Source: Dehalococcoidia bacterium (lineage in GTDB: Bacteria > Chloroflexota > Dehalococcoidia > Plut-88900). Taken from it: a stretch of DNA of 64,000 nt. A program made the position numbers and the translations under genes. Positions 1 to 64,000 of this stretch are shown here, one piece after another. Positions within the stretch are counted from its first letter, which is position 1, and every line of letters begins with the position of its first letter. Under the pieces are notes generated by a model. The model was not told the origin of the DNA, ran no database searches, and was given only the letters and a program-made list of their open reading frames with translations. Location: NCBI GenBank assembly GCA_965249275.1, contig CBDFLQ010000006.1, forward strand, positions 448,307 to 512,306, written 5' to 3'.

Positions 1-91
1 AGGCCGCTAATACAGTAAAGCCCTGGTGCGTCCTTCTTGCAGCCATACCGTATGACGGGCGCAGTTCCAACAGCAGAAGTTTGCCTCTTCC

Positions 92-1786
92 CTATCTCGT
101 CCCCGGCGGCCCCACCCGCACCGTAATAATATCTGTGTCGCGGAACTGCTGGTGTCGCACCGAAGACGCGTAACGCCGCAGTAGCCGCAGAGAAATCTCC
201 GTGTCTATCGGTGTCTCCTCTTCATGGTCCTGCATCTGCCGGATTCTGTCCTCCAGGTTATCCTCGTTCCCACCACCAATGAATTCCAGGTCCGCCACCG
301 GCCCGTCGCTCGACGCAAGCACCACCAATTGACGACCATCCCCCTCTGCTTCATCTGCTAGGTCTTCAAGTTCCGCCTCAAAATCAATTGGTGCAAGCGT
401 CAGAAGCGTCTCCTCAGCCACCGCCGACAACCGGTCTTTCATTGTGTCATTCCAATGTCGGCTGTCCGAGAACCGGTGTACGAATTGCGTTAGTTCCACC
501 AGGGAATCTATGTGCAGCTTTGACTGAAACCTCATCCGTCTATGGCTCGTCAACTCTAGGAAGATGATCATCAGTACTGCCGACACCCCACCCGTGGTAA
601 CTGCACTCTTGAGCAGCGCCCCAATCACCGGCCCCAGGTCCGGCAAATTGAACAGAGCGAACTGGAATGAAGCCCCTATCCAGAAGGATATCCCCGCTAC
701 CATCAGCCGGGATCTGTTCGGCTCATTCTGGATAACCGTACGCGCCCCATCAACGAAAAGCGACCCTACCACCAGTATCAAGTACCCTGCCATCACCGGG
801 CCCGGAATAGTGCTCAGTAGCCCCGAAACCTTCGGCACGAATGCCACTAATATGAACACAACCCCGATGACGTACCCAATCCTGCGCGACGCAACCCCCG
901 TGATCTGCGTGAAAGCCACCGCACCTGGGTTTATGACTAGCGGGACCCCACCGGCGACCCCCGACAACAGGTTTCCTATGCCGGTGCACGCCAGCGCCCC
1001 CTGCACTCTCCTGAAATCGATAGCTCGTGGCTCCCGGCTGGAGACCCGCTGCATGGAAATCGCCTCCCCGTTTACCTGTATGGAGATAATCACCCCCAGG
1101 AACAGGAAGGACGGCACTAACACCCAGAAGTCGATGTCAAAGTCGAGCCCCAGACCCGGCCATTCGCTCGGTACACCGACCCACGCCGCCTCCGTAACCC
1201 GGTCAATATCGTAGATTCCCAACCCCGCCGCCGCTGCACACCCCCCTGCGATACCTATTACCGGTGCCCACAACCGCATCACCGGTGTGCCCCTCAATGT
1301 TAGTGCGACAACTATGACGAGGGTGACAAGGGCGGTCAAAGGCGCGGCTGCCGACTCCTCCTGCGCCGCATCGTCGAGCAACGCAAACACCACCGAGGCC
1401 AATGTTATGGAAAGTATCATTATCACTGTGCCGCTCACTATCGGCGTTACGACTCGCCGCAGCACGAACAGCCACTTGGAAATAACCAACTGGAACAGCG
1501 CAGATGCAATGATCAGCGTAGTAAGGGTAGCCGGGCCCCCGTCGACTAACGCCGTGATGCAGAAAGGTATTGCGAAGGCAGCAGTGAACATTGGAAGCAC
1601 CGCGCCGGCGCCCACAGGGCCCAGCCGCCTAACCTGGAGCAGAGTCGACACCCCCACCACCAGCAGCGACGCGAACACCATCCAGATTAGGTAAGACTCG
1701 TCCCCACCTGACTCCTTTGCCACTACCACCGGTGTCACCAGCAAAGTCGCCGAGGCGATCATGCTGAACTGCAACCCGAGTCCCAA
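92..1786 (-). CDS. NCS2 / xanthine-uracil permease-like transporter with an acidic C-terminal cytoplasmic extension of about 150 aa
   Basis: 564-aa ORF with about 12 hydrophobic segments. LGLGLQFSMIA near the N-terminus and IPGPVMAGYLILVVGSLF resemble NCS2 signature regions. The listed start is TTG, and the frame stays open about 34 codons further upstream (stop at 1889-1891) with no ATG or GTG, so the start is uncertain. Confidence 0.6.
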   Translation of the reverse strand: MGLGLQFSMIASATLLVTPVVVAKESGGDESYLIWMVFASLLVVGVSTLLQVRRLGPVGAGAVLPMFTAAFAIPFCITALVDGGPATLTTLIIASALFQLVISKWLFVLRRVVTPIVSGTVIMILSITLASVVFALLDDAAQEESAAAPLTALVTLVIVVALTLRGTPVMRLWAPVIGIAGGCAAAAGLGIYDIDRVTEAAWVGVPSEWPGLGLDFDIDFWVLVPSFLFLGVIISIQVNGEAISMQRVSSREPRAIDFRRVQGALACTGIGNLLSGVAGGVPLVINPGAVAFTQITGVASRRIGYVIGVVFILVAFVPKVSGLLSTIPGPVMAGYLILVVGSLFVDGARTVIQNEPNRSRLMVAGISFWIGASFQFALFNLPDLGPVIGALLKSAVTTGGVSAVLMIIFLELTSHRRMRFQSKLHIDSLVELTQFVHRFSDSRHWNDTMKDRLSAVAEETLLTLAPIDFEAELEDLADEAEGDGRQLVVLASSDGPVADLEFIGGGNEDNLEDRIRQMQDHEEETPIDTEISLRLLRRYASSVRHQQFRDTDIITVRVGPPGTR

Positions 1787-2069
1787 AGTGGACTTAAAAG
1801 GCGGGTTTTCGTCGACCTCGTACCGAGGGTTCCGTACCGCTCCTGTCGCCGTTGGAATTGCCTCCCAATCTTGTTTGTGGGACAGAGCCTAGTGGATTCT
1901 ACTAAGATTCACCGCACGTTGCGACATTACCACCAACCTAAATTAAGTCCATGACCGTATTAAACGAATTTCTAGTCACCAATTCCTAGAAAATCGGCGT
2001 AAAGGGTTCGAAAATGGATCAGTTGAGAAACCGTAGAATCGCCCTAACTCATCTCACCAAACTTACGTC

Positions 2070-5000
2070 TTGTGCTATGTTCTACCTATGCAAACCGGCG
2101 ACGCCAGCACAGGTCACGTCACTATGGACCGATTCTCCCCGGCAATGACCGAAGCCCTGTGGCAATTGGTAAAAGACGCCAAGCGCACCGATATCCTTGC
2201 CCCAGTCACCGTCATCGGCCCGACCCAGTACGCCAATCTCACCCTCCGTCAGGAACTCGGACGCACTGGATTCGTCAATGTGCGGTTCATCGTCATGGGT
2301 CACCTCTCGGAACTGCTTGGCGCGGCCGAACTGGCTAGAGAGGGACGCAGCCCCTTGACCCGAGTCATAGAGACCATGTCGATCAGGCAGGTGTTGGACC
2401 AACATTCGAACTTGCTGGCCCCGGTACGGGGGCACGTCGCAACCCAGGCCCGAGTTCGCAGCTGTTTCAAAGATCTGCGTCGAACCGGCGAGGACGTCTT
2501 GACCGCTTTGGAATCTCAGGATGGCGTCCGCAGCGAGGTCGTTCGGCTATACCGGGCCTTTCGCCAGGAAACGTGTACAAAATGGTACGACTCTGAGGAC
2601 TTGGCCAAAGCCGCCGCTAATGCCGTCCGTTCAGATGAGTCCTCCGGCCTCGCCGATTTGGGCTTGATTATCTTCTATCTCCCCCACAATCCTAGCCCCG
2701 CGGAACAAAAGCTCATCGAGGCGCTGGTTTCTCGGGCGCGGTGTACCGTCCTAATTGGCTCCACCGGCGATCCTGTCACCGACCAGCAAGCAACCGCTCT
2801 AGCAGAGGCTCTAACCCCGATACTTGGAACTGCTCTGCCGGAAGAACCTGCTAAGCTGCCTCTCCTCCCGGGTGAAGCACAAATACACATCGCTCCCACA
2901 GCCCGAGAAGAGCTCCGGCGAGTCGTGCGCGGAATATTAGAGGAGGTTGCGAAGAGACAGACACCCTTCCACAAAATCGCCGTTCTGTATCGCATACGTG
3001 ACCCCTACGCCGCGCTCATTCACCACGAGCTCCATGAGGCTGACATTCCCGTAGCCGGACCCGGAGCAGGCTTGCTCCGCGACACGGCCTCAGGCCGGAC
3101 TCTCATGGGGCTCCTTGACTTGGCGGACGGCGAATTCCCCCGCGCCCGAGTCATGGCCTGGCTCACCGGCTGCCCTGTCCACCCCAAGGATGCACAGGAA
3201 GCCATCAACCCCAGTACCTGGGACGCACTCACCAAGCGGGCGGGGATAGTAGGAGGGCTGGGCCAGTGGCAAGGTCGCCTGGATCATTATGCAAAAGAGA
3301 TTGAAGCTGACACCGAATCCCGTCTCGCCAGAGATGAAATAACCGAGGCCCGCGCCAACACCCTGTATCAAGAGGCTGCCACCGCTAAAAGTATCGGCAA
3401 ATTTATTGATGATTTGGGCCATCGGCTAACCCCGCCGAAGAACGGCAGCGAATGGGTTGACTTCTGCAATTGGGCACGTGGCCTTCTTGATCACTATCTG
3501 GACAAGAGCCTCCCTTCTACCGAGAACGCTGCCCTGGAAAAGATTTACCGCGCCCTGGAGGAGCTCAAAGCCGCAGACTCCGTCAAGGCAGGGACTACCC
3601 TGAAAGAGTTCCGGCAGACGGTGGACGATGCCTTGCAAGACTCCACTGGCCGACTTGGCGTCACTGGTCAGGGCGTCTTCGCTTCCAGCTTCGCTGCCGC
3701 CGCAGGCATGAACTTCGATGCACTATGGATGGTTGGCATGATCGAAGGCGCCGTGCCCCCCGAACCTCTCCTCCCGGAGGCCGACTGGCTGAGCGCAGGC
3801 GGGCCTTCACGACTCAAAAAGCACATCGCTCAGGAGCGTAGCGACTATCTCTCAGCGGTATCCTCCGCCCCGCGCCGAGTGCTTTCGTACCCCGCTGCGG
3901 GTGCCACATCAAACCGTAAAGCCTACCCATCGCGGTGGCTCTTGGAACAGGCCTCGGCTCTTGAGAACGAACCCATCCGGTCAAGTGACCTCTCCCGTCT
4001 AGCCGACCGACCGTGGCTTACCATGGATGCCTCCCCTGAGCATGCCCTCTCCTGCGTCCCCGAATCCTCCCTCGCCGACCTCCATGACTACACCCTCCAA
4101 AGGCTCCTGCACTGGAAGAGGAGTGGCAAAAGATTGGGGGGCCACCCCTTTGTAAAGGACGGAGCGCTGGCCCGGGCCATGCTCCTCGGAAGTCACCGAG
4201 ACGTCCCCCGGCTCACTGAGTTCGATGGCAATCTTTCATCAGTGGCCCAAACCGCAAGATTCAGTCGATCTTTGGATACCTCACCCATTTCCCCCACCCG
4301 GCTGGAAACTTGGGCCCGCTGCCCTTTCAGCTATTTTCTCGGACACGTACTAAGGTTGAGTGCCCTCGACACCCCGGAGGAGACCGTTGCCATCAGCGCC
4401 CTGGATAGGGGCGGCCTGATGCACAAGATTCTCGAACGCTTTTTCAACGAATCCAACACTCCTCCCCCAGGGCAGGACTGGACCCCCGAGGACCGCACCC
4501 GTCTAACACTCATTGCGCACCAGGAATTCGCTAGGGTGGAAAACCGAGGCGTTACCGGCAAACCCATCCTATGGGAGCTCGACAAAGAGGAATTGCTCTC
4601 CGACCTGGATACCTTCCTCGAAGAGGACTCCAATCTGAGACAAGAACATGGTTCTACTAGTATCGAGGTGGAATTGAATTTTGGCTCCGCGGGTAATACA
4701 CCCACAGTGACCGATGCGGAATCGCCGCTCCGTTTCAGCGGCCAGATCGACCGTATAGACCTCACCGCCGACGGCAGGTCGGTCCTGGTCATCGACTACA
4801 AGACCGGCAGACCTGATTATTTTCGAGGCTTGGAGAAAGACGCTATAGACCGCGGCAAACATCTCCAGCTGGCCATCTACTCCCTTGCCGCCCGAGAAAT
4901 ATTCCCCAAGGCCGAGCAGGTCCGCGCCGCCTACTGGTTCGCCACCACAAAAGGAGGCTTTAGGCGGCTCCCTTCCCAGCACTTTGATCTTGGAGACCCC

Positions 5001-5234
5001 CAGACTCTGGAGCGATTCCGGCAGGGTGTATCTACCATCTCCGATGGAATTCGTGCTGGAGCTTTCCCCGCCAACCCCGGCCCCCCGGATCGGAATAAGA
5101 ATGCCAACTGCACCTACTGCGACTTCGATGCCATCTGCCCCTCCCGCCGAGCCGACCTCTGGGACCGGAAGAAGCAAGACCCACTTCTGTCTCGGTACCT
5201 GGAACTCGCCGAGGGAGAGGAGGAACAGTCGTGA
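2070..5234 (+). CDS. addB: AddB-like nuclease subunit of a helicase-nuclease (PD-(D/E)XK domain with a 4-Cys Fe-S motif)
   Basis: 1054 aa. C-terminal nuclease motif GQIDRIDL...VLVIDYKTG. Cys pattern WARCPFSYF plus CTYCDFDAIC. No clear Walker A. A 4-nt GTGA overlap couples it to the downstream UvrD-like gene. The start (2070, or internal ATGs at 2088/2124) is uncertain. Confidence 0.75.
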   Translation: MCYVLPMQTGDASTGHVTMDRFSPAMTEALWQLVKDAKRTDILAPVTVIGPTQYANLTLRQELGRTGFVNVRFIVMGHLSELLGAAELAREGRSPLTRVIETMSIRQVLDQHSNLLAPVRGHVATQARVRSCFKDLRRTGEDVLTALESQDGVRSEVVRLYRAFRQETCTKWYDSEDLAKAAANAVRSDESSGLADLGLIIFYLPHNPSPAEQKLIEALVSRARCTVLIGSTGDPVTDQQATALAEALTPILGTALPEEPAKLPLLPGEAQIHIAPTAREELRRVVRGILEEVAKRQTPFHKIAVLYRIRDPYAALIHHELHEADIPVAGPGAGLLRDTASGRTLMGLLDLADGEFPRARVMAWLTGCPVHPKDAQEAINPSTWDALTKRAGIVGGLGQWQGRLDHYAKEIEADTESRLARDEITEARANTLYQEAATAKSIGKFIDDLGHRLTPPKNGSEWVDFCNWARGLLDHYLDKSLPSTENAALEKIYRALEELKAADSVKAGTTLKEFRQTVDDALQDSTGRLGVTGQGVFASSFAAAAGMNFDALWMVGMIEGAVPPEPLLPEADWLSAGGPSRLKKHIAQERSDYLSAVSSAPRRVLSYPAAGATSNRKAYPSRWLLEQASALENEPIRSSDLSRLADRPWLTMDASPEHALSCVPESSLADLHDYTLQRLLHWKRSGKRLGGHPFVKDGALARAMLLGSHRDVPRLTEFDGNLSSVAQTARFSRSLDTSPISPTRLETWARCPFSYFLGHVLRLSALDTPEETVAISALDRGGLMHKILERFFNESNTPPPGQDWTPEDRTRLTLIAHQEFARVENRGVTGKPILWELDKEELLSDLDTFLEEDSNLRQEHGSTSIEVELNFGSAGNTPTVTDAESPLRFSGQIDRIDLTADGRSVLVIDYKTGRPDYFRGLEKDAIDRGKHLQLAIYSLAAREIFPKAEQVRAAYWFATTKGGFRRLPSQHFDLGDPQTLERFRQGVSTISDGIRAGAFPANPGPPDRNKNANCTYCDFDAICPSRRADLWDRKKQDPLLSRYLELAEGEEEQS

Positions 5235-8200
5235 GTAACTCGGCAACCTTCAAGCCCCGAGACCAAGCGGCCCGGGACACCATCGCCAGCAACCTGCAAG
5301 ACACCCTCTTCATCGAGGCCAGCGCCGGTACCGGCAAGACCACTAGCCTCGTCAATCGGGTGGTCAACATGATCGCCACTGGTACTGCCACCCTCGACAA
5401 GATCGCAGCCATAACCTTCACCGAGGCCGCCGCCGCCGAGCTTCGAGAGGGCATCCGCGAAGAGCTTGAGAAGGCCGCTGCCGATTGCGCACGCAGTACT
5501 GACGAGCGAGACCGTTGCCAACAAGGCATCTCCGATCTGGACCAGTCCGCTATCCAGACACTGCATGCCTTCGCTGCACTCCTCCTCCACGAGCGTCCCC
5601 TGGAAGCCGGACTGCCCCCATCTTTCGAGGTGAGCGACGAGATGAAATCTGGCGTAAGGTTTAATGAGGAGTGGGACAAGTGGCTTGATAGAGCACTGGA
5701 AGACCCCTCCCTGGCTGACCACCTCTCCCGAGCCCTCACCCTCGGCCTAACCTTGGATAAGCTCAAGGACATAGCCCAAGCATTTCATAACAACTACGAC
5801 TACATCGCCAACACCGTATTTGCATCCGAACCCCCCACCCCACAGGCGGCCCAGTCCCTAGTCGATGCCAGGGCCGGCCTGGAACATCTCTGCACCCTTT
5901 CTCAAATCGGCCCTGGCGACAAACTGTTTGACCTCGTCCAAAGCAAGCTGGGAACTATCCGCCGATTGAAGGATGGCAAACCAGGTTCCAATCTATCCTA
6001 TCGCTTGCTAAAACGGCTTCTACCCCTGAAGTGTGGCTTGGGTAGGCAATCGGACTGGAATACGGATTCGGAGACGCATGAGAACGGCTGCAAGAGTCTG
6101 AAAGATTTGCTCAAACTCCTTGACGAAAAAGTGAGTTCGGAGATCACAAGAACCCGACGCACCGCCCTGATGCCCATTCTCGAAGCCCTGCGGAGGTTCG
6201 CAATTGACTATGCCGAAAGGCGCCGCACCGAGGGCCGCGCCGAGTTCCAAGACCTTCTAGTCTGGGCCCGAGACCTCCTACGCGACGACCTGGAAGTTCG
6301 TGACCATTTCCAGAAACGTTTCTCCCATCTCCTCATCGACGAGGTCCAGGACACCGACCCTCTTCAAGCTGAGATAGCCATGTTCCTCGCCGAGGCCGTT
6401 CCCCACGGTCAGCCCCTCGCTCCACGCCCCGATTCCTGGCTCGACGTAACTCCTGAAAAGGGCAAGCTGTTCGTGGTCGGTGACCCCAAGCAGTCTATAT
6501 ATCGCTTCCGCCGCGCGGACGTCGAGCAGATGAATCAACTCCGGGAACGCATGGAAGCCGCCGGGGGTAATGCCCTGAGCCTCGTCCAGAATTTTCGCTC
6601 TCACCGGCCGATAGTTGCCTGGGTCAACCACCTCTTCTCCCAATGGATGGACGGAGATGAGACCCAGGCCCGATACGAGGAGATGCACCATCGCTGGGAT
6701 GCGGACAATACCGATCCCTTCCATCCCCGGGTCTGGGCCCTCTCCGACATCGAGACTAAGGACAACATAGGCGTAGTCCGCAATCAAGAGGCCGAAGACA
6801 TCGCGGATCTGCTCAGTCAGATGGTCGCCCAAAAATGGAAGGTGTTGGACAAGGAAAAGTCCGAAAAATCAGAGAACGCTACATATCGGTGTGTCGGCTA
6901 CTCCGACATCTGCATTCTCATGCCAACCCGCACTGGCCTCGCTAACCTCGAACGCGGGCTCGAAGCAAGAAATATCCCCTTTCGCCTCGAAAACGCCTCC
7001 CTCATATTCGAAACCCAGGAGGTAAGAGACCTTCTCAACTGCCTGAAAGCAATCGACGACCCAGCCAATCAGATTGCAGTAGTCGGCGCCCTCCGGTCTA
7101 CCGTGTTCGGCTGCAGCGACATAGACCTCCTCCTTTACCACGAGGCCCACGGCAGCTTCGACTACTCCCGTGTCCATGAGAATGCGCCTTCGGGTCTTAT
7201 CCCCGACGCCCTCACCGTCCTCCGCACTTATCACGACGCTAGGATGTGGGAGTCCCCCGGTTCCCTAATTGATCGGTTCATCCGGGACAGGGGTTTGATG
7301 GAATCTGCCCTGGCCCACCCGCGCAGCCGAGAGCAATGGCGCCGCTACCGCTTCATGGTGGAGCAGGCTTGGCGCTTCGCCGAGGGCGGCGGTAACTCTT
7401 TGCGAGCTTTCGTCGAATGGATCGAAGACCAGATCAACGAACGAGTCCGGGTTTCCGAGTCCCCCATCCCGGACTCTGACGAGGAAGCCGTACGAGTCAT
7501 GACCATCCACGGTGCGAAGGGTTTGGAATTTCCCGTCGTTGTCCTCACCGGCCTCAACTCCTCCGGCAGGCGGCAGAGTGACACCGTGATATTCGACCGA
7601 GTCAGGAAGCAGGTTGAGGTTGGCCTGGGCTCCAAAAATGACCGGAGCTCGACACCCGGCTACGAGGAGTTGGTAGAAAAAGAGAAACGGATGTGGGAGG
7701 CCGAGGACGTACGCCTGATGTACGTGGCCGCCACCCGCGCCCGTGACCATCTCATCCTTAGCCTTCGCCGTAAGGAGACCGGCAGCAGCTCAACTTCCAA
7801 AACCTTAGCTGCCACGATCTCCGAGACTATGCAAGGCTCGGGCCTCTGGGAGCCCGTTAACTTGGTAGACATGGACGAGTCCCATGGTTCCATTTCCGAC
7901 TCCATTTCCCAGGACCCTCCAAACTCCATCGACCATTCCATCGAGGCTCGTGACCGCTGGGTAATCGAAAGAGATAATTTGATAAAACGTATGGGTCGCC
8001 CGACCTATGTCTCCGCCACCTCCCTCGGTCGCCATGTCCAGGAACAGGAGGACAAGCCGGAACAGGAAAGCGATGAACCCTGGCGACGGGGCCGGGCCGG
8101 CACCTCAGTCGGGCGTGCCGTGCACGCTGTGCTTCAATCTATAGACCTAACCAAAGGCGCAGGCATCGGGGCCCGGTCTCGAGTTCAGGCTGCCGCTGAA

Positions 8201-8620
8201 GGTGTGCCTGACCGAGAAAAAGAAGTTGCCGGCCTCATCCGCGTCGCCGTGGAGAGTGACATAGTGCATCGCGCCGTGGCCTCCGGTCGGGTTTGGAGAG
8301 AGGTCCCTGTCGCAGCACCGACAGGCGACGGAGTCCTACATGGCTTCATCGATCTCTTGTTTGAAGAGGATGATGGATTGGTCATTGTCGACTACAAGAC
8401 CGATGCTGTATCCGCTTCGGAAACCCCCGAGGCCGTTCTCCGCTATCGATTGCAGGGTGGAGCCTACGCCCACGCCCTTCAAAAAATAACCGGGAAGCCT
8501 GTGAAGGAGGTTGTATTCCTATACCTGCATCCTCGCCGCGAGCAGAAGTTGGCCGACTTGTACCAAGCAACCCAGGACGCAGAAGCCGCCGCCAAGTCCA
8601 TCCTGGCCCCGGTCCCTTAG
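5231..8620 (+). CDS. addA: AddA-like UvrD/Rep-family helicase with C-terminal RecB-type nuclease
   Basis: 1129 aa. Walker A ASAGTGKTTS, LLIDEVQD (Walker B-like), FVVGDPKQSIYRFR, TIHGAKGLEF, and C-terminal GFIDLLFEEDDGLVIVDYKTD. GTG start overlaps the addB stop. Confidence 0.85.
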   Translation: MSNSATFKPRDQAARDTIASNLQDTLFIEASAGTGKTTSLVNRVVNMIATGTATLDKIAAITFTEAAAAELREGIREELEKAAADCARSTDERDRCQQGISDLDQSAIQTLHAFAALLLHERPLEAGLPPSFEVSDEMKSGVRFNEEWDKWLDRALEDPSLADHLSRALTLGLTLDKLKDIAQAFHNNYDYIANTVFASEPPTPQAAQSLVDARAGLEHLCTLSQIGPGDKLFDLVQSKLGTIRRLKDGKPGSNLSYRLLKRLLPLKCGLGRQSDWNTDSETHENGCKSLKDLLKLLDEKVSSEITRTRRTALMPILEALRRFAIDYAERRRTEGRAEFQDLLVWARDLLRDDLEVRDHFQKRFSHLLIDEVQDTDPLQAEIAMFLAEAVPHGQPLAPRPDSWLDVTPEKGKLFVVGDPKQSIYRFRRADVEQMNQLRERMEAAGGNALSLVQNFRSHRPIVAWVNHLFSQWMDGDETQARYEEMHHRWDADNTDPFHPRVWALSDIETKDNIGVVRNQEAEDIADLLSQMVAQKWKVLDKEKSEKSENATYRCVGYSDICILMPTRTGLANLERGLEARNIPFRLENASLIFETQEVRDLLNCLKAIDDPANQIAVVGALRSTVFGCSDIDLLLYHEAHGSFDYSRVHENAPSGLIPDALTVLRTYHDARMWESPGSLIDRFIRDRGLMESALAHPRSREQWRRYRFMVEQAWRFAEGGGNSLRAFVEWIEDQINERVRVSESPIPDSDEEAVRVMTIHGAKGLEFPVVVLTGLNSSGRRQSDTVIFDRVRKQVEVGLGSKNDRSSTPGYEELVEKEKRMWEAEDVRLMYVAATRARDHLILSLRRKETGSSSTSKTLAATISETMQGSGLWEPVNLVDMDESHGSISDSISQDPPNSIDHSIEARDRWVIERDNLIKRMGRPTYVSATSLGRHVQEQEDKPEQESDEPWRRGRAGTSVGRAVHAVLQSIDLTKGAGIGARSRVQAAAEGVPDREKEVAGLIRVAVESDIVHRAVASGRVWREVPVAAPTGDGVLHGFIDLLFEEDDGLVIVDYKTDAVSASETPEAVLRYRLQGGAYAHALQKITGKPVKEVVFLYLHPRREQKLADLYQATQDAEAAAKSILAPVP

Positions 8621-8712
8621 GCCCCACAATCCTTCTATACAAGGAACCTAAGCAGGCTCAAGACTACAACCGAAACATCCCAGCTATGCTGGTAAAATAG
8701 ACTCCCGAGATC

Positions 8713-9387
8713 ATGCAGAATTCACAGCAACACGCTTTGACCGCCCCAACGAAGGGAGCATCCGGCCTTGGCGCAGGCCTCTTCCTTCTCATCACCGCCG
8801 TTGCCACCTTGGTCGCCGTGGTCACCAGGGTCTCCGCTAACGCCGACCAACCCACCCTCGCCGAGTCCCTCGTCGCCATCTCGGAAAACAAAGCTCTTTA
8901 TGCTTCTGGAGGCGGAGCGCGGTTTGTGTCCGGGGTGACGCTGATTGTCGCTGCTTGGTTCCTATCAAAGACGGGGATAGGTGAGAAACAACCCTCTGCA
9001 CGCATAGCCTCGTTTATCTTTGCTCTATCAGGCCTTTTCACTGCCATTTCCGGTGCTAGTGCCATCGCCTTAGCCAACGCTGCGCCAGCCACTACTGACG
9101 CCCTGCCCGAGACCACAGCCTACGTTCGATGGCTAACCGGCAAGATAGGCTTCACCCTTGCTGGTCTGGCCCTCATAGCAGAGGCAAGACGGCAGTGGAA
9201 TTTAGGAACGCCTTTCAAGTACCTTGCCCTCGCCTCGGTTGTCATAGGCATTCTTATGCAATTCATCTGGTGGGACGCCGCGACTGCCATTCACCGAATC
9301 ACCGGTATCGGTTTCCTATTCTGGCTTATTGTAGTAGGCATACTACTGCTCAAGGGCCATCCCAAACCTGCCTCTAGGACAGCGTAG
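8713..9387 (+). CDS. Hypothetical integral membrane protein
   Basis: 224 aa with 5-6 hydrophobic helices. No catalytic motif recognised. Confidence 0.5.
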   Translation: MQNSQQHALTAPTKGASGLGAGLFLLITAVATLVAVVTRVSANADQPTLAESLVAISENKALYASGGGARFVSGVTLIVAAWFLSKTGIGEKQPSARIASFIFALSGLFTAISGASAIALANAAPATTDALPETTAYVRWLTGKIGFTLAGLALIAEARRQWNLGTPFKYLALASVVIGILMQFIWWDAATAIHRITGIGFLFWLIVVGILLLKGHPKPASRTA

Positions 9388-9423
9388 ATTAGTAACCCCG
9401 ATCTACAAGGAACATCCTCACCA

Positions 9424-11304
9424 ATGACACTCAAGCTTACACTCTCTCGCCTCCTTCCAATTCTTCTCGTCCTAATGTCTACCCTCATACTTGCCGCCTG
9501 CTGGGACGACATCCACCCAACACCAACCGAGCACCCCTCCCCCACCGCCCTTGCACCCACTCCCACCGCCCCGCCCGCCACCCAGACACCCCAGCCCTCC
9601 ATTGTCGATCAACTGAAAATGAACGCCGAGGAGTTTGAATACACTATTGGCAGACATGGCGGCGATCTGACCTTTGCAACCGTCTCCGAGCCCCTCACCT
9701 TCAATCGCGCCATCTCTACTGACTCCTCGTCCTCCGGCGTCCTCGGCTATCTCTTCGAGGGTCTAACCGAGACCTCATGGCTCACTGACGAGGTGGAACC
9801 CGCCTTGGCCGAGTCCTGGACTCACTCCGAGGATGGTCTCACTTGGACCTTCCACCTTCGCAAAGACGTTCAGTGGTACGACGGCGCACCCTTCACCGCC
9901 AACGATGTCGATTTCACCTTCAACCGGATCATCTACAACCCCGACATCCAGGCCAGCAGCCGTCCATCATTCCACTTCCGCTTCTTCGACGAAGAGACCG
10001 GAACTTGGGAAGAAAAGCCGATGACTGTAACGGCTCTCGACGACTACACCGTCCAATGCGTCCTTCCCGCACCCTTCGCTACCTTCCTCCGTTCCATGGG
10101 AACAGCCATCTACCCTATGCACATTCTCGATCCTCACGTCGAGGACGGCACCTTCGCCGACACCTGGGACATCACCGCAGACCCCTCCGAAATCATAGGC
10201 ACCGGCCCATTCACCATCGAAAGTTACGTGCCCGGAGAACGGGTAGTCCTCAAACGTAACCCCAACTACTGGCTCAAGGACGCGGATGGTAACGCCCTCC
10301 CCTACCTGGAACACATCGTCCAGGTCATAGTCCCCGACTTTGATGTCGAGCTTGAGAAGTTCCTGGCCGGGGAGTCGGATACCCACGGCGTCCTAGGGGA
10401 AGAGTTGAGCCGGCTTGCGCCAATGCAAGAAGACGGGAATTTCACCATCTACAAGCGTGGCCCGGCCTTCGGCACTACCTTCCTGACCTTCAACATGAAC
10501 CCCGGCAGCAACCCTGACACCTACGAACCCTATCTGGCATCTCACAAGCTGGATTGGTTCAGCAACAAAGAATTCCGGCAGGCCGTAGCCCACAGTATCG
10601 ACAAAGACGCCATCATCGACGACGTCCAGCACGGTGCTGGCTATCCCCAATGGTCTTCCATAAGTCCTGCCGCGGGTGATTTCCACAACCCCAACGTCCG
10701 CCGCTACGAATACGACATCGACAAAGCCAACGCCATTCTGGATAGTCTTGGCTGGGTTGATACAGACGGGGACGGCACCCGAGAAGACGCCCAAGGCAAC
10801 GAGATAGAGTTCTCCTTCGTCACCAACTCCGGCAACAGCGTGCGCGAACGGGTCGGCGACATCCTGCGCCAGGGCATGGAAGAGATCGGCCTCGGAGTGG
10901 GCTACCAGCTGATCGAGTTTGGTGACCTCGTATCCCAGCTAACCCAGACCTATGAATGGGAAGCCATCCTCATCGGTTTCACAGGCGGCACCGACCCTCA
11001 CTCCGGCATCAGCTTCTGGCACACCGGCGAAAACCTCCACCTCTGGTACCCCAACCAGCCCTCCCCAGCCACAGAATGGGAAGCCGAAATCGACGAGCTC
11101 TACATCATGGCCAGCCGGGAGCTGGACCGGGCTGAACGGATCAAACGCTACCACCGCGCCCAGGAGATCGCCGCCGAGAACGTGCCTGTCATCTACACCA
11201 CCCTCTCCGAGCGCCTTAGCGCCATCCGCAACGTATTCGGCAACGTCACCCCCACACTCTACGGCCTATTTGACACCCGCTACCTCTACCGCACCGACCT
11301 CTAA
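9424..11304 (+). CDS. ABC transporter substrate-binding lipoprotein, family 5 (peptide/nickel, DppA/OppA-like)
   Basis: 626 aa. Signal peptide with lipobox LILAAC followed by a Pro/Thr-rich linker. Body has family-5 SBP hallmarks (WTFHLRKDVQWYDG, VLKRNPNYW). Confidence 0.85.
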   Translation: MTLKLTLSRLLPILLVLMSTLILAACWDDIHPTPTEHPSPTALAPTPTAPPATQTPQPSIVDQLKMNAEEFEYTIGRHGGDLTFATVSEPLTFNRAISTDSSSSGVLGYLFEGLTETSWLTDEVEPALAESWTHSEDGLTWTFHLRKDVQWYDGAPFTANDVDFTFNRIIYNPDIQASSRPSFHFRFFDEETGTWEEKPMTVTALDDYTVQCVLPAPFATFLRSMGTAIYPMHILDPHVEDGTFADTWDITADPSEIIGTGPFTIESYVPGERVVLKRNPNYWLKDADGNALPYLEHIVQVIVPDFDVELEKFLAGESDTHGVLGEELSRLAPMQEDGNFTIYKRGPAFGTTFLTFNMNPGSNPDTYEPYLASHKLDWFSNKEFRQAVAHSIDKDAIIDDVQHGAGYPQWSSISPAAGDFHNPNVRRYEYDIDKANAILDSLGWVDTDGDGTREDAQGNEIEFSFVTNSGNSVRERVGDILRQGMEEIGLGVGYQLIEFGDLVSQLTQTYEWEAILIGFTGGTDPHSGISFWHTGENLHLWYPNQPSPATEWEAEIDELYIMASRELDRAERIKRYHRAQEIAAENVPVIYTTLSERLSAIRNVFGNVTPTLYGLFDTRYLYRTDL

Positions 11305-11417
11305 GCCGCTCCTGCCACCCGCGCACCACCCCAAGGCGGAGATATACCCGCCCCGCAACTATTCACGCAGTCATTGACACCTGTGTGTACAGAACGGTTG
11401 GCGTCGGCCTTACCGGC

Positions 11418-12644
11418 TTACCTCTGGCCTTCGTAGGCCTCTTCTCCATGCTGGGAGATGTCCAGGCCTTCTTCCTCTTGCTTCTCGTCCACCCGGATTC
11501 CTATGGTGTACTTCAGAGCGTAGAGGATCACGATAGTGACTACGAACGCCCAACTGAAGGAGACGCCTATTGCTAGAAGCTGCCTGAGGATCTGCTGCCC
11601 TCTGGAGAGGTCGGTAAACTCGCCTATGCTCATGAAACCTATCCCTATGAACAGACCGACGCACAGCATGCCCCACATCCCCCCCACTCCGTGGATGGCC
11701 CAGACATCCAGAGAGTCATCCAGCTTGACCCGCGTCTTAAACCAGACGGCGGTGTAGCACAGCACTCCGGCCCCCAACCCGATGAGCACCGCGGGCATCG
11801 GCCCCACGAAACCCGCGGCCGGAGTTATAGTCGCCAGTCCCGCCACCGCTCCCGTCGCCGCTCCCACCACGCTTGGCCTGCGGTTTCGCGTCCAGTCCAA
11901 AGCGACCCAGACCACCGCTGCCGTAGCTGCGGATATGTGGGTAACTACAAATGCGGATGTGGCTCTCCCTGCCGCAGCAAGATCGCTGCCGGCATTAAAT
12001 CCGAACCATCCAAACCAGAGCAGTGAAGCCCCAAGCACCACGAACGGCACGTTGTGGGGAGTCATCTCCAGTTTCCCGAGCCCCAGGCGCCGACCGAATA
12101 TCAGCGCCGCCGCTACGGCCGCCGACCCCGAGCTGATGTGCACCACCGCGCCGCCGGCAAAGTCCAATGCCCCCGCACCCCCGAGCCACCCACCTATGCC
12201 CCACATCCAGTGCGCCAGCGGCGAGTACACGATCGTAGACCATGCGATAACAAAGAGAACGAAGGAGCTGAACTTTATGCGCTCGGCGAAGGCCCCCGCT
12301 ATCAGGGCCGGTGTGATGATGGCGAACTTGGCCTGGAAGACCATGAACGCCTGGTGCGGTATCGTGTCCGCGTAGGGTCCGGGCTCCGTCGCCGAGACAC
12401 CCATCAGCCCCACCCATTCCAGGTTCCCAATGAACCCCCCGACACTCGGGCCGAACGCCAGACTGTATCCCCACAGGACCCACGTCAAGCCCACAATGCC
12501 CAGGGCTATGAAGGACTGCATAAGCGTCGCCAGCGCGTTCTTACTGCGGACAAGGCCCGCATAGAAGAACGCCAGTCCGGGAACCATGAAGAATACTAGA
12601 GCCGAAGAGGTCAGGACCCAGGCGGTATCTCCACTATCTATCAT
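11418..12644 (-). CDS. amt: Ammonium transporter (Amt family)
   Basis: 408 aa. N-terminus DTAWVLTSSALVFFMVPGLAFFYAGLVRSKN, plus FAGGAVVHISSG and WAIHGVGGMWG, which are typical Amt signatures. Confidence 0.95.
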   Translation of the reverse strand: MIDSGDTAWVLTSSALVFFMVPGLAFFYAGLVRSKNALATLMQSFIALGIVGLTWVLWGYSLAFGPSVGGFIGNLEWVGLMGVSATEPGPYADTIPHQAFMVFQAKFAIITPALIAGAFAERIKFSSFVLFVIAWSTIVYSPLAHWMWGIGGWLGGAGALDFAGGAVVHISSGSAAVAAALIFGRRLGLGKLEMTPHNVPFVVLGASLLWFGWFGFNAGSDLAAAGRATSAFVVTHISAATAAVVWVALDWTRNRRPSVVGAATGAVAGLATITPAAGFVGPMPAVLIGLGAGVLCYTAVWFKTRVKLDDSLDVWAIHGVGGMWGMLCVGLFIGIGFMSIGEFTDLSRGQQILRQLLAIGVSFSWAFVVTIVILYALKYTIGIRVDEKQEEEGLDISQHGEEAYEGQR

Positions 12645-12811
12645 TACCCGTCACCATCCCTTTCAGAGGCCAACTCCGAGCACCCTGGTTTTCCTCGGCC
12701 GATTATATCATTGCGAGGATAAGGAGTCTGCCTGAGTTTCTATGCAGAACAACTACGGAATCTACACAGGTCCCTATGATCCCGTTCATATAGAGGGGTG
12801 ACATCAACCCC

Positions 12812-12840
12812 TTGACTGCTTAAGACATTTGTTCTATTAT
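12812..12840 (+). promoter_or_regulatory. Sigma70-type promoter of noncoding element copy A (TTGACT-17 nt-TATTAT)
   Basis: TTGACT at 12812-12817, TATTAT at 12835-12840. The -35 and the 14 nt upstream of it (GTGACAYSAACCCC) are conserved in copy B. Confidence 0.55.
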
Positions 12841-12846
12841 TGGGCT

Positions 12847-13510
12847 GGTCTAGACCCGACACCCACCTTAAGGAGGTACCAAAAACTAGGGAAGCCCACC
12901 CGGCCCACCCGAGGACTCAACGCCCAAGCCCATCCCAACGGCCCATACACGGGGCCCGCGGCACAAGCGAAAGTCGCCATCTCCTCATCCCACCGGGTCT
13001 CGTGTCCCCTTCCCTGACCACCCAGGCGATGGAGGGTCCATCGACTCTACGCGGCACGCCCCCTTCCAGGGGCCCCTGCCGAATCGGTGCCCCCTATCAA
13101 GGGAGCGCCTATGCGCCGGCATCTACTTTGCCGGCGAAGCTAAACGGCCCGGCGTTACCGGGATTAGGGCCATCAAGCCCCTACGCGGCTCCACCGTCGT
13201 CACCATCGGCGAACTCCATTCCGCCCATGACGACTTCGAGCCGAATGCTGTCCCGCACAGCGGTCGAGCGCTGATGCGGGACGGATTGCCCCACCCAGGG
13301 ACGCCCTCGACACCGGCAAGTCCCCAAAGGCATGCGTGGGGATACGGCAGGACAGCCGCCGATGTGATAGATCCGCTGTGGTGGACCACAAGCGTCGGCG
13401 TAGGTGCCATAGTCATCCTTCATCAGAGTCCCGGACCTTCCATCGCCTTCCCCTCACCACTAGACAGAACCGAAACCCCACAATCGAAGATCCGCCTCTG
13501 GAGGACTGAA
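12847..13510 (+). ncRNA. Candidate large structured noncoding RNA, copy A (no family assigned)
   Basis: About 664 nt with no credible ORF. Block-wise homology to 51813-52474 without frame conservation. Long-range helix 13024-13039 / 13433-13448. Hairpin 12940-12956. The ends are estimates. Confidence 0.5.
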
Positions 13511-13682
13511 GAAAACGCCAGTGTGTCACTAATCTACCGAACGAGTACAGCCTATTGATATGCCCCGTACAAACCGGTATCTTTCATTGGATTCGCCAAC
13601 AGTCGGTATGGTCGGCGGAGGACCAACCGGCAGCTGGCAAGCCCGGCGCACCACCGATTTCAACGGGATGTCATAAGCACAA

Positions 13683-15350
13683 GTGCGCTTTAACTTAAAC
13701 TACGACATTCAAACCCTGCGCGGCGACCTCTTCGGAGGAGTCACCGCCGCCGTCGTCGGATTGCCCGTGGCCCTTGCCTTTGGGGTCGCATCGGGCCTCG
13801 GAGCCATCGCCGGTCTATACGGTGCCATCGCCGTCGGTTTCTTCGCCTCTGTTTTTGGCGGCACCAAGTCTCAGATATCCGGCCCCACCGGACCCATGGC
13901 TGTGGCCATGGCCGTCATAGTCACTACCCACTCCGATACCCTCGCCGAAGCATTCACCGTAGTCGTGATGGCAGGGGTCATTCAGATACTACTGGGTGTT
14001 CTGCGAATAGGGCGTTTTGTAGCCTACACGCCCTATTCGGTTATTTCCGGGTTCATGTCCGGCATTGGCATCATCATCATAATCCTGCAGATACTCCCCT
14101 TCCTCGGCGCAGACACATTAACAGGCGGTCCTAGAAGCGCTATCCGAGCCATACCCGACGCTATCCAAGCCTTCAACTCTAATTCTTTCGTCATCGCCAT
14201 CGTTACCCTTGCCGTAGGAGTATTATGGCCCCGCCAACTGAGAAGGTACCTCCCGCCTACCCTCGCTGCCCTCATTGTCGGCACAATCATCGGCGTCCTA
14301 TGGCTGACCGATACTCCAGTGATCGGTGAGGTTCCGTCCGGCCTCCCCGAATTTCAGATCCCGGTATTCGACGCCGGTCTGCTGGCCAGCGCCATTCAGC
14401 CTGCCCTTATCCTTGCCCTTCTCGGCTCCATAGACAGTCTGCTTACCTCCCTGATCGCCGACTCCATTACTCGAACCCAGCACAGCCCCAACCGTGAGCT
14501 GGTGGGACAAGGCATAGGAAACGCTATTGCGGGTCTGATAGGCGGCCTGCCCGGTGCGGGTGCTACCCTGGGTACAGTGGTCAACATCCGGGCGGGCGGC
14601 AGGTCTCGACTTTCCGGAGTATTGCGAGCGGCCATCCTACTTGCCTTGGTTCTCGGCCTCGGGAGATACGTCGAATCAATCCCTCACGCAGTCTTGGCCG
14701 GTATCCTCATGAAGGTCGGCTGGGACATAATTGATTGGCGTTTCCTCACCCGAATTCTCAAAGTCCAGAAAGAGCACCTCCTGGTGATGGTGATCACTCT
14801 CGCACTCACCGTTTTCCTTGACCTCGTCACCGCCGTGGCCATAGGTCTGATTGCTGCCGGTATGGCCGGCGCCCGTCAGTTCGAACGCTTCGAGCTGGAT
14901 CGGGTAATATCCACTCCGCTGCTGGACATCAGTTTCCTCGGTACGGAACCCGATAGCAAAGGCGATGAAGAAGTGGATCCTTTTTCTGCACGCGTCGGCC
15001 TCGTAGCCCTCAGGGGCACCTTCTCCGTTGCGTCGTCTAATAAGTTGGTCAGCACAATTAGCGCCGACATCCGAGACCACGAAGTAGTTATCTTCGACTT
15101 TTCCGATACCGAATATATAGACGACAGCGCTTCCCTTGTCGTCGAGTATATGATCGACGTCGCCTATGATCAGGATACCGACTGTATCGTGATGGGGCTC
15201 AAGGGGGCCCCCGCCACTAGCCTTCGCGCCCTTAACGTTCTGAAACGCGTCCCCTCGGAACGCTATGTCGATAACCTCGACGGCGCGCGGGAAACCGCAA
15301 AGCAAATCCTTCGGGAGAGAGAAAGCCGAACCATAGCCGCCCAAGCGTAA
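13683..15350 (+). CDS. SulP-family anion transporter with C-terminal STAS domain
   Basis: 555 aa with a GTG start. N-terminus LRGDLFGGVTAAVVGLPVALAFGVASG and SQISGPTGPMAV are SulP signatures. The soluble C-terminal part of about 120 aa looks like a STAS domain. Confidence 0.9.
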   Translation: MRFNLNYDIQTLRGDLFGGVTAAVVGLPVALAFGVASGLGAIAGLYGAIAVGFFASVFGGTKSQISGPTGPMAVAMAVIVTTHSDTLAEAFTVVVMAGVIQILLGVLRIGRFVAYTPYSVISGFMSGIGIIIIILQILPFLGADTLTGGPRSAIRAIPDAIQAFNSNSFVIAIVTLAVGVLWPRQLRRYLPPTLAALIVGTIIGVLWLTDTPVIGEVPSGLPEFQIPVFDAGLLASAIQPALILALLGSIDSLLTSLIADSITRTQHSPNRELVGQGIGNAIAGLIGGLPGAGATLGTVVNIRAGGRSRLSGVLRAAILLALVLGLGRYVESIPHAVLAGILMKVGWDIIDWRFLTRILKVQKEHLLVMVITLALTVFLDLVTAVAIGLIAAGMAGARQFERFELDRVISTPLLDISFLGTEPDSKGDEEVDPFSARVGLVALRGTFSVASSNKLVSTISADIRDHEVVIFDFSDTEYIDDSASLVVEYMIDVAYDQDTDCIVMGLKGAPATSLRALNVLKRVPSERYVDNLDGARETAKQILRERESRTIAAQA

Positions 15351-15485
15351 ACGTGTTCAACAGGGCTGCATCGCCGTCACTGCAGGGCTGGTCCTCGCCT
15401 TCCCGCAGATAGCCCTTTGGCTCCCCAACTTAATCTACAGGACGAGATGACCCTTCCTCTCTGTATAACGTGTGTACCCTGGGGT

Positions 15486-15549
15486 GGGGCCGCTCGTGCT
15501 GTCGAAGATCCGCCGAGGCGGTAGCCCATCGAATTATGAGCGGTTGGGG
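15486..15549 (+). repeat. Intergenic hairpin repeat, module A (long variant with inner CCGCC-GA-GGCGG hairpin)
   Basis: GGGGCCGCTCGTGCTG...TATGAGCGG, where CCGCTC pairs with GAGCGG. Related copies lie at 18815, 29401 and 43640. Confidence 0.7.
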
Positions 15550-15564
15550 CAAGGGTAACTCCCC

Positions 15565-16443
15565 CTAACCAGAGCCGGGTATCGACTCCATCCGCACCTC
15601 AACCTCCAGCCTTGTATCCCCACCTCCGTGGAATATCCCCCGAGTCGGGGCAACGTCGTGATAGTCCCGGCCCACCGCAACTCGCACGTGTTGTTGGCCG
15701 ACAATCCAGTTGTTCGTCGGGTCGAATCCCACCCACCCCAGCCCCGGGAGTCTGCATTCCACCCAGGCATGTCCTGCCGCTGCCGGAATCGGCTGGCCCA
15801 CATCATCCTCCACGTACAGATAGCCTGATACGTAGCGGGACGGCACACCCCATGAGCGCGCAATCGATATCATCACGTGCGCATAGTCCTGGCAGACTCC
15901 CTTCCCAGATTCGAGGATATACTCGATTGGAGACACCGCCGAAGTACTGCCCGGCACGTACTGAAAAGCCTCATACAATGTCTCGGAAAGACATACCAAC
16001 GCGCTGAGCGGGTCCCCCTCAGGCTTGTCCATCCCGCGCCCCGACACGAAATCATCGAGCGCGGTTGAAGGCCGGGCAAACCGGCTTGGATGCATGAAGC
16101 CCCAATACTCCACAGAGTCCCTCCACGTTTCAATCTCGGCCCACGTTTCAGGCACCAGAGATTCCGGCACGGGCGCTTTAGGGCTTTGCTCCACCGTGGA
16201 TAACGCCGTGATCTCCAACAACTCGTGAGGCTGGTGGATGATCAGGAAGTGCTTTGTATTTCCGAAATAGTCGCTTTCGGAGGTTAAGGATATGGCGGGA
16301 ATGGTCTCTATCTCGAAGCTCAGCAGCGATTGACCATCTTCTTCGCGAGGCCTGAAGCAGAGGGTCATCGCAGACTTGCTCACCGGCGACGAATAGAAAT
16401 ACCGAGACGTGTGCTGGATTCGGTAGCGCCGTGGTCCTGGCAT
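15565..16443 (-). CDS. Transglutaminase-like family protein (N-terminal Bact_transglu_N-type region plus Cys-His-Asp core)
   Basis: 292 aa. GVCQDYAHVMISIARSWGVPSRYVSGY, GHAWVE and GFDPTN motifs. Confidence 0.85.
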   Translation of the reverse strand: MPGPRRYRIQHTSRYFYSSPVSKSAMTLCFRPREEDGQSLLSFEIETIPAISLTSESDYFGNTKHFLIIHQPHELLEITALSTVEQSPKAPVPESLVPETWAEIETWRDSVEYWGFMHPSRFARPSTALDDFVSGRGMDKPEGDPLSALVCLSETLYEAFQYVPGSTSAVSPIEYILESGKGVCQDYAHVMISIARSWGVPSRYVSGYLYVEDDVGQPIPAAAGHAWVECRLPGLGWVGFDPTNNWIVGQQHVRVAVGRDYHDVAPTRGIFHGGGDTRLEVEVRMESIPGSG

Positions 16444-16468
16444 TCCGTCGAAAGTCCGCTCCGCCTAA

Positions 16469-17533
16469 CTAGCCCGAAAACGCCGGCAGCACTTCCTTGA
16501 CCATCAGGTCTGCCGCCAACTTCTTCTCTCCTTCGACTTCGTCCACCGTCGGCCCGAGCACAACTATCCTGTCTATACCCAGGTCTAAAATCTCTTGGAT
16601 TCGCCTGATGCACGTCTCTGGAGGCCCGACTATCGCAAATCGGTCCACAAACTCCGCGGGGGGAGCATCCGGAGTGGTGTGGTCCCGCATGTTGAAAGAC
16701 TTATGCATCCCCGTCAGGACTTCCTGCTCCATCTGGGTAACCGGCCCGTACGTCTTCCCGTGCATCACGGAAAATCGGGCAAACGTGTCCAAGAACGTTA
16801 TCAACTCCCTCGCCACTTCCACTTCGGGATGACAGACAATATTTAGGTAAGCTCCGTATCGGATTCCGTCCGGGTCCAGCCCCGCCTCCCGACGCGCCGC
16901 TCGGGCCTGTTCCAGCCCCCACTTCAGCCTTCCTATGTCCGCCCCCAGGGCAAATGTGACAATGTCGGCATGTCTCGCCGCCGCCCCGATTACTTTTGGT
17001 CCGGACGCTGCGACGGCCACCGGTACTTTCTTGTCTTTGGGGTCGAGCCACTTGAGGCTGCTGTCATCAGGCGCGTCCGCCAGTTTGAGGGTATCGACAT
17101 GGGGCGCCATTCCTCGCCACTGTGTAAGCTCCTCAAAGGCCACGCTTCCCCCGCTGAGATAGGCTTGCAGGGCCTTCAGGTAATTCTCGAAGAAGTTGGA
17201 GTACACGGGTGCGTGTCCTACGAACGCCAGTGCTGAGTCTCCTCGCCCGATACCCAGCACCGCCCGACCCTCAGATGCCTCCTGAACGCTCGCAATCGCC
17301 CCCGCAGTCACCGCCGGGTGTCGGGTCAGCGGATTGGTAACATCCGTGCTCAGCTCTACCCGTTCAGTCGCAGCCGCAGCCAGCGCCATCGAGACGTATG
17401 TGTCCCCTCCCAAGTTCTGGGAATCGAAAAACCCGATACCGTGCCAGCCTGCCTCCTCCACACGTTTGGCATAGTCCACAGCTCGCCGAGTATTTGGGCT
17501 AACGGCCGTCAATATTTCTACTTTGTTATTCAT
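16469..17533 (-). CDS. LLM-class (luciferase-like) F420/flavin-dependent oxidoreductase, tandem copy 1
   Basis: 354 aa with a TIM-barrel LLM pattern (GWHGIGFFDSQN, GRAVLGIGRGDS). About 70% identical to the next gene. Confidence 0.8.
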   Translation of the reverse strand: MNNKVEILTAVSPNTRRAVDYAKRVEEAGWHGIGFFDSQNLGGDTYVSMALAAAATERVELSTDVTNPLTRHPAVTAGAIASVQEASEGRAVLGIGRGDSALAFVGHAPVYSNFFENYLKALQAYLSGGSVAFEELTQWRGMAPHVDTLKLADAPDDSSLKWLDPKDKKVPVAVAASGPKVIGAAARHADIVTFALGADIGRLKWGLEQARAARREAGLDPDGIRYGAYLNIVCHPEVEVARELITFLDTFARFSVMHGKTYGPVTQMEQEVLTGMHKSFNMRDHTTPDAPPAEFVDRFAIVGPPETCIRRIQEILDLGIDRIVVLGPTVDEVEGEKKLAADLMVKEVLPAFSG

Positions 17534-17590
17534 AACATCCCGATTCTACCCCATCCTGTCCACCGCCCTCCCAAGACTTGAAACAAGGCA

Positions 17591-17668
17591 CATCGCCGAA
17601 CCGCTTACCGGAGAGGAATAGAAGTAACGGGAAATGTGTTGAATCCGATATCAGACAGAGTCTGTCAT
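17591..17668 (-). pseudogene. 26-codon stub of a second transglutaminase-like gene (ATG, in-frame TGA at codon 6, then YRIQHISRYFYSSPVSGSAM)
   Basis: Aligns codon-for-codon with 16366-16443, the N-terminus of the intact gene. It lies 27 nt after the LLM copy 2 stop, against 25 nt for the intact pair. Homology ends at codon 26. Confidence 0.8.
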
Positions 17669-17695
17669 ACAGCCGGGCCCTGCGCCCGGTCTGTC

Positions 17696-18769
17696 CTAAC
17701 CCGAAAACGCCGGAAGCACTTCCTTGACCATCAGGTCTGCCGCTATTTTCGCCTCATCCTCCACCGCGTCAACCGTCGGCCCATTAACTACGATCCTGTC
17801 GATACCCAGGTCGATAACCTCCCGGATTCGCCTGATGCATTCCTCCGGTGGCCCGACTATCGCGAAACGGTCCACGAACCCCGCAGGCCGCGCGATGCTC
17901 GAACTGTGTTCGCTCATATTGAACATCTTGAAGCCCTTGTGCAGACCCTTAAGCACTTCTTGGTCCTGCTTGGTCACGGGCCCATAAGTCTTGCCATGCA
18001 TTACCGAAAAGCGGGCAGTCCCGTCCAGGTGGGGATATAACTTCCTCCCCACTTCCACGTCGGGATGACAAACAACAACTAGATAAGCTCCATATCGGAT
18101 GCCGTCAGGGTCTAGTCCAGCTTCCTCTCGGGCATCACGAGCCTGTTCCATCCCCCACTTGAACCTGTCAGGTTCGGCTCCCAGCGCTAACATCACTATG
18201 TCGGCGTGGCGGGCCGCAGTTGCGATCACCTTAGGCCCGCTGGCCGCAACGGCTACGGGCGCCTTTTTGTCCTCCGGTTCCAACCATATCATGCGGCTGT
18301 CTTGCGGAGCCTCCGCCAGATTTAAGGTGTCCACGTGCGGCGCCATCCCCTTGCCGAAGGTTAGATCGTCGAATGGCACTCCTTCTCCCCTTAGGTAGGC
18401 CTGCAGAGCTTCGAGGTACCTCTCGAAGAAACTGGTGTACACCGGCGCATGGCCCACGTACGCCAGCGCCGAGTCCCCGCGCCCGATCCCGAGGACCGCA
18501 CGCCCACCCGACACTTGCTGCACACTCGCGATTGCACCCGCAGTAACCGCCGGGTGTCGAGTCAAAGGATTGGTGACATCTAAACTTATCCCTATTCTCT
18601 CCGTCGCCATCGCGGCGATGGTCATCCCCACATAGCTGTCGGCAGTAAGGTTCTGAGAATCATATACGGATATGCCGTCCCAACCGGCTTGCTCGACCTT
18701 CCGGGCATACTCGGCAATCGGCCTCACCTCCGGCCCGACCGCCGTCAACATTTCAACTTTGCTACCCAT
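17696..18769 (-). CDS. LLM-class F420/flavin-dependent oxidoreductase, tandem copy 2
   Basis: The ORF is open to a GTG at 18799, but the ATG at 18769 (MGSKVEMLTAV) aligns with the copy 1 start (MNNKVEILTAV). Confidence 0.8.
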   Translation of the reverse strand: MGSKVEMLTAVGPEVRPIAEYARKVEQAGWDGISVYDSQNLTADSYVGMTIAAMATERIGISLDVTNPLTRHPAVTAGAIASVQQVSGGRAVLGIGRGDSALAYVGHAPVYTSFFERYLEALQAYLRGEGVPFDDLTFGKGMAPHVDTLNLAEAPQDSRMIWLEPEDKKAPVAVAASGPKVIATAARHADIVMLALGAEPDRFKWGMEQARDAREEAGLDPDGIRYGAYLVVVCHPDVEVGRKLYPHLDGTARFSVMHGKTYGPVTKQDQEVLKGLHKGFKMFNMSEHSSSIARPAGFVDRFAIVGPPEECIRRIREVIDLGIDRIVVNGPTVDAVEDEAKIAADLMVKEVLPAFSG

Positions 18770-18814
18770 CTCACCCCGATTATACCCTTTAATGTTCACG
18801 CCGAACCGGGTCCT

Positions 18815-18847
18815 GGGGCGAGAGGCTCTCGAAGTATGAGCGAGGAG
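18815..18847 (+). repeat. Partial module A repeat
   Basis: GGGGCGAGAGGCTCTCGAAGTATGAGCGAGGAG matches the 3' half of the 43640-43701 copy. Confidence 0.55.
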
Positions 18848-18978
18848 AGCACGTCTTCACACTAGCCACATCGTTAAGAACTTCTCACCCCCGTTCACCC
18901 CTGCTTGCGCCCCTCGGCCTTTGGTGGGAGACTTTAAGTGCTGCTAGGGCCCCTGGGCTCTGGCAAATTTCGGGCCGA

Positions 18979-19063
18979 GCGGAAGTGTCGGAATCGGTAG
19001 ACGAGCATGATTTAGGATCATGTGCCTTCGGGCGTGTGGGTTCGAGTCCCACCTTCCGCACCA
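18979..19063 (+). tRNA. tRNA-Leu (anticodon UAG), type II with long variable arm, CCA encoded
   Basis: Acceptor GCGGAAG/CTTCCGC. D stem TCG/CGA. Anticodon stem CATGA/TCATG with loop TTTAGGA. Variable arm GCC-TTCG-GGC. T arm GTGGG-TTCGAGT-CCCAC. Discriminator A followed by CCA. Confidence 0.93.
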
Positions 19064-19097
19064 CCCAACCCCAACAAACCCAAACCTCCTAGTGAAT

Positions 19098-19126
19098 GGG
19101 TGGAATAATCAACCCACCGTTTAATT
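19098..19126 (+). terminator. Possible weak terminator after tRNA-Leu
   Basis: GGGTGG-AATAATCAA-CCCACC followed by GTTTAATT. The stem is only 6 bp. Confidence 0.3.
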
Positions 19127-19148
19127 GGTCCGGTCATGGAGGCGTGAA

Positions 19149-19508
19149 ATGGGCAACCAGGAAAGACGACCCGAGCTACAAGACTACGGGATATCACGTA
19201 AGCAATACTTTGCGTACATCGGCAAAATCTCACGTAACCCCAATTGCGGGCACACTTGGGGAATGCCGATAATCGCGATAATTGTTGCTCTCACCGTATT
19301 CTTCTTTGTAACTCAGGGAGTCTCGGAACTAGTCTTGGGTCTAGGGTTTGTGGCTCTCGTGGCAATCGTGACAATGTATGGAACATTCATTGAGCTTCTA
19401 AAGAGGCCCCTTTTGTTGAGAGGAGATGTCATTGATAGGATCAAACTGTTCGAGGATGCGAATAGGGCCTATGAGCTGAAAGACTGTGAAACTGAGGAAT
19501 GGGATTGA
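19149..19508 (+). CDS. Hypothetical small membrane protein
   Basis: ATG at 19149 preceded by GGAGG; the listed ORF starts at 19125. Two adjacent hydrophobic helices. It is AT-richer than the surroundings: about 43-50% GC on the two lines I counted. Confidence 0.5.
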   Translation: MGNQERRPELQDYGISRKQYFAYIGKISRNPNCGHTWGMPIIAIIVALTVFFFVTQGVSELVLGLGFVALVAIVTMYGTFIELLKRPLLLRGDVIDRIKLFEDANRAYELKDCETEEWD

Positions 19509-19526
19509 CCGTACTTCATCTCCAAA

Positions 19527-20006
19527 ATGACCCCTAGACGGAACACAACCTCTTGGGAGCTGGACCTTCACGGCTACACTTGGCCCGAAGCCCGCAGACT
19601 ATTCGTCGATTTCTACAATCAAGCCCTCTCTTCAGGCAAGGGCCGGGTTGAACTCACGATAATTCACGGCTGGGGAGCATCCGGCCAGGGTGGAACCCTA
19701 CGCAGCCGACTGAGACATTTCCTCTCCGGCTTCCGAGATAGCCTCGAGTTCACGCCCGGTGAGGAAGTCGATGGTAACCGGGGCTGCACGTACATCACGC
19801 CTCTGGAACATCTCCCCGACGCCAATAACCCCCTCGCCGAGGCAATCTGGGACTACTGCCAACGCCCCCGCGCAACAAGTAAGGTAATGGGCAGGTTCCG
19901 CCGCCACGGCGACCCCCAAGTCTTGGACGCCGTTCGCCACCTCAAAAAACAGGCCCGCCTCACCGAGACCCACAATGGCAAAACACCGATCTTAGAGTCG
20001 CGCTAA
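19527..20006 (+). CDS. Smr domain protein
   Basis: 159 aa. LDLHGYTWPEARRLF...ELTIIHGWGASGQGGTLR matches the Smr LDLHG / IHGxG pattern. Confidence 0.75.
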   Translation: MTPRRNTTSWELDLHGYTWPEARRLFVDFYNQALSSGKGRVELTIIHGWGASGQGGTLRSRLRHFLSGFRDSLEFTPGEEVDGNRGCTYITPLEHLPDANNPLAEAIWDYCQRPRATSKVMGRFRRHGDPQVLDAVRHLKKQARLTETHNGKTPILESR

Positions 20007-20013
20007 GCCACCC

Positions 20014-20427
20014 TTAAAGCTGCCTCAGGCTGTGCACGGCATCCTGAGGACTGATCGCCGGAATCGGGGATTTTTTATAGTCTTTGAGGTTCCTGGTCAC
20101 TATCCGGGTCGCCCCACACCCTCGCGCCGCAGCCACCTGCATCGCATCCTCGAAATCCTTCATGGGGAGAGAGGCTGCATAGCGCACCCCTTCGGTATCC
20201 GTAGTAGCAACATCCACAATGTGGGTCAGCTGCACTATGAAGTCGCGGGTGCTAATTCCCCCATGCCGCGGCGACACCAGGTAGTACAGGTTCGAAACGC
20301 TGTGCCACGCTATGCATGCCTTTTCATAGCCCAGTTCCACAAGGTCCAGCACCTGGGCGGCAGCTTCGGAGAAAGGCTCCCTATCCAGGGCCACGTCAAT
20401 GAGTACGTCGGTGTCGATGAGGATCAT
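20014..20427 (-). CDS. vapC: PIN-domain toxin (VapC-like) of a type II toxin-antitoxin pair
   Basis: 137 aa. MILIDTDVLID acidic N-terminus and C-terminal IVTRNLKDY. A 4-nt overlap couples it to the upstream small gene. Confidence 0.85.
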   Translation of the reverse strand: MILIDTDVLIDVALDREPFSEAAAQVLDLVELGYEKACIAWHSVSNLYYLVSPRHGGISTRDFIVQLTHIVDVATTDTEGVRYAASLPMKDFEDAMQVAAARGCGATRIVTRNLKDYKKSPIPAISPQDAVHSLRQL

Positions 20428-20648
20428 CTAAGGTATTTGCGGGCAAGGGCTTCGTACCTCGGGTCTTCGCCCTCCGCTTGTCGGAACCGTCCCCTCCATC
20501 GGGAAGAGAATGTCGGCTCATATTTGACAGCGGCCTCCCTCAGTGACCTCTCTACAAGGGAAGATAGGGACTCCCCCCGGGAGTAGGCGTACTTCTTGGC
20601 CTTCGGTATTAGTTCCTCATCGATGGTTATGGTGAGTTTCTTTTTCAT
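20424..20648 (-). CDS. Antitoxin for the PIN toxin (small DNA-binding, DUF6364-like)
   Basis: 74 aa. MKKKLTITIDEELIPKAKKYAYSRGESLSSLVERSL. ATGA overlap with vapC. Confidence 0.75.
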   Translation of the reverse strand: MKKKLTITIDEELIPKAKKYAYSRGESLSSLVERSLREAAVKYEPTFSSRWRGRFRQAEGEDPRYEALARKYLR

Positions 20649-20668
20649 TTCCTTTTCTCCTGCCTACC

Positions 20669-20695
20669 GTATACGTATATTGTACACACGTATAC
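20669..20695. promoter_or_regulatory. Palindromic operator candidate upstream of the antitoxin-toxin operon
   Basis: GTATACGT (20669-20676) and ACGTATAC (20688-20695) form a perfect 8-bp inverted repeat flanking a TACAAT-like -10 on the minus strand, 20-45 nt upstream of the antitoxin start. Confidence 0.55.
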
Positions 20696-20754
20696 CACTT
20701 TTTCAACCCCAGCACTGATTTGGTGCGTGGGCCAAGGCAGGCCACCCCCGAGCC

Positions 20755-21600
20755 CTACTCCTGCTTCTTCACCCTGATCCCCCCGTACGTCTCCGCACGC
20801 CACTCGAGCGCCGGCCTCAGTCCCTTCTCCTCCACCATGTCGTAGAATTGCCGCACTTGGGGGGCCAGGTGTGTGAACGCAGAGTTCTCGACCGCCAGCC
20901 TCTGGGAAGCCACAAACCCCATGTTGTCCAGCACCTTGTTCACCAGCGACTTGTTCGGCTCCAGCAGGTCCAGCGGCAGCAGCGCAATCTTCTGCGCCAG
21001 CTTGTCCACCTCCGCCTCCAGCTCATCCGCCGGCACCGACTTAAACGTAAGCCCGATCCGTTCCGCCGTCTTCCCGTCTATGTTGTCGCCCGTCAGAAGG
21101 ACATACTTCGCCCATTGCGGCCCGACAAGGTACGTCCACGCATGCCTGAGTACGCTCTGCATCCCCTTCACGTCCGGGCATCCTATCTGCGCATCCTCCG
21201 CAGCCAGAATGAAATCGCACAGAAGGAACAGGTCCGTGGCCCCTGCCAGGAAGTAGCCGTGCACCTGGACGATTGTCGGCTTGCCGATGCCGCGGATCAT
21301 ATCAGCGGCATCGGTCCAGACTCTCGTAACCCTCTTGTAATCGTAAGCGGTCGTTACATCCGAAGTTCGGTTGGGCTGGTCTGGCGCCAGGTCCGCCCCT
21401 GCCGTGAAAGCCCTGCCGTTCCCCTTGATCACTATCACCCTCACCTCTCGGTCATCATCCATGCCCTTCAGCGCATCGACAATCTCGCCCACGAATGCCT
21501 TGTTTAGCGCATTAAGCTTCTTTGGCCGGTTGAGTATCACGTACCCGATCCTGCTCTTTTTCTCCGTTAGAACGTACTCGTAGTCCACGTTTTCCTCCAT
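20755..21600 (-). CDS. Enoyl-CoA hydratase/isomerase (crotonase) family protein
   Basis: 281 aa. YVILNRPKKLNALN and VIVIKGNGRAFTAGADL. Confidence 0.85.
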   Translation of the reverse strand: MEENVDYEYVLTEKKSRIGYVILNRPKKLNALNKAFVGEIVDALKGMDDDREVRVIVIKGNGRAFTAGADLAPDQPNRTSDVTTAYDYKRVTRVWTDAADMIRGIGKPTIVQVHGYFLAGATDLFLLCDFILAAEDAQIGCPDVKGMQSVLRHAWTYLVGPQWAKYVLLTGDNIDGKTAERIGLTFKSVPADELEAEVDKLAQKIALLPLDLLEPNKSLVNKVLDNMGFVASQRLAVENSAFTHLAPQVRQFYDMVEEKGLRPALEWRAETYGGIRVKKQE

Positions 21601-21639
21601 TGCCTTATTCGGACTCTGAATCGTATTGGTCAGTTTCCT

Positions 21640-22791
21640 CTAGTTGCCATTCTTGTCCTGGAACCTCGGCACGACCTCTGTGCCAAACAACTCGATACTC
21701 TCCATATACTGCTCGAAACTGATGAACGGAATGCTGGGGAAGATCTGGAAGTGCTGGAAGTTTATCTCCCTGTTCAGCCTGTCCAGCTGCTCCGCAATAT
21801 GGTCGGGTGTTCCCACCATTATTACGTTGTGCTTCCACAGGAAGTCGAACCAGTCGCAGTTCAGGTCGTCGTTGTGCAGCGTCTCGCTCGACCCCAGCAG
21901 ACCCTGCCGCACCCGACCCATGTGCGCCTCGATATTTCCGTACAGGTCGTTAATTCCCGGCCTGGCAATGCTGATGGCTTCCTCCATCGTCTTTGCGCAG
22001 AACGACATGAACTGGATGGAAGTCTTCTCTCCCAGCGGAAGACCATTGCCCGCACTTTCCGTGCCCTTCTTGTATGCCTCGAACCCGTCCCTGATCCCTT
22101 CCAATGACCTCGCCGACCCCATCCCAAACAGCCCCCGAGCCCCAGCCACTTCCCATGACCGGTTGCTTGTCACCATCTGGGTGATCGGGGGATGCGGCTT
22201 CTGGTATGGCTTGGGCAGCACGGACACCTTAACCAGCTCGCCCTCAGGCGAGTAGTGCGGAGGAGTAAGAGGAACACCGGGATCGGTCTCCATCCAGCCC
22301 GGTAGGGGGATCGTGTAGAAACGGCCCTTGTGGCTGAATGCCTCTTCAGTCCACGCCTTTATGATTATGTCTAGAGACTCGGTGAACAGAGCGTAATTCT
22401 TTTCGTTGTTCCGCCGGTCGGCCTCCGGGTTTAACTGTGCCCCCCACCGACTGTTGAACCCCCTCCCAATCCCGAACTCGGCCCTCCCCAGCGTCATGTG
22501 GTCTAGGGTCGCTATGTCCTCGGCCACCCGGATCGGATGCCAGTCACAGATCGAGGTTGGGCTCTGTCCCACCTTCAGCGTCTTGGTGTGTAGGGCTATG
22601 TCTAGTCCCGTCATTATCGGGTTCGTGGCCGTCGAGAAGAAGCCGTCGTGCCAAAGGTGGTGCTCCGCCACCCACGCCGTCGTGAACCCTAACGCCTCCA
22701 GCGCCCGACCATACTCCCTGTACTCATCAACCTGGATGTGCCAGGGGATTACCTTTTTCGTATGCCAGAATATCGAGCTATCAAATCGCAT
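21640..22791 (-). CDS. LLM-class flavin-dependent monooxygenase/oxidoreductase
   Basis: 383 aa. GFTTAWVAEHH and GRAEFGIGRGF motifs. Confidence 0.8.
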   Translation of the reverse strand: MRFDSSIFWHTKKVIPWHIQVDEYREYGRALEALGFTTAWVAEHHLWHDGFFSTATNPIMTGLDIALHTKTLKVGQSPTSICDWHPIRVAEDIATLDHMTLGRAEFGIGRGFNSRWGAQLNPEADRRNNEKNYALFTESLDIIIKAWTEEAFSHKGRFYTIPLPGWMETDPGVPLTPPHYSPEGELVKVSVLPKPYQKPHPPITQMVTSNRSWEVAGARGLFGMGSARSLEGIRDGFEAYKKGTESAGNGLPLGEKTSIQFMSFCAKTMEEAISIARPGINDLYGNIEAHMGRVRQGLLGSSETLHNDDLNCDWFDFLWKHNVIMVGTPDHIAEQLDRLNREINFQHFQIFPSIPFISFEQYMESIELFGTEVVPRFQDKNGN

Positions 22792-22855
22792 CTGTGACCT
22801 CTCCTTTGAGTTTTTGGGAGTGGATCGCTACCCTTGGAGATCTCTGAAAAGCTCC

Positions 22856-23926
22856 TTAATCCTCCGCCGGTTCCCCGAAGGTCAATGCCCGTTTCGGGTT
22901 GTCTACCAGCATTCGCCGAATCTCCTCTTCCTCGAAGCCCTTGGTCCGCATCCTGGGAACCATGTATTCGAGGAAGTAGCAATACCCTTGGCCCCCGTTC
23001 TTAACCAGTTGCTTCTTCTGAGCTATGTCATGCGACACCAGTAGTTGGCCCCCGTGCCCCTCGCTTATCAGCCATGCCATTATATTCAACCGCTGCGCGT
23101 CATTGAGGATGTCTATCTGAGGCGCCGCAGGAAAAAACGAGGCCTCCTCCCCAAAAAAGTCATACTCGAGAAAACATCCTGTCTCCGCCAGCTCCTTCAG
23201 CAGCTTCTTGTCGAATATCGTACGCTCCAGGTGCCCGACAATCACCCGCTTGGGATCGGCCCCCGACTCCACCAGGATCTCCATGATCTCCGCTGGGCTC
23301 GATTGGTCTCTGCCTGGGTGTATCAGGATTGGCGCTCCAGTCAGCCTATGCGCCCGAGCCGTGGCCCGTAGCACCTTCCGTTCGTTTGGGTGCAGCGGCC
23401 ACGAACACCCCACCTCCCCCATTATCCCCGCCCGAATACCCGTGCCCCCCACCCCCCTCAGCACGTCTCCCACTATCTGTTCGGTCAGCGACTCCTCGCT
23501 CCTCTCATCCATGTCGGCCGGGTGCGTCGCCCCCACATAGAAGGAAGACCCCATGATCACGTGCACCCCCGTGGCCCGGGATATGCGGGTCAGCCCCACC
23601 GGGTCCCGACCGAGACCTATGTTCGTAGCATCCACCAGCGCCAAGCCACCGAACTCCTTATACAACCCCACTTCAGCGATGATGGTCCGGATGTCATCCA
23701 GCTTTGAATTGTCCTTGTTTACCCCCTGCCCGTGATGAACCCAACCCAGTATCTCGATGCTGAATGGAGCTTCGTATTTCCCCCTCTGGCTCGCCTCTTC
23801 CGGCACTTCGGACACCCCGTCGAACGACGATAGCAGGTGTTCGTGCGTCATCGTAACGCCCAGGTCCTCCGGCGCTATTGGCCCTAGTACCGTCTGCACC
23901 TTACCCCCCAGGCTCACACCGCTCAC
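22856..23926 (-). CDS. Phosphotriesterase-related (PTER/Php-like) metal hydrolase, tandem copy 3 of 3 in transcription order
   Basis: 356 aa. GVTMTHEHLL (HxH), GEVG (bridging Glu), ILIHPGR, VGHLER, VSHDI (Asp). GTG start in a GTGA overlap with the upstream copy. Confidence 0.85.
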   Translation of the reverse strand: MSGVSLGGKVQTVLGPIAPEDLGVTMTHEHLLSSFDGVSEVPEEASQRGKYEAPFSIEILGWVHHGQGVNKDNSKLDDIRTIIAEVGLYKEFGGLALVDATNIGLGRDPVGLTRISRATGVHVIMGSSFYVGATHPADMDERSEESLTEQIVGDVLRGVGGTGIRAGIMGEVGCSWPLHPNERKVLRATARAHRLTGAPILIHPGRDQSSPAEIMEILVESGADPKRVIVGHLERTIFDKKLLKELAETGCFLEYDFFGEEASFFPAAPQIDILNDAQRLNIMAWLISEGHGGQLLVSHDIAQKKQLVKNGGQGYCYFLEYMVPRMRTKGFEEEEIRRMLVDNPKRALTFGEPAED

Positions 23927-24987
23927 TGAGGCTCCACGAATGTCAGTGCCCGCCTGGGGTTGTCTACCAGAATCCGTTGAATGTCTTCTTCCTTAAAGCC
24001 CTTGATACGCATCCTGGGCACCATGTATTCGAGAAAATAGCAGTACCCTTGGCCTCCGTACTTCACCAAATGGGCCTTCTGAGCTATGTCATGCGACACC
24101 ACTAGTTGGTCCCCGTGCCCCTCGCTTATCAGCCACTCCATCATGCTCAAACGCTGCGCGTCATTCATGATGTCTATGTGAGGTGCTGGCGGGTAGTACG
24201 AGACCTCCTGCCCGAAGATATCGTACTCCAGGAAGCACCCCGTCTCAGCCAACTCCTTCAACACTTTCTTGTCGAAGATAGTCCTGTCTAGGTGCCCGAC
24301 GATCACCCGCTCGGGATCGGCGCCCGCCTCCACCAGGATCTCCATGATCTCTTCTGGGCACGATTGGTCCCTGCCGGGATGTATTAGGATCGGAGCCCCC
24401 GTCAGCCTCTGCGCCCGAGCCGTGGCGCATAACACCTTCCTTTCGCTAGGGTGCAGTGGCCACGAACACCCCACCTCCCCCAACACCCCTGCACATACGC
24501 CCGTGCTCCCCACCCCTCTCAACACGTCCCCCGCTATCTGCTCGGTCAGCGACTCCTCGCTCCTTTCCTCCATCTTCGCGGGATGCCTCGAAGCTACGTA
24601 GAAAGACGCACCCATGATGATATGCACACCCGTGGCCCGGGATATGCGAGTCAGCCCCACCGGGTCCCGACCAATACCTAGGCTCGTAGCATCCACCAGC
24701 GCCGAGCCGCCGAACTGCTTGTACAGCCCCACTTCTTCGATGATGGTAGGAATGTCGTCCAGCCCGGAATTGTCCTTGTTTACGCCTCGCCCGTGGTGAA
24801 TCCAGCCTAGAACCTCCAAATTGAACGGGGCTTCGTACTTCCCATTCTGGCTTGCCCCCTCCGGCACGCCGAACACCCCATCAAACGACCCTAATACGTG
24901 CTCGTGCGTCATCGTAACGCCCAGGTCCTCCGGCTCTATAGGCCCAAGCACCGTCTGCACCTTACCTGCCAGGCTCACACCATTCAC
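23923..24987 (-). CDS. Phosphotriesterase-related hydrolase, tandem copy 2
   Basis: 354 aa with the same ligand set. About 80% identical to its neighbours by eye. GTGA overlaps at both ends. Confidence 0.85.
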   Translation of the reverse strand: MNGVSLAGKVQTVLGPIEPEDLGVTMTHEHVLGSFDGVFGVPEGASQNGKYEAPFNLEVLGWIHHGRGVNKDNSGLDDIPTIIEEVGLYKQFGGSALVDATSLGIGRDPVGLTRISRATGVHIIMGASFYVASRHPAKMEERSEESLTEQIAGDVLRGVGSTGVCAGVLGEVGCSWPLHPSERKVLCATARAQRLTGAPILIHPGRDQSCPEEIMEILVEAGADPERVIVGHLDRTIFDKKVLKELAETGCFLEYDIFGQEVSYYPPAPHIDIMNDAQRLSMMEWLISEGHGDQLVVSHDIAQKAHLVKYGGQGYCYFLEYMVPRMRIKGFKEEDIQRILVDNPRRALTFVEPQ

Positions 24988-26048
24988 TGAGGCTCCACGA
25001 ATGTAAGTGCCCGCTTGGGATTGTCTACCAGGATCCGCCGAATATCCTCCTCCTCGAAGCCCTTGATCCGCATCCTCGGCACCATGTACTCCAGGAAATA
25101 GCAGTACCCGTGCCCCCCGTACTGCACCAGTCGATTCTTGCGAGCGATGTCATGCGAGACAAGAAGCTGTCCCCCGTGCCCCTCGCTTATAAGCCATGCC
25201 AGCATGTTCAGCCGTTGAGCATCGTTGGGCATGTCTATGTGGGGTGCCGCCGGATACAGAGAAGTCTCTTGTCCGAACACGTCGTACTCCAGGAAACACC
25301 CCGTCTCGGCAAGGTTCTTCAGCAGTTTCTTGTCGAAGATGGTCCTGTCCAGGTGCCCGACAATCACTCGCTTGGGGTCCGCCCCCGCCTCTAGCAGGAT
25401 CCCCATAATCTCCGCCGGACTCGTCTGATCTCGACCCGGATGTATCAGGATCGGCGCCCCCGTCAACCTCTGCGCCCGAGCCGTGGCCCGTAGCACTTTC
25501 CGCTCAGTGGGGCGCAGGGGCCATGTGCACCCCACCTCCCCCATGATCCCCGCCTTTATCCCCGTGCTCCCCACACCCCTCAGCACATCCCCGGCTATCT
25601 GCTCGGTCAGTGATTCCTCGCTTCGTTCGTCCATGTCCGCGGGATGCGTCACGCCCACGTAGAACGACGACCCCATGATAACGTGCACTCCCGTGGCCCG
25701 TGAGATACGTGTCAACCCCACCGGGTCCCGACCCAGCCCAAGGCTCGTCGCATCCACCAGCGCCGAGCCCCCAAATTCCTTATATAGCCCCACTTCCTTA
25801 ACGATGGTGGGGATGTGGTCCAGCTTGGAATTATCCTTGTTGATTCCCCTTCCGTGGAGCAGCCAGCCGAGAATCTCGATGCTGAATGGAGCTTCAAACT
25901 TTGCCTTGAGGCTCGCCTCCGTCGGCTCCTTGTACACCCCGACCGTCGACACCAGCAGGTGCTCGTGCGTCATCGTCACGCCCAAGTCATCCGGGTTTAT
26001 CGGCCCTAGAACCGTCTGCACTTTCCCAGCCAGGCTAACGCTGCTCAT
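24984..26048 (-). CDS. Phosphotriesterase-related hydrolase, tandem copy 1 (first in the operon)
   Basis: 354 aa with an ATG start and the same ligand set. Confidence 0.85.
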   Translation of the reverse strand: MSSVSLAGKVQTVLGPINPDDLGVTMTHEHLLVSTVGVYKEPTEASLKAKFEAPFSIEILGWLLHGRGINKDNSKLDHIPTIVKEVGLYKEFGGSALVDATSLGLGRDPVGLTRISRATGVHVIMGSSFYVGVTHPADMDERSEESLTEQIAGDVLRGVGSTGIKAGIMGEVGCTWPLRPTERKVLRATARAQRLTGAPILIHPGRDQTSPAEIMGILLEAGADPKRVIVGHLDRTIFDKKLLKNLAETGCFLEYDVFGQETSLYPAAPHIDMPNDAQRLNMLAWLISEGHGGQLLVSHDIARKNRLVQYGGHGYCYFLEYMVPRMRIKGFEEEDIRRILVDNPKRALTFVEPQ

Positions 26049-26130
26049 ATACTGCCCTTCATACTAACTGTCATGCACCCTTGGATAAGGCTTTACGCAC
26101 CCTTCCCAGAGGAGCTTGTGGAGTTGTGCT

Positions 26131-26216
26131 GTCCCCTCTCCCTTGATGGGCCGTAGGTGCGCCCCAGGCGTGAGAGGGCTAGGGCCGTAGGCTCGCCGAG
26201 GAGAGTGAGGGTGATA
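26131..26216 (+). repeat. Intergenic repeat, module C (CCCCTCTCCCTTGATG...GAGAGTGAGGGTGAT) with internal duplication
   Basis: Related copies at 29331-29380 and 43463-43514. GGGCCGTAGGTGCGCC and GGGCCGTAGGCTCGCC are duplicated inside the module. Confidence 0.65.
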
Positions 26217-26267
26217 CAATTCCCTCCACCCGCAATTGCGCAGGAGCCTCTTCTTGCCCCCACCCCC

Positions 26268-26981
26268 CTAGTCCCTAATGTTGAAACCCCGATACACTTC
26301 CGCATATTTCACGCCCCGCGGCTTTCCATTCTCACTCCGCCACATCCGCATGTACTTCTCGGCGTCCTCCGGCCTGACCTGGCTTCTGTGCTGCTTCAAA
26401 GCCTCGATAGCCGTTTCTATAGTGTCCGTCACGTCTATGACCGTGTTTGCATCTTCGCTCCGGTCCATAATCAGCAGTTGGGCAACCTTGTGAGGCTCGA
26501 AACCCTCGTCCAGAAGCCCGGGAAACGTGAGCCTGTCCCGGGCCGCCGGGTACACCGCCGACATCGTCGCTTCTCCCACCGCAATGTGGTCCGGGTGCCC
26601 GATATAGTCTCCGTGATCGAAGCTGCGTATCGGGCAGGGAGAGATGAGTATGTCCGGCCTGTGCCTTCTTATCTCTCTGGAAATGTCCTTGCGTAGCTCC
26701 AATGATGGGGTCAGCATGGCATCTTCGTAGTCCAGGAAAATCACATCCCTCACGCCCAACACGTCGGCAGCATCGCGTTGCTCCTGCCTTCTCATCTCGG
26801 CGAGCTGCTGGTTATCTATCTCCGGGACGTCAGTTCCTTTATTCCCATTGGTGCATATGATGTAGACTACGTCCATTCCATCTCTGCACCACTTCGCCAC
26901 CGTCCCCGAGCATCCCCACTCCGCATCGTCGGGATGTGCCACAATCACCATCCCCCGCTGAGGCTTGATATCGTCTTCCAT
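26268..26981 (-). CDS. PIG-L/LmbE-family deacetylase
   Basis: 237 aa. VAHPDDAEWG and GHPDHIAVG motifs. Confidence 0.85.
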   Translation of the reverse strand: MEDDIKPQRGMVIVAHPDDAEWGCSGTVAKWCRDGMDVVYIICTNGNKGTDVPEIDNQQLAEMRRQEQRDAADVLGVRDVIFLDYEDAMLTPSLELRKDISREIRRHRPDILISPCPIRSFDHGDYIGHPDHIAVGEATMSAVYPAARDRLTFPGLLDEGFEPHKVAQLLIMDRSEDANTVIDVTDTIETAIEALKQHRSQVRPEDAEKYMRMWRSENGKPRGVKYAEVYRGFNIRD

Positions 26982-27041
26982 GCTCCTTGTGCCCCTTACT
27001 TTCTTGGTTTTATGTTGAGTTTTTGGGCCGAAACCCGGCCT

Positions 27042-27791
27042 TCAACTGTATCGTTCTACCAGTTCCCTTACCAACAGCGTCAGGCCGGAAATGATTATGA
27101 CTGCAACCACCGCAAACCTCAACATCGATTCTTTCATTCTCCCGACCAACCGAGATGCTACCCAGAATCCGCCCAGGGTCGCGGGCAGAAGCATCAGATT
27201 TAGCAGCCATCGTTCCCCGGTGTATATACCGAATATTACGTACAGGACGATTGCAAAAACTGCAACCGTAGAGTAGTAGACCGCTATCGTCACCCTGATC
27301 TTCCTCGCCCCCAAGCCCTGGTTGAACAAATGCCAGGCCACAATCGGAATACCGACACCCAACCCCGTCACCAGTGCTGCCCCCCCGAATCCGAACGCCG
27401 CGTCTACTACCTTGGATTTTGGTATCGGAATCCTTCTCCGCGAAAGGCTCAGCGCTGCCAAAACGACTATTACTCCGCCAATTAGTATCTTCAGTGCCTC
27501 CGGAGCTAGGTTTTCCAGTACCAGAATCCCTACAGGTACTCCAGCCAGACCTGCAATCACTAGTGGCTTGGCCGACCCGGTGTCTACCTCCCCCCTCCCC
27601 TTCACCCCGATCATCGCCAACCCCACGAAGGATAGCGTGTTGACAGCCAGCACCACGGGCGGGGGATCTAGAACAAGCAGGAGCATCGGAGACAGCATCA
27701 TCCCCATCCCAAACCCCACCAGCCCCGCCACCGCGGAGCTCAGAAACACCGCCGCCATCGCAAATGCCAGTTCCGGACCCGAGAGGAGCAT
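27042..27791 (-). CDS. TauE/SafE-family anion exporter-like membrane protein
   Basis: 249 aa with about 8 helices, glycine-rich, and an internally duplicated architecture. Confidence 0.65.
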   Translation of the reverse strand: MLLSGPELAFAMAAVFLSSAVAGLVGFGMGMMLSPMLLLVLDPPPVVLAVNTLSFVGLAMIGVKGRGEVDTGSAKPLVIAGLAGVPVGILVLENLAPEALKILIGGVIVVLAALSLSRRRIPIPKSKVVDAAFGFGGAALVTGLGVGIPIVAWHLFNQGLGARKIRVTIAVYYSTVAVFAIVLYVIFGIYTGERWLLNLMLLPATLGGFWVASRLVGRMKESMLRFAVVAVIIISGLTLLVRELVERYS

Positions 27792-27869
27792 CAGTAGACC
27801 GGCCCTCTAAGGGAAGACCCTCTTTTGCAGGTTTCCACTTTCACCTCTCTCAGGTAGAATCCAATCACC

Positions 27870-29240
27870 ATGTCCACAGTCTTGACCAATGCCACTATAG
27901 TCACCTCGAACCCCAACAGGGACATTCTGTACGATGCAGCCCTGGCCGTAGATGACGGACGTATCGTCGCCCTCGGCCCGACCCCCGACATCCTGTCCCA
28001 GTTCCCCAACGCCGAGATCGTTGACTGCCCAGGCAAGACCGTCTTCCCGGGACTCATCAACGCCCACACCCATCTCATGCGCACCGTGGGGCGGGGCATC
28101 CTCGAAGATACGGGTTACCCCAACACTCTGCAACATCCCCAGGATGTCCGTGAGATGCTTAGCCCCGACGAGACCCGCGCAATGGTCATGCTCGGCGCCT
28201 TGGAATCTATACGGAGCGGGTCCACCGGTCTCATCGAAATTAGCCGGAACACGGAGACATTTGCCCCTGCCTTGGAAACAACGGGACTCCGGCTTGTATT
28301 GGCCGAAGTAATGGAAGACCTCGACCCTGAGCCCGCAAAACTCGGCATCTATGAGTACTCTGACGACCGCAGAGAAGCGAGCATCCAAAGAGGCTCCGGC
28401 TTAGTCGAAAAGTGGAACGGATCCGCTGGAGGCCGCATAACCTGCTTCTTCGCTCCCGGCGGCCCTGAGTCCTGCTCTCCCCAACTCCTGCGTTCCGTCA
28501 GAGACATGGCCGAAAGCTATGATATCGGCTACACCATTCACCTCTGCCAGAGCATGGTCGAGATGAACGCCATCCGCCGCATCTACGGCGTGCGCCCCAC
28601 CCACTACCTCTTCGCCAACGAGTTCCTCGGCCCCCGACTCCTCACCACCCACAATCGCTACGTCGATGATTCGGAAATAGCAATGCTCGGCGGCGCAGGC
28701 GTGAGCATATCCAACAACCCGGCCATCGCCGCCCGACGTGCTACAGCCGCCCCCGTCCTGGAGCTGCAAGCCGCCGGATGCAACGTCGCCATGGGCTCCG
28801 ACAACATGACCCACGACATGGTCGAGGTACTGCGCTCCGGCGTCTTCTACGAAAGGGTGCGCCGTAACTCCCAGATGCATCCCATGCCCGAAGACGTCCT
28901 CGAGTGGGCCACTATGGGTTCCGCCCGTGCCCTCCGCCTCGACCAAAAAGTCGGCTCCCTTGAACCGGGCAAACAAGCCGACCTCTTCATCATCAACTCC
29001 TCCCGCGCCCACCTCGTCCCCAACCTCAGAATCGTATCCGCGTTCGTCCACAACGGTCAGGCCGGCGACATAGAGTCCGTCATGGTAGATGGCCGGTGGC
29101 TAATGCGAGACCGCAAGGTTCTCACCATCGACGAGACCTCCGTAGTCGAAGCCGCCCAGGAAGTCGGCACCCGAGCCTGGCAACGCCTCCTCGATCGCTA
29201 CCCAGACGTCCCCTTCCCCTTCTCCCTCGTCCCAAACTAA
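27870..29240 (+). CDS. Amidohydrolase-superfamily deaminase/chlorohydrolase-like enzyme (MtaD/TrzA/guanine deaminase group)
   Basis: 456 aa. PGLINAHTHL metal motif, HLCQS, GSDN. Substrate unknown. Confidence 0.8.
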   Translation: MSTVLTNATIVTSNPNRDILYDAALAVDDGRIVALGPTPDILSQFPNAEIVDCPGKTVFPGLINAHTHLMRTVGRGILEDTGYPNTLQHPQDVREMLSPDETRAMVMLGALESIRSGSTGLIEISRNTETFAPALETTGLRLVLAEVMEDLDPEPAKLGIYEYSDDRREASIQRGSGLVEKWNGSAGGRITCFFAPGGPESCSPQLLRSVRDMAESYDIGYTIHLCQSMVEMNAIRRIYGVRPTHYLFANEFLGPRLLTTHNRYVDDSEIAMLGGAGVSISNNPAIAARRATAAPVLELQAAGCNVAMGSDNMTHDMVEVLRSGVFYERVRRNSQMHPMPEDVLEWATMGSARALRLDQKVGSLEPGKQADLFIINSSRAHLVPNLRIVSAFVHNGQAGDIESVMVDGRWLMRDRKVLTIDETSVVEAAQEVGTRAWQRLLDRYPDVPFPFSLVPN

Positions 29241-29292
29241 ATCCCTGCATGACCTTCCCCCCTCGAGGGTGGCGCATTCCGCTCGCCCTGAG

Positions 29293-29441
29293 CAGAGTCG
29301 AAGGGTCTCAAGAGCGGAATGGGCGGGGCGTCCCCCTCCCCCATGATGAGTCGCAGATACGCCGAGGCGTGACATTTGCAGAATCTGTGTTGGAGGGGCC
29401 GGGGCCGCTCGTGCTGAGCCCGTCGAAGTATGAGCGGGGGG
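29293..29441 (+). repeat. Composite array of intergenic repeat modules B, C and A
   Basis: Module B at 29293-29340 matches 51714-58. Module C at 29331-29380. Module A at 29401-29441. The array generates the spurious ORF 29096..29545. Confidence 0.7.
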
Positions 29442-29613
29442 AGGAAATGTGGTTGTCAGAGCGGCAGATTTTGGTGTACCCCAAACGACGAAAATATTTG
29501 GAGGAAAGTCGTACATTGTTCACCCTCGCCCCAACTCCGAACTAACCCCACCTTCTCGCGGACGCTATAATGGCCCTGCCGTGAGCCCTCTATCAGAATT
29601 CTAGGAGGCCAAT

Positions 29614-31143
29614 ATGCGTGTAAAGCCCCCATCCCTCGACGCCCTCTCCGAAATCGCAGAGTCCTATGGATTCGACCTTTCCGAAGAAGACTTGGAGTCC
29701 TTCCAGGGCCTCATCTCCCCAATAATGGCCTCCTATGAAAGGCTCGACCAGCTCCCTGAGCCCGCCTTGCCCGTAAAATACGCGAGAACTCCCGGACACC
29801 GCCCCTCCCCCGAGGACAACCCCCTCAACGCCTGGTACTGGCGCAGCGAGATCAAAGGCGCAGATTCCGGCCCACTGGCTGGCAAAACCGTAGCCATCAA
29901 GGACAACGTCTCCGTCGCAGGCGTTCCCATGATGAACGGCACCGCTGTGCTGGAGGGCTACGTCCCGAACTCCGACGCCACCGTCGTCACCCGCATCCTC
30001 GACGCCGGAGGCACTATCCTCGGTAAGGCCGTCTGCGAAAGCATGTGCATCTCCGGCGGCAGCCACACCTCCGACACCGGCCCCGTCCGCAATCCATATG
30101 ACCAGACCCGCAGCGCCGGGGGATCATCCAGTGGCAGCGCCGCCCTTGTCGGTTCGGGCGCAGTCGACATGGCCATAGGAGGTGACCAAGGCGGCTCCAT
30201 CCGGATACCCGGATGCTGGTGTGGCATCTACGGCCTCAAGCCCACCCACGGCCTTGTCCCCTACACCGGAATCTTCCCCATTGAGATCACCCTCGACCAC
30301 ACCGGCCCCATGGCCCGTTCCGCCGCCGACTGCGCCCTCCTCCTGGAGGCCATCGCCGGCCCCGACGGCCTGGACCCGAGACAGAACGCCAACCTCCAAG
30401 CGCAAGCCTATACTCAACTCCTCACTGGAGACGTCTCCGGCCTCCGTATCAGCGTCCTGGAGGAGGGCTTTGGATTAGACGGTCTTTCGGAAGAAGATGT
30501 CGACGAAATGAATCGTCAGGCTGCGTCAGGTTTCGAAACCCTTGGCGCAAGCGTGACCAGAGTTTCCGTCCCTTGGCACAAGGACGGCGTCCACGTTTGG
30601 AACGGCATCGGAATCGAGGGGCTCACCCTGCTGATGATCGCCGACAACGGCATGGGCACCAACTGGAAGGGCCACTATTCCACCGGTCTCCTCGACGCAT
30701 TTGCCCGTGGCCGCAGGACCCGCGCCAACGACTTCTCCGAGACCGTCAAGATGATCGTCCTCCTCGGCCAGTACCTCCACGACGACTATCACGGCAGGTA
30801 CTATGCTAAGGCCCAGAACCTGGGCCGCAGCCTCAAGGCCGCTTACGACCAGGCTTTCCAAGACGTCGACCTCCTCCTTATGCCGACCCTCCCTCTCAAA
30901 GCCACCAAGATTCCCAGCCCCGACGCATCCCGGGAAGAATACGTCGCCCGAGCCCTCGAAATGATCCCCAACACTGCGCCCTTCGATGTCACGGGCCACC
31001 CCGCCATTACCGTCCCCTGTGGCATGTCGGAGGGACTGCCCGTGGGAATGATGCTGGTCGGTCGCACTGGCGAGGATGCTACAGTCCTCCAGGCCGCCGA
31101 CGCCTTCCAACGCAACGTCTACTCCCCCGATTACCCGTCCTAA
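29614..31143 (+). CDS. Amidase (amidase-signature family)
   Basis: 509 aa. VAIKDNV (Lys) and GGSSSGSAALV signature. Confidence 0.9.
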   Translation: MRVKPPSLDALSEIAESYGFDLSEEDLESFQGLISPIMASYERLDQLPEPALPVKYARTPGHRPSPEDNPLNAWYWRSEIKGADSGPLAGKTVAIKDNVSVAGVPMMNGTAVLEGYVPNSDATVVTRILDAGGTILGKAVCESMCISGGSHTSDTGPVRNPYDQTRSAGGSSSGSAALVGSGAVDMAIGGDQGGSIRIPGCWCGIYGLKPTHGLVPYTGIFPIEITLDHTGPMARSAADCALLLEAIAGPDGLDPRQNANLQAQAYTQLLTGDVSGLRISVLEEGFGLDGLSEEDVDEMNRQAASGFETLGASVTRVSVPWHKDGVHVWNGIGIEGLTLLMIADNGMGTNWKGHYSTGLLDAFARGRRTRANDFSETVKMIVLLGQYLHDDYHGRYYAKAQNLGRSLKAAYDQAFQDVDLLLMPTLPLKATKIPSPDASREEYVARALEMIPNTAPFDVTGHPAITVPCGMSEGLPVGMMLVGRTGEDATVLQAADAFQRNVYSPDYPS

Positions 31144-31187
31144 CTCCCGACTCTTTTGCCCAAAGCCCAGTCCCGGCTACGTGAATA

Positions 31188-31823
31188 ATGGAGATGAACG
31201 AAAGCCAACGTAGGCTCGCTGACGCCTATGCCATAAAGAACGAACGTCAGCTCGTGGAGCAGTACGACTCCTGGGCCACCGACTACGATGCCGACCTCGC
31301 CGCCTGCGGCTATCGCATGCCTCCGGTCATCTGCGGCTTGGTCGTTAGGCATCTCCCCGACACAACAGCCCCAATCTTGGATGCCGGCTCGGGTACGGGG
31401 ATCCTCGGCGAGGCCCTCCACGTGCTCGGCTACTCAGACATCACCGCCATCGACCTCTCTGCCGGAATGCTGAAAGTGGCTGCGGGCAAGGGAATCTACC
31501 GTGCCACCCGACAAATGACCCTCGGAGAGCCCCTGGATTTCCCCAATGGTTACTTTTCCGGGGTCGTTGCGATGGGAGTCCTAACCGTCGGGCACGCTCC
31601 GCCATCGTCTTTGGATGAATTGGTAAGGATAACCAAGCCTGGCGGGACCATCGTATTCAGCATGCTCCACCAGGAGCCCGTGGAGACCGAGTTCAGGGTT
31701 AAGCAGGACGACTTGGAACGCCGAGGCCTATGGCGTCTGGTTGAGGAAATCTCGCCCTTCCAGAGCCTCCCCTACGGCGAACCCGACGTCTCACACAAAG
31801 CCTACGTGTACAAAGTCCTCTAA
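31188..31823 (+). CDS. Class I SAM-dependent methyltransferase
   Basis: 211 aa. ILDAGSGTGILG motif I. Confidence 0.8.
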   Translation: MEMNESQRRLADAYAIKNERQLVEQYDSWATDYDADLAACGYRMPPVICGLVVRHLPDTTAPILDAGSGTGILGEALHVLGYSDITAIDLSAGMLKVAAGKGIYRATRQMTLGEPLDFPNGYFSGVVAMGVLTVGHAPPSSLDELVRITKPGGTIVFSMLHQEPVETEFRVKQDDLERRGLWRLVEEISPFQSLPYGEPDVSHKAYVYKVL

Positions 31824-31834
31824 GGAGCCGACCC

Positions 31835-32827
31835 TCAGCCCCCGAACACCGCCTCCGCAAAGCTCTCCATGATCGCCTCTATCGAGGGGTAAGGTCCTCC
31901 CGCCCCTGGCAGTGTGATCACCACTTCTCCAATCTCCGGCATCTCTACAAGCGCGGCGACCTTCTCCCTTACCTCCTGAGCATCCCCCGCCACGGTAAAC
32001 CTGTCGATGAACGGATCGAGCCCCGGGACCGGCTCCGTATCTCCTCCACTCAGGCTTGCAAGGTTGTAGTCCCTCTTGAACACCTCGATTGCTTGGCGGT
32101 CTTCTTCGCTGTACCGGCTAGTGTCCACCATTTTCAACATCGTCAGCACCCGACCCTGCACGTGCGCCCTTGCCACAGCTCGGTCCTCCGCCAACGACGT
32201 GATTACCCACGCCGCCTTCTCCACTTCTCCCGGGTTTCTCCCCACCTCCGACTCCCCCTCTTTAACTAGCTCCAATCCTTCCCTGACCTGAGACGGCACG
32301 GCCCCGTAATGGAGCAGCACACCGTCCGCCACCCGACCCGCTGACCTGGTAATCCTCGGCCCCGACACCGCAAAATAGATCGGTATCCCCGTGGGTTCCT
32401 CTAGGTACGCAATCCCTCCCCTCACCCCCCGCCCGAACTCCACATCCTCCCCCGACAGCAGGCCCCTGACTTTCTCTACGTATCCCTCCAATGACGCGAT
32501 CGTCGACCTCTTCGCCCCGATACTATTCACCAACGTGTTACCTACACTCATCCCTAGTATCAACCGACCCGGAGCAATGTCGTGCAATGTGGCAAATGCC
32601 CCTGCCGTCACGCTCGCATGCCTTGTCCGCGGCGCCGTAACCCCTGCCGCCAGCTTGATCCGGGACGTGGCCAGGGCACATGCCGTCAACGTCACGTACA
32701 ACTCCCGGCAGTTCAGCTGCGAGTCGATCATCCAAACGCTCTCGTAGCCCAAATCCTCGGCCATCTTCACCTGCTCCACCACCCGAGGCAGTGGCTGGTT
32801 GCTCACAATCCCGACGCCGTATTTCAT
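31835..32827 (-). CDS. LLM-class F420-dependent oxidoreductase
   Basis: 330 aa. GYESVWMIDSQ and an LLM TIM-barrel pattern. Confidence 0.8.
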   Translation of the reverse strand: MKYGVGIVSNQPLPRVVEQVKMAEDLGYESVWMIDSQLNCRELYVTLTACALATSRIKLAAGVTAPRTRHASVTAGAFATLHDIAPGRLILGMSVGNTLVNSIGAKRSTIASLEGYVEKVRGLLSGEDVEFGRGVRGGIAYLEEPTGIPIYFAVSGPRITRSAGRVADGVLLHYGAVPSQVREGLELVKEGESEVGRNPGEVEKAAWVITSLAEDRAVARAHVQGRVLTMLKMVDTSRYSEEDRQAIEVFKRDYNLASLSGGDTEPVPGLDPFIDRFTVAGDAQEVREKVAALVEMPEIGEVVITLPGAGGPYPSIEAIMESFAEAVFGG

Positions 32828-32941
32828 GAATTTCCTCTACCTAATAGATGGGGTTTTGAACGTCGTCCTCGCGGACATATACGGCATGATTATAGAGGTT
32901 AGGAAAAAGAAAGGAGCGAGACTTGGTGGCCTGCCCCGGCC

Positions 32942-34054
32942 CTACATGTCCCGGTAGACGGCTAACCCTTCGGCCAGCTTGTCGGAGCGCTCCAACCCGA
33001 CATACCTTGCGTTCTGCAGATACGTCCTCACGAAATCACCCAGAAGACTCCCGACTCTCTTCATTCCCGTCCGCACACCTTCCACCCCGTGGCCCATGAT
33101 CACGCCCAGGGACTCGGGCAGCACCGGGTCTTTCAGGTCCCTCACCATCTGCGCCTCCGCGATGTCAAGCACCCGCTGGAACACCCTCTCCTTACCGGGC
33201 TGCTGGGAGTAGGAGTATTTGATATGCGCCAAGCCGTAAGTCAAGTGTCTCGCATTGTCCTGCAGGCACCGTGCGAAGATGGCCTTCTCCGCCGGGTTGT
33301 GGGCGTACATCTCACCGTACCGGTAAAGGGTCTGGGTAAATGCGCCTCGCATTACGTGCAGGAACAAGCTCGTCGAAGTCCAGTCATTGTTGCTCTGCAG
33401 TATGACTCTGTCGACTTCCCCCCGGCTCTCGAGACCCAGGCCTCCCCCGTTGCTCAAAGCCCTCTTCCGGAATACGTCAAAGTGCCGTGCCGCGTCGAAC
33501 ACCTCAGAGGCCAGGAAGACTTTCACTTCGTGGTAGCCATACGACATTTGCTGGATCCACCCTGCCACAACCTCGTACTCCACGTTGGCCTGTTGACACA
33601 GCTCCGTACAGAGCTGGCACATAGCCCTTTCCACATCGTCAGGTAGCGGCTCTATGGTGTTCCACGGGATGTCGGTCGCCGGGACCCAGCGCTTCTGGAT
33701 CGCCTCCTCGTACAGGTCGGCAGCGTTGTCGGCCCACAGTTCGCGCTTATGCCGCAGGGTGATGTTTGCTACGAAAGGGCGTTCCACCCCGGGGTGCGCA
33801 CCGCGAAGGGCCCGCGTCCTGTCCTCGTGGTACTCAGGGATTTGGCCGTAGATCCCAACATTCAGGGACCCGAGAGTCAGCCCCTTCTTACCCGGCTTGA
33901 CCCTGATCCCCCACTCGAGATTCTCCTGCATCCAGTCCAGCGACAGGTCAGGGGCAGCAGTTTCTTCCTCTTCGACTATCTCCTGGAGGATGCGTTGGTG
34001 CTTCCTGACACCCCCCGGCTGCTGGGGCTCGGATTTCTCGTCATTTGTTGGCAT
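32942..34054 (-). CDS. Ferritin-like superfamily protein, degenerate paralog (all four carboxylate ligands replaced)
   Basis: Paralog of 34145..35239. Aligned ligand positions read Q, DAARH, G, DNARH. Preferred start is the ATG at 34054 (MPTNDEK, GAAGG 5 nt upstream); the ORF is open to 34120. Confidence 0.65.
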   Translation of the reverse strand: MPTNDEKSEPQQPGGVRKHQRILQEIVEEEETAAPDLSLDWMQENLEWGIRVKPGKKGLTLGSLNVGIYGQIPEYHEDRTRALRGAHPGVERPFVANITLRHKRELWADNAADLYEEAIQKRWVPATDIPWNTIEPLPDDVERAMCQLCTELCQQANVEYEVVAGWIQQMSYGYHEVKVFLASEVFDAARHFDVFRKRALSNGGGLGLESRGEVDRVILQSNNDWTSTSLFLHVMRGAFTQTLYRYGEMYAHNPAEKAIFARCLQDNARHLTYGLAHIKYSYSQQPGKERVFQRVLDIAEAQMVRDLKDPVLPESLGVIMGHGVEGVRTGMKRVGSLLGDFVRTYLQNARYVGLERSDKLAEGLAVYRDM

Positions 34055-34144
34055 ATATGCCTTCTCTGGAACGGGCTGCAGACCCGGATACATCGGCCAA
34101 CTGCCGGCGTACGAACGCAATTGCGGCCTTAGGACCGAGGGCTA

Positions 34145-35239
34145 TCAGTTGCGAAGCAGTTTCAGTACCTCGGGGTGCGCCCGACCATTGGTGAAACGCT
34201 CCTCGAACCCGGCCGACTTAACCCTCTGCACCCACTCCCGCATCTGCCTACGGTTGATCGCCATAAGCAGCCGCCATCCCTCGTCCACCTTGTCCTTGCC
34301 ACCGCCAAGCAAAACCGCCATCGACGCCGTGCTTGCCCTGTCCGTCCCTGCAGACCCAACCGCCGACCCCTCGAACAAGTACTCTTCTCCCTCGTCCAGG
34401 TACGTCTGCATCTCTTCTCGGCGCTCCGGCTCCGTCTGCCCTATGTAGCGCATGTGCATGATGCCGAAGGCCACGTGCCGAGACTCGTCCTGTGCTGCGA
34501 GCCGGTACATCCGCTTCTCGGCTTCGTTCTTCGCCAGCAACTCCCCAGTGCGGAAAATCGTCAACACCGGGGACTCCCCGATTACGTGAACGCGGGCCGA
34601 CATCTCCGAGAAGTCCCTCGCCATGTCGATGCTGACCACGCCGCCGCCCATCGTGTCGTCCGAGGCTCGCATTAGGCCCCCGCCGTTTACCAGGGCTCGC
34701 TTGCGGAACACGTCCAGGTGCCGTGCCTCATCCATCATCTGCGTCATCAGGAACATCCGGGTCTCCAGGTAGTCGGGGCTGATGCTCGCAACCCACCGAC
34801 CAGGAATATCCGCAGCAACAAACTCAATCTCGCTCAGGAAGGTCGTGAACTGACACGCTGCCCGTTCGATATCGTCAGGCAGGGGCTCAATCGTCTCCCA
34901 GGGTATGTCTGTCGCCGAACTCCACTGCCGCTGAAGCGCCTCCTCGTACAGGCCACCGGCGTTCTTCAGCCAAACGTCCTGCTTGGAGTTCACGTAGTAA
35001 GCGCCGCTCCTATAGTTCCAGTCCCTCGCCGCCGACCCCCTCTGCCGCCCGGACCGGATGGAGCTGTTCTCCGGGGCGTCTCCGTAGGAGTCCATTTGGA
35101 TGTCTTCCAGGGTCAACCCGCGCTTGCCGGGCGTGGCCGTCATGCCCCACTGTCCCTTATCCTCCATCCAGCCCAATTGGGGTTCGTAGTTCTCGTCGTA
35201 AATTACGCCCGGACCCGCGGAAATGGTGGTGTTCGGCAT
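34145..35239 (-). CDS. Ferritin-like diiron-carboxylate protein (putative oxygenase/oxidase subunit)
   Basis: 364 aa. E...DEARH...E...DESRH, a 2 x (E, ExxH) pattern at four-helix-bundle spacing. Confidence 0.65.
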   Translation of the reverse strand: MPNTTISAGPGVIYDENYEPQLGWMEDKGQWGMTATPGKRGLTLEDIQMDSYGDAPENSSIRSGRQRGSAARDWNYRSGAYYVNSKQDVWLKNAGGLYEEALQRQWSSATDIPWETIEPLPDDIERAACQFTTFLSEIEFVAADIPGRWVASISPDYLETRMFLMTQMMDEARHLDVFRKRALVNGGGLMRASDDTMGGGVVSIDMARDFSEMSARVHVIGESPVLTIFRTGELLAKNEAEKRMYRLAAQDESRHVAFGIMHMRYIGQTEPERREEMQTYLDEGEEYLFEGSAVGSAGTDRASTASMAVLLGGGKDKVDEGWRLLMAINRRQMREWVQRVKSAGFEERFTNGRAHPEVLKLLRN

Positions 35240-35432
35240 GTCGATTCCCCCTGAGAGCCGCTATCCAAGACCTATATACCACGCTCAATATAATTCCCCA
35301 TCCGAGCCCGTGTCAAACCGGATCGAATTTGTAGTAAGCGCAATACCCCACGCATGGTACAATCCAGCCCTTCATACTGAACACCCCGCGGCCCATTCCA
35401 GACTCGGATAACCTAGCAGAGGAATTTGCGAC

Positions 35433-38258
35433 ATGACTACCACAGCTCCCATTTCTCTCAACGTCAACGGCTTGACTCACACCGTTGAAGCATCGCCTGA
35501 CAGCACCCTTTTGGAAGTCCTGAGAAATGACCTTGACTTAATCGGGGCAAAGCAGGCCTGTGACGTTGGTGAATGTGGTAGTTGCATAGTCATGTTCGGC
35601 GGCAAGGGCGTCATGTCATGCCTCCTCCCAGCCCGACGCGCCCAAACCAAGCCCATAGTCACAATCGAGGGCCTCGCCGACTGGCACTCCCAATCTAAAG
35701 AGGCTCCAGCCCCAGAAAGTTCCGACCTCCACCCGCTCCAACAGGCTTTCATAGACTTGGGCGCCTCACAGTGTGGCTACTGCATACCGGGAATCATCAT
35801 GGAAGCCTCGGCCCTCCTGGCCAAGAATTCCAACCCCACCCGAGACGACGTAGTCAAACGTTTGTCCCGTAACATCTGCCGCTGCACCGGCTACGTTAAA
35901 GTGGTCGAGGCAGTCCTAGGTGCGGCAGAGGCCATTCGTAGCGGCACGCTTACCTTGAAGGAAGCATCCAATGGTGGACCGACGGTAGGAGCTAGCATAA
36001 CCCGGGTCGACGATAGGGAAAAAGTGACTGGCGAGGCCCGCTATGCCGCCGACCTCAAGATGACTGGCGTCCTTCACGCCAAGGTCCTTCGCAGCAAGGT
36101 CCACCACGCCCGTATCATCTCTATCGACACCAGTGCCGCCGAAGCCGTCCCCGGTATTGAAGCCGTCGTCACTGCCAAGGACATCCCCGGCTCACCCGAA
36201 ATGCCCAACGCCAAACCCCAGCGCTTCCTCTTCCCCTCGGACAAGATTCGGTTTATGGGTGAAGCCCTCGCCGCGGTCGCAGCGGAATCGGAAGAAGCTG
36301 CAGAAGAGGCTCTATCCAAGATAGTCGTTGAATATGAAGAACTCCCTCCGGTCCTCGACTTCCGCAAAGCAGATGACCCCGAAGCTCCCCTGATCAATCC
36401 CCCCGAGCCGAATACGGTTATTTCCAGGAGAGTCATCTCAGGCGATGCCAAGGCAGCTATGGAAAAAGCCGACGTTGTGGTCAGGAACACCTTTTCCACC
36501 CCCCGCTGGGAGCACTTCTACATGGAACCCGAGGCGGGCCTTGGTTATATCGACGATGACGGTCGTATCTTCCTGAACTTCCCTTCCCATGAACCCTTCG
36601 AGGGTCACGACTTCGTAGCTAGTATGCTCAACCTCGACCGCGACCGCGTCAGAATATTCTGCCCGACAATGGGTGGAAACTTCGGTGGTCGGGAAGACTA
36701 CATGCTGGTAGGTGTATTGGCCTTGCTGGTACACAAGACCCGAAAGCCTGTGAGGCTGGTCTTCACCAGGGAGGAATCTCTGCTGGGCTCCTCCAAGTGG
36801 TTCGGCTTTTATGTTGACTGCACCACCGGCGCAACCAAGGATGGAAAACTCGTTGCTATCGACTCCCATGTGCTGGTAGACGGTGGAAATTGGAGCCACG
36901 AGCCGGGTCAGGAGATTAACGACTGTGTGGGCCGAAACGTCTACTTCCTCACCGGTCCTTACCTCGTCCCCGAAGTCCGCATCGAGACCAGCGAGGCATG
37001 CACCAATAGCGGCCGTGCTATACCCATCAGGGGTATAACCAGCATTAACGCCGCCCTCGTCCACGAAAGCCAGATGGACATCCTCGCCGAAAAGCTGGGC
37101 ATGGACAAGCTGGACATCAGGATCAAGAACGCCCTCCAGGTCGGCGACACCCTCCACACTGGAATGTTACTTGAGGAGAGCGTGGAGGTTAAGGCGACCC
37201 TGGAACAGTCCAAAGGCCCCTATGCTGAGGCCCGCGCCCGAGCCCAGGCCTCCCCACCCCCCGCTCCGTGGCAGAGAGGCGTGGGCATTGGGACCGGTTG
37301 GAGAGCTGTAGGCGTCGGCGGCACATATTCCGCCGCCGCCGATTTGTTGGAATCGGGGAAGGTGCAAGTGTTGGTGGGAGCAGTCGAGAAGGGCCAGGGG
37401 AGCAGGACCGCCATGGCGCAGATCGCCGCGCAAGAGCTCGGCTTGCCTCTCGACGCCATTGAAGTGGTCATGGGCGACACCATTGCCGCTCCCTACCATC
37501 ACATAACCGCTTCCCAGGGTACTATCACTCTCGTAGGCGGCGCAGTCCAACAGGCCTCGAAAGCACTGAAGAAGGCGCTTTTAGAAGTCGCTTCCGAGGT
37601 CCTTGAAGACACCCCCGAGAACATCAAGTGTTCCGGCGGACGTGTCTCCTCCACCCGGGCCCCGGGAGAGCAACTCTCCTTCCAGGAGCTCGCCCGACAC
37701 CTCGAGACCAAAGGCCTCCCCACCAAGTACGAAGGCTCGTTCGCCTTTAAGTTTGCCAAGACCTACAGCGAAAAGTCCGGCCTGCAGGCCTTCGACCCGG
37801 TAAACGGCCAAGGGTCCAACTGCGACATCTTTGCATACGCCACCTGTCTCGCCGAGCTGGACGTCAACACGGAAACCGGCCAGGTCAAGGTCAACCGCGT
37901 TACCTACGTCGCCGACTCCGGCAAGATCATCCATCCCCTCAGCTTCGAAGGACAGTGTCAGGGAGGCGTTGTCTACGGTCTGGGTCTGGCCTTGAGCGAA
38001 GAATACATCCCCGGAGAGACCCGTACCATCAAGGACTACGGCCTTACCTCCATCCGTGAGGCGCCCGTAGAAATTGATGTCATCACCGTCGAAGGAAGCT
38101 ATTCCCAAGGGCCCTTCGGGGCCAAGGGTGGCGGCGAAATGAGCGACGTTCCCATCGTCGGGGCCATCATCAACGGCATCGCCGACGCCACCGGCGCCCG
38201 AGTCTACGATCTCCCCGCCACCCCCGAAAGAGTCCTGGAGGCCTTGGCCCGAGGCTAG
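35433..38258 (+). CDS. Molybdopterin oxidoreductase of the xanthine oxidase family with fused N-terminal 2x[2Fe-2S] domain (MOP-type aldehyde oxidoreductase architecture)
   Basis: 941 aa. CDVGECGSCIVMFGGKGVMSC (plant-type 2Fe-2S), CGYCIPG...CRCTGY (second cluster), GEARYAADL, MGGNFGGRED. No FAD subunit gene adjacent. Confidence 0.85.
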   Translation: MTTTAPISLNVNGLTHTVEASPDSTLLEVLRNDLDLIGAKQACDVGECGSCIVMFGGKGVMSCLLPARRAQTKPIVTIEGLADWHSQSKEAPAPESSDLHPLQQAFIDLGASQCGYCIPGIIMEASALLAKNSNPTRDDVVKRLSRNICRCTGYVKVVEAVLGAAEAIRSGTLTLKEASNGGPTVGASITRVDDREKVTGEARYAADLKMTGVLHAKVLRSKVHHARIISIDTSAAEAVPGIEAVVTAKDIPGSPEMPNAKPQRFLFPSDKIRFMGEALAAVAAESEEAAEEALSKIVVEYEELPPVLDFRKADDPEAPLINPPEPNTVISRRVISGDAKAAMEKADVVVRNTFSTPRWEHFYMEPEAGLGYIDDDGRIFLNFPSHEPFEGHDFVASMLNLDRDRVRIFCPTMGGNFGGREDYMLVGVLALLVHKTRKPVRLVFTREESLLGSSKWFGFYVDCTTGATKDGKLVAIDSHVLVDGGNWSHEPGQEINDCVGRNVYFLTGPYLVPEVRIETSEACTNSGRAIPIRGITSINAALVHESQMDILAEKLGMDKLDIRIKNALQVGDTLHTGMLLEESVEVKATLEQSKGPYAEARARAQASPPPAPWQRGVGIGTGWRAVGVGGTYSAAADLLESGKVQVLVGAVEKGQGSRTAMAQIAAQELGLPLDAIEVVMGDTIAAPYHHITASQGTITLVGGAVQQASKALKKALLEVASEVLEDTPENIKCSGGRVSSTRAPGEQLSFQELARHLETKGLPTKYEGSFAFKFAKTYSEKSGLQAFDPVNGQGSNCDIFAYATCLAELDVNTETGQVKVNRVTYVADSGKIIHPLSFEGQCQGGVVYGLGLALSEEYIPGETRTIKDYGLTSIREAPVEIDVITVEGSYSQGPFGAKGGGEMSDVPIVGAIINGIADATGARVYDLPATPERVLEALARG

Positions 38259-38280
38259 GCCTCACCCTCTCGGTAAAATA

Positions 38281-39519
38281 GTGAGAACCCTTCTGGCGAT
38301 CCGGGACAAGCGGGCCTACGGCTGGGCCGTCCTGGTATCCTTCACTATCAACTACGCCTTAGTCGTAGTTGTCTTCATGACCTTGGGCCTGCTTCTCCCG
38401 GATATCAGGGAAGACCTGGGCATTGACGTCCGGGGAGCCGGCTGGCTCGCCTCGTCTCTCCTAATCGCCAACCTCTTCCTCGAAATACCTCTGAACTGGG
38501 TGTTGTCCAAGTTCCGGCCCTGGAGGGTGGCCACCATCGCCTTCCTTGGCACGCTGGCTATGGTCTTCCTTCATTCCTTCTCCCCTACCTTCACCATCTT
38601 GGTTATCGCCAGGGTGGGCCTGGGAGTCTTCTACCTCTCAACCCAACCACCCAGGACTCTTCTAATCCTCATGTGGCTCCCCAAGAAGAGCGTAGGGCTC
38701 GCCAACGGTATGCTTTTTGGCATAATGGCCCTCTTCGAGGGAGCCGGCTTCATCCTGATCCCACAAATCAATGACTGGACGGGCGGCTGGCGAGAGACCC
38801 TCTTCGTGTGGGCCATCCTATGTGCCGCCGGGACCCTCGTCTGGACTATAGTTGGGGTCGACCGCAAGTCCTTGCAGCTTGAGCCCGGCCCCGATCCCCC
38901 TCCCCAGTACGTCAATCCTCTCCGCTCTCTCCTGAAGTACAAGGAACCTTGGTTCCTGGGCCTCGGCCTTTCCGCAGGCATCGCAGGCAGGTTGGCCTTC
39001 GACACTTGGTGGCCTACCTTCGCCGAAAACACCTATGGCATCGAAAAAACGGCAGCAGGTCAGGTTCTTGCTGTGATCTCAGTTTCCGGGTTTCCTTCTT
39101 CCCTGGGCCTGTCCGCAATACCCTATCTTGTACGCAAGCCTGCACTAGCCTTGATCGCCGCAGGTATGATGCTTGCAGGCAGCTACATAGCCATGCTCTT
39201 CACTGGGTCGCTTCTTTACCTGTTCCTCCTGGCCTTGATAAACGGCTTCGCTTTTGGATTTTTCCCCCTGATGATGGCATCCTTCTACAACTTGCGCGGC
39301 ATCCAACCGAGAGACCTGGCCGTTGTCGTGGCCCTCGTCTACACCATTATGTGGGGTGGCGCCGCCATCGGACCCGTCCTCTCAGGTTTCATTGCCGGCA
39401 ACGACGAAAACCTGCGGCAGGGTATCTTGGTGTTATGCTTTGGACCGCTCGGCATATCCCTATCCGGCCTGTGGCTACTGCTTCGCCGCCCCCCCGAGGG
39501 CCCTGCCTTAACCTCTTAA
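38281..39519 (+). CDS. MFS transporter, paralog 1
   Basis: 412 aa with 12 helices. About 35-40% identical to the next gene by eye. Confidence 0.8.
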   Translation: MRTLLAIRDKRAYGWAVLVSFTINYALVVVVFMTLGLLLPDIREDLGIDVRGAGWLASSLLIANLFLEIPLNWVLSKFRPWRVATIAFLGTLAMVFLHSFSPTFTILVIARVGLGVFYLSTQPPRTLLILMWLPKKSVGLANGMLFGIMALFEGAGFILIPQINDWTGGWRETLFVWAILCAAGTLVWTIVGVDRKSLQLEPGPDPPPQYVNPLRSLLKYKEPWFLGLGLSAGIAGRLAFDTWWPTFAENTYGIEKTAAGQVLAVISVSGFPSSLGLSAIPYLVRKPALALIAAGMMLAGSYIAMLFTGSLLYLFLLALINGFAFGFFPLMMASFYNLRGIQPRDLAVVVALVYTIMWGGAAIGPVLSGFIAGNDENLRQGILVLCFGPLGISLSGLWLLLRRPPEGPALTS

Positions 39520-39540
39520 GATGGACACCGCCTAAAGCTA

Positions 39541-40785
39541 ATGGCCACCCAGCCCGAATACATAGGCCCTTACCGATGGGTCATAGTAACCTCGGTAACC
39601 ACACTTACTGGTGCCCATCTGGTAGTCATCTACATTATTGGCCTGCTCCTGCCGGACATGATCAAGGATTTGGACCTGTCCCCTACAGAGCAGGGATGGG
39701 TCGGTTCCTCCGTCCTGTTGGCAAACCTCGTCATGGCCATCCCTCTAAACACGCTGCTGTCCAGATTCAAGCCCTGGAGGGTCATCGCCATAATGTCCGT
39801 GGCAGTTGCCGGGTTCGGCTTCCTCCAGGGCTGGTCCCCTGTCTTGGCTGCGTTAATCATAGGGAGGGTGGGAGTCGGACTTGGCTTCGCAGCTACCATG
39901 GCGCCCCGAGCCATGATGCTTCAGCAGTGGTCCACCCAGCGCCGCATAGCTCTTACCAACGGCGCATGGGTATCCGGTGTCGACGTTTTGATGGGCGTCG
40001 GATTCCTGGTCACTCCTTTTGTGCTGGACTGGGTTGGTAGCTGGCAGGGCGTCTACTACTTCTGGGGTTTTGTCAGTCTCGGCCTGGCCGGCCTCTGGCT
40101 CGTTTTCGGCAAGGAGAGGCCCACCGGCGAATACCGAGACAGGATGGCTACCCAGCAGGGCAGCCCACTCACCGTCTTTCGAAAATATCCCGAGCTCTGG
40201 ATTGTCGGCCTCGGAATGTTCGGCGGCATGACCGCCAACACCGGTTTTCAGACGTTCTGGCCTCGCCTGGCGGAAGAGCAGCTCAGCATCGACCCGAAGA
40301 TCGTAGCCCTCACCCTTGCTTTCCAGGCCTTTGCCACTGCACCCCTTGGATTCCTCGTCAACGCCGTCCCTCGTTTCGTCGGCAAGCAGCCCCTGATACT
40401 AGCCTTTGGCGGACTTGCCGTCACCGCTTCCTACATCAGCCTCCTGTACGTCACAGACACGCGGGTTGTTCTCCTTCTGGGTATTGGGGAGGGAATATCC
40501 CGGGTCTATTTCCCCGTCCTGATGACCATGGTGTTCCAGCTCCCGGGAGTCAAACCCCGAGAAGCTGGTGTCGGACTCACTTTCATAGAGACTTGTATTT
40601 GGGGTGGCGGTGCGCTCGGGCCCCTTGTTGTAGGCTTCGTGGAGGAAGCCACCGGTGACCTGAGGACGGCTATTTTGGTCATCTGTTTCGCACCCCTGGT
40701 CCTGATACCCGTTGCGGGATTATTGGCGCTTCGCAGGTGGGACCCCTTCGCAAACCTTGCCCCGGGTCGTGCGCCTGGCTCTTAG
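39541..40785 (+). CDS. MFS transporter, paralog 2
   Basis: 414 aa with 12 helices. Confidence 0.8.
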   Translation: MATQPEYIGPYRWVIVTSVTTLTGAHLVVIYIIGLLLPDMIKDLDLSPTEQGWVGSSVLLANLVMAIPLNTLLSRFKPWRVIAIMSVAVAGFGFLQGWSPVLAALIIGRVGVGLGFAATMAPRAMMLQQWSTQRRIALTNGAWVSGVDVLMGVGFLVTPFVLDWVGSWQGVYYFWGFVSLGLAGLWLVFGKERPTGEYRDRMATQQGSPLTVFRKYPELWIVGLGMFGGMTANTGFQTFWPRLAEEQLSIDPKIVALTLAFQAFATAPLGFLVNAVPRFVGKQPLILAFGGLAVTASYISLLYVTDTRVVLLLGIGEGISRVYFPVLMTMVFQLPGVKPREAGVGLTFIETCIWGGGALGPLVVGFVEEATGDLRTAILVICFAPLVLIPVAGLLALRRWDPFANLAPGRAPGS

Positions 40786-42059
40786 CCCAGGAACCTCCAA
40801 TCGAACGGCGCCTGAGAAATGACCTCGGGTTCGTTCCGGGTGATTATCACCTGCTCTTCCAGCTTCACCTGTTCCAGCCCGTTCTCCCGACCCCAACTGG
40901 ACTCGACGGAAATCACCATGTTTTCCTCCAGCACACCGGGATAGTTCCCAAATCCCGTGTCGCTCCCGTCCGGGAAGAAGATCGCCGGGTATTCGTCTGA
41001 CATGCCGTCCCCGTGGGCCAGAATGGTGTAGCGGTTAGCTCTGTACTCCTCCGGCATTTGGGGAGCTCTCTCAGAAATCTCCTGGAAGCTCACACCCGCC
41101 CGATACAGCGGTAGGCAGTCCTGGAGGAATTGGTAGGCCCGCTTGTAGGCATCCGACTGCTCCTCATTTGGCTTAGCATCTCCGCATAGGTAAGTCCGGG
41201 ATATGTCGGCGAAGTAGCCCAGTGGGCCTGCCATGTCCGTATCGATAGTCACGAGATTACCAGGCAGCACCAGCCGGTCCGAGGCCTCGCGCTTGAGCCA
41301 CGGATTGGTGTTCCCTCCCGCGCAGAGCAGCTTGGAGTCCGTCCTTTCTCCCCCAAAATTCAGATTCGTCGACGCGAGTACGGCGTAAAGTTCGTTTTCG
41401 GTGACACCGGGCTCGATCGCTTCCTGCACCTTCGCCAGGGCCACGTCCCCGATGGCACATGCCTGCTTGATCAGGACCAGCTCGTCCTCGGTCTTGATCA
41501 TCCTGGCCAGATTCATGAGCATTAGCCCATCCTCAAGAGACACTCCCTGTTCCTCAAGTGAGTGGATGGTCAGAATGTCCGACCTATCCATCGCAAGCTG
41601 TTCACCGGCGATGTTCAACTCCGTCAACACGTCCCGCATCTCTACCGCCCACCTTTTCGTCGCTTCGACTACGTAGCTCCCCGTACGCCACGAGTCCATG
41701 TTCGACGCAGGCCGACCTATGACATCATCCCCCAATACCGGAGCCTCGGTGACCGAGGGCATGAATAGAATCGGCTTACCCTCTCGGGGAATCAGGGCAT
41801 GGCGGCCCTTCAGGTGCAGCAGGAAAGTCTCGAAGTTGCGAGCCCCGATAGCGTAGCGCACGTTAATCGGGTCGAATAAAAGCAGTCCGCCCAGGTTGGC
41901 CCGCGCCAGTTCCGCCTGAATACGCCCGATGCGCTCCCGCCGGAGCCTCCGCACGTCAACCCGCTCCTCAAAGTCGACCACCTGAGTCCCGACAACATCT
42001 TTTTCATGGATTCGCTTGGCACACAATGCTCTATCCCTCGCTTCCTGTTTACGGCCCAT
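40782..42059 (-). CDS. M24-family hydrolase (creatinase/prolidase fold)
   Basis: 425 aa with an N-terminal creatinase/prolidase-type domain and a pita-bread C-terminal domain. HGDGMSDEYP replaces the canonical HGxGxxxHE. Confidence 0.7.
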   Translation of the reverse strand: MGRKQEARDRALCAKRIHEKDVVGTQVVDFEERVDVRRLRRERIGRIQAELARANLGGLLLFDPINVRYAIGARNFETFLLHLKGRHALIPREGKPILFMPSVTEAPVLGDDVIGRPASNMDSWRTGSYVVEATKRWAVEMRDVLTELNIAGEQLAMDRSDILTIHSLEEQGVSLEDGLMLMNLARMIKTEDELVLIKQACAIGDVALAKVQEAIEPGVTENELYAVLASTNLNFGGERTDSKLLCAGGNTNPWLKREASDRLVLPGNLVTIDTDMAGPLGYFADISRTYLCGDAKPNEEQSDAYKRAYQFLQDCLPLYRAGVSFQEISERAPQMPEEYRANRYTILAHGDGMSDEYPAIFFPDGSDTGFGNYPGVLEENMVISVESSWGRENGLEQVKLEEQVIITRNEPEVISQAPFDWRFLG

Positions 42060-42201
42060 TCCACGCAGGGCTGATTCTAGGAGTGGGGAATGGCATGGTC
42101 AATGAACTGACCACGGCCATTGCCTTAGTCCAGGTTGGAATGTAGGATTGTCCAATCCGTGTTCACAGGCCCGAAATTACCATACCGAATAGGACTTTAA
42201 A

Positions 42202-43365
42202 ATGAATCAGAAGGTAGTGTCCGCTGACTGTCACATAGACCTGAGCTGGTTGCCGGAAGACCTCTTCATCAACCGTGCCCCGGCTCACCTGCAGTCCGCA
42301 ATGCCCAGGGTCGAAGAGACCGAAGACGGCCGTTGGTGGAAAATCGAAGACGCAGTCATATCCAGGGTAGCCGGTTCCGGACTCAGCGGCACTGGCGAAA
42401 AGTATGTGCCCGGTTTTTCCCTCCACCTCGACAAAATGGAGGAAGAAGGTTTCTTCTCCGATGCCGCAGAGGGCCTCTACCACCCCACCACCCCCGAACT
42501 CCGGCTCCGGGACCAGGACATCGATGGCATTAGCGGGGAGGTAATCTACGGAATTCTCGGGGTAGCCAGCGGGTTCGCCGCCGGCGGAGACGCCGTACGC
42601 AACTCCGAGGCCCTGGGCGCGATCTACGAGATTTACAATGAGTGGGCATCCGAGTTCTGCGCCACAAACCCCGACCGATTCATAGGACTCGCATGCCTCA
42701 CTAGCCACGATCCCAAGCTTGCTGCGCAACAGCTGGCTACCGCCGCGGACCTTGGCCTCCGCGGTGCCGAGTTCAACGTTTCCAGTGCTTCGACACCTAT
42801 CTATCAACCGGAATGGGACGAACTGTGGGCCGTCTCGGCAGAACGGCAAATGCCCATCTCATTCCACACTGTCGGGCTTCCATACCGGAAGCCTGACGCC
42901 GGCACCCCCGACTACTGCCAGTACGTTGCCATGGGTATAAACTTCACCCTCTTCCAGCTCTCTGGTGCCGAATATCTGGCAAGCATCATCCTTTCCGGCG
43001 CCTGCTCCAAAAACCCCGACTTCAACTTCGTCCTCGGCGAATGTGGCGTCGGCTGGATCCCTTATGTTCTCCACCGGTTGGACCAGGAGTACAAGGACCG
43101 GCTCTTCCACCTGAATCTGGAAATGGACCCCAGCGACTACTGGCGACGCCAGGGCCACTCCACCTTCCAGGACGAGGTCGTCACCCAGGAGCTAGTTGAC
43201 CTCATCGGAGTTTCCAACATCCTGTGGGGCTCAGACTACCCCCACCCCGACGGCATATGGCCCGAGTCCCGGCAGCTCCTCGAAACTAACTTGGCTGCCC
43301 TGGATGAGGAGACCCGGACAAACATCACCTACCGGAACGCCGCCGAGCTATACCGTTTCAACTAA
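42202..43365 (+). CDS. Amidohydrolase_2 (ACMSD-like) family hydrolase/decarboxylase, paralog 1
   Basis: 387 aa. VSADCHIDL and WGSDYPHPDG motifs. Confidence 0.8.
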   Translation: MNQKVVSADCHIDLSWLPEDLFINRAPAHLQSAMPRVEETEDGRWWKIEDAVISRVAGSGLSGTGEKYVPGFSLHLDKMEEEGFFSDAAEGLYHPTTPELRLRDQDIDGISGEVIYGILGVASGFAAGGDAVRNSEALGAIYEIYNEWASEFCATNPDRFIGLACLTSHDPKLAAQQLATAADLGLRGAEFNVSSASTPIYQPEWDELWAVSAERQMPISFHTVGLPYRKPDAGTPDYCQYVAMGINFTLFQLSGAEYLASIILSGACSKNPDFNFVLGECGVGWIPYVLHRLDQEYKDRLFHLNLEMDPSDYWRRQGHSTFQDEVVTQELVDLIGVSNILWGSDYPHPDGIWPESRQLLETNLAALDEETRTNITYRNAAELYRFN

Positions 43366-43420
43366 TAACCGGGCATCTACTGACCTGTCCTTTCCACGCC
43401 AACGACCCCCCTGCCTAATT

Positions 43421-43701
43421 GTCATTCCGAGGCTCCGCGAGGAATCTGGGGCTTGGGGGCCAATCCCCTCTCCCTTGATGAGTCGCAGATGCGCCGAGGA
43501 GAGTGAGAGTGATCCAGGTTCTGAAATTCAGCCTATCCATCTCCGGGCCCGAGATCTTCCTCTCCCCCTGAGCCGAGTCGAAACATGTCATGAGACCCTC
43601 GAAGTATGGGCAGGGGCGGTTGATTCGAATTCCCCGGGCGGGGCCGCTCGTGCTGTCGTAGATCCGCCAAGGCGGGAGGCTCTCGAAGTATGAGCGGGGG
43701 G
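43421..43701 (+). repeat. Composite array of intergenic repeat modules (GTCATTCCGAG...GGAATC hairpin, then C, B-like, A)
   Basis: Hairpin module 43421-43455. Module C 43463-43514. B-like 43571-43625. Module A long variant 43640-43701. The array generates the spurious ORF 43196..43693. Confidence 0.7.
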
Positions 43702-43891
43702 TGGGACAGGCTTGATCAAACGGCCGGCATTCCTAGTCCAATTCTCGCCCCTCCAACTAACCACAGAGAGTGAGGTTGTTCCGACTCCCAAAAGAGCAGT
43801 CACGCAATAGTCTAGTACCGAGAGATATCCCCCGTTCATCACGCCCTGATGTTCCCAACAGCCCTGCGCTAGCTGTATCATTCCCGTCCGC

Positions 43892-45124
43892 ATGAGCGCA
43901 CCCTACCATAGCCGCCCCACCGCGCCCCAATCGACCAACTACCGCTTCGTCATCATCATAGCGATGATGTTACCCCACGTCTTCGGGTTCATTATCCTGG
44001 AGAGCCTGGGGCTGATGCTCCCCAGCATCAACAGGGAGTTTCACCTTAGCCCAACGGAAGAGGGAATCCTGGGGTCTGCCCCCCGGATAGGAATGATGAT
44101 TCTCGCCCTTCCCGCGGGCTTGTGGTTCTCCAAACTCAATGCTAAACACGTCACCACAATTACCTTCATTCTTGGGGCGCTGCTGGTGCTGCTCCAGGGT
44201 TGGTCGCCTATCTTCGCTGTGCTTCTGCTGGCTAGGGCGCTCTACGGCATCAGCATGGTCGTCCGAGAGCCAGTCAGGGCAATGCTCGTACGCCAATGGG
44301 CCCTTCCCAGGGAAGTAGTCACGATCAACGCCCTTTCTAACATGTTGTGGGGCGTCACCGCCGTCGGTTTCCTGCTGGTACCCCTTCTACTAAGGGCCCT
44401 GGACGACGACTGGCGGACAACTTTTTATATCTTCGCCGCGGGCATCCTTGGACTGACCCTGATATGGCACATATTTGGCAAGGAGCGGATATCTCCTCAG
44501 TACCAGGCTGACATGCTTGCCCAGACCCGAAGCCCCATTTCTTCCATCTTCCGCTACAGGGAACTCTGGTTCCTCGCCTTCGGAGTCTTGGGCAACGCCG
44601 CCGCGTGGTCCGCCTTTGCTGTCTTCTGGCCCAGTTTGATGCTGGAGAAATTCGGCCTCTCCGAACTCACCTCCGGTTCCATCATTGCAATTGGTGGCGG
44701 AGTTTCGGCCTTTGCAGGCATAGGGGTGGGGATTCTGACCAACAAGATCGGTAAGAAGCGCGTCATCCTTTGGTGGTGCGGCGTCGGAATGGCCGTAACC
44801 CAGGTCGCATTCCTCTGGACGGGATCCTTTGGATGGCTGGTCCTGATCACTGCGGTCAACGGGGTGGCCTGGTCCCACTTCCCAATTGTCCTGACCATCC
44901 CATTCCAGCTGCCCAACATCAAGCCCCGAGAGATCGCTACCGCCATAGGGTTCCTGGAAACTGCCGTATGGGCCGGTGCTCTGGTCGGGCCCATACTCAC
45001 CGGCGCCCTGGAAGACTTCGCTCTGGATCCCCGACTTGCCCTTATGGTCACGGCAGCCATGCCGATAAGCCTGTCAATTGCCGCAATGCTCCTCCCGAGA
45101 AAGTGGGACGAGCTAACCGTCTAG
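43892..45124 (+). CDS. MFS transporter, paralog 3
   Basis: 410 aa with 12 helices. Related to 38281 and 39541. Confidence 0.8.
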   Translation: MSAPYHSRPTAPQSTNYRFVIIIAMMLPHVFGFIILESLGLMLPSINREFHLSPTEEGILGSAPRIGMMILALPAGLWFSKLNAKHVTTITFILGALLVLLQGWSPIFAVLLLARALYGISMVVREPVRAMLVRQWALPREVVTINALSNMLWGVTAVGFLLVPLLLRALDDDWRTTFYIFAAGILGLTLIWHIFGKERISPQYQADMLAQTRSPISSIFRYRELWFLAFGVLGNAAAWSAFAVFWPSLMLEKFGLSELTSGSIIAIGGGVSAFAGIGVGILTNKIGKKRVILWWCGVGMAVTQVAFLWTGSFGWLVLITAVNGVAWSHFPIVLTIPFQLPNIKPREIATAIGFLETAVWAGALVGPILTGALEDFALDPRLALMVTAAMPISLSIAAMLLPRKWDELTV

Positions 45125-45140
45125 CGCCCCGTGGCCCGCC

Positions 45141-54850: not shown

Positions 54851-55321
54851 ATGAGAGTTGAGCAGAGACTAAGCGAGTTAGGTATCACCCTGCCCGAAGT
54901 GAGAACTCCGGTCGGCAACTACGTTCCGAGCGTGAGGACAGGTAACCTTCTCTACGTTTCAGGCCACATCGGCGACCTTAAAGATGCTCTGGGCCAGCTG
55001 GGAACCGACGTAACGGTGGAAGAGGGCTACCAGGCAGCTCGAAAGACGGGCATCGCTCTCCTGGGCACAGTGAAGGGCGCCATCGGGGACTTGGACAAGG
55101 TGAAACAGGTGGTTAAGCTGCTGTGCATGGTTAACGGCGCCGTTGGGTTCGCTAAGCACCCGGCGGTGGCTAATGGGTGCTCCGACCTTCTGGTCGAGGT
55201 GTTCGGGGAAAAGGGCCGGCATGCCAGGTCGGCCGTGGGTTTCTCTGGGCTCCCAGGTAACGGTTGCATCGAGATCGAGATGATCCTCGAAATCGAAGAT
55301 GAGGACTCCATCACGTATTAG
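54851..55321 (+). CDS. RidA/YjgF-family protein
   Basis: ATG at 54851 preceded by GGAGG. LYVSGHIG and the C-terminal GCIEIEMILE pattern. Confidence 0.75.
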   Translation: MRVEQRLSELGITLPEVRTPVGNYVPSVRTGNLLYVSGHIGDLKDALGQLGTDVTVEEGYQAARKTGIALLGTVKGAIGDLDKVKQVVKLLCMVNGAVGFAKHPAVANGCSDLLVEVFGEKGRHARSAVGFSGLPGNGCIEIEMILEIEDEDSITY

Positions 55322-55359
55322 TGGCAGTTGCCTCCGCCCTCCTGAAATAACACTCAATC

Positions 55360-55393
55360 GGGGTAGGCGCTAAGCGCCTACCCCGATTTTGTT
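55360..55393 (+). terminator. Intrinsic terminator between convergent genes
   Basis: GGGGTAGGCGC-TAA-GCGCCTACCCC followed by GATTTTGTT. Confidence 0.8.
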
Positions 55394-55411
55394 AAAGTTA
55401 ACGTCCCGGCC

Positions 55412-58090
55412 CTAACGTGCCATAAGCCGCCGCAGCACGTACTGTAAAACTCCCCCGTGCCTGTAGTAGTCCAATTCTACAGGGACGTCGATCCGAGCGA
55501 TTACGGGGAAGGTCTTAACAGTCCCGTCATCGGCAGTCGCGGTGACGCTAAGCTCCTTGCCCACCGTGAGCCCGTCGGCTATCCCATCTATGTCGTACGT
55601 TTCTTCGCCGGTGAGTCCTAAGCTATCCGCGCTGTCCCCGGACTTGTACTGAAGCGGCAGTACTCCCATGCCAACAAGGTTACTGCGATGAATCCTCTCG
55701 TAGCTTTCCGCAAGCGTTGCTTTTATGCCCAGCAGGTAAGGCCCTTTCGCCGCCCAGTCCCGAGAGCTCCCCGAGCCGTACTCTTTCCCGGCCAGCACCA
55801 GGGTTGGCACACCTTCCCGTTTATACTCCTCCGACGCCTCGTATATGTTCATGTCCATCCCGTCAGGCAGGTGCCGCGTCCATCCTCCCTCCGTGCCCGG
55901 GGCGAGCTGGTTTCTCAGCCTCACATTGGCAAAAGTGCCCCGCATCATCACCTCGTGATTCCCCCGCCGAGCCCCGTATGCGTTGAACTGTGCAACCGGG
56001 ACGTTCTTATCGGTAAGGTAGTAGCCGGCCGGGCTCTTAGCCTGGATCCCTCCTGCCGGCGAGATGTGGTCCGTCGTGATAGAGTCGCCAACCTTGACCA
56101 GCACTCTGGCCCTTGTTATGTCTTGAGTCTCTGATGGGGCATCAGGCAGGTTGCGGAAGATCGGGAGTTCCTTCACGTATGTCGAGTCCCGATCCCATTG
56201 ATATATGGCCCCTTCAGGTACGGGCAACTCCCGCCATCTCTGGTCCCCTTCGAAAACTTTGCCATATCTGTCTCTAAAAATCTCGGGATTCAGGGCCGCT
56301 GCCAGAGTTTCCCTCACTTCCTGCTGACTGGGCCAAAGGTCTTTCAAATATACGGGTTGACCATCAGCACCTGTGCCAAGGGGTTCCGTGGTCAGATCGA
56401 TGTCCACCCGACCCGCCAGCGCAAACGCTACGACAAGCATAGGCGAGGCCAGATAGTTAGCCTTGACCGCGGGATGCACCCGACCCTCGAAGTTCCGATT
56501 CCCGCTCAGCACCGAGGCCGCTATCAGATCACCTTGCGCAATGTCTGCGGAGACCGACTCCGATAAAGGCCCGCTGTTTCCTATGCAGGTGGTACACCCA
56601 TACCCAACTATGTGAAACCGCAGATCTTCCAGATATTTCAGCACCCCCGACGCAGAGAGGTAATCTTCAACGACCCGGGACCCGGGAGCCATGCTCGTTT
56701 TCACCCAAGGCTTCGTCTCCAACCCTCGCTCGACCGCATTCTTAGCCAGCAGCCCCGCACCCACCATCACCGAGGGATTCGATGTGTTGGTACAGCTGGT
56801 TATGGCGGCAATAACCACCGACCCGTGGTCTAGTCCATCTTGCGATGCACTTCCGTTTGAGGCAGTACCCTCCTTACCGTACACCTTGCCCAAGTTGTCT
56901 ACGAACGCCTCTTTCATATCCCGTAGTCTCACCTTGTCCTGGGGCCTCTTAGGCCCGGCCAGGCTCGGCTCAACATGGGAGAGGTCTAATTCCAATAGGT
57001 CGGTGAAAAGAGGTTCAGGTGAATCGTCGGTCCTGAATACACCTTGGGCCTTGGAATACTCCTCCACTAGGCTGACCTGATCTTTCTCCCGCCCGGTCCC
57101 CGACAGATAGGCCAAGGTCTCGGAGTCTACCGGGAAGTACCCGACGGTAGCACCGTATTCAGGTGCCATGTTCGCAATGGTCGCTCTGTCCGGCAGAGAC
57201 AAGTTGGAGAGACCGGTGCCGCAGAACTCCACGAACTTCCCGACCACGCCCCTCTGCCGCAGCATCTGCACAACCGTAAGCACCAGGTCTGTAGCTGTAG
57301 CCCCTTCCGGCAAGGCTCCTGTCAGCCGAAACCCAACCACATCCGGCAAGAGCATGTAATAGGGCTGGCCGAGCAATACAGCCTCTGCTTCAATTCCACC
57401 CACGCCCCACCCCAAAACCCCGAGCCCGTTTATCATCGTAGTGTGCGAGTCGGTGCCGATGAGTGTATCGGGGAAGGCCGTTCTCTCACTGTCTGAGCCC
57501 CGAGAGGCCACCACGGTTGCTAGATATTCCAGGTTGACCTGGTGGACTATGCCCGCCCCGGGTGGCACGACGCGCAGGTTGTCAAATGCCGACTGCGCCC
57601 AACGCAGAAGTCCGTACCTCTCCCCATTGCGTCCGTACTCTCGGTCGACGTTTCGAGCCAATGCCGTAGACGTGCCCGCAAAGTCAACTTGGACTGAGTG
57701 GTCAATCACGAGGTCCACTGGGACAATGGGATTGATCTGCTGGGGGTCACCGCCCCGCCTCGCGACCTCGGCCCGCATCGCCGTCAGGTCCACGACGGCA
57801 GGCACTCCGGTAAAGTCCTGCATCAATACGCGGGACGGCATAAATGGAATGTCTGCCCGAACGGCGTCCTTGGGAGCCCACCTCCCAACCGTTTCCACAT
57901 CGTCCCAAGTGACCGTGCCGTTCCCTGAATGTCTGAGGACATTCTCCAGCAATACCCTTATGGTGAACGGCAGCGACGCAAGGTCTATATTGAGTTCTTT
58001 GGCCGCTGCTTTAAGGTCGTAGTAGGTGAAGGGCCCGTTGGGTATGTCGAGGGTTTTCTTTGCCTGGAATAAGTCGCGATTATCTGTCAT
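55412..58090 (-). CDS. acnA: Aconitate hydratase A
   Basis: 892 aa. IGTDSHTTM, ITSCTNTSNP, GCTTCIGNSG Fe-S ligand motifs. Confidence 0.95.
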   Translation of the reverse strand: MTDNRDLFQAKKTLDIPNGPFTYYDLKAAAKELNIDLASLPFTIRVLLENVLRHSGNGTVTWDDVETVGRWAPKDAVRADIPFMPSRVLMQDFTGVPAVVDLTAMRAEVARRGGDPQQINPIVPVDLVIDHSVQVDFAGTSTALARNVDREYGRNGERYGLLRWAQSAFDNLRVVPPGAGIVHQVNLEYLATVVASRGSDSERTAFPDTLIGTDSHTTMINGLGVLGWGVGGIEAEAVLLGQPYYMLLPDVVGFRLTGALPEGATATDLVLTVVQMLRQRGVVGKFVEFCGTGLSNLSLPDRATIANMAPEYGATVGYFPVDSETLAYLSGTGREKDQVSLVEEYSKAQGVFRTDDSPEPLFTDLLELDLSHVEPSLAGPKRPQDKVRLRDMKEAFVDNLGKVYGKEGTASNGSASQDGLDHGSVVIAAITSCTNTSNPSVMVGAGLLAKNAVERGLETKPWVKTSMAPGSRVVEDYLSASGVLKYLEDLRFHIVGYGCTTCIGNSGPLSESVSADIAQGDLIAASVLSGNRNFEGRVHPAVKANYLASPMLVVAFALAGRVDIDLTTEPLGTGADGQPVYLKDLWPSQQEVRETLAAALNPEIFRDRYGKVFEGDQRWRELPVPEGAIYQWDRDSTYVKELPIFRNLPDAPSETQDITRARVLVKVGDSITTDHISPAGGIQAKSPAGYYLTDKNVPVAQFNAYGARRGNHEVMMRGTFANVRLRNQLAPGTEGGWTRHLPDGMDMNIYEASEEYKREGVPTLVLAGKEYGSGSSRDWAAKGPYLLGIKATLAESYERIHRSNLVGMGVLPLQYKSGDSADSLGLTGEETYDIDGIADGLTVGKELSVTATADDGTVKTFPVIARIDVPVELDYYRHGGVLQYVLRRLMAR

Positions 58091-58172
58091 ATGAGTCTCG
58101 TTTAAGAAGATTTTGGGCAGGTTCTCGGGCCTGATGCCAGCGACGGTGAGTATATCACGGAGACCGGGGTGG

Positions 58173-59549
58173 CTATGTTAATCCACGCTCCACGTCAGTA
58201 AGCACCCGATCTACTCTCTCCACCACAAAGTCAATCTCCTCACGCGTAACGATCAGGGGAGGAATCAGGAATATGATGTCGCCCCTCTGGCGAGCCAGGA
58301 GCCCGTGGCGCAGAAACGCCGCCGTGACCTTTCGCCCCAGGCCGACGTCTGCAGGGAACCGCTCTCTCGTGTCCCGGTCCTTGACCAGCTCTATTCCGCA
58401 GAGCAACCCTAGACCCCCCCGCACGTCCCCGACTATGGGATGCTCGTAAAGTGTCTGGAGCTGATCAAACAGGTATGACCCCATTGTCGCGGAGTTCTCG
58501 ACCAGGCCTTCTCTTTCCACGATGTCTAGGTTGGCCAACGCCGCGGCGCAGGCCGCCGGATGACCGCCAAAGGTAAAAATGTGCCGGAACATCTCTCTGT
58601 CCCCACCTATGAACGTGTCTGCAACACGCTTGGAGGCTATCGCCGCGCCGATGGGCTGGTACCCACTCGAAAGCCCCTTGGCCCCGACCAGTATGTCCGG
58701 CACGAGACCCCAGTGGTCCGATGCGAACATCTTCCCCGTTCTGCCAAACCCCGTCACCACTTCGTCTGCAATGATCAGGACCCCATATCGGTCGCATATC
58801 GACCTCACTGTGGGCCAGTAGTCTGGATGAGGAACAGTGCAAGTTGCCGCCGAGAGCGGCTCAGCCACGAAAGCGGCCACCAGCTCGGGGCCCTCGTCGA
58901 GGATCGCCCTCTCGACGTCCTGACCGCATTCCAGGGTACAGTCACCTAGTTGGCTGCAATACAAGCACCGGTACGGGTTGGGCATGGATATGTGGACGTT
59001 GCCCGGCATCAGAGGCCCGAAGTCCTTATCCCCCGCCCCGGCCCCGCCTCCCAGGCTGATAGTCGCCAGAGTGCCTCCGTGATAGGAACCTGTCCGGCTA
59101 ATAACTTTGTATCGGCCCGGCTCACCCCTCAACTTGTGGTACTTCTTAGCCATCTTCAAGGCCGTTTCGATACCTTCCGAGCCGCCGCTTACTAGAAATA
59201 CACGAGAGTCTTTGTCCGGGGCCAGGGCCGCAAGTCTATCGCTGAGGCGAATGGTCGGCTCACTGGTCGTGTGCTCGGGGGCATAGCTTAACTTGAGTAG
59301 CTGCTCGTAAACGGCTTCGGCTATCTCCTTCCGGCCATACCCAACGTTCTGCAACTGCATCCCGGATATAAGGTCGAAATAGCGGTTGCCTTGAATGTCC
59401 TCCACCCAGCACCCCTCCCCCTTCTCGACAACGTGAAGGCCGCCGGGCAGCGATAGCTCGGCCACCTGCTGGGAGTGTGGCCAGAAATGCTCGACGGCCA
59501 TTTGCTGCAGCCTGTCGAATTGCTCGGATGGGCTTGAGGAAGAGGCCAT
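58173..59549 (-). CDS. Class III (omega-type) PLP aminotransferase
   Basis: 458 aa. LIIADEVVTGFGRTGKMFA. Confidence 0.85.
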   Translation of the reverse strand: MASSSSPSEQFDRLQQMAVEHFWPHSQQVAELSLPGGLHVVEKGEGCWVEDIQGNRYFDLISGMQLQNVGYGRKEIAEAVYEQLLKLSYAPEHTTSEPTIRLSDRLAALAPDKDSRVFLVSGGSEGIETALKMAKKYHKLRGEPGRYKVISRTGSYHGGTLATISLGGGAGAGDKDFGPLMPGNVHISMPNPYRCLYCSQLGDCTLECGQDVERAILDEGPELVAAFVAEPLSAATCTVPHPDYWPTVRSICDRYGVLIIADEVVTGFGRTGKMFASDHWGLVPDILVGAKGLSSGYQPIGAAIASKRVADTFIGGDREMFRHIFTFGGHPAACAAALANLDIVEREGLVENSATMGSYLFDQLQTLYEHPIVGDVRGGLGLLCGIELVKDRDTRERFPADVGLGRKVTAAFLRHGLLARQRGDIIFLIPPLIVTREEIDFVVERVDRVLTDVERGLT

Positions 59550-59642
59550 AATGATGCTCCTTGAGCGGCGGCGACCAAAGCTATCCGCGACAAAGGACGC
59601 AGTTTAACCGATGAGGGAACAAGGGTGTGACCAAACGAATAA

Positions 59643-59768
59643 GGCACCCGGCAGCGTCCTATTTTCCACGGAGGGTTGCCCCTCTAGTATCGTCGGCGCA
59701 GAGGTGTTTCACTTCCGTGTTCGGAATGAGAACGGGTGGGCCCACCTCGCTATAGCCACCGCAGTGCC
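59643..59768 (-). rRNA. rrf: 5S ribosomal RNA
   Basis: The reverse complement reads ...GCGAGGUGGGCCCACCCGUUCUCAUUCCGAACACGGAAGUGAAACACCUCUGCGCCGACGAUACU..., with helix I CGGUGGC/GCUGCCG. Ends are good to about 5 nt. Confidence 0.9.
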
Positions 59769-59783
59769 TTTATTCAGAACAGA

Positions 59784-59812
59784 ATTTTACCAGCCCACCG
59801 ATTTCGGGTCAA
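59784..59812 (-). promoter_or_regulatory. Sigma70-type promoter for the 5S gene (TTGACC-17 nt-TAAAAT)
   Basis: On the minus strand, TTGACC at 59812-59807 and TAAAAT at 59789-59784, about 20 nt upstream of the 5S 5' end. Confidence 0.6.
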
Positions 59813-59927
59813 CCACCAGCGCAGCTACGGCAATCCCAACCGTTAGTTCTCATTCCGCAACCCTGAACAAGGGGCGACGTTCTTTAGAGTGTGCTGGTCC
59901 CTATGCGTGCCAGTAAGAAAGGGTGGC

Positions 59928-60221
59928 TCACTCCATCTGATCGATCAGCTCCACGGCCCGAGCCTTGGGGAATGCCTTGAGCGTCGTGAAGCGGATATTC
60001 CCCTCCCTACCCGTCCCCATGGAGAACTTGAGCATAGTCTCGTCATCAGGAAACTCGAATATGCCCACGAAGTCGTACATACCGAGGGTGAAGTGGATGG
60101 ATTCAATCTTGCCGCCCATCGCCTCCACCCTTGCAGCGGCGCCCGCCATCCTGTCAGGGGCTGCCTTGACAGCCTGAACGCCCTTGTCAGTGTAGTTACC
60201 TAATACCACGTAGTTCGGCAT
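59928..60221 (-). CDS. GYD-domain protein
   Basis: 97 aa. MPNYVVLGNYTDKG...GMYDFVGIFEFPDDE. Confidence 0.8.
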   Translation of the reverse strand: MPNYVVLGNYTDKGVQAVKAAPDRMAGAAARVEAMGGKIESIHFTLGMYDFVGIFEFPDDETMLKFSMGTGREGNIRFTTLKAFPKARAVELIDQME

Positions 60222-60285
60222 TTGATGCTCCTCATGTTGGTCACTGTCATGGTTTAGTACGTAGCTTCTCTATTCGATCAACGCC

Positions 60286-61347
60286 TTACCCCGGGCTCGC
60301 AAAGGCCAGGGCCCGAGCCGGATTCCCGACCATTACTTGGTCGATCTCCTCCGTCAGAAAACCCTTGCGTCGCATGATGGGCTTAACGTTTTCCAGGATA
60401 TGCGCATATCCGTGGCCCCCATATTTAGTGAGACGGTGCTTGTTGCAAATATCCTGGGCCATCAGGACCTGACCCAGCCGACCTTCGTCCCGAAGATGCA
60501 TGAAAAAGTCCAGCCTTTTGCCATCGTTGGGCATGTCTATGGGTGAGAACGGGTAGAAGGTCGTCTCGGAACCAAAAAGGTCGAACTCTATAAAGCAACC
60601 GGTCTCGGCGAGCTTGTCCAAGGTGTCGTTGTCGAAGATTGTGCGATCGACGTGGCTCATTATCGTACGGGTAGGGTCGCCACCCGACTCCCGGACTATC
60701 TCCATTATTTCCAACGGCGCCTGAGGGTTACGCCCTGGATGAATCAACAGGGGAGCCCCGGTTAACCGCTGGGCCCGAGCCGCGGCCCGCAGGCTCTTTC
60801 GCTCGTTCTCCTCCAAGGGCCACGAGCACCCCACCTCCCCAATCACCCCCGACCTGATACCCGTGTCCCCAACACCCTCTGTAATATCGGAGACAATCTC
60901 TTCCACAATCTCATCTTCCGATTTGTCTACGATATTGCTGGGGTGATAATCATGGACGTAGTAGCCGGAGCCCATTATCACGTTTAGCCCCGTCGCCCGG
61001 GCTATTCGTGCCAGGCCCAGCGGGTCCCGCTTAATGCCAACGCTGGTAGCATCGACGATTGTCTGGCCCCCTGACTTCTTGAACCGGGCTGCCTCGGCGA
61101 TGGCAGTATCCTCGTCCAGCAGCTCCATATTGTCCTTGTTGCCGCCATAGTTATAGCGGATCCACCACAGGTTATCCGAGGAGACCGGCTGGTAGGCAAA
61201 GGAGTAGCTGGTTGCGTCATCCGGGGCACTAAACGTAGACCCAAGATCGACTAGTAAGTGCTCGTGGGTGAGGGCTATTCCAAGTTCCTCTGCGGGCACG
61301 GGGCCCAGAACGGTTTGAGCTTTTCCCATCAAGTTGGATTCAGACAT
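60286..61347 (-). CDS. Phosphotriesterase-related hydrolase, fourth and more divergent paralog
   Basis: 353 aa. LTHEHLL, GEVGCSWPL, LLIHPGR, SHVDR, AQDI. About 55% identical to the tandem trio by eye. Confidence 0.85.
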   Translation of the reverse strand: MSESNLMGKAQTVLGPVPAEELGIALTHEHLLVDLGSTFSAPDDATSYSFAYQPVSSDNLWWIRYNYGGNKDNMELLDEDTAIAEAARFKKSGGQTIVDATSVGIKRDPLGLARIARATGLNVIMGSGYYVHDYHPSNIVDKSEDEIVEEIVSDITEGVGDTGIRSGVIGEVGCSWPLEENERKSLRAAARAQRLTGAPLLIHPGRNPQAPLEIMEIVRESGGDPTRTIMSHVDRTIFDNDTLDKLAETGCFIEFDLFGSETTFYPFSPIDMPNDGKRLDFFMHLRDEGRLGQVLMAQDICNKHRLTKYGGHGYAHILENVKPIMRRKGFLTEEIDQVMVGNPARALAFASPG

Positions 61348-61453
61348 ACGTCATCCTCGGTTTCTGCAGGGTACCCAATGCCGGAGCCGTGCCCTGCGAC
61401 ACACCTGGGACTTTCGCAACGGTAAACCGTGCGGTTCAGGCGGAAGGCGGCAG

Positions 61454-62752
61454 TTAACCGCGGGCCTGGTCCAGGGAGTAGTCCATCGCCTCGATAGTCT
61501 TCGCCACGTCCTCGTCGGAGTGGGCGCTGGCTATGTAGTACTTGGAGTCTCCCTTGAGCACTCCCGACTCCAGCATGGCGTGGTTGAACCGGGACATCAT
61601 GGCTTTGTCCGCTTTAAGAGTGTCACGATAGTTGTTCACCTCGTCCACCCCGAAGTACACGTCGAAGCAAGGCGCTTCCCCTACAACCGTGCCCTGGATC
61701 TCCTTCTCCTTCAGCATACGGTCAAGCTCGGCCATCAGCTTGTTGCCCGTCTCCCAAATCCGGTCTACCCCACCCTCCCCCTTTAGGATCTTAAGGGTCG
61801 CCATGCCGGCTGTTGCCGCTATGGGGTTGCCGCTCAGCGTGCCGACCCCAGGTACGAAGGTGCCTTCTTCTTTGGACACGGGGTCAAAGACCCGCATGAT
61901 TTCCTCTCGACCCGCTACCGCGGACAGCGGATACCCGCCTCCCACTGCTTTACCGAAGGTGGCCATGTCGGGCGTAACGCCGTAGTACTCCTGTGCGCCG
62001 CCGTAAGACCACCGAAATCCGGTTACAACTTCATCGAAAATCAAGGGAATCTGGTAGTGGCGAGTTATCTCTCGCAATCCTTGCAGGAAGCCGGGCTTGG
62101 GAGGAATGATGCGCTGGCAGCACTCCGTGATAACTGCGCCCAGCTCATCGTGGTGCTTTTCTATCACTGCCTGCGTGGTCTCGAGGTCGTTGAATGGGCA
62201 GACCAGGACCTCGTTCTCAAGGACGGCGGGGATGCCGGCGGAGTTTCGGCTGGGTCGCGGGAACTCCCTCATCTCCGTCGGGGTTACGCTCATCAGGGCG
62301 TAGTCGTTGGTACCGTGGTATCCACCCTCGAACTTCAGGATCTTGTCACGGCCCCGGAAAGCCCGAGCCGCTTTCATTGCGAAATAGGTTGCCTCGGAGC
62401 CGCTGGAGAGGAACCGCACCTGCTCTGCGCACGGGATGGCGTTGACCATCTCCTCCGCCAACTCTACCGCGGCGCCGTTAGTCGAAAAGTAGGTGCTCCC
62501 CTTGCCTATGACCTCCATTACTGCCGCTACTACGTCCGGGTGCGAGTGTCCTACCAGCATCGGCCCTGAGCCCAACAGGAAGTCGATGTACTCGTTGCCG
62601 CTGTAGTCCCAGACCTTGGAGCCCAATGCCTCCTTGATGATCATGGCGTCATCGGGCTTGAAGAATATGTTGCCAGTCGAACCTCCAGGGAGGTACTTCG
62701 CGGCTTTTGCCAGAATAGCTTCCTCTTCGGCTGTCCTCTTCTGTCTCGACAT
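61454..62752 (-). CDS. Class III PLP aminotransferase/aminomutase (glutamate-1-semialdehyde aminomutase-like)
   Basis: LIFDEVVTGFRWSYGG...FGKAVGGGYPLSAV. The start is moved to the ATG at 62752 (MSRQKR, GAGGGGGG upstream). Confidence 0.8.
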   Translation of the reverse strand: MSRQKRTAEEEAILAKAAKYLPGGSTGNIFFKPDDAMIIKEALGSKVWDYSGNEYIDFLLGSGPMLVGHSHPDVVAAVMEVIGKGSTYFSTNGAAVELAEEMVNAIPCAEQVRFLSSGSEATYFAMKAARAFRGRDKILKFEGGYHGTNDYALMSVTPTEMREFPRPSRNSAGIPAVLENEVLVCPFNDLETTQAVIEKHHDELGAVITECCQRIIPPKPGFLQGLREITRHYQIPLIFDEVVTGFRWSYGGAQEYYGVTPDMATFGKAVGGGYPLSAVAGREEIMRVFDPVSKEEGTFVPGVGTLSGNPIAATAGMATLKILKGEGGVDRIWETGNKLMAELDRMLKEKEIQGTVVGEAPCFDVYFGVDEVNNYRDTLKADKAMMSRFNHAMLESGVLKGDSKYYIASAHSDEDVAKTIEAMDYSLDQARG

Positions 62753-62855
62753 TGTTCCCCCCTCAGGGTTGAATTTGCACATAGAATATCACGGTGGACA
62801 ACCATTGATAAACTGGTCTTTACTAGCTATGACTGCGCAGGACAGGTCCCAGGTC

Positions 62856-62884
62856 TTGACACCCTCCTACCCCTTACCTATGTT
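62856..62884 (+). promoter_or_regulatory. Sigma70-type promoter for bcp (TTGACA-17 nt-TATGTT)
   Basis: TTGACA at 62856-62861 and TATGTT at 62879-62884. AAGGAGG RBS ahead of the ATG at 62921. Confidence 0.55.
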
Positions 62885-62920
62885 TAACCCTGCCCGCACG
62901 CAACAAGGAGGAAGTACATC

Positions 62921-63373
62921 ATGCTTAAAGCCGGAGACCCGGCCCCCGATTTCGAGGCCGTACTAGACAGTGGAGATAAAGTCTCGCTTAACCAGTTCAG
63001 GGGCAAGAACGTGGTCCTCTATTTCTATCCGAAAGACAACACTCCCGGTTGCACGAGGGAAGCATGCGACTTCCGGGACAACATCTCGTCCCTCGAAGAT
63101 AAAAACACCGTAGTCCTCGGCGTCAGCCCCGACAGCGTGAAGTCCCACCAGAAATTCAAGGACAAGTTCGACCTGCCCTTCCCTCTCATCAGCGACGAGG
63201 CCAAGGACGTGGCACAGGCCTTCGGCGTTTGGCGGGAAAAGAAGATGTACGGCAAGACCCGTATGGGAATCGTACGTTCCACCTTCATAATTGGCCCGGA
63301 TGGGTTGATTGCCAAAGCCTACGACTCCGTCAAAGTCGCCGGCCACGTCGAGGATGTAATCGCCAGTTTGTAA
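62921..63373 (+). CDS. bcp: Thiol peroxidase (peroxiredoxin Bcp)
   Basis: 150 aa. FYPKDNTPGCTREAC active-site motif. Confidence 0.9.
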   Translation: MLKAGDPAPDFEAVLDSGDKVSLNQFRGKNVVLYFYPKDNTPGCTREACDFRDNISSLEDKNTVVLGVSPDSVKSHQKFKDKFDLPFPLISDEAKDVAQAFGVWREKKMYGKTRMGIVRSTFIIGPDGLIAKAYDSVKVAGHVEDVIASL

Positions 63374-63406
63374 TGGCGCTGCCTACCCTTTTAATCGGAG
63401 GACAAC

Positions 63407-64000
63407 ATGAGACCAAACAAAATTAAACAGTTATGGCGTGAGGGTAAACCCGCTGCAATAGCCTGGGTCGGCAGTGCAGACACGTACATGGCTGAGGTCC
63501 TGGCCAACGTGGGCCTCGACGCCCTGGTCCTCGACATGCAGCACGGCATGGGCATCGGGCCCGACAGAGCTGCCCAGTGGTTCCAGGCAGTGAGCACCAC
63601 CGGCACCGTGCCCTTAGCCCGCGTGCCTTGGAACGACCCGGTGTGGTTCCAGTGGGTGTTGGATGCGGGCGCCTATGGGGTTATCGTTCCTTTGGTGAAC
63701 AATGGTGAAGAGGCCGCTAAAGCCGGAATGTCCTGCCGTTACCCGCCAATAGGGTTCCGCAGCATCGGCCCAAACCGGGCTCCCCTTTACGCCGGCTCCG
63801 ACTATCTCGCCCACGCCAACGAAGAAATCATTTGCCTAGTCATGGTCGAGAACATCAACACCATCCCTAACCTGGAGGAAATGGCCAAGGCACCCGGTAT
63901 CGATGGCTTCTACATCGGCCCCGCCGACCTTGCCATATCCATGGGAGTCGACCCCAGGAAATACCAGGGAAGCAAGGAGCACGCTGAGGCATCTCAGAAG
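63407..64000 (+). CDS. HpcH/HpaI-family aldolase (partial, runs off the window)
   Basis: ATG at 63407 preceded by GGAGG, with 198 codons open to the window edge. Not in the ORF track because there is no stop. LVLDMQHG, PLARVPWND and VMVEN...GFYIGPADL motifs. Confidence 0.75.
   Translation, partial: MRPNKIKQLWREGKPAAIAWVGSADTYMAEVLANVGLDALVLDMQHGMGIGPDRAAQWFQAVSTTGTVPLARVPWNDPVWFQWVLDAGAYGVIVPLVNNGEEAAKAGMSCRYPPIGFRSIGPNRAPLYAGSDYLAHANEEIICLVMVENINTIPNLEEMAKAPGIDGFYIGPADLAISMGVDPRKYQGSKEHAEASQK

Follow-up and report, generated by a model that had tools for sequence, protein, structure and literature searches.

Dispersed transposon-like cassettes in sponge-associated Dehalococcoidia that probably carry a structured RNA gene

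The Dehalococcoidia DNA analysed here (64 kb in all, and called the window below) holds in two places an element with a promoter, a series of shared sequence blocks and no evident protein product, which the initial annotation took for a candidate large structured RNA. What is this element, and is the RNA that it seems to specify its product or a by-product of something else? Caution is in order, since what looks like a "novel large RNA" when a window holds two copies may be one repeat family of a repeat-rich genome.

Anatomy of the two copies

All of the blocks that had been listed for the two regions were recovered in both copies, A and B, at the same positions. In exact and near-exact searches with the core, the 3' box and the promoter block, each block gave two hits in the window and none in its shuffles; the core, GAGGACTCAACGYCCAAGCCCATCCCAA, lies at 12911-12938 in copy A and 51888-51915 in copy B, and an nhmmer profile search of the 64 kb returned exactly two copies. 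The region given for copy A (12798-13510) is real, but its true extent is 12777-13549, a complete unit of 773 bp whose homology to other copies begins at 12777. Terminal inverted repeats (TIRs), a target-site duplication (TSD) and a high copy number had been absent from that description.

On the plus strand, copy A opens with a left TIR, TGATCCCGTTCATATAGAGGGGTGACA (12777-12803), that has one mismatch against the family consensus, and a near-consensus sigma-70 promoter sits immediately within this left end (TTGACT-17-TATTAT, 12812-12840). There follow a Shine-Dalgarno-like AAGGAGG (12870-12876), at least 90% conserved and lacking a start codon, the near-invariant C/A-rich core GAGGACTCAACGCCCAAGCCCATCCCAA, a covarying hairpin GGCCC-ATACAC-GGGCC (12940-12956) and an anti-SD-like segment GCCATCTCCTCA (12976-12987). 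The two arms of a long-range helix (13024-13039 and 13433-13448), recognized by complementarity and covariation, enclose a fast-evolving structured central domain of class 1 (13040-13432), and a CA-rich, G-poor 3' tail (13449-13506) bearing one REP-like hairpin module, TCCGCCTCTGGAGGA (13491-13505), leads to a right TIR, TGTCACTAATCTACCGAACGAGTACA (13524-13549), with 0 mismatches against the consensus. The element is bracketed by CCCTA (12772-12776) and GCCTA (13550-13554), which agree at 4/5 positions. A host -35-like hexamer lies 5 bp beyond its right end, as part of a promoter-like site outside the element (TTGATA-17-TATCTT, 13555-13583, plus strand) that would serve a SulP-type ORF at 13683-15350.

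Copy B, also on the plus strand, has lost both outer ends and keeps the promoter and RNA region. An inner left-end remnant, GTGACACGAACCCC, with the promoter spans 51763-51806, the outer TIR being absent; the promoter itself is TTGACT-18-TATATT (51777-51806), followed by AAGGAGG (51842-51848), the near-invariant core, the hairpin GGGCGGC-CCACAC-GCCGCCC (51917-51936), the anti-SD-like GCCATCTCCTCA (51956-51967), the helix arms (52006/52007-52022 and 52389-52404/52405), a central domain (52023-52388) of a class other than that of copy A, common to L022 and L029, and a CA-rich tail (52405-52474) with one hairpin module (52454-52468) and no right TIR. The near-consensus promoters attributed to the two copies were confirmed, each with 10/12 consensus matches, and, nearly as first reported, the -10 box is separated from the 3' box end by ~671 nt in copy A as compared with 668 nt in copy B.

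A dispersed family and its insertion sites

Beyond the window, we found 76 exact-core copies in seven Dehalococcoidia MAG species (23, 22, 18, 7, 2, 2 and 2 per genome), dispersed along chromosomes of 3.0-3.4 Mb that hold up to 23 such copies each; all were retrieved via the core sequence, so that the invariance of the core is partly a matter of ascertainment. Six further copies occur in the Petrosia ficiformis sponge metagenome LXNJ, and none was present in the viral contigs searched. The closest relatives of copy A (~92% identity) end at the element edges. In synteny comparisons with reference genomes the flanks of the window's elements were unmatched, and only an unrelated stretch at 54.4-56.5 kb matched L063. 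The family is a lineage-restricted, high-copy set of 0.7-1.0-kb cassettes in a few sponge-associated Dehalococcoidia, of which our literature searches found no description.

Intact copies end in imperfect 27-bp TG...CA TIRs (end pair TGRTCCCGTTC...GAACGAGTACA) whose arms share ~17/27 positions, or ~63% identity, namely TG, C.CGTTC, TAG and GTGACA. Both ends are present in 19 family members, with 699-1038 bp between the TIR ends; in these the flanking 5-mers match at 4.0 of 5 positions, as against 1.47±0.28 expected when flanks are permuted among loci (n = 19), and eight of the 19 have a perfect 5-bp TSD. In intact copies the right end is followed, at a distance of 5 bp, by a host -35 hexamer of like orientation: TTGAC stands exactly 5 nt past the right end in 9/31 copies (background 0.0009 per position), and 9 more of the 31 have 4/5 matches to TTGAC at that spacing. 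A solo left end was also encountered, upstream of groES in L013.

A weakly IS481/IS3-like rve transposase, the only one seen near the elements, is encoded in the same genomes, and its IS adjoins three of the elements, generates 5-bp TSDs and also inserts beside TTGAC; its ends differ from the element TIRs, so it is not supported as the autonomous partner. Within ±4 kb of the 76 copies we found neither an autonomous partner with matching TIRs nor a recurrent protein gene, only paralog-rich enzyme families.

Conservation and folding of the interior

Consistent with the initial annotation, which had described a promoter-driven element lacking an ORF, 67/69 copies have an intact promoter, TTGACN-17/18-TAnnnT, in spite of a spacer and leader that exist in four unrelated versions. 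The same shared block is read as AHPRTQRPSPSQ and as PHEDSTSKPIPK in the two copies, both readings being present in the ORF lists, so that the frame does differ between them. The promoter hexamers, AAGGAGGAACC and the blocks that lie outside the search pattern stay at least 90% conserved, while copies diverge by 15-50% in the leader and central domain.

The 16-bp long-range pairing that had been proposed is real in both copies (94% complementary in each), as is the replacement of a G.U pair in A by A-U in B (column pair 12-37). Across the family this helix is conserved at 15-16 bp and closes the structured central domain; 96.3% of its cells are paired, and 40 cells show double changes, against 16.9±2.8 in shuffles, 0/500 of which were as high. 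The hairpin directly after CATCCCAA, formed by GGCCC/GGGCC in A and GGGCGGC/GCCGCCC in B, proved compensatory as suspected and covaries across variants (21 double-change cells among 36 distinct variants versus 9.3±2.1; 0/500 shuffles as high). In central domains of class 1, 90.3% of 100 pairs are paired as compared with ~40% in slid controls, and 19 of the pairs show double changes. Covariation in helix, hairpin and central domain thus exceeds these shuffled and slid controls; relatedness is not corrected for in the controls, and the effect of purifying selection could be imitated by gene conversion. The minimum free energy z-scores were -4.4 and -6.2, the latter for copy B.

Nearer the 5' end, RNAalifold predicts that the GGAGG of AAGGAGG pairs with the CYUUC of CCCCTTCCC, and that the UCCUC of GCCATCTCCTCA pairs with the GAGGA at the start of the core. 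The consensus in this domain is weak and has no compensatory pairs, because the paired segments, P1 and P2, are invariant in sequence. In some lineages the core module is tandemly duplicated together with both halves of the GAGGA/UCCUC pairing, and the number of GGAGG/GAGGA motifs ranges from 2 to 12 per element (mean 5). By comparison, CsrB/RsmZ-type protein-sponge RNAs are marked by numerous GGA motifs in the loops of hairpins and by a CsrA homolog in their genome. The 3' domain is composed of 38% C, 34% A and 16% G, and its tail has 0-5 hairpin modules in other copies. The central domain comes in ~8 classes that have been swapped among copies at orthologous sites, such that orthologous sites carry differing classes. 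A DNA inversion switch using the helix arms as inverted repeats was considered and rejected; no central domain matches another in reverse.

Because of the TIRs and TSDs, the copy number, the placement beside -35 hexamers and the module swaps, we think it probable that these are non-autonomous transposon-like cassettes whose only cargo is a promoter-driven, structured non-coding RNA gene of ~650 nt. Under such a scheme, the cassette would be spread by a DDE transposase of the IS3/IS481 kind supplied in trans, and the RNA, transcribed from its own promoter, would be the selected product. A protein or the ribosome could bind to a platform formed by the single-stranded, invariant core together with the recurring GGAGG/GAGGA motifs, the central domain may serve as a tolerant scaffold, and the G-poor tail with its hairpins might end or stabilize the transcript, by Rho loading, before the neighbouring host promoter is reached. 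For the binding partner and for Rho-dependent termination we offer pure inference.

Competing explanations and known systems

One could instead envision a purely selfish, MITE-like repeat with a folded interior of no RNA function, its promoter and AAGGAGG left over from the promoter and ribosome-binding site of a parent IS transposase and its conservation due to recent amplification and gene conversion. The TIRs, TSDs, high copy number and lack of an ORF are what such a repeat would show, a promoter and SD just within the left end is the layout of an IS, mosaic exchange among copies shows that gene conversion is active, and MITE transcripts generally fold stably (PMC10969869). However, the promoter hexamers and blocks such as AAGGAGGAACC have been held nearly constant against the divergence around them, the stems change by compensatory substitutions, and the element is GC-rich and larger than typical MITEs. 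Copies without TIRs, e.g., copy B, moreover keep an intact promoter and RNA; that the RNA outlasts the ends of the transposon indicates that it is itself under selection. We regard the selfish repeat as possible but on the whole unlikely.

Alternatively, the element may be a mobile cis-regulatory module whose RNA acts in cis only. Once inserted 5 bp before a host -35, it would alter expression of the co-oriented gene downstream, either by adding a promoter that is followed by a long, structured 5' leader or by serving as an insulator. The abutment of the right end on TTGAC or its near-matches is in keeping with this, as are the co-orientation of 23 of the 27 called ORFs downstream of copies with a right TIR, the several orthologous pairs that share only their downstream flank, and the absence of any intrinsic terminator from the 3' end. 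Yet at least six copies are followed by Pfam-confirmed convergent genes, and downstream genes retain promoter-like sites and an SD of their own, which together rule out an obligate 5' leader or riboswitch and speak for a free-standing unit. The neighbours across the family, too, belong to functionally unrelated, paralog-rich families. In the window, with names taken from the translations, copy A lies beside an ammonium-transporter-like and the SulP-type ORF, whereas beside copy B there are a small membrane ORF and one resembling an amidohydrolase. A conserved structure of 650 nt with an invariant core also far exceeds what a promoter donor would need, and we hold a regulatory role of this kind to be rather unlikely.

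A bolder proposal, and a decidedly unlikely one, is that the RNA is the obligatory partner of a promoter-targeting DDE transposition system, or else a member of a new class of large RNP or ribozyme RNAs that has spread through the genome by hitch-hiking on a transposon. In the former case each cassette would give a transcript whose invariant core binds the transposase supplied in trans, or else a host factor, and tethers it to the element or to -35 regions. Quite improbable is the RNA as a transposition cofactor that, by analogy with the omega, bridge and CRISPR RNAs of other transposons, would bring or direct a transposase encoded in trans, either to the element or to targets at promoters. 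In its favour, the mobile cassette contains nothing but a structured RNA with an invariant core, its promoter is kept in nearly every copy, and the choice of targets, beside -35 hexamers, is highly specific; against this, the central-domain classes are few and do not track insertion sites, no complementarity of the core to ends or targets was noticed by eye on reading the sequences, no associated protein gene recurs within the flanks surveyed, and the ends of known RNA-guided systems are built differently.

The large structured RNA of the initial annotation, with two chromosomal paralogs in the manner of OLE, GOLLD or ROOL and unrelated to mobile DNA, would account for the size, the promoter, the covariation and the lack of an Rfam match, but the two-copy picture is contradicted by the up to 23 copies per genome, the TIRs, the TSDs and the non-syntenic positions, and it is now very improbable. 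The idea of an overlooked protein-coding gene, or of a family of decayed pseudogenes, for which the strong AAGGAGG and a 333-codon stop-free frame containing copy B might speak, has virtually no chance of being correct and is ruled out by the want of any ATG, GTG or TTG 4-14 nt past AAGGAGG (0/69 copies), a stop-free frame from SD to tail in just 8/66 copies, indels that are mostly not multiples of three, substitutions spread evenly over codon positions and the absence of a Pfam match to element ORFs at E≤1, the long open frame of copy B being due to a G/T-poor composition; conservation at the nucleotide level, as first claimed, therefore stands.

Non-autonomous bacterial transposons are usually viewed as short, decaying DNA, whereas here the cargo would be a 650-nt RNA gene. 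Insertion at exactly 5 bp before a -35 hexamer is unusual among bacterial target specificities, and it could remodel promoters throughout the genome of a symbiont. If the obligatory-partner reading were true, the element would represent a new kind of RNA-assisted transposon. HEARO and omega RNAs, which were earlier orphan RNAs of mobile elements, proved to be the guide RNAs of new enzyme systems.

Among known systems, MITEs and mobile insertion cassettes, which an IS transposase mobilizes in trans, come close to the element. They too have TIRs at both ends and a TSD, contain neither a transposase nor any other protein gene, lie scattered between genes in tens of copies, give transcripts that fold stably and lose their ends little by little as copies age; sRNAs even arise from some MITEs, e.g., Coxiella QMITE1 (PMC10969869). 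In contrast to MITEs, which are typically <500 bp (PMC10969869) and AT-rich, the element is GC-rich and measures 0.7-1.0 kb (699-1038 bp; 773 bp in copy A), retains an internal near-consensus promoter, inserts immediately beside -35 hexamers, and has an interior of several domains, in which helices covary, the core is invariant and the central domain occurs in interchangeable classes. IStrons, chimeras of a group I intron and an IS200/605-type element, likewise join a large structured RNA to a DNA transposon (PMC4227781). Unlike IStrons, which self-splice from host transcripts, the element has TIR/TSD ends, its own promoter and intergenic targets, and it has no Rfam group I intron match, no internal transposase and no ORF with a Pfam domain.

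The HEARO/omega RNAs (IscB-TnpB, IS200/605) and the IS110 bridge RNAs are long structured ncRNAs present in many copies on mobile elements, and they too were first noticed as orphan RNA motifs. The element differs from them in having TIRs and TSDs, which the HEARO/omega and IS110 bridge families are not known to have; it gave no Rfam HEARO match, neither iscB nor tnpB nor a gene for an IS110 recombinase lies next to it, and no guide-like segment was identified; no nuclease or recombinase recurs near the 76 copies. The IS3 and IS481 families have TG...CA termini and a short TSD, and the element shares both, together with a promoter and ribosome-binding site within the left end, but it has no transposase ORF. 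The failure of the first reading to match a known RNA family was upheld by Rfam, in which no family reached the gathering threshold in the window or came near it: permissive scans of both copies gave best E-values of 0.99-5, to unrelated small families only, and the covariance models for OLE, GOLLD, ROOL, HEARO, raiA, group I and II introns, riboswitches and the T-box had no match. With OLE, GOLLD, ROOL and raiA the element has in common its length, a complex multi-helix fold and a strong promoter; beyond the lack of a covariance-model match, what sets it apart from them is its high copy number, its transposon ends and its narrow host range.

Copies, range and layout of the element

The two copies of the element, A (12777-13549) and B (51763-52474), share sequence blocks seen by direct reading and by alignment of both regions. 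In the 64-kb window each block has just two occurrences, and in shuffled sequence none; this holds for the 28-nt core located by sequence search (12911-12938 in A, 51888-51915 in B), for the 3′ box and for the block upstream of the -35, and a profile search found no third copy in the window. Consistent with the initial annotation, a promoter scan recovered TTGACT-17-TATTAT at 12812-12840 (A) and TTGACT-18-TATATT at 51777-51806 (B), each scoring 10/12, the reading frame differs between copies (one block has two different translations in the ORF lists), and neither copy matches any Rfam family, even at E≤10. The Rfam matches in the window, a 5S rRNA gene (59646-59763, minus strand, 86.9 bits) and an 82-nt tRNA with a long variable arm (18979-19060, plus strand, 57.6 bits), both lie outside the copies. 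The 4.2 kb of the window that lie upstream of the 5S gene contain no 23S rRNA match, and the 5S gene appears to be unlinked here from the large-subunit rRNA gene.

The family is high-copy and lineage-restricted. Every member was gathered via the core sequence, by scanning one genome per species with the pattern TCAACGNCCAAGCCCATCCC; since only exact 19-base matches were accepted, all counts are lower bounds. The scan returned 86 stretches, of which 76 are real copies, all in seven Dehalococcoidia MAGs (at least 23, 22, 18, 7, 2, 2 and 2 copies, dispersed over chromosomes of 3.0-3.4 Mb), and ten are chance matches in unrelated taxa with no other block present. The JGI metagenome collection held only six core matches, all in WGS project LXNJ, the microbial metagenome of the sponge Petrosia ficiformis (PMC5099237), and viral contigs searched for the core held no copy.

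About 66 full copies define the layout. A block ending in AGTGACAYNAACCCC lies to the left of the promoter (TTGACN-17/18 nt-TAnnnT), which is intact in 67/69 copies and is kept despite a spacer and leader in four unrelated versions. AAGGAGGAACC lies 29-39 nt beyond the promoter, followed by a C/A-rich stretch that closes with the near-invariant GAGGACTCAACGYCCAAGCCCATCCCAA, a hairpin with a stem variable by copy (GGCC/GGCC, GGCCC/GGGCC, GGTCGC/GCGACC, GGGCGGC/GCCGCCC or GGGCAGC/GCTGCCC), GCGGCWCAAGC...GCCATCTCCTCA...CCCCTTCCC with CAGGCGATGGAAG next, the G+C-balanced central domain of 300-490 nt, CTTCCATCGCC, and a CA-rich, G-poor 3′ tail (C 38%, A 34%, G 16%) in which zero to five small tandem hairpins, TCCGCC-NNN-GGNGGA, precede CTGAAKAAAA. 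Each element has 2-12 GGAGG/GAGGA motifs. The whole module that starts at GAGGA, includes the core and ends at UCCUC is tandemly doubled in the OY764147 and CBDBLV lineages; the duplicates, spanning GAGGA-core-hairpin-...-UCCUC, are at L010, L023, L030, L033, L063, L065, L068 and L084, with CCCTAGCCC as second core in place of CCCAAGCCC and extra small hairpins (CCCCCGAGNNGTCGGGGG) inserted in these lineages.

The hairpin units of the tail, often after GGAACA and single or in tandem up to about five (13491-13505, 52454-52468 and also 52230-52246 in the window; elsewhere L014, L025, L047, L057 and L068), are found too in the 5′ domain of some copies and in element-free intergenic regions; they are a separate REP-like repeat family nesting into the cassette. 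A short palindromic repeat (...TTCCGCTCGCCCTGAGCAGAGTCGAAGGGTCTCAAGAGCGGAATGGG...) occupies 29270-29340 and 51700-51760 and recurs upstream of many elements in other genomes, and in many copies a third repeat, rich in G (GAGAGGGGGATYAAGGGGGTGAGGGTTCCCCGG...), lies nested in the interval from the left terminal inverted repeat (TIR) to the promoter. Intergenic DNA in these genomes is a mosaic of nested repeats.

Ends and target sites

The element is bounded like a transposon. Alignment of copy A with its nearest relatives (L062, L082 and L011; about 92% identity) is confined to 12777 to about 13550, and its left end (12777-12803, TGATCCCGTTCATATAGAGGGGTGACA) and right end (13524-13549, TGTCACTAATCTACCGAACGAGTACA), both read inward, have TG, C.CGTTC, TAG and GTGACA in common; since both start with TG, the termini are 5′-TG...CA-3′. 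Among 19 two-ended copies the 5-nt flanks match at a mean of 4.0/5 positions, eight of them perfectly, as compared to 1.47±0.28 (maximum 2.58 in 2000 permutations) when flanks are paired across loci; those of copy A are CCCTA/GCCTA. Other small repeats, nested in between, place the left end 113-278 nt ahead of the promoter in three copies, where the flanking 5-mers are perfect in L047 and L074 and match at 3/5 in L072. TTGAC directly follows the right-end duplication in 9/31 copies, with a 4/5 match in nine more (background 0.0009 per position); the site downstream of copy A is TTGATA-17-TATCTT (13555-13583), ahead of a SulP-type ORF at 13683. Copy B, with no outer end on either side, is immobilised and retains the promoter and full RNA.

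Several loci show variants of these ends. A solo left end (TGATCCCGTTCACATAGAGGGGTGACATCACCCCCTTG) is found on the minus strand of L013, at about 6178-6500, directly before a promoter-like site, a CIRCE operator (TTAGCACTC-N9-GAGTGCTAA) and a groES gene; it resembles an internal-deletion scar, which a deletion between the element -35 and the host -35 would yield. L058 has two tandem copies of the right-end module (GTGTGTCAC...GAGTACA), about 10 nt apart; at the orthologous site of L012 and L074 the element-flanking repeat is 11 bp instead of 5 bp (CTCCCTAGTCC on both sides in L012); and the left flank of L062 reads GTACA-TGCTT ahead of the left end, which mimics the junction of a right end with a left end. 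In OZ244800.1, three elements (L042, L071 and L073) carry at the same spot, directly upstream of the promoter between ACCCC and the -35 TTGAC, a ~1.33-kb insertion sequence 99.9% identical in all three, with 5-bp duplications ACCCC/ACCTC; its 433-aa product contains an rve integrase-core domain and is weakly similar to IS481/IS3. The insertion sequence shares the TTGAC-adjoining target habit of the cassette, and its ends (CGTGCGACCTCAAAATTGATGGTTACCG...) are unrelated.

RNA fold and module exchange

The fold is supported by covariation. The arm sequence of the long-range helix in the initial annotation (13024-13039 with 13433-13448 in A; 52007-52022 with 52389-52404 in B) occurs there in both orientations, and the pair is the top inverted-repeat match in each copy (16-17 nt with 94% complementarity, the arms separated by 393 nt in A and 366 nt in B). 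Single-RNA folding against shuffles gave z-scores of -4.4 and -6.2, and in both predicted folds this helix is kept and closes a multi-branched domain. Over 38 distinct arm pairs, 96.3% of cells in its 15 pairs are paired (31-50% when slid), with 40 double-change cells as compared to 16.9±2.8 in shuffles (0/500 as high), relatedness being ignored and neither shuffles nor E-values modelling phylogeny or gene conversion; the inner three pairs alternate between GUC/GAC and ACG/CGU. The hairpin after CATCCCAA, wholly missing from one copy, does vary in the compensatory manner suggested by its differing stems in A and B: 36 distinct variants give 21 double-change cells against 9.3±2.1 (0/500 shuffles, relatedness again ignored). 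The seven central domains of class 1, including that of copy A, are 90.3% paired (about 40% when slid), with double changes in 19/100 pairs versus 8.1±2.1 (0/500 shuffles), a comparison that ignores relatedness and takes its structure from the alignment used to test it. In the 5′ domain, RNAalifold predicts pairing of the GGAGG of the SD-like box with CYUUC and of the GAGGA of the core with UCCUC; these segments are invariant, hence no covariation signal is available for either, and the module duplication, keeping both halves, lends the predicted GAGGA/UCCUC pairing indirect support.

Central domains fall into about eight classes, each present in several genomes. Copies at one orthologous site, with flanks 82-98% identical, may bear entirely different classes, or entirely different 5′ and 3′ parts, central-domain identity being 56% for L012/L074, 48% for L039/L056 and 47% for L054/L059; conversely, L006/L028 have central domains 96% identical and 5′ domains just 86% identical. 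Copies therefore swap modules, presumably via recombination through the conserved blocks, and no central domain was reverse-oriented among the copies compared.

Origin and possible role

We consider it probable that the element is a trans-mobilised cassette whose selected product is a structured RNA made from its own promoter, the DNA-level and structured non-coding RNA parts being much firmer than the proposed RNA role. The sequences show transposon ends with target duplications, a promoter conserved across the family, a lack of coding capacity, a multi-domain fold with covarying pairs, a core that is invariant and single-stranded, and an RNA part that persists in copies without ends. TG...CA ends with short duplications are typical of IS3/IS481-type elements, and a DDE transposase supplied in trans may have spread the cassette. 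Judging from sequence, the promoter would drive the RNA on which selection acts; the invariant core and GGAGG/GAGGA motifs would form a platform to which a protein or the 30S subunit binds, and the central domain would be a tolerant scaffold. The transcript may be ended or stabilised by its G-poor tail and hairpins, plausibly via Rho, proposed because no intrinsic terminator was seen at the 3′ end of either window copy.

Alternatively, one could envision a purely selfish repeat, to which transposon ends, target duplications and the lack of coding capacity would equally belong; we think this unlikely, given the conserved promoter, the compensatory changes in the stems and the RNA part kept by copies without ends. 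Somewhat less likely again is a mobile cis-regulatory module: the next ORF is co-oriented in 23/27 calls for copies with a right end, and six copies have a convergent Pfam-confirmed gene within 4-226 nt downstream (a NuoN-type antiporter subunit, two luciferase-like monooxygenases, a class-III aminotransferase, a family-III CoA-transferase and an MFS transporter). These convergent neighbours, and co-oriented downstream genes with their own promoter and SD, rule out an obligate leader. A few enzyme families rich in paralogs prevail among the genes within ±4 kb of the 76 loci, whether through enrichment or as genome background: amidohydrolase-like at 14 loci, family-III CoA-transferase at 13 and luciferase-like monooxygenase at 6, then M24 peptidase/creatinase-like, SDR, amidase and MFS, named by reading representative sequences and Pfam-checked for CoA-transferase, luciferase-like monooxygenase and MFS only.

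It is improbable that the RNA is a cofactor of transposition. The two-copy chromosomal RNA of the initial annotation is contradicted by 76 copies in seven MAGs and by the transposon-like ends, and is very improbable. The element is non-coding: ATG/GTG/TTG occurs 4-14 nt past AAGGAGG in 0/69 copies, only 8/66 have a stop-free frame from AAGGAGG to the tail, Pfam gives no match at E≤1 for the ORFs that overlap the two window copies, and within central-domain classes indels are mostly non-multiples of three (e.g., 0/72/21 for 0, 1 and 2 mod 3), variable columns are even across the three codon positions and the longest ORFs are not conserved. Hidden coding, to which the 333-codon open frame over copy B might point, is the least credible reading, that frame being due to a composition poor in G and T.

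Among known systems, the cassette RNA matches none of the large RNAs in Rfam. Its likeness to omega, HEARO and bridge RNAs is general only, that of a large structured RNA on mobile DNA, and the cassette lacks their adjacent tnpB, iscB or recombinase gene and their ends without TIR or TSD; the likeness to IStrons is of the same general kind, a group I core being absent from the cassette. The cassette has the defining features of MITE-like non-autonomous elements, size excepted, and differs from the MITEs reviewed in PMC10969869 in being 0.7-1.0 kb and GC-rich, in targeting -35 hexamers, and in having a conserved internal promoter and an RNA fold that appears to be under selection.

Follow-up and report, generated by a model that had tools for sequence, protein, structure and literature searches.

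Why would a bacterium keep side by side two related ferritin-like proteins, of which only one retains the residues for a dimetal site, and what might such a pair do? The question is raised by genes A and B in the 64,000-nucleotide stretch of DNA analysed here (the window; Table 1), which comes from a sponge-associated Dehalococcoidia genome. The reading to which we give a probability of roughly 0.55 is a heteromeric dimetal-carboxylate enzyme, from an unnamed family, that uses an Fe/Fe or Mn/Fe site to activate O2, with A as the catalytic (alpha) subunit and B as a degenerate structural (beta) one. The two genes had originally been predicted to be adjacent paralogs with several segments in common, and this was confirmed: both open reading frames were found on the minus strand, their products are 35% identical over 325 residues (BLASTP, E 6e-67), and the quoted common segments are genuine and belong to positions that the A and B families both conserve. 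Shine-Dalgarno-like sequences precede both genes; the start of B is the ATG at 34054, within an open frame that extends up to a TTG at 34120. A carries an N-terminal arm of ~95 residues that is specific to the family, and B has kept it. No natural A-B fusion was seen among the loci examined, and long open reading frames that seemed to span both genes at three loci (L020, L021, L027) were rejected as fusions, as they appear to reflect over-extended alternative start codons.

Table 1. Positions of genes A and B and of neighbouring features, numbered within the window
Feature	Position	Strand	Description	Basis
Gene A	34145-35239	minus	364-aa R2-like ferritin-fold subunit with complete dimetal ligand set	Open reading frame and translation
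Gene B	32942-34054	minus	370-aa paralog of A without the four carboxylate ligands	Open reading frame and translation
Putative sigma-70-like promoter	35287-35316	minus	TTGACA-18-TATATT, 11/12 matches	Consensus match only
Luciferase-like (LLM) oxidoreductase	31835-32827	minus	F420-dependent, Mer-like	Pfam Bac_luciferase, 3e-49
Fused 2Fe-2S/molybdopterin hydroxylase	35433-38258	plus	Xanthine-dehydrogenase family	Pfam Fer2, Fer2_2, Ald_Xan_dh_C, MoCoBD_1, MoCoBD_2

The two proteins differ in the metal site. The ligands of A are E139, E171-x-x-H174, E222 and E252-x-x-H255, while B has Ala, Ala/His, Gly and Asn/His at the aligned positions, with all four Glu gone, both His kept and the second-shell Asp residues retained. 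The original prediction of a complete twofold E/ExxH pattern in A and of the replacement of every Glu in B therefore holds, except in its choice of the helix-1 ligand, which judging from its 100% conservation is most likely E139, replaced by Ala in B, and not E137 (Gln in B); because both are replaced in B, the claim of Glu loss is unaffected. Without exception, the six ligands are kept by 121 A-type database homologs and the four Glu are all absent from 121 B-type homologs, and the same all-or-none split recurs in the 82 A or solo and 56 B proteins of the 84 loci that were compared, which is far beyond chance. In a confident AlphaFold2 (AF2) model of A (pLDDT 86), which has an R2-type fold, the ligand sets lie one each on four consecutive long helices (122-152, 158-186, 210-235 and 239-269), in agreement with the four-helix-bundle metal site that had been proposed; this reading is based on which helix bears each ligand. 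Phe178 is invariant in A-type proteins, and we take its position (H174 plus 4) to be that of the radical Tyr of R2, with Phe there as in R2c.

Profile searches placed neither protein in a curated family, as had been anticipated. There was no match to Pfam for A or B, and every NCBIfam score was below its cutoff; the best NCBIfam matches of A were R2lox models (NF006200/NF006202/NF006198/NF006199; 39.1 bits against a cutoff of 194), to which B scored 15.2 bits. Among the 50 best Foldseek matches of A (36 at E <=0.001), the only folds were R2, R2lox, VlmB and sMMO-alpha, headed by RNR R2 proteins that include the Mn/Fe R2c of Chlamydia. A VlmB homolog was a PDB profile match of A over helices 1 to 4 (2e-5, 27 bits), and the DEaRH/DEsRH motifs of A align with the R2lox ExxH motifs. 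The A/B family is thus an unnamed one, remotely related to R2lox, VlmB and RNR-R2, and not a member of the PaaA/PaaC, R2lox or RNR families. Because the similarity to these nearest structures is remote (TM about 0.5, E 1e-4 to 1e-5), the chemistry of known enzymes cannot be transferred to A/B. The family comprises at least 1178 clusters at 50% identity and occurs in SAR202-type Dehalococcoidia (often in several copies), sponge symbionts and marine Pseudomonadales, including about a third of the sampled Dehalococcoidia genomes.

Several features of the history of the pair favour the heteromeric reading. B-type proteins form a single clade in the tree (support 100); B arose once, by duplication. 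Its evolution has been faster than that of A, yet constrained, with 40 positions at least 90% conserved, nearly all of them common to A. B has also retained the scaffold and those residues of the N-terminal arm that it has in common with A. Across 1431 locus pairs, A-A and B-B divergences are correlated (r = 0.93), and in 99.9% of these pairs A has diverged less than B. The pairing is widespread, in line with the original prediction: B comes immediately after A in 60 of the 78 loci that have room for it there, and exactly one A and one B are present in all nine of nine genomes of the same genus. On these sequence patterns, B is probably a non-catalytic partner subunit. A lacks an adjacent B in 18 of the 78 loci, so A may also work as a homodimer.

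In many relatives A and B are accompanied by one or two proteins of the SCP2 fold (S) and by a Cys4 zinc-ribbon protein (Z); operons of Dehalococcoidia and Pseudomonadales have the order A-B-S(-S)-Z or A-B-Z-S, and A-B-S is contiguous in the sister genus G059. S and Z of the present genome are encoded outside the A/B locus, with one S ~180 kb from A/B on the same contig and an S-Z pair on another contig; by eye, the alignment gives one S of each type known from two-S operons, and Z carries the Cys4 and LDPKYDxMVD motifs of the cassette. In raw counts that ignore kinship, 301 Dehalococcoidia genomes divide into 92 with A/B and S, nine with A/B only, four with S only and 196 with neither, and hence both are present in 92 of the 105 genomes that have either. 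S gave no match to Pfam SCP2, and its profile matches the SCP2 of T. thermophilus (2CX7/1WFR) at 5e-4. The AF2 model of S (pLDDT 97) has high-probability fold matches only to UbiJ-SCP2, AF1534 and human SCP2 (probability 0.77-0.99, TM 0.5-0.6, with weak Foldseek E of at least 0.01), and S is accordingly predicted to adopt an SCP2-type alpha/beta fold. One S copy of the present genome is translationally coupled to an amidohydrolase-fold (PtmU3/AibH-like) gene apart from A/B, which suggests that S may serve other enzymes as well. Family III CoA-transferases near A/B in 20 of the 84 loci, and enoyl-CoA hydratases in seven, hint at a CoA thioester substrate. In the literature we found nothing on ferritin-like diiron proteins associated with SCP2 and zinc-ribbon proteins, nor on ferritin-like proteins in SAR202.

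The immediate surroundings of A and B are less widely conserved. The putative promoter precedes the start codon of A by ~48 nt and is the best of three sites found by a consensus scan (0.8 expected), and no terminator-like site was found between A, B and the LLM gene. The latter lies on the same strand 114 nt downstream of B, has F420-dependent Mer as its best PDB matches (5e-39) and is possibly co-transcribed with A-B. The order A-B-LLM is also found in the relative L091, and LLM clusters occur near A/B in about 14 of the 84 loci. Metatranscriptome contigs from sponges cover gene A and extend across the A/B junction; their source is a strain 95-99% identical, their depth is low and DNA carry-over is possible. 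The molybdenum hydroxylase is divergently upstream of A, and such a cluster occurs in five of the 84 loci, a frequency that does not support its membership in the A/B system, and we treat it as context. Both flanking genes are present as first described, but as partners of A/B they are conserved only in close relatives (L011, L091), and as conserved partners they were rejected. The recurrent neighbours across the 84 loci are S, Z, CoA-transferase III, SDR, LLM and ECH, with no dedicated reductase or ferredoxin among them.

Comparison with characterized systems helps to delimit what A/B might be. R2lox has the R2-type ferritin fold and the E/ExxH/E/ExxH dimetal site in common with A (B lacks the site), and likewise has Phe, not a radical Tyr, after the first ExxH. 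R2lox binds long-chain fatty acids, and haloarchaeal R2lox genes cluster with ferredoxin and sterol-carrier genes (PMC9314684), a setting that parallels the SCP2 and Cys4 partners of A/B; hydroxylation of alkanes by R2lox has also been reported (PMC10867098). In contrast to the proposed A/B heteromer, R2lox is a homodimer without a degenerate paralog, and it does not have the N-terminal arm that the A/B family adds. A Tyr-Val ether cross-link beside the metal site is canonical for R2lox (PMC9314684). The corresponding residue pair is not in A, which has no Tyr in helix 3 (210-235, FSEMSARVHVIGESPVLTIFRTGELL) and an invariant Ala at E139+3 (ligand+3, helix 1). Our register for R2lox assumes, partly from PDB entry titles, that V72 is E69+3 and that the Tyr is on the helix of the fourth ligand.

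The best sequence-profile match of A among solved structures is VlmB or 'Protein 60', the azoxy synthase of valanimycin (6D9F, 8WVR), in which both DExRH motifs align with those of A; the identity to A is about 18-19%. VlmB is a diiron enzyme that acts on aliphatic substrates (PMC11705231). It works with a partner, VlmO, in actinomycete natural-product clusters, whereas no N-N chemistry context was seen around A/B; A as a VlmB-type azoxy synthase was rejected, as the profile match is remote and no VlmO-like gene was found among the recurrent neighbours of the 84 loci. In yeast Rnr2/Rnr4, a ligand-complete protomer is combined with a paralog that has lost metal ligands and that stabilizes and activates its partner, and this heterodimer is the closest analogy to A/B within the superfamily. 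Rnr2/Rnr4 docks to R1 and serves ribonucleotide reduction by generating a tyrosyl radical, whereas A has Phe in place of the radical Tyr and A/B has no RNR context; no R1-like gene was found among the conserved neighbours of the 84 loci. A was also rejected as a class I RNR R2 (NrdB/NrdF), given Phe178 and no match to an NrdB model. Soluble diiron monooxygenases and PaaA/PaaC resemble A/B in having a catalytic diiron subunit, a related ligand-less subunit and small accessory proteins, and sMMO-alpha is among the fold matches of A. Instead of a reductase and effector, A/B loci have the SCP2-fold and Cys4 zinc-ribbon accessories; no NADH reductase, Rieske ferredoxin or MmoB/DmpM-type effector was found in the recurrent neighbour clusters of the 84 loci. 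The PaaA/PaaC-like logic of an active plus a degenerate subunit, to which the pair had been likened from the start, is therefore an analogy only and not a homology, as the nearest relatives are R2lox, VlmB and RNR-R2.

Other explanations of the pair have to be weighed against this background. A might be a stand-alone homodimeric dimetal oxidase and B a separate non-catalytic protein with a ligand-binding, regulatory or metal-delivery role, which we think unlikely. The solo A genes are scattered among paired A on the tree, which would need about 10-12 changes, and two of them occur in the close relative L001; moreover, the two His of B on an R2lox-type scaffold could still make a ligand pocket. 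However, solo-A genomes often hold B elsewhere (the L001 solo genes and P0133, for example, lie on one 3.2-Mb contig), the A-then-B order has been maintained across a single ancient duplication, and the conserved positions of B, almost all common to A and outside the metal site, are those expected of a pseudo-symmetric interface.

That A/B generates a radical or oxidant for a separate partner enzyme in the manner of RNR R2 would be consistent with the top Foldseek matches and with Phe178 as in R2c (in the register assumed above), but seems improbable: S and Z are the sole conserved neighbours, with no conserved partner enzyme nearby, the NCBIfam matches, all far under cutoffs, are to R2lox models and not to NrdB, and the N-terminal arm is absent from R2. 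The chance is slimmer still that A/B is by true homology a PaaA/PaaC-type or BoxB-type aryl-CoA epoxidase. The subunit logic is identical, and genes for CoA-transferases and enoyl-CoA hydratases are found in the vicinity of some members of the family, but A and B have no match to the PaaA/PaaC family (Pfam PF05138) even at an E of 1, PaaA, PaaC and BoxB are absent from the 50 best Foldseek matches and from the PDB profile matches, and PaaB/D/E-like genes are not conserved near A/B in the 84 loci. A role in iron storage or detoxification (ferritin, Dps, rubrerythrin or encapsulated ferritin) and not in metabolism is hardly credible; a ferritin-like four-helix bundle with a dimetal site is what such proteins would share with A, which at ~365 aa has an R2-type architecture with extra helices, gives no ferritin, Dps or rubrerythrin matches in Pfam, NCBIfam or the PDB, and belongs to catabolic gene neighbourhoods with coupling to SCP2-fold proteins.

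We therefore return to the heteromeric enzyme with A as its catalytic and B as its degenerate subunit, which on sequence evidence is probably part of an uncharacterized multicomponent oxygenase, as had been suggested. A and B would form a pseudo-symmetric heterodimer derived from an ancestral homodimer, with B in the position of the second protomer. The metal site of A would activate O2 and oxidize or hydroxylate a hydrophobic, lipid-like substrate, possibly a CoA thioester, passed to A/B by the SCP2-fold carriers, and Z might act as an electron shuttle or adaptor, its redox role being a guess. In the present genome the cassette would be split, with A-B (perhaps together with the F420-type LLM) behind the one putative promoter. 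A more specific and more tentative version, which we regard as possible rather than probable, is that A/B, one or two SCP2-fold carriers and the rubredoxin-like Cys4 protein make up an unrecognized multicomponent Mn/Fe or diiron oxygenase for greasy, recalcitrant compounds, for example alkanes, isoprenoid acids, alicyclic acids or their CoA esters, with S and Z perhaps also serving amidohydrolase-fold (PtmU3/AibH2-like) dimetal oxygenases.

Some of the most demanding oxidations in biology are the work of ferritin-fold dimetal enzymes, whose R2lox branch is without a settled physiological role. The A/B family appears from its sequences to be a separate, heteromeric branch equipped with accessory proteins of its own, transcribed in sponge microbiomes as indicated by the metatranscriptome contigs. 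If A/B is an oxygenase, R2lox-type chemistry would gain a tractable multi-gene context with a carrier, a possible electron donor and a structural subunit, in which reconstitution becomes possible. If S and Z also serve amidohydrolase-fold oxygenases, they would constitute a shared module for substrate delivery and electrons used by two unrelated oxygenase folds. And if the substrates are lipid-like or alicyclic, A/B would add a new enzyme class to the proposed toolkit with which SAR202 and sponge symbionts degrade recalcitrant organic matter.

The two adjacent genes, A (the ligand-complete ferritin-like subunit) and B (its paralog without the four carboxylate ligands), are separated by 90 nt, with a further 114 nt between B and the next gene, and a purine-rich Shine-Dalgarno-like sequence lies 5' of each start. 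Their products share 35% identity over 325 residues (BLASTP, E = 6e-67). A carries E137/E139, E171-x-x-H174, E222 and E252-x-x-H255, while the aligned positions of B read Q/A, A-x-x-H, G and N-x-x-H, so that translation and alignment confirm the reading frames and ligand losses described in the original prediction. The helix-1 ligand needs refinement, as the invariant E139 is more likely than E137 judging from conservation; the rest of the ligand pattern stands.

At E ≤ 0.001, database searches gave 1503 relatives for A and 2163 for B; none has a Pfam domain, and their names are 'hypothetical' or, at best, 'ferritin-like domain-containing'. The six ligands are kept in 100% of the best 121 A-type sequences, whereas the best 121 B-type sequences show Ala/Ala/His/Gly/Lys/His, the B of the window having Asn where Lys stands. 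Among 138 proteins drawn independently from 84 genomic loci, 82/82 A-type proteins keep all six ligands and 56/56 B-type proteins lack all four Glu, the more divergent B also lacking His174. When 1.84 billion representatives were searched exhaustively with a profile, 1178 clusters matched at E ≤ 0.001 and 229 at ≤ 1e-30. B comes immediately after A, in the same orientation, at 60 of the 78 loci with room for both, and the other 18 have A alone. The family is present in 101 of 301 evenly sampled Dehalococcoidia genomes (55 of 192 genera), many carriers having at least six copies, and exactly two matches occur in each of the nine genomes of the window's genus; together with the adjacency at 60 loci, this bears out the expected co-occurrence of the pair.

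Neither A nor B matched a Pfam family, and only the R2lox models of NCBIfam were matched, far under their cutoffs (39 bits for A versus 194), in line with the claim that the pair belongs to no named family. The AlphaFold2 model of A (116-sequence alignment; mean pLDDT 86.4, pTM 0.85) places one ligand set on each of four consecutive long helices (122-152, 158-186, 210-235 and 239-269), all within blocks of pLDDT >90. The modelled layout is the classical diiron four-helix-bundle arrangement, with the E/H residues where the original prediction implied. The Foldseek matches of A listed from the PDB (E 6e-5 to 1e-3, TM ~0.5) are R2-superfamily proteins and sMMO-alpha only, namely ribonucleotide reductase (RNR) R2 (with the Chlamydia Mn/Fe R2c), R2lox and VlmB/'Protein 60'. 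No PaaA or PaaC structure is among the 50 best Foldseek matches (36 at E ≤ 0.001), and neither protein matches that family in Pfam; the comparison of the pair with PaaA/PaaC holds as analogy but not as homology. With a profile built from 87 A-type sequences, 6D9F/8WVR, a VlmB homolog, was matched at 2e-5 and R2lox at ~0.01, both remote likenesses in which the two DExRH motifs align. A resembles RNR R2 in fold, but its Phe178, invariant in A-type proteins, occupies the position of the radical Tyr. It likewise shares the fold and metal site of R2lox but not the canonical Tyr-Val cross-link pair (PMC9314684), as helix 3 lacks Tyr and an invariant Ala stands at ligand+3 of helix 1. On these results, A/B has an R2-like fold and metal site and lies outside R2lox, RNR R2, VlmB and PaaA/PaaC.

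A tree of the 138 proteins (FastTree only) is divided by a single branch with support 100: B-type sequences lie to one side of it, and on the other side A-type genes that have a neighbouring B are intermixed with those that do not. B therefore arose by a single ancient duplication. Over 1431 locus pairs, mean identity is 53% for A-A and 39% for B-B, A is the more conserved in 99.9% of comparisons, and the two divergences are correlated (r = 0.93). Nearly all of the 40 B positions conserved at ≥90% are common to A and outside the metal site (N-terminal arm residues, the LYEEA..W block, W131, E142, the R.RAL.N.G block, D266/R269 and Y345). On this pattern of divergence and conservation, B reads as a constrained, putatively non-catalytic partner with A's scaffold, and it probably retains the same interface.

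In many Dehalococcoidia and marine Pseudomonadales, A-B is followed by one or two copies of S, a protein of 130-150 aa, and by Z, a 90-100-aa Zn_ribbon_8 protein with four Cys and a conserved LDPKYDxMVD tail, in the orders A-B-S(-S)-Z or A-B-Z-S; the order A-S occurs in some A-only loci of Binatia and delta-proteobacterial MAGs. One Z weakly matched a desulforedoxin-type domain (E 0.018). S has no Pfam match; its profile match to Thermus SCP2 (5e-4) and its AF2 model (pLDDT 97), which matched UbiJ-SCP2, AF1534 and human SCP2 at probability 0.77-0.99 with weak Foldseek E-values, point to an SCP2 fold. The co-occurrence of S with A/B is strong: of the 301 genomes, 92 have both, 9 A/B only, 4 S only and 196 neither (Fisher p = 4e-61, without phylogenetic correction). 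Of the nine with A/B only, six have a single weak match apiece (best E ~1e-52 in five, 4e-43 in one). S is thus a family-wide partner of A/B. In the window's genome neither S nor Z stands beside A/B, and both are encoded elsewhere (two S types, assigned by eye on the alignment). The sister genus has contiguous A-B-S; in the window's lineage the cassette seems to have come apart. An Amidohydro_2 gene (L009:5994-7079) ends with the stop codon at which the S copy on contig C6 begins; its best matches among solved structures are 8SM6-8SM9, PtmU3 and AibH, which belong to the oxygenase branch of PF04909 and not to the decarboxylases; given this junction, S and Z may serve two unrelated dimetal oxygenase folds.

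A near-consensus sigma-70-type promoter match (11/12, consensus scan) lies 48 nt 5' of A, and no terminator-like site was found between A, B and the LLM gene (a luciferase-like oxidoreductase). Four sponge metatranscriptomes contain contigs that cover A at 95-99% identity, and one contig of 317 nt spans the A stop and B start, which suggests, at low depth and with possible DNA carry-over, that the pair is transcribed and co-transcribed in a closely related strain. The segment 32942-35239 is also present in many sponge-associated sequencing runs (X1-X38), its best genome match being a Dehalococcoidia MAG (OZ240215.1, 99% identity), and the organism is probably a sponge symbiont of SAR202 type.

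Neighbours other than S and Z vary over the 84 loci: family III CoA-transferase (20), SDR (17), LLM (~14), SBP_bac_5 (8), enoyl-CoA hydratase (7) and Mo-hydroxylase (5), with no recurrent reductase, ferredoxin or Rieske gene. The LLM and Mo-enzyme neighbours noted originally are real in the window but not family-wide, as the order Mo-enzyme / A-B-LLM / methyltransferase-amidase-amidohydrolase is common only to close relatives. In one related strain (L091; Logan SRR31984834 contig, 5712-10283), a second A copy and a betaine-binding-protein gene (OpuAC) are inserted, giving Mo-enzyme / A - OpuAC - A' - B - LLM, in which the two A copies share 93% and 87% identity with that of the window. The closest relatives of A beyond its genus are two solo A-type genes (8001-9080 and 12581-13672 of L001; ENA ctg836583, 3.2 Mb), which flank SDR, Amidohydro_2 and LLM genes and adjoin a Rieske oxygenase and a phage-type integrase. 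The surroundings of the window's MFS genes are rich in amide- and N-compound-handling genes, a feature kept in L091. Two Amidohydro_2 genes in the window (2e-33 and 2e-58 against the diiron monooxygenase PtmU3) may encode oxygenases of the amidohydrolase fold instead of hydrolases or decarboxylases.

Features in the window and elsewhere in its genome (C5, C6, contigs; L009, L010, loci)
Feature	Position	Strand	Remarks
A	34145-35239	minus	364-aa ORF
B	32942-34054	minus	370 aa from ATG; frame open as far as TTG at 34120
S copy 1	C6:665078-665509 (L009:7079-7513)		extra GGG segment as in first S of two-S operons
S copy 2	C5:728823-729236 (L010:6800-7246)		paired with Z; second S type
Z	L010:7256-7540		beside S copy 2; same Cys4 and LDPKY motifs
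Phosphotriesterase (PTE) family paralogs	22856-26048	minus	three in tandem, ~355 aa each
Amidohydrolase	27870-29240		flanks MFS genes
Amidase	29614-31143		flanks MFS genes
MFS transporters	38281-40785 and 43892-45124	plus	two in tandem; third MFS nearby
Creatinase/prolidase-type M24	40782-42059		flanks MFS genes
Amidohydro_2	42202-43365	plus	most similar to PtmU3 and DitZ
Amidohydro_2	45141-46265	minus	most similar to PtmU3 and DitZ

The R2-type dimetal site of A is intact, and tightly linked to A is B, a paralog of single origin that lacks the ligands; an SCP2-fold protein is coupled to both across the family. A and B would form a pseudo-symmetric heterodimer in which A alone of the pair would bind Fe/Fe or Mn/Fe and activate O2; S would deliver a hydrophobic substrate, and Z might act as an electron shuttle of rubredoxin type or as an adaptor, the desulforedoxin-type match being the sole hint. 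The substrate is possibly CoA-activated, given the CoA-transferase and hydratase neighbours. Among R2-like relatives, R2lox binds C16-C18 fatty acids and its haloarchaeal genes cluster with ferredoxin and sterol-carrier genes (PMC9314684), GkR2loxI is a reported alkane hydroxylase (PMC10867098), and VlmB oxidises aliphatic hydrazines (PMC11705231). The overall interpretation of the pair is supported and the finding is real: A/B represents a new, putatively heteromeric form of R2-like dimetal oxidase whose accessory proteins are unusual.
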